Source of the DNA: a virus
Lineage: Duplodnaviria; Caudoviricetes
Length of the DNA: 28,714 bases
Reading direction: 5' to 3' (one strand)
Virus record (IMG/VR): IMGVR_UViG_3300032225_000633
Coordinates: 1 to 28,714 of that record
Shown: positions 1 through 28,714 of the stretch, piece by piece
Numbering within the stretch: the stretch's first letter is position 1
Layout: each line of letters starts with the position of its first letter
The notes under the pieces: model-generated
Seen by the model: the letters and a program-made list of their open reading frames with translations, nothing else
Told to the model about the DNA's origin: nothing
Databases searched by the model: none
Position numbers and translations under genes: made by a program

Positions 1-123
1 ACGTTCACGAGATCAACAACGCTCGGTTTTCCAAGACACGCGCCTACGAGGGCCTTCTCGGTGTCAAACATCTTCCGGCTCGATTCCGAATTGCTTTTTA
101 GGCGGCGGAGGCTGGTTCGTCAC
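1..123. repeat. Terminal direct repeat, left copy (circular assembly overlap)
   Basis: 1-123 is identical to 28592-28714. Joining the ends places the initiator stop (64-66) in an 8-nt overlap with the DnaB start (69-71 = 28660-28662). Confidence 0.97.
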
Positions 124-792
124 TTCGGGCCTGAAACGTATAACGTTCATAACCCATGTTCTCCAGGTCGCTTCCCAATCAACCATACGCCTACCGTTTG
201 CCGCGTTGTAATCCTTGAATCGCTGTACTTCATCTGCAATGACGAGAGACGGCGCACGAGATTTTGCAAACTCAATCCCGGCTTCTGATGGTTCCCAATT
301 AGCCTTCAAAGAGGTTTTTCGCTCATCAGGTTCTTGAATAATATTCTTTATAGGTTCTGGTTCTGGTTCGGGGGCATCGTTTTGCCATCCGTTTGCCATA
401 GCATTTGCCATAGCATTTGCCATACCGTTTGCCATCGGTTCGGGTTTATCTTTGCTATTCCATCGAGCATTTGCGCCCAGCTTTCCAGCTTCTGATCGTG
501 CCTTACGAGTTTCCTCACGTTTGGCTTTCTCAGTCTCCGCGCACGGCTGGTACTGTTCCCAATCATGGAATTGATAGCCACCCTCGACTATCTCCCATAA
601 ACGCGCCTGAACGAGTTTTCCGGCGATTTTAGGGCCACCCATAGCAAGAACAATCTCATTCGAGATAAAGCCGCCGGTGAGCATTTGGCACGAGTAAGAC
701 ATAGAACGCACCCACATTCCGAGGGCCTCATTTCCAGCTTCGAGTGCCTTCGGGTGGAATGCTAACTGATCGTCAATCTTTCCCCACGTCAT
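64..792 (-). CDS. Phage replication initiator / replisome organiser (lambda O-like role)
   Basis: N-terminus MTWGKIDDQLAFHPK...YQFHDWEQYQP is typical of actinophage initiators; central repeat region; C-terminal domain with DWEATWRTW; directly upstream of DnaB on the circle. Confidence 0.8.
   Translation of the reverse strand: MTWGKIDDQLAFHPKALEAGNEALGMWVRSMSYSCQMLTGGFISNEIVLAMGGPKIAGKLVQARLWEIVEGGYQFHDWEQYQPCAETEKAKREETRKARSEAGKLGANARWNSKDKPEPMANGMANAMANAMANGWQNDAPEPEPEPIKNIIQEPDERKTSLKANWEPSEAGIEFAKSRAPSLVIADEVQRFKDYNAANGRRMVDWEATWRTWVMNVIRFRPEVTNQPPPPKKQFGIEPEDV
337..435. repeat. Putative replication origin: five TTTGCCAT iterons plus adjacent AT-rich tract
   Basis: TTTGCCAT at 381, 392, 404, 416 and 428 (spacing 11/12/12/12); AT-rich AATAATATTCTTTATA at about 337-352; all inside the initiator gene. 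Confidence 0.7.
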
Positions 793-1034
793 TAGCGAAT
801 CACCTCCGCGCAGGCCATGAGTTCAGCCGCGTGTTGAGGCGTGATCTCCAGCGAGTCGGCAATCTGCTGATTAGTCACGCCGTACTTCCGGCACAGCCCG
901 AGATAGTGCGCCTGTAGGCGTATCATCCCGTCACGCTCATCATCTGAGCATGTCGCGATGAGGTCCGTGGTTTTGTGTAAATACCACAGCGCGATGAGAG
1001 GTTTTCTATCGCAGTTTTCGATAGACTCGTTCAT
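792..1034 (-). CDS. Small putative helix-turn-helix DNA-binding protein
   Basis: TNQQIADSLEITPQHAAELM is HTH-like; AAGGAG Shine-Dalgarno (SD); TAATG coupling to the initiator. Confidence 0.6.
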   Translation of the reverse strand: MNESIENCDRKPLIALWYLHKTTDLIATCSDDERDGMIRLQAHYLGLCRKYGVTNQQIADSLEITPQHAAELMACAEVIR

Positions 1035-1137
1035 AGATTCAACTCCTTGATAGTTGGATTAGAAGCCCGGCTTGAGTGTATGAGAGTCCACTCGCCGGGT
1101 TTCGTTTATTCAGTTGTTACTCACTACTCACACTATA
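1035..1137 (-). promoter_or_regulatory. Candidate promoter (-10 TATAGT, 1132-1137) and structured 5' leader of the replication genes
   Basis: Long hairpin CCCGGC-GAGTG...CACTC-AA-GCCGGG, then a CAACT/AGTTG stem covering the SD of 792..1034. Confidence 0.5.
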
Positions 1138-1139
1138 GG

Positions 1140-1904
1140 TCATAACGCGTCGAAAACCTGTTGTAAAACGCCCGTAATTCGCTCTCTAACGCTAGAACCT
1201 ACTCCGAGCACGTCATCATGTCTAATCGGTTCCTCAGTCAGCCCTGTGGCGTAATTCGTGACTAGCGACAGCCCGATAACTTTCATGCCACATTCGCGCG
1301 CGGCAATCGCTTCAAGCGCGGTAGACATTCCGACCAAATCTGCGCCGAGCGTTCTTGCCATTCGTACCTCAGCGGGTGTCTCGAATTGTGGCCCGCGAAA
1401 TTGCGCATAAACGCCTGTTGCGATTCCAGGCACATAAAAGCCCGGATACTCATACGCGCCAGACATATCGACAAACTCCCGCGCTGGTGATGTTCCAGTG
1501 AGGTTCAGGTGATCCGTAATGCCGATTATGTCGCCTAAGTCATAATTCTGATTCACCGCGCCGGCTGCGTTTGTGAGCACGACAGTTCGACAACCCGCCT
1601 CATGCGCTGTCCTTACGCCGTGGGCCACTTCGTCCGGTGTTGCGCCCTGGTAAAGGTGTGCGCGTGAACCGAGCACGAGAACCGCGGTGCCTGAGTCGGT
1701 TACGAGTGCGTGAAAGTCTGTGTTATGTCCTTCGACGCCTTCGCGGTCAAATCCGGCAATGCGTGACTGATGAACGCTGCCGAACGATTCTCCGACGCCC
1801 TCAATGTGCCACCCGGTTCCGAGTTGTATGGCTACGTCAAAGGCTGGAATGTCAAGTTTGCGCATTAGTTGCTTTGCCGCGATCCACGCAAGTTCATTCG
1901 ACAT
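1140..1904 (-). CDS. punA: Purine nucleoside phosphorylase (trimeric PNP I family)
   Basis: Motifs RAHLYQG, VVLTNAAGAVN, DHLNLTG, GPQFETPAEVRMARTLGADLVGMSTALE, SLVTN. Confidence 0.92.
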   Translation of the reverse strand: MSNELAWIAAKQLMRKLDIPAFDVAIQLGTGWHIEGVGESFGSVHQSRIAGFDREGVEGHNTDFHALVTDSGTAVLVLGSRAHLYQGATPDEVAHGVRTAHEAGCRTVVLTNAAGAVNQNYDLGDIIGITDHLNLTGTSPAREFVDMSGAYEYPGFYVPGIATGVYAQFRGPQFETPAEVRMARTLGADLVGMSTALEAIAARECGMKVIGLSLVTNYATGLTEEPIRHDDVLGVGSSVRERITGVLQQVFDAL

Positions 1905-2223
1905 TCAGAATCTCCATCGTTCCATCATCTTTGAGCAAAACCCATCCGTGCACTTTGTGAAATAGCGATATCGCTTCAGAATCGGCATATCGCGATATTT
2001 TGAATCCGAGAAGCTGGGCCCGTCGTTGTAAGTCATTCTCAAAGCGACCATTCACGACGCTATCTACGAGGATGAGGTTCGAGAGCCTATCCGCGCCTTT
2101 GAATCCACCTGCGCCACGGTTTGCGCGATGATGAGGCACGAGTGTATCTGTTTCGAGTCCCGTCCAGGCGCACATGTCCCCGTCACGCTCGCGGAGTGCT
2201 GCGAGAAGTTTCCTATCCAGCAC
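1894..2223 (-). CDS. HNH-family endonuclease (degenerate Zn ligands)
   Basis: RERDGDMCAW...LVPHHRANRGAGG...DRLSNLILVDSVVNG matches an actinophage HNH pattern; several expected Cys are absent. Confidence 0.65.
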   Translation of the reverse strand: MLDRKLLAALRERDGDMCAWTGLETDTLVPHHRANRGAGGFKGADRLSNLILVDSVVNGRFENDLQRRAQLLGFKISRYADSEAISLFHKVHGWVLLKDDGTMEILNVE

Positions 2224-2434
2224 GTCTAATACGCCTCCGCTGTAACGGCGTCTTTCCGCCCCATACGCCGAACCAAATCTGATGATCTAAGGCATAGTCC
2301 AGGCATATGTCGCGCACCGGACAATTTTCGCAAATGCGTTGTGCATGAATCGACGTTTGCCCCCTCTCTGGAAAAAACACGTCGGGCGTGACCTGAGCGC
2401 AAATCGCGTCATCCATCCACGGCTCAGGTTTCAC
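2213..2434 (-). CDS. whiB: WhiB family Fe-S transcription factor
   Basis: W..DAIC...PDVFFPERG...RICENCPVRDICLDYAL...GVWGG: four Cys plus the GVWGG turn. Confidence 0.95.
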   Translation of the reverse strand: MKPEPWMDDAICAQVTPDVFFPERGQTSIHAQRICENCPVRDICLDYALDHQIWFGVWGGKTPLQRRRIRRAG

Positions 2435-2446
2435 TCACTCAGACTA

Positions 2447-2770
2447 CTATGCACCCTCAGCCTGAATCGAACGGAGAAGCGACTGAGAAGCCATAACAGA
2501 TTGTTCGAGCTGCCGCGTTTTCAACTTGATCCGGTTAAACTCCGCTTCAGCCAGGGCGAGCGTTTGCTTCGCATCGGCTGCCGACTGTCGGGCCGTCGCT
2601 TTGCGTTCCTCAATGTTGCCCTCACAGGTGAGAAAGGCAATGTCATAAACCTTCTCGAAGTCGAGTTGCGCCTGTTCTTTCTTGAGTTCCGCCTGATAGT
2701 GCGCGTCAGGTGCTTTTCTCAGTTGGTGAAGGTAGCCCGTTATTTGTTCGCGGAGTAACTCGGGATTCAT
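2447..2770 (-). CDS. Hypothetical coiled-coil protein
   Basis: 107 aa, helical and rich in A/E/Q/K; ATGA-coupled to the upstream small ORF. Confidence 0.75.
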   Translation of the reverse strand: MNPELLREQITGYLHQLRKAPDAHYQAELKKEQAQLDFEKVYDIAFLTCEGNIEERKATARQSAADAKQTLALAEAEFNRIKLKTRQLEQSVMASQSLLRSIQAEGA

Positions 2771-2907
2771 TGCTTTTTTTCCTTTAGTGAGTCGATTATG
2801 CGTTGCGTTTCTGCCTCGAAACGAGCATTGTCTTTCTGCTCGCGCGCCACCTTGCGCTTGAGCGAACCGCGCCTAAACGCTTTCTGATTCCGCTTGCCGT
2901 GGCTCAT
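2767..2907 (-). CDS. Small basic protein (46 aa, not in ORF track)
   Basis: MSHGKRNQKAFRRGSLKRKVAREQKDNARFEAETQRIIDSLKEKKQ; GGAGG SD; ATGA overlap with 2447..2770. Confidence 0.65.
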   Translation of the reverse strand: MSHGKRNQKAFRRGSLKRKVAREQKDNARFEAETQRIIDSLKEKKQ

Positions 2908-2998
2908 TCATTGCCTCCACCGCTTGACGCACATACTCGTAAACGCCGCCGACCTTCGAGAGCGACTCTAAAGCCTTCGTGAGTTCCTCCGTGGTCAT
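2873..2998 (-). CDS. Small hypothetical protein (41 aa, not in ORF track)
   Basis: MTTEELTKALESLSKVGGVYEYVRQAVEAMNEPRQAESESV; amphipathic-looking; an alternative frame 2904..3014 is also open. Confidence 0.45.
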   Translation of the reverse strand: MTTEELTKALESLSKVGGVYEYVRQAVEAMNEPRQAESESV

Positions 2999-3013
2999 AC
3001 CTCAATCGTGACA

Positions 3014-3517
3014 TTAGGCATCCTTCAATTCGGCTTTACGCGCCGTGAAAAGTACACGCACGTCCTCAGTCATCCATCCGGCAGCAATCCCCTGCTCGTA
3101 AATGCGCTGGAGTCCATCAATGCTCGTGACCGCTTCGAGTTTTGTGGTCAGGTCATCGGGTGCGGGAACCGCGCGTGAGACTTTCTGCATTTCTTCGCGC
3201 GACGGGCCCTTAGAGCCGGCGAATGCCCACCTGAGTGCGCGACCCAAAGCCGAGGTGCAAGCGTTTTCGAGTGCGCTTGTCTTGTTTGCCATGCCAACGC
3301 CATCAACCTCGAACGCCCATTCACTCGCCTTGGGCAGGTCGCGCTCTTGATCCCACGCGTCCATGTACACGCGCGCCTCGACAACCCACATAGCCTGAGC
3401 GCGGTCATTCTCGGTTGTGTGATTGATAATCACGCAGCGCAAGTCAGGGTAAGCCTCAAGTGCTCGCGCGTGACGTTGCTCAACTGTCTCGTAGTTCTCC
3501 AAATTGAAGTTAGCCAC
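3014..3517 (-). CDS. Putative single-strand annealing protein (Rad52/Sak-like)
   Basis: FNLENYETVEQR...NKTSALENACTSALGRAL motif; coupled to a YqaJ exonuclease, the usual exonuclease/annealase pair. Confidence 0.6.
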   Translation of the reverse strand: MANFNLENYETVEQRHARALEAYPDLRCVIINHTTENDRAQAMWVVEARVYMDAWDQERDLPKASEWAFEVDGVGMANKTSALENACTSALGRALRWAFAGSKGPSREEMQKVSRAVPAPDDLTTKLEAVTSIDGLQRIYEQGIAAGWMTEDVRVLFTARKAELKDA

Positions 3518-4089
3518 TATAAATCTCCTTCTTGTAATAAGCGGACTGCTACCTTGACGAGTTCGCCAATCATCTTTTCGTCGCGATCAATCCACATTGA
3601 ACGCGGCTCAAGCCACCCTGGAACAAATCCATAAGACGCGTTCGCCCTCAACTGCCAGGCATAAAGACATCTCTCCGCGCCCGTGACAAACATTTGCCAT
3701 TGCATTTGCCTAACATGGTCAGCTGGCGGGCCATCAAGTGGTTTTCCCATCGTCTTGATTTCGGCAATCTGCAAGTGGTCAATACTCAAGCCGTCAGGCG
3801 TAGCCAGAAAACGCGGTGCTTCGGCATGAGCAATTAGCCACTCATTCGGCATAATGCCAAACTCATCTTTCACCCATCGCGCAATCACGGGTTCCATGAA
3901 AGTGCCCCATGCCATAAACGCGTTCACCTGAACATCGACAGGGTTTCGCCGCGCTTCGAGCTGGTCACGAAAACTGGCGGGCCCTGACGCGGCTTTAGCA
4001 ACCGCTGTCGCGGTCACGCCGCGGGTTCGCGCTTCAAGCCATAGGTCGCGGTCCGATGAGCGCGCTATAAAGCGGTCAGGGTCAATCAT
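3517..4089 (-). CDS. YqaJ / lambda-exonuclease family nuclease
   Basis: WLEARTRGVTAT, MAWGTFMEP, FLATPDGL, AEIKT, QMQWQMFVTG. Confidence 0.9.
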   Translation of the reverse strand: MIDPDRFIARSSDRDLWLEARTRGVTATAVAKAASGPASFRDQLEARRNPVDVQVNAFMAWGTFMEPVIARWVKDEFGIMPNEWLIAHAEAPRFLATPDGLSIDHLQIAEIKTMGKPLDGPPADHVRQMQWQMFVTGAERCLYAWQLRANASYGFVPGWLEPRSMWIDRDEKMIGELVKVAVRLLQEGDL

Positions 4090-4319
4090 TGCGAATCCTC
4101 AATTTTCCTAATGAGGTCGCGCATTCCGAAACATACTGAGTGCTCGCAATTGCCTGTCTCTTGGTGACCGAAACATACTTTTGCCTCAGCCATTGCAATA
4201 ATGCGTTTAGTTTCGGACTCAACACCCGCGACAAAACCCTGAATGCCTGTTGGGTATGGGTTTGCGTTTTCGCGAATCTCATCTTGCACAAACTTCGCGT
4301 ACCGTTCTCGAATATCCAT
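4086..4319 (-). CDS. Hypothetical protein with Cys/His cluster
   Basis: Start reassigned to ATG 4319 (SD GAGGAAGGGAA); CFGH...CEHSVC; ATGA overlap with the exonuclease. Confidence 0.65.
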   Translation of the reverse strand: MDIRERYAKFVQDEIRENANPYPTGIQGFVAGVESETKRIIAMAEAKVCFGHQETGNCEHSVCFGMRDLIRKIEDSQ

Positions 4320-4341
4320 GTCTTTCCCTTCCTCAATCAAA

Positions 4342-4707
4342 CTAATTCACGCCACCGACAAGGCGCGCGAATCCCTCTAACGTCATAAACACGACGGCCT
4401 GCGCCGGGTCAGCCTTCCCGCGACGTTTCGCCACGACAATGCCTACCGAGGCGTCATCGTTTCCACGTTCTACCTCAGCCTCATTCAGCCACTCGGTGAC
4501 GTGATACTGCCCGCCGTAGTCTTTTGCCTCCAGCACTATCCGCCCGCAAATGGGCGAACGCACATTAGCAATGTCACCGCGATCGTCTGCGCCACGTTTC
4601 ACGCGCCGGTCGATCCGGTCATCCTCGAGGACGCGCGCGAGATAATCCGCTACGGCCCTCTCGAACGAGGCCCCTGCTGCTTTCGCGCTTGCTCTAGTCC
4701 GACTCAA
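4342..4707 (-). CDS. Holliday junction resolvase (PD-(D/E)XK type)
   Basis: AKAAGASFERAVADYL...DRGDIANV...IVLEAKD...WLNEAEVERGN...VVAKRRG; start placed at TTG 4707. Confidence 0.8.
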   Translation of the reverse strand: MSRTRASAKAAGASFERAVADYLARVLEDDRIDRRVKRGADDRGDIANVRSPICGRIVLEAKDYGGQYHVTEWLNEAEVERGNDDASVGIVVAKRRGKADPAQAVVFMTLEGFARLVGGVN

Positions 4708-4969
4708 GATTGCCTCGGCGTAGTTCTTCCACGAAGCCAAGAAACGCCGCCACATCATCCCCCGCTGGCGCGTCTAGCCATTCCACGAGTCGATTGGCGA
4801 GAGCGTCACAGGCGGAAAGCCAGCCTGCAAGAAATAATCCCGCATGATCTGGAAACGTCTGCCCTTTCGCAAGGTTTGCCCGCAAGAAGTCGGCATACGC
4901 CTCTTGGTATGACCGCGGTGCCTGCTCGTAAGCGCGTTCAATCATGCTGCGCCATTCATCGAAGCTCAC
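4694..4969 (-). CDS. Hypothetical protein
   Basis: GTG 4969 overlaps the previous stop (GTGA); MSFDEWRSMIERAY... Confidence 0.65.
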   Translation of the reverse strand: MSFDEWRSMIERAYEQAPRSYQEAYADFLRANLAKGQTFPDHAGLFLAGWLSACDALANRLVEWLDAPAGDDVAAFLGFVEELRRGNLESD

Positions 4970-5109
4970 GAGAACGCCACCGTAAAGACATAGACAAAAC
5001 CGAGCGCGACCATGACGAAAAGAAACCCGAGCACACTCCAGGCGACAAGTCCCCACCAAATGACGCGCGGGCCCTTCTGAAACGTCGTGCGCCTCAACGC
5101 TTTTCCCAT
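4966..5109 (-). CDS. Small membrane protein (47 aa)
   Basis: GGAGG SD before ATG 5109; basic N-terminus, then hydrophobic WWGLVAWSVLGFLFVMVALGFVYVFTVAF. Confidence 0.65.
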   Translation of the reverse strand: MGKALRRTTFQKGPRVIWWGLVAWSVLGFLFVMVALGFVYVFTVAFS

Positions 5110-5243
5110 CGTTGCACCTCCAAATAGTCCATAAGAGCCGCCAGAATGAGCGTAGACACGTTTACGCCCCGTTTCTGTGCAATTACCTGCATACGTTCCC
5201 ACAACGCATCAGGAAGGCGCACAGAGCGCACTCGACTAGTCAT
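5094..5243 (-). CDS. Ribbon-helix-helix (CopG/Arc-like) DNA-binding protein (49 aa, not in ORF track)
   Basis: MTSRVRSVRLPDALWERMQVIAQKRGVNVSTLILAALMDYLEVQRWEKR: beta strand SVRL, helix, G-x-x-x-S turn, helix; GGAGG SD. Confidence 0.85.
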   Translation of the reverse strand: MTSRVRSVRLPDALWERMQVIAQKRGVNVSTLILAALMDYLEVQRWEKR

Positions 5244-5421
5244 TTTGTACCTCCCAAATAAGTTTGCGAATCTCTAGCGGCGAAAAGAATCGATTCAGTT
5301 CCTCAAACGCTGACTGCCAACGATCCTCAAGAGTGAATGTCGGGTCAATCCATGCGACCTCGTGAAGTTGCGCCTCACAGGTAATGAGTTCGCGCACGAG
5401 CGCGTTTATCTGGCCGTTCAT
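5236..5421 (-). CDS. Hypothetical protein
   Basis: Start reassigned to ATG 5421 (ATGA overlap with the stop at 5418). Confidence 0.65.
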   Translation of the reverse strand: MNGQINALVRELITCEAQLHEVAWIDPTFTLEDRWQSAFEELNRFFSPLEIRKLIWEVQND

Positions 5422-5621
5422 CCGGCGTTCCCGAATACGAGCATCGTAAAATAAATGAACGCCCAAACGCCCGTGAACGCCAACAGGCATTCGCCCAAGA
5501 AAAGCACCAGGCGCACAATCATGCGAACGTTCGAGCGAATCTCGTAATAGCGCGGTGAATGCTGCACAGTCTCCGCTGTGCCTATGCGCCGATTGTGCTG
5601 GCGCAGTCCGTAGTCGCTCAT
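5418..5621 (-). CDS. Small membrane protein
   Basis: C-terminal hydrophobic segment LVLFLGECLLAFTGVWAFIYFTMLVF; ATGA coupling at both ends. Confidence 0.7.
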   Translation of the reverse strand: MSDYGLRQHNRRIGTAETVQHSPRYYEIRSNVRMIVRLVLFLGECLLAFTGVWAFIYFTMLVFGNAG

Positions 5622-5818
5622 GCGTTCACCTTCATCTCGTTCACGACGTACATGATTTCGTCACGAGTCCAGTTGACCATCATCAAGTCAAGCAAAGCCT
5701 CTTCAGCCTTCCATAGGTGCTTGATGACGTGCGTGAGCGTGGGCTTTGTATTTAACCGAATCTGACGCAGGTTCAGAATCGTTTCGTACTCCTTGCGGAG
5801 GATATCCATTTCAGACAT
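5618..5818 (-). CDS. Hypothetical protein, first gene of the early operon
   Basis: SD GGAAGGGAA; lies just after the promoter at 5853-5892. Confidence 0.7.
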   Translation of the reverse strand: MSEMDILRKEYETILNLRQIRLNTKPTLTHVIKHLWKAEEALLDLMMVNWTRDEIMYVVNEMKVNA

Positions 5819-5852
5819 TTTGTGTTCCCTTCCAAGAACCGCCCTTGTTGGC

Positions 5853-5892
5853 GTAATACAAAGATAGCACTATCTGTAATACAAAGTGCAAC
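5853..5892 (-). promoter_or_regulatory. Early promoter with direct-repeat operator
   Basis: Minus strand TTGCAC...TGcTATCTT (extended -10); GTAATACAAAG at 5853-5863 and 5876-5886 flanking palindrome AGATAG-ca-CTATCT (5862-5875). Confidence 0.7.
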
Positions 5893-5901
5893 TATTTCTA
5901 C

Positions 5902-5943
5902 AAAAAAGTTTCCCCGGCGAACCGAAGCTCAAACCGGGGAAAC
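5902..5943 (-). terminator. Intrinsic terminator ending the late/lysis transcript
   Basis: GTTTCCCCGG...CCGGGGAAAC stem followed by TTTTTT on the minus strand. Confidence 0.85.
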
Positions 5944-5975
5944 GCACGGGGGAAGGGGAACCGTGTTTGATTAGT

Positions 5976-6056
5976 TTACTGACATGACTCGCAGTTCATA
6001 GCATCCTGCGGGTCAATCGGGCACGAATATCCGCCGACATTCTCTCGTTCGCTCAC
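5976..6056 (-). CDS. 26-aa peptide with C-terminal C-x9-CxxCQ motif
   Basis: MSERENVGGYSCPIDPQDAMNCESCQ; GTG overlaps the endolysin stop (GTGA). Confidence 0.6.
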   Translation of the reverse strand: MSERENVGGYSCPIDPQDAMNCESCQ

Positions 6057-7159
6057 TTCTTCACGTTTCCAATCGCAATAGCCGAGAATGCAGGTGCCAG
6101 GTTCGCGACAACCGCGAGGCTGATGGTCAGCCACACAGGGAAAAGTGCGCCAGCGGCAGCGAAACCAACAGCGGTGTTCGACACGATGAGGCTCGCGAGG
6201 GCGTAACCGAAGTAGGCCCACTTGCGACCTGTCGGAGTCGGGATAATGACGCCGAGATCGGCGGAAGGGATAGCGGCGATTTGTTCCGCCTGGGTCTTGT
6301 TGGGCACGGGTTTCTCACTTTCGGGTTTCGAGGGTTGCGGGACGGGGCGAGTAGGTTTTGCCGGTTTTGTCGGTTCGGGCTTGACGGGCTTGACGGGTTC
6401 AGGCTTGACGGGTTCAGGCTTGACGGGTTCCGGTTTGACAGGTTCGGGCTTCGCCGGTGCGGGTTTCACGAACGTGCCAGCATTGAGTCGAGTCTGCAAG
6501 GCGCGAATAGTTTGCGGGCCGAAGTCGCCGTCTTGAGTAACGCCGAGAAAAGCCTGAAGCGCGCGAGTTGTGCCAGGGCCCCAATCGCCATCCACCGTTG
6601 CACCGACGAGAACCTGCAGCGCGCGAACACTTGCCCGCCCAAAATCGCCGTCTACGGTCACGCCGAGAGCAGACTGTAGCGCGCGGATCGTGTTTCGCCC
6701 AAAGTCACCATCCACGGCGAGAGGCGCCGGACTGCTGCCACTACCTGACGAACCGAGATTCGCCTGAATGAACGCGTATGGGTCAATCTTGTTTCCGAGT
6801 CCGACAAACGCCTGTGGGCTGTCTGACATGGTGATGTGAAGATGAGTTCCACGCGAGTTCGTGCCCGTGTTTCCCGAGACACCAATTTTCGTGCCTTCTT
6901 TGACGCTCTGGCCCACCTTGACGTTGATGCTGGACAGGTGCAAGTATGCGACGTAAATACCGAATCCAGGCAACCAGCAACACACATAGTTTCCGTTGCC
7001 GTCGTTCCAGCCCGCCGACTCGACTACTGCATCCGCGACGCTGTAAACCTCACCGGCGACGGTGTAATCCGAACCTGTGTGCGGGTATTTTCTTCCGCCC
7101 GACATTGAGCCGAACGGATCGGCAGCATCGTAGAAACTTGGGGAAACGGGATGACGCAT
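6053..7159 (-). CDS. Endolysin: M23 peptidase + peptidoglycan-binding repeats + Pro-rich linker + C-terminal holin-like membrane domain
   Basis: HTGSD, YLHLS and HLH M23 motifs; four (V/Q)DGD(F/W)G...ALQ repeats; PEPVK linker; two hydrophobic helices; start ATG 7159 with AGGAGA SD. Confidence 0.88.
   Translation of the reverse strand: MRHPVSPSFYDAADPFGSMSGGRKYPHTGSDYTVAGEVYSVADAVVESAGWNDGNGNYVCCWLPGFGIYVAYLHLSSINVKVGQSVKEGTKIGVSGNTGTNSRGTHLHITMSDSPQAFVGLGNKIDPYAFIQANLGSSGSGSSPAPLAVDGDFGRNTIRALQSALGVTVDGDFGRASVRALQVLVGATVDGDWGPGTTRALQAFLGVTQDGDFGPQTIRALQTRLNAGTFVKPAPAKPEPVKPEPVKPEPVKPEPVKPVKPEPTKPAKPTRPVPQPSKPESEKPVPNKTQAEQIAAIPSADLGVIIPTPTGRKWAYFGYALASLIVSNTAVGFAAAGALFPVWLTISLAVVANLAPAFSAIAIGNVKK
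6370..6452. repeat. 15-bp tandem repeats encoding (KPEPV)n
   Basis: GGCTTGACGGGTTCA-type units repeated in the endolysin linker. Confidence 0.85.
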
Positions 7160-7166
7160 GACTCTC

Positions 7167-7421
7167 CTACTTAGTGACGAACGTGACAAATGAGGCGATA
7201 AAGCCGAGAACCGCGATAGTCGCAAGAATCCAAACGGAAACATGAACGCGCGGTGGCTGGCGTTGCTCTAAGAGAGCCACCTTCGTTTCAATCTCGTTTA
7301 TTCGCTTCCAATGCTGGTCGGAGATTTTCGACAACTCATCTAGTTTTGTCATCATCAAATCCTGTTTCACCGAAAGCCCTTCGAGCTTTACCAGAATATC
7401 GTTAAGAGTGACGTCGGCCAT
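7167..7421 (-). CDS. Coiled-coil protein with C-terminal transmembrane helix (lysis accessory / holin-like)
   Basis: Heptad N-terminus; WILATIAVLGFIASFVTFV; sits between the tail genes and the endolysin. Confidence 0.7.
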   Translation of the reverse strand: MADVTLNDILVKLEGLSVKQDLMMTKLDELSKISDQHWKRINEIETKVALLEQRQPPRVHVSVWILATIAVLGFIASFVTFVTK

Positions 7422-8137
7422 TAGACGCTCGCAGGTCGGAGATATTCAATGGAAACTGTGTGATCCGCACAAGTACGGTTTGCGCCCGTATCTTGGTAAA
7501 GATAGAAACGAAGAACATCACCGGATGCAAGTAACGTAGTTGTCATATCGCCACACCATCCCGATGCGTCCGCTGGGCTAGCTTTACCAGAATAAACGAT
7601 GGTATTAGTTGTCATCGTCGTTGAGTTTTTGTTAATACCGTGGTTTCGCGTTGTGCCCGTTGTTGCTGACCATCCTGCGTGACGAGCCAAAGACGAAAGA
7701 CGATACCATCCATCTTTGCGCACAGTAAAAGTGCTCGGGGCCGTCGCTGAATCAATTTGAATGGTGTCTGTGTTAGACGTTGAGCCGGTGCAAGAAAATG
7801 TGTTGAACGAGACAACGGTATAAGCAGCTGTGGGGATAGAAACGCCCGAAGTGTTGTTGCGCTTGCCCGCAAATAAGACCGTTCCCTCGGCTGGGTACCA
7901 TCCAGCCGTGGCTGCGCCTCCAGGGTTGGTTGAAGAGTTATACGCTTCGTAATATTGCCACGCTGAATTGGAATCAGTCAGATAAGAACGCATCCCTTGA
8001 GAAGGCGAGGCAAGCGCGGCAGTACGCGCGGCAGCCGAAGCAAAGAGCATCACGCTCTGATCCTGCAAATAGCCCTGCACCTGAGCCGCGGTGAGAACCG
8101 CGCCCGCGGCAAAAGCCTTGTAACCGAGTCCGGCCAT
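7421..8137 (-). CDS. Minor tail / receptor-binding protein
   Basis: N-terminus KAFAAGAVLTAAQV..YLQDQSVMLFASAAARTAAL; beta-rich C-terminal domain (FTVRKDGWYRL, LASGDVLRFYLYQDTG); last tail gene. Confidence 0.75.
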   Translation of the reverse strand: MAGLGYKAFAAGAVLTAAQVQGYLQDQSVMLFASAAARTAALASPSQGMRSYLTDSNSAWQYYEAYNSSTNPGGAATAGWYPAEGTVLFAGKRNNTSGVSIPTAAYTVVSFNTFSCTGSTSNTDTIQIDSATAPSTFTVRKDGWYRLSSLARHAGWSATTGTTRNHGINKNSTTMTTNTIVYSGKASPADASGWCGDMTTTLLASGDVLRFYLYQDTGANRTCADHTVSIEYLRPASV

Positions 8138-8147
8138 GAATTACTCC

Positions 8148-9350
8148 TTAGAAGGGACTGACGTAAGCGTCACGAGTATCTTCGCCTGAAATGGCGAACC
8201 TATAGGTACAACTTTCCGGTGTTGCGTCAATATCAATGCCGGTAATGAAGCTTTTTTGCGTAATCGCTGAACCGATGCTGTTGGGCGTCCATTCAACGCT
8301 CACAACGTTCCCAATATCGAGAGAGAAGAAGCCGAACAGCCCATTGAGCAACGGGCCCGCAAAAGACTTTATGACCGGATTATCAGCGGAGACTTCGAGT
8401 TGTGAGATTCGGTACTTCGGGTTCGCATAATTGGTTATATAGAAGTTCCCGAGCGTAGTCATTTCGCCCACGCTGGATACGAGCGAAGGATACGATTCTG
8501 AGGCGATTCGGTACGTCTGCTGCGAGGTCGTATCTTGCACGGTAACCGTTCCAGCGCCACCCGAGACTGTGGCGTTGTTCACCAATTCTTCGGTGCCATA
8601 GAGAACCTCTAGCGCGTTGATTGGTAGGGCCGTTCCGGGCGTGGTCGAAAATGATGCGTCGGGACTTCCATAACTCGACGCGATCGCAAGATAGTTCCAT
8701 GTCGAGAACGTAACTTCGCCATAACTATTGATGAAAAGATAAGCCGCCTCAGAATCCGAAACCGATTGCATATAGTCCAGGGCGTTCCCGTTATAGGTCG
8801 CGGTCCCAATTTGAAAAGTCCCAAAACCAATTTGCGTCTTATCGCTAGGCCATTGCACTGATGACGCATTGAGGACGCGCGTAATGCGAACACTCGACGT
8901 TTCCGCCGTGAGTCCGGTTAGATTCACGTTCTGATTAGCGAGAATCGTAAACGCGTCCGAACATTGAGCCGTCGAAGTCGAATCGCCCGAAACGTCGTAG
9001 GACATGTTCCAATCGTCAATCCAGCCCGTGAATTGTGGCACGACTGCGCCCGGGGCACTTGCGTCGCCCATTGAGAAGATAATGCGCCTACGCGGAACAA
9101 TCGAGCCGTTATAGGGAGAGCTTGTGTACTTCGGATCAAAGGCGCGAGAGCGATTGTCGAAAACGACGGTCATTTGCCCGGCGGTAAACTTGCCTTGCAG
9201 CGTCGATTTTCCGCGACGTGTCGAGACTGAGCGAACATACTGCGTCACGTCTTGGAGAAGATAACCGAGTGTTCCCGTGTCGAGTTTGTCTGTATCAAGA
9301 ATGAAACCCGTGTTTGTTTCAAGCTCTACTTTGTATGTGTACTGCGCCAT
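8148..9350 (-). CDS. Minor tail protein (tail tip/hub)
   Basis: Follows the tape measure gene; DVTQYVRSVSTRRGK...FTAGQMTVVFDNRSRAFDP...FTGWIDDW. Confidence 0.8.
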   Translation of the reverse strand: MAQYTYKVELETNTGFILDTDKLDTGTLGYLLQDVTQYVRSVSTRRGKSTLQGKFTAGQMTVVFDNRSRAFDPKYTSSPYNGSIVPRRRIIFSMGDASAPGAVVPQFTGWIDDWNMSYDVSGDSTSTAQCSDAFTILANQNVNLTGLTAETSSVRITRVLNASSVQWPSDKTQIGFGTFQIGTATYNGNALDYMQSVSDSEAAYLFINSYGEVTFSTWNYLAIASSYGSPDASFSTTPGTALPINALEVLYGTEELVNNATVSGGAGTVTVQDTTSQQTYRIASESYPSLVSSVGEMTTLGNFYITNYANPKYRISQLEVSADNPVIKSFAGPLLNGLFGFFSLDIGNVVSVEWTPNSIGSAITQKSFITGIDIDATPESCTYRFAISGEDTRDAYVSPF

Positions 9351-10855
9351 TACGCCCCCACGAACACAGGGCCTGAAACGCGCTCATACTTCTTGATAGC
9401 ATCCACGACAGCGCGCCCAATATCTGCCGACGTAGAAAGCCCGCCGTTCACTACGACGTTGTATGTTATGCCGCCTCCACCGCCGCCCATGATCGTGCCG
9501 AGTTTGTCGAGTGGGATAACCGCTTCAGCCTGACCTGCCTCACCGATAGTGGCCATCGTTCCGCCAGGGCGAGGCATGACGATTCCACCCGTGGCAAGTT
9601 TGAGTCCGCCCGAACCAACAGACATGCTCACGCGCGAAAGAGGCTTAGAGGACGTAATGCCAAAGAGTTCGTTCCAGTTGTCAATGAGGTGCCGAACGCC
9701 GTCAGCCGTGACATAGATAAGCTGTTTCAAAACACCGAGTGGGCCCATGAACATGTTGATGTTCGGCTTCCCCTCCTCCATGAGTTTGTATTGATCTCGC
9801 CACCAGCCGTTAATGTTCTTTATGGCGTCACCGACAAAAGACAACACATCGCCCACAGTTTTCATCATGTCCTTGAAGCCTGAACCCTTCGAGGAACCTT
9901 CCTTGAACATATCCGCAATGTCTTTTATGAAGTGGGCTACGCCCGGCGCGACTGCGACAATGCCCGGCAGAATCTCCTTCATAAGAGACATCATCGACGG
10001 GAGAAGTTCCTTTATGGACGGGAGAATATCGACAAACGCTTTACCTAAGTCGACAAGAAACTTTTGGAATGTCGGGTCAGCAACCATCTCGGCAAGTGCA
10101 TCACGAATAAGTGGCACCACCTTTTCAAGTGCGGGCATAAGAGCATTACCGACAATTTCTTGAAAGTTTCCCCACATAACGGTCAGACGATCAAGGGCAG
10201 AAGCCGCCTTAGGCCCCATGCCCGCATATTTTGCGTCGAGCTGGTCGATTAGATACGCCTGTGCTTCGATTTCTTGCCCATTGTCTAGAAGGGCCTGATA
10301 CGTCTTTTGTTGTTCGTCAGTAAACACGATGCCTTGACGCGTAAGTTTCGACATAGCGGTTTCGGAATCGCCCGAGATCTTGATAAAGGCGAGTCCGATT
10401 GTTTCAACGTCTTTACCCGTTCCCGCTGCTACGTTCGTCGCGACCTCCGCTAGATGTTCAATGCCCTTCGTGCCAAGTGCTGCGAGAGTTGGCACAGCCA
10501 TCCAAGTTTTTTCAATAGAGAGCAAAACCTCATCGTCAATGCCGACAAGTTCGCCCAAAGTCTGCGCATGATCCTTCAGCGCGCCGGTAGCCTTCTGAAT
10601 GTCCTTATCGGTGTTACCGAATACGCCCGCATTCTTTGCCGCCTGATCGAGAGCCTTCCCAACTTTCCAAGACTCATCGGCGGCGCGAAGTGATGACGCA
10701 GCGAACACACCAGCGGCGATACCGCCCGCAACAAATGCACCGGCGAGCAACGTGCCAGCATTGCGCGCAAAACCGCCGAGACGGTCAAGCCCTGTCTGAG
10801 CATCACGAATACCGCTTGGGTCAAACTTAGAAACGATGGGAAGGCGTAAAGGCAT
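9350..10855 (-). CDS. Tape measure protein (501 aa)
   Basis: Ala/Gly-rich and helical; C-terminal LATGGIV...TMATIGEAGQAEAVIPL motif; position after the chaperone genes. Confidence 0.9.
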   Translation of the reverse strand: MPLRLPIVSKFDPSGIRDAQTGLDRLGGFARNAGTLLAGAFVAGGIAAGVFAASSLRAADESWKVGKALDQAAKNAGVFGNTDKDIQKATGALKDHAQTLGELVGIDDEVLLSIEKTWMAVPTLAALGTKGIEHLAEVATNVAAGTGKDVETIGLAFIKISGDSETAMSKLTRQGIVFTDEQQKTYQALLDNGQEIEAQAYLIDQLDAKYAGMGPKAASALDRLTVMWGNFQEIVGNALMPALEKVVPLIRDALAEMVADPTFQKFLVDLGKAFVDILPSIKELLPSMMSLMKEILPGIVAVAPGVAHFIKDIADMFKEGSSKGSGFKDMMKTVGDVLSFVGDAIKNINGWWRDQYKLMEEGKPNINMFMGPLGVLKQLIYVTADGVRHLIDNWNELFGITSSKPLSRVSMSVGSGGLKLATGGIVMPRPGGTMATIGEAGQAEAVIPLDKLGTIMGGGGGGITYNVVVNGGLSTSADIGRAVVDAIKKYERVSGPVFVGA

Positions 10856-11394
10856 TAGACGTTCTCCAATTCAACGCTCACGCGGTCAGTCCACTTCTCG
10901 ACCAAAGTCTCAGCCAAGCGGTAGATGGTTGCCTTGAAAGGCATAAAGGCACGGTACACATAGCGTCCACCCTTATCCCATCCCGGCACACGGAGATTTA
11001 ACATTCCGACGAACCACGGGCCACGCGCATCCGTAGGGGAACCGTTCGAGTTCTTAGAGCCAGCAAACTCAGCAATGTACATACCGCGAGACGCACGGCC
11101 CGCATCCACGTTGATTGTTACCAGGTCACCCCATCCAAACCGCGACCTGCCGGGACGGGTTGAAACTGTGGCCTTCACGTTGCCCCACTTTGTATTGCCA
11201 TTATGGTTTGTCATGCCAGACAATGGCGCGCCGTTTTGGTTAGCTGTTGCCGCAATATCGCGTGCTGTGCCGCCAATACCTGACCGCATACTGCGCCCAA
11301 GATCATTCAGCAATTCTTTATCGACGCTGCGAAGAATGCGAGCGACTTTTGCCATGTCGCGCGCGTCTACTTCTGCTCGAAACGAAACTGCCAT
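10855..11394 (-). CDS. Putative HK97 gp10-like neck/tail completion protein
   Basis: Basic protein with YIAEFAG and GRYVYRAF motifs, located in the tail module. Confidence 0.55.
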   Translation of the reverse strand: MAVSFRAEVDARDMAKVARILRSVDKELLNDLGRSMRSGIGGTARDIAATANQNGAPLSGMTNHNGNTKWGNVKATVSTRPGRSRFGWGDLVTINVDAGRASRGMYIAEFAGSKNSNGSPTDARGPWFVGMLNLRVPGWDKGGRYVYRAFMPFKATIYRLAETLVEKWTDRVSVELENV

Positions 11395-11403
11395 GACTCA
11401 AGT

Positions 11404-11574
11404 CTACTGACCACCCGCATTTCGGGCACGAGACACAGCGACTAGGTAGCGTTGCATAGTCCACAACATCCGCGGCTCAAGTTGCATGAGTTCACGCGGT
11501 GAAAGGTGATATTCGTGAGCGAGTTGGGCCATCATCCAATGAAGCGAATAACCGCCCAACGGTTCTATTTTTTT
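11404..11574 (-). CDS. Tail assembly chaperone -1 frameshift extension (GT)
   Basis: Slippery A AAA AAA at 11568-11574; -1 frame reads IEPLGGYSLHWMMAQLAHEYHLSPRELMQLEPRMLWTMQRYL... to TAG at 11404. Confidence 0.85.
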   Translation of the reverse strand, partial: KKIEPLGGYSLHWMMAQLAHEYHLSPRELMQLEPRMLWTMQRYLVAVSRARNAGGQ

Positions 11575-11813
11575 GCGTCGCCCTCACGCACAATCTGGAT
11601 GCTCTCGACCCATGCCTCGAAGTCGAGTTCAGTAGCCTTCGTGCGTTTCTCGACTGAGTAAGCCAGGAAGAAAAGGTGCGTGAGTTTGGGCGTAGCCAAA
11701 CCTGCAATGCTCATATCAAAGTGCGCCTCGAAGCGCATCAAATCGACAGCGAGCGCGCTAACGGTTTTCGTGGTGCCGTCAGCGTAGACGATTTCAAGTT
11801 GAATAGGATCCAT
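11565..11813 (-). CDS. Tail assembly chaperone (G)
   Basis: Follows the major tail gene; ends GCA AAA AAA TAG. Confidence 0.85.
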   Translation of the reverse strand: MDPIQLEIVYADGTTKTVSALAVDLMRFEAHFDMSIAGLATPKLTHLFFLAYSVEKRTKATELDFEAWVESIQIVREGDAKK

Positions 11814-11829
11814 GACCCTACTCTAATAC

Positions 11830-12237
11830 TTAGACGGTGCCTCGGGTGAATGCGCCAGCGGCAGCCCACGTTGTGGAGAATGTCAGCAAGTCGCCAACAC
11901 TTCCCGCGACGGGCGAGTAACCGCTGAGAACAACGGGGCACGTCCAGCGAGGGTTCGTTGCACTTGCGGCGGTCCCGTTCGGGATGATGACAACCGTGCC
12001 CACGGCACCCCATGCGCTTGAGAGCGTGGCATCAACCGAGGCGGCGAAGTCTTGGTGCCAGTCGAGCTTCACGGAACCATCCTTCAGGCCCGCGACGCGC
12101 GAACGCCATCCAGCAGTGCCGAAAGCAGTTGTTTCAATCTCATCCGCGCTCTGGTCAATTGTGACCGCGCCAATGTGATCCGAAAAATCGGTACCGTTCA
12201 CGGTCACATATGCGTTCGTGAAAACGAGTTTAGCCAT
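11830..12237 (-). CDS. Major tail (tube) protein
   Basis: VTVNGTDFSDH...IETTAFG...RVAGLKDGSV...PVAGSVGDLLT; GGAGA SD; position. Confidence 0.85.
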   Translation of the reverse strand: MAKLVFTNAYVTVNGTDFSDHIGAVTIDQSADEIETTAFGTAGWRSRVAGLKDGSVKLDWHQDFAASVDATLSSAWGAVGTVVIIPNGTAASATNPRWTCPVVLSGYSPVAGSVGDLLTFSTTWAAAGAFTRGTV

Positions 12238-12248
12238 TTTGTTTTCTC

Positions 12249-12650
12249 CTAGTTTCCGTAAACGGTTACAGTAAAGTCGGCTGCCAAATAATTGACTTCT
12301 CCAATGGTAAGGCTACCAACGCTCGACATAGCCTCAACACGCACGTCATAGCAAGAACCGCCTAAAGTCTTGTCAGACTCAATAGCATTCTTAATCGCGC
12401 CTGCACCAGGTGAAATGTATCCGTCAAGAATGCTCTGTGCAGTTCGCTCACTCATCCGACCCGCAAGAACCGTAAGCATGAACGTATATGTCGTGAGACC
12501 GCCGCGCAACGCACCATCATAAGCAACAGACTGCAAACTAATGACTGCTTGTGGTGGGTTCACTTGCTCGGGCAAACTCGTGGCAATACGCAAGCCTGAA
12601 AGCGTCGCAAGATTTGTGCCTAACCCTGCACGGATCGTCGCAATACTCAC
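12249..12650 (-). CDS. Tail terminator protein
   Basis: IRAGLGTNLATLSGL...AIESDKTLGG...ADFTVTVY; directly upstream of the tail tube gene. Confidence 0.75.
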   Translation of the reverse strand: MSIATIRAGLGTNLATLSGLRIATSLPEQVNPPQAVISLQSVAYDGALRGGLTTYTFMLTVLAGRMSERTAQSILDGYISPGAGAIKNAIESDKTLGGSCYDVRVEAMSSVGSLTIGEVNYLAADFTVTVYGN

Positions 12651-13252
12651 GCGTAAGTCACCTTCATATAAGACGCAAGAAGTGCCTGCACGTCGGAGTC
12701 AACCCGGCTGACTCGAATCGCCCCGAGATCGCCCATGCCCGCAATACCCAATGGGCTGTCATATCGTTTGAAAAGACGAAGTGACATCAAAATACAGGCC
12801 ATGCGCACATCCATAGGGATAGCTGACCAGCCAAAAACTCCAACAACCTGAACCGTATTCGGATGAAGCATTGGCACGACGTAGTTACCGTATGGGAACA
12901 CGTTGTTACCCACGGCCCGAATCCGCGTGAAAGGCTGAGCCAAACCGCCCACGATTCCGTTCGTTGGTTCGAGCTGGTAGTCACTCGCGCCCCATGTCGT
13001 ATCCCATGAATTGTCAGTAGACGTTTTCAAGCTGGTGATAGACACGAGGTCATCAATCTGCACAACGTAAGAGTTATCTGGCACGAACGTACGAGTAGCC
13101 GTCGTGGAATAGAACACACGCTGGCAGTATGAATCAATCTCGCGTGAGGCGGCTTCAATGGCAATTTCTAAAAGCGCATCGTCAGTTGTGTCTGAAATGT
13201 GCAGGGCTTGTTTCACCTGATAAAGAGTGCAGTACCCGTTTGTTATTGCCAT
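12647..13252 (-). CDS. Head-tail adaptor (gp6/gp15-like)
   Basis: YCTLYQVK...DDALLEIAIEAASREIDSYC...GWSAIPMDVRMAC. Confidence 0.85.
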   Translation of the reverse strand: MAITNGYCTLYQVKQALHISDTTDDALLEIAIEAASREIDSYCQRVFYSTTATRTFVPDNSYVVQIDDLVSITSLKTSTDNSWDTTWGASDYQLEPTNGIVGGLAQPFTRIRAVGNNVFPYGNYVVPMLHPNTVQVVGVFGWSAIPMDVRMACILMSLRLFKRYDSPLGIAGMGDLGAIRVSRVDSDVQALLASYMKVTYA

Positions 13253-13256
13253 GCTG

Positions 13257-13679
13257 CTATTTTAGCCGTGCTCGTATCGCCGTCGACGAGACACCCACCG
13301 TATAAGGAAGAAAAACTAGGGCGATGTTGCGTTTCTCCAGATACTCGCGCGTCACGTTTATTTGCTTCAAATAATCACGCCCCATCCAATCGGAACCGAT
13401 AACGAGCAAGTCCGGCATGACCTCATCAATGAGAGGTTTACAATCTTCATTCCCTTTGTTTATGAGAACATCATCCACCCATCGAACGGCCCGCAACATT
13501 TCCAGACGTTCGACGAGCGTCATCACGGGATATTTACCTTTGTAGCGTTTTATGAAGTCATCGGTGTTCACGCCAACAGAAACGTGCGCCCGTGCGCCGC
13601 CGAGTTCCACGCACCGTTCGAGTAATGCAACGTGTCCAGGGTGCAAAAGGTCGAACGTGCCGATAGTCAAAACTTTCAT
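13257..13679 (-). CDS. Cytidylyltransferase (TagD/RfaE domain II family)
   Basis: GTFDLLHPGH (HxGH), VGVNTDDF, ERLEML, GSDW, YTVGVSST; start ATG 13679 (ATGA overlap). Confidence 0.9.
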   Translation of the reverse strand: MKVLTIGTFDLLHPGHVALLERCVELGGARAHVSVGVNTDDFIKRYKGKYPVMTLVERLEMLRAVRWVDDVLINKGNEDCKPLIDEVMPDLLVIGSDWMGRDYLKQINVTREYLEKRNIALVFLPYTVGVSSTAIRARLK

Positions 13680-14395
13680 GGCCTTATTCTGTACCATTCT
13701 GACGGGAAATTGCCGTCTTGCGCCCATTTGGGCAACGCAGACAAATCCTCATATTCGGTGAACCAATCGCCCGCAAGATCATGCCCATGAGTCCAGCAAT
13801 GAGCCAATTCCGCGTCTAAGTTGTCGGTGACAAGTTCCGTATGAGCAAAACCGCGCACTTTATTTATGAGATAGTCGAGACTTCCCATCGACGTGAAGTG
13901 CCATCCGCCCTCAACAATCGGCAGCGTTTGACGCGACCAGCGCATCGAGTTCACCGACTGACCGCGAAAGTCTGACCAGCGACCCATGACGCCCGTGAGT
14001 TCCATCTTGTGAAACCAGCGGAGGCTCATATGATACTTAGGCATATTCCAGGCGCACAATGATTCTTCCCACCTGTTGGGCCATTCGTCCATGTCGAAAA
14101 GCCCCACGAGGTCATCATCTGCAAGATTCAGCGATTCAAGAACGACGCCTACCTGATCGCGCTGCCAATGGTCACAGCCCCATGCATCGAGCGCGGGCAT
14201 GATTACCTGAACGTATTTGATACGGTCATGGAACGCCGCGAACCGTTCCCAATTCTCCGCGAGCGTGTAGGGCTTCGATGTTCCCGTGAATGTTTTGTCA
14301 GCCTCGACAATCACCCACAAATCCGCGTCCACCGTGTTGAGACGGCCCTCCAAAATGTCGAGTTCGCCGCCAAATATTAGCCCCTCGACTTTCAT
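13676..14395 (-). CDS. Glycosyltransferase, GT17-like (beta-1,4-GlcNAc transferase family)
   Basis: ELDILEGRL...VIVEADKTFTGTSKP...QRD...DMDE...GWHFTSMG...KVRGFAHTE; start ATG 14395. Confidence 0.8.
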   Translation of the reverse strand: MKVEGLIFGGELDILEGRLNTVDADLWVIVEADKTFTGTSKPYTLAENWERFAAFHDRIKYVQVIMPALDAWGCDHWQRDQVGVVLESLNLADDDLVGLFDMDEWPNRWEESLCAWNMPKYHMSLRWFHKMELTGVMGRWSDFRGQSVNSMRWSRQTLPIVEGGWHFTSMGSLDYLINKVRGFAHTELVTDNLDAELAHCWTHGHDLAGDWFTEYEDLSALPKWAQDGNFPSEWYRIRP

Positions 14396-14910
14396 TGCCA
14401 AGTGCCCTTCCATTTGCGGAAGTATTGATTTTCAAGAACGAGATTCATGCGCCCAAACTTCTCACCCATGTGCCCGTCAGCGTCGGTCAGATCGGGAAAG
14501 AGAACCGGAACGCTACCCGCTTTGTCGGCATAGTCGCGTGTCCACATAATCTCATTCGCGATACTGCCCATTTTGGAATCCACCAAAGGCCAGCCCACAA
14601 GTTTGTCGAGCACTTTACGCTCATATACGCCCATATAAGAGCCGTACACGCTTGGGTCGCCTAAGAGTGCCACAGAGCCGGGGAACTCGTCTAAACGCCC
14701 CCAGAAGCCCTTAGAGAGCACTTCGGCTGAGTCTTGAAGGAACAAGAAGCGTTCTAGCGTCGTATTTCGGTAAACCCACTCGATTTTGCCAAGTTCAAAA
14801 CCGCGTTCGAGCGAAACGACAAGAACATCACGGCCCGTAAGACTCTGGAGACATTGCGTTAGCCATTGTTCGCGCCCCGGCGTAGTAGCAACAACCGTTG
14901 TCAATCCCAT
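14392..14910 (-). CDS. Putative GT-A fold glycosyltransferase
   Basis: VVATTPGREQWLTQCLQSL N-terminus; FLFLQDS at the DxD-equivalent position; inside the GT cluster. Confidence 0.55.
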   Translation of the reverse strand: MGLTTVVATTPGREQWLTQCLQSLTGRDVLVVSLERGFELGKIEWVYRNTTLERFLFLQDSAEVLSKGFWGRLDEFPGSVALLGDPSVYGSYMGVYERKVLDKLVGWPLVDSKMGSIANEIMWTRDYADKAGSVPVLFPDLTDADGHMGEKFGRMNLVLENQYFRKWKGTWQ

Positions 14911-15545
14911 GAGAGATCACGACGTGTAGCCAAGTCCCATTCGCCGCCGGTCAGAATCTCCGCTGTTGCTCGGGCTTCATAGGTTTCCTGGTTCGCCTTG
15001 AACGTCTTATAGTTCAGAATGTCGAAACCAGATTCAAGTGTCGCAGAGTTGTCGTGGTGAACCTTTGCCGGGATGTTTTCGAGTTCCACGTCGTGAGCAC
15101 TTGCGCGGCGTTCGTAATCGTTGTCCTCGAAGTACGCTGGGTGCATGAGTTCGGTGAATAGCCCGACCTTTTGCACGACATCCTCACCGAGAGCGAATGC
15201 CGCCCACTTCGGTTGCACATCCATGAATTGCAACGCATCGGAACGCAAAGAGCCAGCCATTGTTTCGAGCGCGCCCGCCTCAAACATCACGTCATCGTTC
15301 ACAATCAGCCAGGAGGGTGCGAACGGCGAGCACTTGATAATCAAATTCCACGATCCAGCCACGCCAAGATTCTGTGGCAACTGAATGTGATAAATACGCT
15401 GGACGTTTTCGGGTTTCGTCGGTTCCCATCCGTCAGGCTTGTTATCAATAATCATCAAATCTTGCACCGGGTAATCAATGCTCGCCAGCATCCGGTCACA
15501 CAGGTCATGGCGCGTCAGAGTAGGAACGCCGAGAAGGGGAATCAT
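14901..15545 (-). CDS. Glycosyltransferase, GT2-like
   Basis: IIDN, NLGVAGSWN, LIVNDD, VGLF..PAYFEDNDY, HHDNS; start ATG 15545. Confidence 0.85.
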   Translation of the reverse strand: MIPLLGVPTLTRHDLCDRMLASIDYPVQDLMIIDNKPDGWEPTKPENVQRIYHIQLPQNLGVAGSWNLIIKCSPFAPSWLIVNDDVMFEAGALETMAGSLRSDALQFMDVQPKWAAFALGEDVVQKVGLFTELMHPAYFEDNDYERRASAHDVELENIPAKVHHDNSATLESGFDILNYKTFKANQETYEARATAEILTGGEWDLATRRDLSWD

Positions 15546-16756
15546 GCAAAAACGCCTTTCCAGAATGGCAGCCACTTGTCGTTGAAAACTTTATCAGCGT
15601 CGAAGTCTTGCGCGAAAGCAATTGACTTCTCAGACACGCCTCGGTTTTGGTAGGCGAGTTCGAGCGCGCGAACAATCGAAGAAACATTGGGAATCTGAGA
15701 AACGGCCTTCAGTTGCTCGTTCCACCACGGCTGCCCCTCGACTAGGTAGCAGTCCTCAGAAACGAGGTCGGGCGACGCCGCCCATGATGACGTGATAACT
15801 CGCACCCCACACGCTTGAGCCTCAAGGCTCGTGAGTCCGAATCCTTCGCCCATGTTGGCATGAAGCAACACGTCGAATGCGGAGTAAATTGCCGCCATAT
15901 CTTCGTCCGAATATCCCAAGCGGTGTTGCACCGGATCAGGGAACACAACTGCGCCAGGTTCTAGCCCGAACGCTTGAGCGAGCATCGGCAACGTGAACCC
16001 ACCCATGACGGGCGATGGGTCGCAATGAACATAGAGCACCGCGTCGGGCCGAGTCTGACGGAACAATGCAAACGCTGCAAAGTTTTCGGTGAATGACTTT
16101 CGGTGAACCATGCCATTTGCTTTGTTCGCGGAAACCATGCCCACAAGATAGGCGTCTTGATTCTTTCCCAAAATGTATTCGCGCCCCGTCATGTCCAAGA
16201 GTTTCATGCGTTCCGTGCGCTTGTAAGTATGCACGTCAATGGCGTGAGGGACATAGGTCGATTCGATGCCCGCCTTTTCGAGTTGTCGCTGACCATGCGG
16301 AGACATGGTGACCGGCGTCACGTTAGGACGGCGTAGAAAAGATGCCACAGCACCCGGAAGGGAAACATGATCGAGAGGAACCCACGACACAATCGGGATA
16401 TCTTTTTGCCCGACGCGGAACGTGTTTGCCATTTGCTCAAACACCCAAACGTCATACAGCGTCATTAGAACCGTCTCGCGGTCATGCGTATTATCGAAGT
16501 GCTGGAACCATCCCGGCATCACGTCGGCGGAGTATGGATGAAAGCCTTTGGGGTAATGCGGTATGTGATGTTTGCCAACTTTGACTGTGCCGATGTTGCC
16601 CTCTAGCCCGTAGTTGCTCAGGCTCGCGCACTTAATCCCGTGGCGTAGGGCCCGTTCGAGAAACTGTGCGCCTTGCGTTCCATAGCCCGTAGGAATGCCC
16701 GGTGTGTTACTCGCGAGAGCGATTGCGCCATTGACTTGCTCGTAAACCTTTCCCAT
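15542..16756 (-). CDS. Glycosyltransferase, GT4-like (GT-B)
   Basis: PTGYGTQ, YVPHAID, IYSAFDVLLHANMGEGFGLTSLEAQACG (E-x7-E). Confidence 0.9.
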   Translation of the reverse strand: MGKVYEQVNGAIALASNTPGIPTGYGTQGAQFLERALRHGIKCASLSNYGLEGNIGTVKVGKHHIPHYPKGFHPYSADVMPGWFQHFDNTHDRETVLMTLYDVWVFEQMANTFRVGQKDIPIVSWVPLDHVSLPGAVASFLRRPNVTPVTMSPHGQRQLEKAGIESTYVPHAIDVHTYKRTERMKLLDMTGREYILGKNQDAYLVGMVSANKANGMVHRKSFTENFAAFALFRQTRPDAVLYVHCDPSPVMGGFTLPMLAQAFGLEPGAVVFPDPVQHRLGYSDEDMAAIYSAFDVLLHANMGEGFGLTSLEAQACGVRVITSSWAASPDLVSEDCYLVEGQPWWNEQLKAVSQIPNVSSIVRALELAYQNRGVSEKSIAFAQDFDADKVFNDKWLPFWKGVFA

Positions 16757-16771
16757 GAGTTAAGCCTACAC

Positions 16772-16806
16772 AAAGAAAATCCCCCCGCCCGAAGGCGAGG
16801 GGAAAT
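16772..16806 (-). terminator. Intrinsic terminator after the capsid gene
   Basis: CCCCTCGCC-TTCG-GGCGGGGG stem with UUCG tetraloop, followed by ATTTTCTTT. Confidence 0.85.
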
Positions 16807-16818
16807 CCTTTAGCGTTG

Positions 16819-17946
16819 TTACGCGGTGGTGAGGTACTTTACCGCGCCGGAGGACTTGAGTCCCGAGGCGAGGCGCAGCGTGGTGCGGTATGCCGTTACG
16901 TCCTGGTTGAAGAAGGCGTCAGCACTCGTGGCCACCTGAACGTTGTTGTGCGTGATAGCAACGGCGGAGTAGTCACCAAAGATGACCGATTTCGCGCCCG
17001 ATGACACATCAACCATTGCGGGGTTTTCGAGAACGGGAACACCAGCGAACGTGTCCGGTGCGCCAGCACCGCCGGTACCGACCTGGTACAAGTACGCGCC
17101 AACGTTGTCCTTGAGCTTGCGAACAAGTCCGAGCGTCTTGGTGTTCATCATGTAGGCACCGTTCGGACGGTAGGCACCATCGACCGAGTACTGAAGGTCG
17201 ATCAAAGCATCCGACGTGAGAACAGCAGTTCCCGAAGCAACACCCGAACCAGCGGCAGCAACAACCGTCGAAGTCGCGGTTGCATTTGCCCAAGTTCCGA
17301 TGGCGTTTCCAGCCTGAGATGCAATCTCGTTCACGATGTCAAAGCCCGCGTCGGTGATGAGTTCGTTCGCAATGAGAGCGAGGAACGCGCCCTTGGTAGG
17401 GGACAACAGAATGCTGGAGAACGTCGGTTCGCTCTGCGAAATAGCAGAACCAGCCGTTGTAACTGCAGCAGTCGAGTAAGCGGTCATAACCGGCAGTCGC
17501 AGGTCATTCGCGCTCGAACGCACGATCACGTCAGCAACGTTCAGGAATGGGCCAACCTTGCGAGCAATCATCCACAGGCGGTCATAGAACGAAACCGGCA
17601 CGGTGTCCGAAGAGTTCACGAGCGTTGCGCGCTTCTCAAACTCGAACGAGCGAAGCTCACCCGAAGCAAGAGCACGGAAAATGTCGGCTTCAGAACGAGC
17701 CTCGACAGTCTGCGGAACGAACGAACCGGCAGCCTGTTCGGCTTCGGCACGACGAACCTCGGTGCGCTCAGCAACAGCAATGGAACGCTGTGCGTCCTCA
17801 ATAGCCGACTCGATGCGGTCAATGGTTTGGTTTTCTTCAGCGGTCAGGCCACGCTTCTCAGCCTCGGCAGCGTCAATGATGCTGCGAATCTGGTGAACGA
17901 GGTTAGCCTTGACCTCTGACTGTGACTTGATGAAATCGCTCATCAT
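16819..17946 (-). CDS. Major capsid protein, HK97 family, with N-terminal coiled-coil (delta) domain
   Basis: AEAEKRGLTAEE delta domain; ANELITD; YMMN...RKLKD..GAYLY; VIFGDYS; FFNQD.TAYR; GGAGA SD before ATG 17946/17943. Confidence 0.95.
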   Translation of the reverse strand: MMSDFIKSQSEVKANLVHQIRSIIDAAEAEKRGLTAEENQTIDRIESAIEDAQRSIAVAERTEVRRAEAEQAAGSFVPQTVEARSEADIFRALASGELRSFEFEKRATLVNSSDTVPVSFYDRLWMIARKVGPFLNVADVIVRSSANDLRLPVMTAYSTAAVTTAGSAISQSEPTFSSILLSPTKGAFLALIANELITDAGFDIVNEIASQAGNAIGTWANATATSTVVAAAGSGVASGTAVLTSDALIDLQYSVDGAYRPNGAYMMNTKTLGLVRKLKDNVGAYLYQVGTGGAGAPDTFAGVPVLENPAMVDVSSGAKSVIFGDYSAVAITHNNVQVATSADAFFNQDVTAYRTTLRLASGLKSSGAVKYLTTA

Positions 17947-17972
17947 ATTCTCCAATCAAAAAAGGTTTTAGG

Positions 17973-18020
17973 GGATTGGTCGCGCTAACGCTGAACCGTG
18001 ACCGCGCTAACGCTGAATCC
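17973..18020 (-). promoter_or_regulatory. Structured capsid 5' leader with a 15-bp direct repeat
   Basis: CGCGCTAACGCTGAA at 17981-17995 and 18003-18017; nested GGAUU/AAUCC and GGUC/GACC stems on the mRNA strand. Confidence 0.65.
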
Positions 18021-18023
18021 TTA

Positions 18024-18042
18024 TTAGGTTAGGCTTACCTAA
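18024..18042. promoter_or_regulatory. IdeR/DtxR iron box overlapping the capsid promoter -10
   Basis: TTAGGTTAGGCTTACCTAA matches TWAGGTWAGSCTWACCTWA at 19/19 positions; -10 TAACCT (18026-18031), -35 TTGAAC (18050-18055), 18-bp spacer. Confidence 0.85.
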
Positions 18043-18070
18043 CTAAAGCGTTCAAAAGACACGCCGAATA

Positions 18071-18106
18071 GCAAAACGCCCGAGTCCAGCACCCGAGCGT
18101 TATGCC
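18071..18106 (-). terminator. Probable terminator hairpin upstream of the capsid promoter
   Basis: AACGCTCGGGT-gctgg-ACTCGGGCGTT (two G-U pairs) followed by TTGCTATT. Confidence 0.55.
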
Positions 18107-18119
18107 TCATAAGGTTACG

Positions 18120-18458
18120 TCAAAGAACGTGAAGCTTCAATTTGCGTTTTGCCATATCCAGCGATCGCGCAGCCTGAGCCTCGGCTTCGAGAATGGTTAT
18201 TTCGGGGATAATCCATAATTTGCAAACCGCTTCAGGTTCGATAACGCCAGAGACAATTTGACAGCCGCCGAGTTCGTCATAAAACACGCAGTTAGAACAC
18301 ATCAAGCCCTGAGCCTTGAAAGGGTTCGCGCTCGCCGGTGCATAGTGCGCACCATTAGCGCCCGTAGTTTGGTCAAACTTGCCATGCTCGACAGCGAGTT
18401 CTGCCAGGTCATTCGCCTGTTCTTGCTGACGTTCGTTCAGCAATTCATACTCACCCAT
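18120..18458 (-). CDS. 4-Cys HiPIP-like protein with putative capsid-targeting C-terminus
   Basis: CSNCVFY...CQIVSGVIEPEAVCKLW resembles the HiPIP Cys pattern; TAATG-coupled to the protease. Confidence 0.65.
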   Translation of the reverse strand: MGEYELLNERQQEQANDLAELAVEHGKFDQTTGANGAHYAPASANPFKAQGLMCSNCVFYDELGGCQIVSGVIEPEAVCKLWIIPEITILEAEAQAARSLDMAKRKLKLHVL

Positions 18459-20092
18459 TAGAACCTCTCCAAAAGGTCGAGTTTCTTCTTCTTCAGCGCG
18501 AGAAGGTCGAGGTCGCCCACGATCTCATCAGCTTCATCCGCTGGTGCTAGGCGGTCAAGAACCTGCTCAAGTAGGCGGCGGTCATCCGTGGTGAGGCTCT
18601 CCGCGCCTTCTTCAATACGAGTGAGAACATCCTGCAAGGCGTCAGCATCAACTTCGGCACGTTGTGCGACCTTATCAAGTGCGCGAACGCTCACCGTGCC
18701 ACCCGTTGCGGCGTAAGCGGGCCATGCGACAACGCTCACCTCGTGCAAGCGAACGGACTTCAGTGTGCGCGTCGAACCATCCTGCGACCAAGAATCACCG
18801 CCCGACGGAACTGAGAACCCGAACGACATTGCGTCGACAATTCCCTTTGAAATAAGTTCCCGAGCGTCACGCCCGGCGGTGGTATCAGGAAGGACAGCCG
18901 TGACCTTTAGTCCGCGCTCATCTTCAATGAGAGAAAGTGTCCCGGATCGTGTCGAAGCGAGCACCGCGCCAGAATCGTGATTCCATAGCATTTTGACGTC
19001 ATTGCGTGAACGCAACGAACGCTTGAAGGCACCAGGCGCGATAATCTCCGTAAAAGGCAGCGGTTCGCTCGGTGAGTTGAAAAGCGCGGCATAGCCGGTA
19101 AACGTGTTTCCGTCACCCTCAGCGCGAAGCTCAATAGTTGTCGTAAACTCGCGCGTTTCAATCTTGCCCATGTCTGCAATTTTACCTTTCCGGTATGCGT
19201 TCATCTCTTCGACTCCCTGCGCGTCAAGATTTCGCGGGTCAACAGCCTCAATGCCGAGTTCGTCATAGTACGCCAGCGTTTGCGGGTCATTCTCTACGGC
19301 AACCGTGACGTTATACGTTTTCAGTAATTCCTCAGCCGTGGCTTTTTTGTACTCAGGTGAATCAGCCGTACTCGACGGATTCATAATGAGGCGCGAGTAA
19401 GTAATATCCAAGTCTTTAAGTTGTTGCACAGTTGCATCACGCTCAGATTCTGGGCGCCCCGTGACAATGAACAATGCGCCAGGCTGATCCTGTAAGAACA
19501 TCCACGTTTTCTCAACACGACGCCCGCCCTGAATGAGAGTGCCATCAATGTCTGAGATTTTCACCGTAGGCCCGTCAGCATTGCGCGTTTCAGCCTCAAT
19601 CCGTGCCAACAGTCTGTCTGCGTAATCTTTCGTCCGCATGGCGCCATCCTTTCCACCTTGAGAACCCCATAAAGCATGAGCAACAACGCCCGGCGACGGG
19701 TAACCATCCGCACCCGGTTGCGCGTCAGGTGCGTTCAAATCCACCATGTGCCGCGCAATCCACGCCGAGATTCTTTGCCACTTGTCTGCTGAAACTTCGC
19801 CTGAAGCCATAAGGCGCGCTTCGCGGACCGTTCCATCGGTTACTCCATCACCGGCAAGCCCATCTTCAAACCACGTCACGCCCTGTTCAGCGGCATCACG
19901 CATAAATTGTGGGGCCGAAAGGTCAGGCATGGCGCGCTCACCAATAAAAGGCTCGTCGGTTGCGAGTGAAATTGCCACCGCTTGCTTGATAGCGTCACCT
20001 TTGGTTTTGTGGCAGCCGAAAACTTTGTCCGACGGATCAACGACGGCCCACCCGGAACAATCTGGGTTATTCTGTGTAATTGAATACGGCAC
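18458..20092 (-). CDS. Multidomain prohead protease: N-terminal modules + HAD phosphatase-like domain + HK97-type protease
   Basis: Protease: FTGYAALFN, EIIAPGAF, LWNHD, MSFGF, LHEVSVVAWPAY. HAD: SDIDGTL, IVTGRPE, YK, VEND. Confidence 0.9.
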   Translation of the reverse strand: MPYSITQNNPDCSGWAVVDPSDKVFGCHKTKGDAIKQAVAISLATDEPFIGERAMPDLSAPQFMRDAAEQGVTWFEDGLAGDGVTDGTVREARLMASGEVSADKWQRISAWIARHMVDLNAPDAQPGADGYPSPGVVAHALWGSQGGKDGAMRTKDYADRLLARIEAETRNADGPTVKISDIDGTLIQGGRRVEKTWMFLQDQPGALFIVTGRPESERDATVQQLKDLDITYSRLIMNPSSTADSPEYKKATAEELLKTYNVTVAVENDPQTLAYYDELGIEAVDPRNLDAQGVEEMNAYRKGKIADMGKIETREFTTTIELRAEGDGNTFTGYAALFNSPSEPLPFTEIIAPGAFKRSLRSRNDVKMLWNHDSGAVLASTRSGTLSLIEDERGLKVTAVLPDTTAGRDARELISKGIVDAMSFGFSVPSGGDSWSQDGSTRTLKSVRLHEVSVVAWPAYAATGGTVSVRALDKVAQRAEVDADALQDVLTRIEEGAESLTTDDRRLLEQVLDRLAPADEADEIVGDLDLLALKKKKLDLLERF

Positions 20093-21462
20093 TAATTACC
20101 GCCAGGGTAAACGCTTGTCGGGTTTTCCGGGTCAATCATGGCAACCTGTTGCAACTGAGCCGAAGGCAAACCGGTGTGGATGATGTCGAGTCCGAGCAAC
20201 TTCGCCACTGATGCCGGATCGTAACCAACTGAGACGAGTTGCTGAGCCATAGCGACTCGCTCTTTGTCTCCCGAAAGTGGCGCGGCGTCAATGTTTACCT
20301 GAGCCAAAGGCACACGAGGCTTATCGGCTGAAACGTCATCGACTCGGCGCATATTCTCGACGCGGCGAACGTCGTTAATAGACATCCAGCCCGCTTGTAG
20401 AGCCGATGAATAGGCTTGAGTTCTTGCCGCCAAGTCTGCGCGCACGAGAGCGTCCATGTTGAAACGAATAAACGCTGTTTCACCGCCCGGCGTCCTAGAC
20501 ATAAGTTTGCTAAACGCGTTTTCAATCTTTGCCACAAGAGGACGCAAAGACATGGCCACGAATTGAAGGCCCTGCTGCTCGACGCTTGAGTAGGACATAC
20601 CGCTATCGGTAACGCCGAGAAGATATGGAGGGATTCCGAACGCGCGGGCCACATCAAGCACAGCAAACTTGCGCTGCTCGATTAGCCCTGCCTTATCCGG
20701 GTCGATGCCGGTGCTCCTCCATTGTGCACCACCTGTGAGAACGCCCGTCTTTGCGGAACGACGCCAGCCACCATGCCGACGATCAACACCGGCAGCCAAC
20801 TGCTCAGCCTGCTCTTGCGTGAGAGCCTGAGGCACCTCGATAATTCCAGCCATGTTCACGCCGGAACCGAAGAACGTAGCCGTAAAGGATTCAAGGGCCT
20901 TTGCCAGCGCAAAGTTCTCTTTCAATGCATCAACGCGCGACGTGCCACGAACCGAACCGGGCTTGAGAATGTCCACGACGTGCACAATGTTCTCGCTCGA
21001 TAGTTCTTCCTTCGTGGAAGTAATCGTGAACGTGAGGCGTCCGAGCGCGTTGCGCTTTACCTCCACGTCCATCGGGTTGAGAACAACGAGGTTCACAACT
21101 TCGCCCGAGCTGTTCGAGTAAACGCGCACAAACGCATTGCCTTCAAGCATGAGGGACACAATGACCGACGAATAGAAAGCCGTGTAGCCAACAAAATCGA
21201 CATCCGGATTCTGAACCCACGCCGGCGCGCCACCACCCTGGCGGAACGGGTACAGTTCACCGTCACGACGAATAAAGCAATCGAGAGGCAGCGTTGAAAC
21301 TGAATCGGCGTAAAGCGAAATCGCGCTAAACACGGCGTTGATCGTGAGGGCCGAATCTGCGTCTACCGTGACGCCCGCAAGCGTTCCCTTCACCATGTCA
21401 CCGCCCGAAGCGAACACAGACTGAAACGACGTTGCACGTCTTTCCAAAAGTTTTTCGAACAT
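20092..21462 (-). CDS. Portal protein, HK97 family
   Basis: SLMLEGNAF, LNPMDV, VARAFGIPPYLLG, SYSSVEQ, GWMSINDVRRVEN. Confidence 0.95.
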   Translation of the reverse strand: MFEKLLERRATSFQSVFASGGDMVKGTLAGVTVDADSALTINAVFSAISLYADSVSTLPLDCFIRRDGELYPFRQGGGAPAWVQNPDVDFVGYTAFYSSVIVSLMLEGNAFVRVYSNSSGEVVNLVVLNPMDVEVKRNALGRLTFTITSTKEELSSENIVHVVDILKPGSVRGTSRVDALKENFALAKALESFTATFFGSGVNMAGIIEVPQALTQEQAEQLAAGVDRRHGGWRRSAKTGVLTGGAQWRSTGIDPDKAGLIEQRKFAVLDVARAFGIPPYLLGVTDSGMSYSSVEQQGLQFVAMSLRPLVAKIENAFSKLMSRTPGGETAFIRFNMDALVRADLAARTQAYSSALQAGWMSINDVRRVENMRRVDDVSADKPRVPLAQVNIDAAPLSGDKERVAMAQQLVSVGYDPASVAKLLGLDIIHTGLPSAQLQQVAMIDPENPTSVYPGGN

Positions 21463-21593
21463 TACTTAGCCACCGCCAAACCGATAAGCACCAAACCAAT
21501 GCCGGCGGCGATAATTCCAGCCGGTAGCCAAATGAGCGAGACGCCGGCAACAATGACTCCGACACCTGCCACCTGCAAAATTGTGGAAACCAC
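21462..21593 (-). CDS. Small two-helix membrane protein between terminase and portal (43 aa, not in ORF track)
   Basis: MVSTILQVAGVGVIVAGVSLIWLPAGIIAAGIGLVLIGLAVAK; TAATG coupling to the portal gene. Confidence 0.8.
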   Translation of the reverse strand: MVSTILQVAGVGVIVAGVSLIWLPAGIIAAGIGLVLIGLAVAK

Positions 21594-21601
21594 GACGCCG
21601 C

Positions 21602-23128
21602 CTAAAAGTAAAATTGTGGAATAATGTCGGGCTCAAGTTTAGCCGACGCCCTATGCCATGCCATCATCAACGCTACGGCGAGGTCAATTTTTAGTTTCGG
21701 ATTACGGTAATCCTTCGTGAGCCTCGAACCGCCTTTTGAGTCCGCTTTAAGAATGCAATTATCCATGTGTCGAGCCATTGCGGGGTCACCGTCATGCACA
21801 AACTTCTTTGACATAATCGCCTCGAATAATCGGGCAGTCGCTGGCACTTGATAGGCGAGCGTTTGCGGAAACTCGACAACTACAATGCCAGCCTGTAGCC
21901 ATTGCATCATCTCGTCTTGCCAATAGGTCGGGTCACACACCATCTCTTTGCAACCAGGATTCTCGCGCACAAAATCGAGAACATAATTCGCAACGGCCTG
22001 TTTATCAATCACCCATGAATCATCGTTCACGGCGAAATCCTTTTCCCACGATCCGGCGCGCAGAACGCGGAACACATCGCCGTCAAAACGCGGGAGAATC
22101 ACCGCGACGAGGGCCGTCGAATCGTTCTTCCATGAACCGTCGAAGCCTAAGTAGTATTCATCACCCGGTTCGAGGCGCACAGTCTCGTCCGCAAGTTCAT
22201 CCCACGCGCCAGCCGGAAGCCATGCATTCTTGACATTCACCCATTGATTCAATCGCTTCGTTCTAAACTCATGCTCAGGTGTACGCAACACAGCACTAGC
22301 AAAATCATCACTAGCGACCAAATCATCAAAGCCAGGATTAGCAATCTTCCACGTTGCCGGGTCTTTGTAATCAAGTTCCGGCGGGGCTTCCCACCATGCC
22401 ATAAAAAACGACGGGTCAATTACTTCTCCACTCGCGCAGCGTTTTCCATATTGATACAACTGGTAGGCAATACTCTCACCGCCACTAACATCGGTTCGCA
22501 GGCCCGCCGTCGTAATCGCGACGAGCTGAGCGAGAGAGCCACGGTTACCCATCGCGAGAGACATAACGTCAAATAATGTTCGGTCACGGTGAGCGTGGAG
22601 CTCATCCGCGATAATCCGTGACGGATTCATTCCTTCCGCGCTAAAACTCTCACTAGCAATGACGCGCAAAACGGACTGAGAGCCAGGCACATAAATTGAA
22701 TCCCTGTACACGGTCACATTGTCCGCGAGTTCCGTAGCCTGAAGCATTCGTTTGGCTTCTCCAAACACGATGCGCGCCTGATCGCGTGTTGCCGCGCAGA
22801 CTACGACCTCGGCCCCTTGAATGCCCTCGAATAAAAGCGAATAAAGTGCAATCGCAGCCGACGAGAGAGCCGACTTACCTGATTTTCGTGGCATGCCAAT
22901 TAGAGCCGTTCGTGCCAGGTATCCGCCGTTCTCATCTCGCGCATATAGATGGCGCAAAAGTTCCTTCTGCCATTCACGTAAAACCAAAGGCTCACCAGCA
23001 CGGCCCGCAATACCGTCTTTACCGATAGAGCCAAAAGCCTCAGCAAAACGCACAGCGTGGCGACCATCGGAACGCGCTAAAGATTCCTCATCGACAGGCG
23101 TCAAATACAGCGGGGGCCAACTACTCAC
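21602..23128 (-). CDS. terL: Terminase large subunit
   Basis: LREWQ, MPRKSGKS (Walker A), IIADELH (Walker B), ITTAG, GFDGS..NDSTA, KIDLAVA. Confidence 0.96.
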   Translation of the reverse strand: MSSWPPLYLTPVDEESLARSDGRHAVRFAEAFGSIGKDGIAGRAGEPLVLREWQKELLRHLYARDENGGYLARTALIGMPRKSGKSALSSAAIALYSLLFEGIQGAEVVVCAATRDQARIVFGEAKRMLQATELADNVTVYRDSIYVPGSQSVLRVIASESFSAEGMNPSRIIADELHAHRDRTLFDVMSLAMGNRGSLAQLVAITTAGLRTDVSGGESIAYQLYQYGKRCASGEVIDPSFFMAWWEAPPELDYKDPATWKIANPGFDDLVASDDFASAVLRTPEHEFRTKRLNQWVNVKNAWLPAGAWDELADETVRLEPGDEYYLGFDGSWKNDSTALVAVILPRFDGDVFRVLRAGSWEKDFAVNDDSWVIDKQAVANYVLDFVRENPGCKEMVCDPTYWQDEMMQWLQAGIVVVEFPQTLAYQVPATARLFEAIMSKKFVHDGDPAMARHMDNCILKADSKGGSRLTKDYRNPKLKIDLAVALMMAWHRASAKLEPDIIPQFYF

Positions 23129-23558
23129 CGCGTGCCTTCATGTCCATGAGTTCTTGAAGCTTCGATTTCGTGCGAGCTGAGACAAGTCCAAGTCGAGTGC
23201 GATCCGCTGGCGTAAAGCCGAGAAGTGAAAGTCCGTTCACGATAGCCTTCTCAGTCTCAAGCAAACTCATATTCACCACGCGCGACTCCGGCTCATCCCA
23301 AAACCGCCGTGAGAGTTCATCGCGCCGGTCAAGTTGGCGGCACACCTGCGCCACGAGTTGCGTGTCCGTGCGTATTGAAATCCAAAGTTCGCCCGCGCCA
23401 AAGATTTTATTCCACAGCTCAAGGCCCGACTCACGCAAGTCCTCGGGCGGCTCAACATAGCCATATTCGAGAGGCGCAACACCGTCTACTCGAATAGGTC
23501 GTTTGCTCGGATTGCCCTGCGCTATCTGCAATTCAACGGGCTTCGGCGGGTTTGGCAT
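23121..23558 (-). CDS. terS: Terminase small subunit (P27-like)
   Basis: MPNPPKP...GNPSKRP...LGFTPADRTRL; GGAGG SD before ATG 23558. Confidence 0.88.
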   Translation of the reverse strand: MPNPPKPVELQIAQGNPSKRPIRVDGVAPLEYGYVEPPEDLRESGLELWNKIFGAGELWISIRTDTQLVAQVCRQLDRRDELSRRFWDEPESRVVNMSLLETEKAIVNGLSLLGFTPADRTRLGLVSARTKSKLQELMDMKARGE

Positions 23559-23569
23559 GGTTCCTCCAA

Positions 23570-23617
23570 CCACAACATCTAGTGGTCAAAGCCTAGCGTA
23601 ACCACAACATATTGAAT
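23570..23617. promoter_or_regulatory. Tandem NrdR-like boxes flanking the terminase promoter -10
   Basis: CCACAACATCTAGTGG (23570-23585) and CCACAACATATTGAAT (23602-23617), 32 bp apart; -10 TAGGCT at 23590-23595 lies between them. Confidence 0.8.
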
Positions 23618-23624
23618 CGGTTTG

Positions 23625-23730
23625 AACTGCGGAGGCGCGAAATGTGTGGGGCTCGGGGTGCTGTCCGCAACGCTTTTCAGAAAAAAACCCACCCCCGTTG
23701 ATGCCAGGTAGGGCCTACCAATATCGAGGC
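23625..23730. other. Probable cos / packaging-initiation region
   Basis: Non-coding interval between HNH and terS with GGGGGTGGG and T-run elements, the usual place for cos in phages with this gene order; the exact cut site is not identifiable. Confidence 0.4.
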
Positions 23731-23732
23731 AC

Positions 23733-23758
23733 AAAAAAACCGCTGTTGTTCAGCGGTT
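23733..23758 (-). terminator. Intrinsic terminator after the HNH gene
   Basis: AACCGCTG-aacaa-CAGCGGTT followed by TTTTT. Confidence 0.85.
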
Positions 23759-23790
23759 AGTCGGGGGTACTGCCCTGCAATCGGTGGCTG

Positions 23791-24123
23791 CTATCCCACC
23801 CCTTCCTCTAGTGGTTTGTTTCCGCGTTTTGCGTTACAGCTTCTATGCGCTGCCGCAAGTGGTGATGTTGAGTCTCCGGCTATGAGGTGGTCGGCTTGCC
23901 ACGGATCGGTGGCACGGTATCCCTGCCCGCACAGGTGGCAGGTGACTGCCCCCTCCCTTATGCGTTTTGAAATGCTTTTGTATCTAGCGTTATAGAGTTC
24001 TTTCTTTTTTGCAAGACGGGCTGGATTGTTTTCTCGCGCCCGATTGAGTGCCGCCTGATGTTCTGGGCAGTATTGGTTAGGGCTGAGAACGCCACACGTT
24101 ATGCATGGCTTGGGAAACTTCAT
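23791..24123 (-). CDS. Packaging-associated HNH endonuclease (HK97 gp74-like)
   Basis: CITCG...CPEH; CHLCG...QADH...AAHRSCNAKRG; adjacent to terS. Confidence 0.88.
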   Translation of the reverse strand: MKFPKPCITCGVLSPNQYCPEHQAALNRARENNPARLAKKKELYNARYKSISKRIREGAVTCHLCGQGYRATDPWQADHLIAGDSTSPLAAAHRSCNAKRGNKPLEEGVG

Positions 24124-24260
24124 TCCGGGTCATCCTCGGGCGGTGTTGGTTGTTCTTCGACCTGTGGCGTCATCATGGCTTGGGCCTGCTCCATGATCTC
24201 GCGCGAGGTGCGAATGTATGGTTTCGGTTGCGGTAGTGGTGGATTGTTTTTTGCGCTCAT
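24120..24260 (-). CDS. Small Pro-rich protein (46 aa, not in ORF track)
   Basis: MSAKNNPPLPQPKPYIRTSREIMEQAQAMMTPQVEEQPTPPEDDPE; GGAGA SD; ATGA overlap with HNH. Confidence 0.65.
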   Translation of the reverse strand: MSAKNNPPLPQPKPYIRTSREIMEQAQAMMTPQVEEQPTPPEDDPE

Positions 24261-24262
24261 TT

Positions 24263-24460
24263 TTATTCGTCTCCAATCTGTTTGCAAATGAGTTCACAAC
24301 CATCTTCTTCATCTTTGGGTTTCGGAAAATGGAATCGCTCATGTGCCTCCGCCATGAATTGCGCTTCCCTTTGGCCGTCGGCATTGCCGTGCGTGTCATG
24401 CACGTCGCAATACCATGTCCAGCCCGCTTGCGTACAACCGTGTACCAATGTCTTTGCCAT
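24263..24460 (-). CDS. Small Cys/His-rich hypothetical protein
   Basis: AGGAGGAG SD; WYCDVHDTHG...HERFH...C. Confidence 0.7.
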   Translation of the reverse strand: MAKTLVHGCTQAGWTWYCDVHDTHGNADGQREAQFMAEAHERFHFPKPKDEEDGCELICKQIGDE

Positions 24461-24469
24461 TTCTCCTCC

Positions 24470-25495
24470 TTAGTCGAGCCACACCTGATATGCGGCGGTT
24501 ACCCTGCCCGCTTCTGTGTCAATGAAGTGCAAACGCTGTGATGGGACGCCCGACGCGGCGAGACTATCCCGTGCATAGCGGTTATCTGATTCTGTTGATC
24601 CTGTCCAATAGATAGCCCCAAGCCCATCCGCGAGTGGTTCCTGCGCGTTGCGGTGATAGTGGCCGAGATATATGTCTTGGAACGCCCACTTGTATGCGCC
24701 ACCGCGCCACCTGTTGCCCGCTGCAATCCATGCCTGAGGCGAGGCGAACCCTGACCTGCCCACCTCATCACCGTGCATGAGCAACGCGCGATAGTTGCCC
24801 ATCTCGATGCGCTGAATATCTTCAGGGCAGTCTTGCCAGGTCAAACGCTTTTCGCTAGCGAGAAGTTGCTTTGCGAGCTCGTAACACATTCTGTCTACGT
24901 TGTCGTTCTTCGGTACTGCGTCACGCTTGGAACCAATGCGCCCGTGGTTTCCCCACTCAGATACGACGGTCACGGTTTCATAGTTGGCGAGTGCATGGCG
25001 CACCACATCCACAATGAGGCGCGACACGTTCACATATTGCTCGAATAACGTGGCATCAATCTCGAACGCCTGGGTAGCGAAGTTGAACAAGCCTTCAATC
25101 ATGTCTCCGCCGAAGGCAATGGTGCAATGCTTCACGGGATGATCCGCGCGCTGAATCTCAGTTATGCGTACCGCCTTCTCGCAGAATTGCATGACGCGCT
25201 TCACCATGATTTGGCTGTTATAACTTGGCGTGACTTTTGCACCCTGCCAATCGGTCATGACCCATAAGGCGGCTTCGGGCCCTTTGCGTCTGTCTGGCTT
25301 TGGTTCTCGCACAGGCTGTATCGGGCCTGCCGCTAATGTGGCGTCGTAGGCTGCCCTATGCGTGGCTTCGACGAGGTGCTGGTAAACGTCTTTCGCGCTT
25401 GCCAACTGTCGCTGGAGTCGAACAACCGCGCGACGAAGCTCAACAACGTCACGGGGTAATTCTTCCGGCGGCTCTAAGTTTTCAAGCACGAGCAT
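24470..25495 (-). CDS. Calcineurin-like metallophosphoesterase (MRE11-like nuclease) with N-terminal coiled coil
   Basis: TDWQ, GGDMIEG, GNHGR, HGD and GHYH motifs. Confidence 0.85.
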   Translation of the reverse strand: MLVLENLEPPEELPRDVVELRRAVVRLQRQLASAKDVYQHLVEATHRAAYDATLAAGPIQPVREPKPDRRKGPEAALWVMTDWQGAKVTPSYNSQIMVKRVMQFCEKAVRITEIQRADHPVKHCTIAFGGDMIEGLFNFATQAFEIDATLFEQYVNVSRLIVDVVRHALANYETVTVVSEWGNHGRIGSKRDAVPKNDNVDRMCYELAKQLLASEKRLTWQDCPEDIQRIEMGNYRALLMHGDEVGRSGFASPQAWIAAGNRWRGGAYKWAFQDIYLGHYHRNAQEPLADGLGAIYWTGSTESDNRYARDSLAASGVPSQRLHFIDTEAGRVTAAYQVWLD

Positions 25496-25707
25496 TCTCC
25501 ACGACGGTGAACCGCGAGTGTGTCGGCCTTGATATCAATACCGCGTTCAGCCAATGCACGAGACAGTCCGTAACTTGTCCATTTCGTACGGTCAGCCATA
25601 GCCGCTTCGAGGAGTTTGCGATCGTCTTTGTCTAGCGATTCCAAGATGCGCCGTACTTTGCATGGGCGAACCAACAAAACAGGTTCCATGCCATCAAGAA
25701 TGCCCAT
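25474..25707 (-). CDS. Small putative DNA-binding protein (HTH-like, C...HRRGECSC)
   Basis: SYGLSRALAERGIDIKADTLAVHRR; TAATG coupling. Confidence 0.65.
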   Translation of the reverse strand: MGILDGMEPVLLVRPCKVRRILESLDKDDRKLLEAAMADRTKWTSYGLSRALAERGIDIKADTLAVHRRGECSCLKT

Positions 25708-26063
25708 TAGAACGGCTCTTCCGCGAACGCCCGTTGACTGAATGACTCAGACTTTCCGGACTGTACGAGTTCCACGCTGTCGGCCTTGATTGTGAGCGAT
25801 GAATATGTCTTTCCAGCATTTTCGCGAACTTCGGTAAATTGCTTTCCAACAACCTTCACTTTGTCGCCCACTTTGAACTTGGTAAAGTCAATTTCGATTT
25901 GCCACCCAGCTTTCACGGTGAAGTACGTGCGAGACGCCAATACGGATTCTTCGCCCTCTTTTTTGTAGTGCGGTTCACTAATCTTCATGCCCCAATGTGG
26001 ATGCGGGTCGGTGCTTTCCTTTTTCCATTCTTGAACGTAGCCAACTACGACGATCTCAGCCAT
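25707..26063 (-). CDS. ssb: Single-stranded DNA-binding protein (OB fold)
   Basis: IVVVGYV...TYFTVK...KVGDKVKVVGK...LTIKADSV; acidic/aromatic tail EEPF; start ATG 26063. Confidence 0.75.
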   Translation of the reverse strand: MAEIVVVGYVQEWKKESTDPHPHWGMKISEPHYKKEGEESVLASRTYFTVKAGWQIEIDFTKFKVGDKVKVVGKQFTEVRENAGKTYSSLTIKADSVELVQSGKSESFSQRAFAEEPF

Positions 26064-26230
26064 TATTTGTTCTCCAATTCCAAGCAAACCTGTATTTCAT
26101 GCATGGCGACCTCCGCCGACATTTCGTTGAATTGCGCGTAACGCTGCACAACATCCACGATGTTCTTGAGTTGCGTTATGCGTGGATTCACGACTTCTTC
26201 GAGATACTGCGCCATTTGTGCTTGGTTCAT
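26063..26230 (-). CDS. Hypothetical protein (55 aa, not in ORF track)
   Basis: MNQAQMAQYLEEVVNPRITQLKNIVDVVQRYAQF...; SD GGAAGGGAA; ATGA and TAATG coupling at the two ends. Confidence 0.75.
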   Translation of the reverse strand: MNQAQMAQYLEEVVNPRITQLKNIVDVVQRYAQFNEMSAEVAMHEIQVCLELENK

Positions 26231-26478
26231 AGTTTGTTCCCTTCCACGTAGTTTGCGAAGGCACGTTCTTGGGCCTCGGTTAAGTGTAGTACGACATCCC
26301 GACGTTTCACCTTAGGTTTAGGCTTCGAGACAATGGTGCGTGTTTTCGCGGGTTGTTTGGTTGCCTGACGTTTCGGTGCCCGTTTGCGAACCGTTCCCGC
26401 TTTCGTGAGCATGGCCCGCGCTTGATCCGGCTGCAAGGTGAAGCGTTCAGTTTCGAGTTTCTCCAGGTCGATATGCAT
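26227..26478 (-). CDS. Basic hypothetical protein
   Basis: Start reassigned to ATG 26478, just after the methyltransferase stop; K/R-rich. Confidence 0.65.
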   Translation of the reverse strand: MHIDLEKLETERFTLQPDQARAMLTKAGTVRKRAPKRQATKQPAKTRTIVSKPKPKVKRRDVVLHLTEAQERAFANYVEGNKL

Positions 26479-26485
26479 GATTTCG

Positions 26486-27460
26486 TTATAGAGGCTCAAT
26501 TTCAACCTCCCCAAACATTCCGCAATCATCGCTTATGCGCTTCTTGCTCAACTCCGCATATTCCGGGTTTAGCTCGGTACCGACATAGTTTCGACCATTG
26601 CGTAGCGCGACCACGCCCGTAGTCCCTGAGCCACTAAACGGATCAAGAATCGTGTCACCCTCGCGCGAACCAGCAAGCACGCAAGGCTCGATTAGTGCTA
26701 GTGGATAAACGGCAAAGTGTGCACCAGAGTAAGGCTGAACGGGAACAGTCCAAACGTCACGTTTGTTCTTTTTGCCATCGGCACCAAAGACTCGTTCGCC
26801 CAGTGAAAACCTATCTCCACCGACATAGTCGGCTTGATAACCTTCCGCGTTCTTATTGCGTGAAGTTAGTTCGGTTAGCGCATCTTCTTTGATTGCCTCG
26901 TGGTCATAGAAATATTTTGCAGATTTTGACAACAAGAAAATATGCTCATGCGATTTTGTCGGCCGATCAGTCACGCTTTCCGGCATGGGATTCGGCTTAT
27001 GCCAGATGATTTCTGAGCGCAAATACCAGCCTCGTGCCTGTAGTGCGAACGCTACGCGCCATGGAATACCGACCAAATCTTTGTGCTTTATTTGCGAATT
27101 AACAAAACTTGATGCCATACGATTTGCTGCGCTTCCCTTCGGTACCAGAGTTCCTGTGCTTTCTCCGCGCGTCGTGTCTGGTGTGGCCTTGCCATCTCGG
27201 TAAGAGGCATAACTATCACCAAGATTCAGCCACAACGTTCCATCATCCGCAAGCACACGCCAAACCTCATCAAACACAACGCACAACTGCTTCACGTACT
27301 CATCAGGCGTTTGCTCAAGTCCTATCTGGTCATTTTCGCCATAATCACGAAGTCCCCAATATGGCGGCGACGTAATGCACGTTTGCACCGAGCTTGCCTT
27401 AAGTGTTGCCAGAGTTTTGCGGTTGTCTCCGACCAAAATACGAGCCGTGTTAAACATCAT
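26486..27460 (-). CDS. DNA methyltransferase, N4-cytosine/N6-adenine family (beta class)
   Basis: ITSPPYWG catalytic motif, IIWHKPN, HFAVYP, LDPFSGSGTT SAM-binding motif. Confidence 0.93.
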   Translation of the reverse strand: MMFNTARILVGDNRKTLATLKASSVQTCITSPPYWGLRDYGENDQIGLEQTPDEYVKQLCVVFDEVWRVLADDGTLWLNLGDSYASYRDGKATPDTTRGESTGTLVPKGSAANRMASSFVNSQIKHKDLVGIPWRVAFALQARGWYLRSEIIWHKPNPMPESVTDRPTKSHEHIFLLSKSAKYFYDHEAIKEDALTELTSRNKNAEGYQADYVGGDRFSLGERVFGADGKKNKRDVWTVPVQPYSGAHFAVYPLALIEPCVLAGSREGDTILDPFSGSGTTGVVALRNGRNYVGTELNPEYAELSKKRISDDCGMFGEVEIEPL

Positions 27461-28662
27461 TGACTCACCGCCCGAGAGTAGCGACCATCCCAATGCAAAC
27501 GAATCTCCCCCGTCTCGCCGTGGCGGTTCTTAGCCACGTCCATTATGAGTTCCTCGCGCGGGAATATCCCTTCACGTCGTAGCAAAATCACTACGTCTGC
27601 GTCTTGCTCAATTGCGCCGGACTCTCGCAGGTCAGATAAACGCGGCACAGCGTCAGCGGTGCGTTCTGAGTTGCGGTTCAGTTGAGACAGCGCGATCACA
27701 GGCACACGAAAGTCATTAGCGAGAATCTTCAGCTGGCGAGAAAACTCCGCTACTTGGTTGTGCCGTTCCATCTTCGACTTGGACGTGAGTAGTTGGAGAT
27801 AGTCCACGATCACCCCTGCAAGTTTGCCCTGACGTGAGACGGTGCGCACGAATTGGCGAATGTCTGACGGGTTCACGCCCGAACGGTCATCGACTGCAAT
27901 CCGTAGGCCCGCGATACTTTCGCGCTGTTCCGCGAGCACTTGCTTTTCCACCGCTGAGAGTCTGGCGTCATTCAAGTGCCCCACGCTGATATCGAGGCGT
28001 TCGGCAACAATGCGCGAGACAAGTTCAGTCTCGGTCATCTCCAGCGATGAGAACGACACAAGGCCATGCTTCGAGAGTTGCGTGGCGATTTGCGCCGCTA
28101 CGACAGTCTTACCCACGCCGGGACGCGCTGCCACAACGTACACAGCACCGGGACGGAATCCGCCTATTGCTGCATTCAATCCATGCCAGGGCGACGGAAT
28201 AAACATTTCTTTCGCCTCAAGTTTCTTTTCAAGGCTTGGGAGAATGTCTCGGATAAAGCGCACTTTGCTCGCAGATTGCCCTACCGCTTCATCGACAAGT
28301 TGGCGGGCCCGTTCCACAACTTCCGAAGCGGTCAGCGAATCTTCGAGGTTCGCGAGCCCTAAGCCCGCGCTCTTGAGTCTGCGACGTAACGCGGCGTCGG
28401 TGATGATGCCCGCATATTCTTCGACTGCGTACGATCCGAACGCATATTCGTTCAGGCTCGTGATGAGTTGCGAGTGCTGAGGAAGTGCCGCCGATACTGT
28501 GATGAAGTCAGCGGTGCGCCCGGATTCCGTGAGTGTCTTTATCATGTCGAACAAGTCGCCTAGTTGCGGGTTAGCAAAGTCTGCGCCGGACACGTTCACG
28601 AGATCAACAACGCTCGGTTTTCCAAGACACGCGCCTACGAGGGCCTTCTCGGTGTCAAACAT
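27457..28662 (-). CDS. dnaB: DnaB-like replicative helicase
   Basis: AARPGVGKT, SLEM, IVDYLQL, LSQLNR, LSDLRESGAIEQDAD, AKNRHG. Confidence 0.96.
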   Translation of the reverse strand: MFDTEKALVGACLGKPSVVDLVNVSGADFANPQLGDLFDMIKTLTESGRTADFITVSAALPQHSQLITSLNEYAFGSYAVEEYAGIITDAALRRRLKSAGLGLANLEDSLTASEVVERARQLVDEAVGQSASKVRFIRDILPSLEKKLEAKEMFIPSPWHGLNAAIGGFRPGAVYVVAARPGVGKTVVAAQIATQLSKHGLVSFSSLEMTETELVSRIVAERLDISVGHLNDARLSAVEKQVLAEQRESIAGLRIAVDDRSGVNPSDIRQFVRTVSRQGKLAGVIVDYLQLLTSKSKMERHNQVAEFSRQLKILANDFRVPVIALSQLNRNSERTADAVPRLSDLRESGAIEQDADVVILLRREGIFPREELIMDVAKNRHGETGEIRLHWDGRYSRAVSQ

Positions 28663-28714
28663 CTTCCGGCTCGATTCCGAATTGCTTTTTAGGCGGCGGA
28701 GGCTGGTTCGTCAC
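28592..28714. repeat. Terminal direct repeat, right copy
   Basis: Identical to 1-123. Confidence 0.97.

Follow-up and report, generated by a model that had tools for sequence, protein, structure and literature searches.

Here candidate operators for two host metabolite-sensing repressors are described on a phage's head-gene promoters: a tandem pair of NrdR boxes on the packaging promoter and an IdeR/DtxR iron box on the capsid promoter. Together these suggest that host repressors serve as a timer for the head genes, a reading to which we assign a probability of about 0.62. How late genes are timed in small actinophages that have no known late activator is poorly explained, and host repressors released by replication would provide a timer at no coding cost. 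Virion production would thereby be linked to dNTP and iron status, both of which vary widely in natural waters.

The phage and its relatives

The window (the whole stretch of DNA analyzed, 28,714 nucleotides) is a complete 28.6-kb cos-type siphophage, whose host is likely an aquatic member of the Microbacteriaceae. The nearest named phage by its large terminase subunit (TerL) is Pontimonas phage phiPsal1 (49%; 51% by the small subunit, TerS), which is deposited as MG835450 (PMC6106888) and has been lost from culture; genes for NrdR, IdeR and WhiA are present in its host, Pontimonas salivibrio (PMC6106888, supplement file 7). phiPsal1 resembles the window phage in its gene order, HK97-type head, glycosyltransferase cluster and WhiB, and also in having the cos-adjacent motif, an NrdR pair at terS and the capsid leader hairpins described below, but it differs in lacking the IdeR box, the capsid GTGTC and any match to the purine nucleoside phosphorylase (PNP) or the HiPIP-like protein. 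Neither an integrase nor a ribonucleotide reductase (RNR) gene was recognized in the phage genome. Within the window no site fitted the LexA, CRP, HrcA and DnaA patterns, and an Rfam search gave no match.

A predicted NrdR operator at the packaging promoter

The packaging end of the genome comprises the following features:
23733..23758, minus strand: intrinsic terminator (hairpin and U7 tail, z -3.1) downstream of the HNH gene; it would insulate the packaging promoter
23648..23657, minus strand: inferred cos site with a 10-nt 3' overhang, from contig ends
23620..23631, minus strand: cos-adjacent motif, core GCAGTTCA, widely conserved in the family; probable terminase-binding site
23602..23617: candidate NrdR box 1 (6/6 key positions, 88% AT core; rules of PMC13584703)
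23590..23595, minus strand: predicted -10 element TAGGCT (packaging operon), within the linker that separates the NrdR boxes (TANNNT in relatives)
23570..23585: candidate NrdR box 2, covering the predicted start site and adjoining the Shine-Dalgarno sequence
23121..23558, minus strand: terminase small subunit (phrog_83), start ATG 23558, as set by relatives
21602..23128, minus strand: terminase large subunit (phrog_9, Pfam TerL)
20092..21462, minus strand: portal protein (profile matches)
18458..20092, minus strand: prohead protease with accessory N-terminal domains, one of them HAD-like

The cos site is placed by a 28,581-nt contig of run X1, possibly the source of this DNA, which terminates at 23647 and 23658; the contigs of several relatives and the phiPsal1 record start at about the same place. 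An NrdR operator consists of two 16-bp boxes separated by a 15-16 bp linker, with C4/G13, A6/T11 and an AT core (PMC13584703). As an initial annotation of this DNA had reported, such a tandem pair is found at the terminase promoter: the linker is 16 bp, C4, A6, A8, T9, T11 and G13 are present in both boxes (12/12), and the AT content between C4 and G13 is 75% and 88% in the two boxes (threshold: at least 63%, after the rules of PMC13584703). Box 2 is identical at 15/16 positions to a synthetic box that is bound by Streptomyces coelicolor NrdR with a KD of 46 nM (PMC13584703), and a pair of this kind arose in 2/300 genome shuffles. The pair spans 30-78 bp from cos and brackets the predicted terminase -10 element, 30 bp inside cos; the bracketed TANNNT is matched by leaderless -10 elements in relatives, which lie about 6 nt ahead of the terS ATG.

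The full pair occurs in 3/39 relatives, one of which was found by the motif itself. The three include phiPsal1, where a sequence-divergent pair at the same place retains 11/12 key positions and the 32-bp geometry. Box 2 is unchanged in L020, L021 and L049, remaining intact while the linker varies; in box 1 the critical G13 has been lost from L049 (TerS 97%) as well as from a contig of run X15, and L020 has the box at a shifted position. The site is thus well supported as a predicted NrdR operator, inasmuch as it matches experimentally defined rules, lies on the predicted -10 element and start site, and recurs with divergent sequence in phiPsal1.

The operators of RNR promoters (S. coelicolor nrdRJ and nrdAB, Escherichia coli nrdHIEF; PMC13584703, PMC9110341) share the same two 16-bp boxes, 16-bp linker, key bases and, by prediction for the phage pair, overlap with the -10 element and start site; unlike these, the phage pair would serve a terminase-portal-protease operon next to cos, and the genome has no recognized RNR gene. 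Four matches to an exact copy of the pair were found in bacterial genomes, none of which could be traced to an RNR gene.

A predicted IdeR operator at the capsid promoter

18071..18106, minus strand: terminator-like hairpin ahead of the capsid promoter (z -6.3), with a short U tail that may leak
18024..18042: candidate IdeR/DtxR iron box, covering the capsid -10 element (18/19 to the consensus of PMC8464063)
18031-18026, minus strand: capsid -10 element TAACCT, under the IdeR box
17978..18019, minus strand: two RNA hairpins of the capsid leader, both bulged and present across the family (18000-18019 and 17978-17997)
16819..17946, minus strand: HK97-type major capsid protein (phrog_10, PF05065)

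The box on the capsid -10 element, also reported initially, is a 19-bp palindrome with no mismatch to a degenerate consensus and one to the strict consensus (PMC8464063); 0/300 shuffles matched. As a site it too is well supported, since it fits experimentally defined rules and would occupy the -10 element and start site. It shares with the IdeR/DtxR boxes of PMC8464063 the 19-bp form, 18/19 consensus positions and the placement over a -10 element. The same 19-mer occurs in the actinobacterial genome L519, and exact boxes are present in 8/401 actinobacterial genomes (reversed control, 0), where they precede genes for pyridoxal decarboxylase (5), DUF2470 (2) and amidase (1). Genes of these three kinds may have iron-related roles; those for pyridoxal decarboxylase are presumably DesA-like. 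A different palindrome, GTTTAG-N7-CTAAAC, which is found in several non-IdeR alleles, was rejected as a host operator, being present in 2/401 genomes, below its reversed control.

The IdeR box occurs in 4/21 close relatives and is missing from the nearest relative by capsid, L427 (97%). A 28-nt block containing it is identical among four relatives whose capsids are 80-93% alike, and the contigs of three other runs differ mostly within 18019-18053, the flanks being kept. Motif conservation in relatives, which the initial annotation had proposed to examine, is partial: the NrdR pair recurs in phiPsal1, but both sites are minority alleles. Because the operators lie in short promoter blocks exchanged between otherwise similar phages, gated and ungated alleles coexist in the family, and such natural alleles of the same two promoters are ready-made controls.

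Both hairpins initially proposed as insulating terminators (23733-23758 and 18071-18106) do fold, and the latter is kept in close relatives. The capsid leader hairpins are paired in 133/133 cells over 19 units, with compensatory change at 5/7 pairs.

A phage-borne site for a host iron repressor is also known from corynephage, namely the DtxR operator of tox. Unlike tox, which is lysogenic-conversion cargo, the gene behind the site described here is a core virion gene, the site is an exchangeable allele and the phage has no recognized integrase.

NrdR-type pairs across viral contigs

The NrdR-pair pattern occurs in about 960 viral stretches versus 84 for a scrambled control, an eleven-fold excess. 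The commonest periods of these pairs are 30-32 bp (54 counts over 121 loci, against about 2 per period elsewhere), with a small second peak at 41-42 bp; 88/111 sites versus 33/83 in the control lie outside long reading frames, and two unspecified consensus bases are completed in 96/120 loci versus 9/84. Neighbors include NrdD, a positive control, as well as TerS, TerL, portal and scaffold genes of several families. An enrichment of packaging genes per match was considered and rejected: head or packaging neighbors number 14/120 versus 9/84 in the control (7 of those 9 belonging to one repeated portal family), which is no excess. The 88 phage proteins compared were drawn from 118 candidates and one addition, omitting near-duplicates and frames that were visibly spurious, with a filter slightly stricter for the control. 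Common as the pattern is in viral contigs, literature searches yielded no report of phage genes under NrdR control; the available portions of PMC13584703 and PMC9110341 do not mention phage.

Host repressors as a proposed head-gene timer

Taken singly, each site has a high probability of being bound and of mediating repression. Both promoters appear to be of the host sigma-A type and as such would fire early, unless NrdR loaded with dATP/ATP held terS-terL-portal-protease off and Fe2+-loaded IdeR held the capsid gene off. Release would come when replication lowers dATP, when iron is scarce, or when new genomes outnumber the repressors; such titration would also derepress the host RNR and iron-uptake genes.

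During lytic infection by phage SpSL1 the host NrdR regulon is strongly induced, already at 10 min (PMC6755750), and SpSL1 has no NrdR pair by the rule used here, so that replication alone appears able to lift NrdR. Derepression at 10 min is early for a late timer and counts against one. Because the NrdR pair and the IdeR box are both minority alleles, the family evidently replicates without them, and no fetched relative has both. Read-through could bypass IdeR, given the short U tail of the terminator upstream of capsid.

Host transcription-factor sites are likewise found on phage promoters in the case of CtrA in alphaproteobacterial phages, Spo0A in phi29 and LexA in GIL01 (PMC9437464), and the sites described here would similarly tie the lytic program to host state. 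They differ in that the sensors are metabolic repressors (responding to dATP and Fe2+), each on a different head-gene promoter, and in that the sites are present or absent among close relatives.

A considerably less probable explanation is that the sites act as decoys for NrdR and IdeR, sequestering these repressors as phage genomes accumulate and so increasing dNTP synthesis and iron uptake by the host, while any effect on phage timing is incidental. The sites are near-optimal; in other viral contigs many exact IdeR boxes are found in arrays or in stretches free of genes (41 loci judged by inspection, from a scan without a scrambled control); and upon infection by Rhodococcus phage WC1 iron-import transcripts rise and bacterioferritin falls (PMC10986025), though this is not ascribed there to phage sites. 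A decoy, however, has no need of the placement seen here, with one site of each kind exactly on a -10 element and start site, and SpSL1 induces the NrdR regulon yet carries no pair.

Unlikely, too, is that the promoter fragments came from the host or from other phages and persist through hitch-hiking or for the strength of the promoter, with repression neutral and decaying. This would account for the patchy distribution on the TerS tree (from which L055 and rows of fewer than 70 residues were excluded) and the capsid tree (which excludes L002 and L006 and has few supported branches), for the loss of G13 of box 1 in a very close relative, and for the identity of the IdeR block, which could reflect recent spread. 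It fits poorly with the divergent boxes of phiPsal1, which keep the 32-bp geometry, with the excess of NrdR-spaced pairs across viral contigs, and with an intact box 2 beside a changing linker.

The timer reading admits a broader, rather doubtful extension: that the late switch of small lytic phages lacking a late activator is assembled from metabolite-sensing repressors of the host. Packaging would then be gated by NrdR in hundreds of unrelated phages, and NrdR and IdeR sites would be interchangeable cassettes in the window phage's family, with dNTP-gated, iron-gated and ungated ecotypes in the wild; the window genome would need both signals before making heads.

WhiA-type sites and the other structural promoters

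18058..18065, plus strand: WhiA-type 8-mer GACACGCC, 26 nt upstream of the capsid -10 element, equal to the 8-bp mycobacterial WhiA motif (PMC13473873)
16763..16803, minus strand: capsid terminator and leaderless -10 element (16768-16763) of the glycosyltransferase cluster; no regulator box
13259..13294, minus strand: leaderless -10 element (13264-13259) of the head-tail adaptor, with GTGTC at 13294-13290
11820..11825, minus strand: leaderless -10 element of the probable tail assembly chaperone gene; no GACAC
11401..11436, minus strand: leaderless -10 element (11406-11401) of gene 10855-11394, with GTGTC at 11436-11432

The initial annotation had noted GACAC 25-26 nt from three structural -10 elements. 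The positions are right: GTGTC (GACAC on the plus strand) precedes TANNNT by 26 nt at the capsid promoter and by 25 nt at both the adaptor and the 10855-gene promoters, and shuffles gave a mean of 0.40 such sites, 1/300 reaching three, for a spacing picked after the fact. Two of the three, however, are within coding sequence. The adaptor site falls in Gly-Val-Ser codons of the cytidylyltransferase gene and occurs in 1/12 distinct relative rows (L018); the site at 11436-11432 tracks Val-Ser codons, at 25 nt in 6/6 close relatives and 34 nt in phiPsal1. At the capsid promoter the 8-mer is exact in 9/21 close relatives and has a GTGTT variant in 12, with spacings of 25-27, so that GCGTGTY is kept in 21/21; it is absent in phiPsal1. 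Positional conservation free of coding constraint does not extend to all three promoters, and GACAC is missing at 3/6 structural promoters.

WhiA/WhiB co-activated promoters (PMC10243135, PMC3781837, PMC13473873) share with the capsid promoter the exact 8-bp motif upstream of the -35 region, and the window phage encodes a WhiB of its own; they differ in that only one of the three phage sites is intergenic and the sites are not kept in distant relatives. WhiA targets permit either orientation, GTGTC on the coding strand, as in the phage, being the less common, and GACAC alone predicts poorly, with 15,116 copies in S. venezuelae (PMC3781837). The sequence evidence for WhiA is accordingly moderate at the capsid promoter and weak at the other two; tentatively, any added activation by WhiA/WhiB would be confined to the capsid promoter.

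Phage-encoded regulators and putative effectors

18120..18458, minus strand: HiPIP-like four-cysteine protein, a common phage head-region module (PDB HiPIP 3h31, E 0.004)
5976..6056, minus strand: 26-aa CxxC micro-ORF after the lysin
5094..5243, minus strand: Arc/CopG ribbon-helix-helix (RHH) regulator (PHROG E 5e-6; Pfam RHH_1 above cut-off)
2213..2434, minus strand: phage WhiB (PF02467)
1140..1904, minus strand: PNP (PF01048)
792..1034, minus strand: HTH-like protein, a lead only (atlas score 0.88 to HTH/sigma-r4 clusters)

According to the initial annotation, three host sensors, with WhiA/WhiB at three promoters, appear to gate virion morphogenesis, and PNP, a HiPIP-like protein, an RNR-tail-like peptide and WhiB are possible effectors on the same axes. 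In its favor are the three spaced GTGTC sites, the capsid 8-mer with its conserved core, and the tolerance of WhiA for either orientation. NrdR and IdeR stand as sites, but the model as a whole is overstated and has little probability: beyond the WhiA shortcomings above, the four internal leaderless promoters (of glycosyltransferase, adaptor and tail genes) have neither an NrdR nor an IdeR site, and the distribution of the effectors does not follow that of the boxes. PNP was rejected as a partner of the NrdR allele, L022 having PNP without boxes and phiPsal1 boxes without PNP. An iron module linking the IdeR box to the HiPIP-like gene looked perfect in the first 18 loci and was then broken by L427 and by 77/80 HiPIP-like loci, the box being at the promoter in 3/80. 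The CxxC peptide is probably the one initially called RNR-tail-like, a link for which searches of 251 actinobacterial genomes, Pfam and PHROGs gave no match, a 26-aa query having little power; a weak match (E 3) follows the holin of phiPsal1.

The claim that the phage has no recognizable CI or late activator other than WhiB overlooked the Arc/CopG gene, relatives of which occur in L022 and L023, and the HTH-like lead, which has no HTH match in Pfam or PHROG. The phage's own regulators count against a host-repressor timer. That the boxes resemble host boxes by chance and are in fact phage-specific sites, bound by terminase or HNH at cos or else by the phage's Arc-like, HTH or WhiB proteins, would suit the closeness of the NrdR pair to cos and the encoded DNA-binding proteins, but is very improbable: the cos-adjacent motif is a separate sequence, which most terS upstream regions possess whether or not they carry NrdR boxes; L022 has the same RHH and HTH genes and no boxes; and the boxes match two experimentally defined host operators almost exactly.

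The HiPIP-like protein occurs in 254 viral stretches; C54, C57, C66, C79 and W82 are invariant in 56 sequences, with HiPIP spacing. Its PDB HiPIP matches have E values of 0.004-0.04, it scores 13.1 bits against PF01355 (Pfam gathering cut-off, 22), and its AlphaFold model has pLDDT <50 over the domain. The nearest named PNP proteins are mostly from Micrococcales and Kineosporiales.

Genome and likely host

The phage genome is complete (28,591 bp plus a 123-nt terminal repeat), and its minus strand carries all annotated genes: HNH, TerS and TerL (the small and large terminase subunits), portal, protease, an HK97-type capsid, a glycosyltransferase cluster, tail and lysis genes, followed by WhiB, PNP and replication genes. 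Of the 46 proteins scanned, none was recognised as an integrase, in agreement with the initial annotation. Besides WhiB, the phage encodes a regulator of Arc-like type and a protein that is HTH-like. Because the closest named phage by TerL (49%) is the Pontimonas phage phiPsal1, and because named relatives of the PNP are mostly from Micrococcales and Kineosporiales, the host is likely an aquatic member of the Microbacteriaceae. IdeR, NrdR and WhiA are all encoded by Pontimonas salivibrio (PMC6106888, supplement file 7).

A glycosyltransferase and cytidylyltransferase cluster (13257-16756, minus strand), which lies between the capsid and adaptor genes under its own leaderless promoter, possibly serves virion glycosylation. 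In their arrangement, two short frames at 11404-11813 (minus strand) resemble a tail assembly chaperone plus frameshift extension; a seven-A run lies near the first stop.

Predicted repressor sites at the packaging and capsid promoters

Predicted sites for two host repressors, the dATP/ATP-sensing NrdR and the iron repressor IdeR, coincide with promoter elements as follows:

23602-23617 and 23570-23585: NrdR boxes 1 and 2, with 16 bp between them
23595-23590: TAGGCT -10 element, bracketed by the two NrdR boxes
18024-18042: IdeR 19-mer, overlying the capsid -10 element (18031-18026)
17978-18019, minus strand: bulged RNA hairpin pair of the capsid leader

Both sites had been proposed from the sequence alone, and both are present. 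NrdR sites, as defined in PMC13584703, comprise two boxes with a linker of 15-16 bp, the bases C4 A6 A8 T9 T11 G13 and an AT-rich core; the pair at the terminase promoter satisfies every one of these rules, arose in 2 of 300 shuffled genomes, and has a second box that overlies the predicted start site and is identical to that paper's synthetic box at 15 of 16 positions. The IdeR 19-mer agrees at 18/19 positions with the consensus of PMC8464063 and arose in none of 300 shuffles. The exact box occurs in 8 of 401 actinobacterial genomes (ten unpublished genomes being counted, in this and the other 401-genome tally, only as misses) versus none for a reversed control, and precedes genes for pyridoxal decarboxylase (5), DUF2470 (2) and an amidase (1). 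The ends of a contig from sequencing run X1, possibly the source of this DNA, fall at 23647 and 23658 and point to a 10-nt 3' overhang as cos, 30 bp before NrdR box 1.

Conservation and apparent exchange of promoter alleles

Positional conservation, which the initial annotation proposed as a check, is partial at both promoters. Of 41 rows, two had too short an upstream stretch; in the 39 distinct relatives that remain, the full NrdR pair occurs in phiPsal1 and in contigs L021 and L561 (the latter having entered the survey through motif search), but 33 relatives have no box; box 2 is retained in L020 and L049, where box 1 is altered, and L023 has a single box. Since the critical G13 is gone in L049 and in a contig of run X15, the boxes are not strictly conserved. 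In many of the box-less relatives a TANNNT of the leaderless type stands some 6 nt ahead of the ATG, and in a TerS tree the box-bearing alleles fall into two distant clades with leaderless alleles as neighbours.

Likewise, among 21 close relatives (23 rows, two being duplicate contigs), the IdeR box recurs as an identical block in four (L001, L003, L004 and L433), but the others show at least 8 mismatches. L427, which is nearest by capsid (97%) and has the HiPIP-like gene, lacks the box. Contigs of runs X3, X7 and X10 carry the non-IdeR allele, the differences clustering in 18019-18053 between unchanged flanks. Non-IdeR capsid promoters (L005, L007-L016, L429) contain TTTAG-N7-CTAAA, with fixed arms and a variable spacer; this palindrome is not enriched in the 401 actinobacterial genomes. 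A scan of viral contigs for exact IdeR boxes found 41 loci, three of which are this capsid promoter; some 37 other contigs (within L057-L097) have boxes in gene-poor stretches, frequently as pairs or close to the end of a contig.

Host-factor control of a phage gene is familiar from DtxR, which controls tox. Control of phage genes by CtrA, Spo0A and LexA is also known (PMC9437464). The literature covered, which took in few subscription journals and no bioRxiv supplements, yielded no description of sites for NrdR, IdeR or WhiA at the packaging or capsid promoters of phages. What appears new is that one genome has predicted sites for two repressors at consecutive head promoters, that close relatives appear to exchange NrdR and IdeR promoter alleles, and that a named phage, phiPsal1, has the NrdR layout in common with this one. 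Like the present phage, phiPsal1 has an NrdR pair at terS; unlike it, no capsid GTGTC was found there.

Proposed mechanism and its reach

NrdR binds DNA when loaded with dATP and ATP (PMC9110341) and IdeR when loaded with iron (PMC8464063). On sigma-A-type promoters, the two would keep head genes off at phage entry--binding, start sites and timing all being predicted--and these genes would be released when replication depletes dATP, when iron drops, or once genome copies exceed repressors. During SpSL1 infection, induction of the pneumococcal NrdR regulon is already seen at 10 min and is strongest at 50 and 90 min (PMC6755750), and SpSL1 itself has no NrdR pair by the pair rule used here; WC1 infection moves Rhodococcus to an iron-uptake state (PMC10986025).

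Gating had been proposed for virion morphogenesis at large. Head and packaging promoters do have sites, but conserved leaderless -10 elements of the glycosyltransferase, adaptor, chaperone and 10855-11394 genes lack NrdR and IdeR sites; gating would therefore be limited to head and packaging genes. Among the proposed phage effectors, PNP and the NrdR allele are found separately. The HiPIP-like protein (18120-18458), whose HiPIP-type cysteines are invariant, is present in 254 viral stretches, but an IdeR box is at the promoter in only 3 of 80 HiPIP-like loci. This domain (L457-L513) is widespread in phage genomes, frequently as two adjacent divergent copies. A 26-aa CxxC peptide, probably the supposed RNR-tail-like one, gave no RNR link; it has weak matches, unannotated in both cases, 3' of the holin in phiPsal1 and in Clavibacter phage CN1A. 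Its micro-ORF (5976-6056, minus strand) overlaps the lysin stop codon.

WhiA-type motifs

Of the six structural -10 elements, three have GTGTC upstream, at distances of 26, 25 and 25 nt; three such spacings arose in 1 of 300 shuffles, the spacing having been picked after the fact. WhiA targets may have either orientation, and GACAC alone has little predictive value (PMC3781837). The proposal of WhiA-type sites at three promoters holds best for the capsid, where GTGTC belongs to the full 8-mer of PMC13473873, which is exact in 9/21 relatives, the other 12 having GTGTT, at a distance of 25-27 nt. The other two motifs, however, fall within codons: that of the adaptor in Gly-Val-Ser codons, in 1 of 12 relative rows, and that at 11432 in Val-Ser codons, kept in 6/6 close relatives and 34 nt away in phiPsal1. 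WhiA may act at the capsid promoter, with the odds slightly against it; action at the adaptor and 10855-gene promoters is improbable.

Capsid leader hairpins

At the capsid gene no element is more widely kept than the hairpin pair, through which a phage protein likely controls translation as at an operator. Across 19 units, 133/133 cells are paired and 5 of 7 pairs are compensatory; because units were chosen by a pattern demanding the inner three pairs, only the outer four are unbiased. Tandem hairpins, which have no Rfam match, persist with compensatory changes to about 42% capsid identity (L023, L026, L033, L041, L056, L437, L441, L522).

NrdR-type pairs in other viral contigs

The NrdR pair pattern occurs in about 960 viral stretches (estimated from 8/64 parts, in which 120 matches at 104 distinct sites were seen) versus 84 for a scrambled pattern. 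Sites lie outside long frames in 88/111 cases versus 33/83 for control sites, and two unspecified consensus bases also agree in 96/120 versus 9/84. A free-spacing scan of 121 loci gave 11, 18 and 25 counts at periods of 30, 31 and 32 bp, 11 at 41-42, and about 2 elsewhere. Neighbours include NrdD, dCMP deaminase and repressor/antirepressor regions and, at 14 loci, head or packaging genes (four TerL, four TerS, five portal plus scaffold). The excess lies in number of sites and diversity of families; the rate of head/packaging neighbours per match (14 loci of 120) is not above the scrambled control, since the latter gave 9/84 such loci, seven of them from one portal family. A box/-10/box pattern was found at 65 loci (period 31-33 in 44), preceding TerS, scaffold, portal-like and pyrimidine-dimer glycosylase genes.

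In low-GC prophage-like contigs (L098, L099, L103, L114, L124, L135, L143, L152, L172, L173, L180, L184, L198, L210), pairs separate divergent genes of two kinds, small repressor-like and antirepressor-region, and might feed dNTP status into the lysis-lysogeny switch. In a separate phage family (L538, L562, L570, L572, L574-L577, L583) a pair upstream of a scaffold-like gene often directly follows AGTTCAA, resembling the cos-adjacent motif of the present phage, and in L527, L534, L553 and L571 a pair flanks a TAGGCT -10 element upstream of a pyrimidine-dimer DNA glycosylase-like gene.
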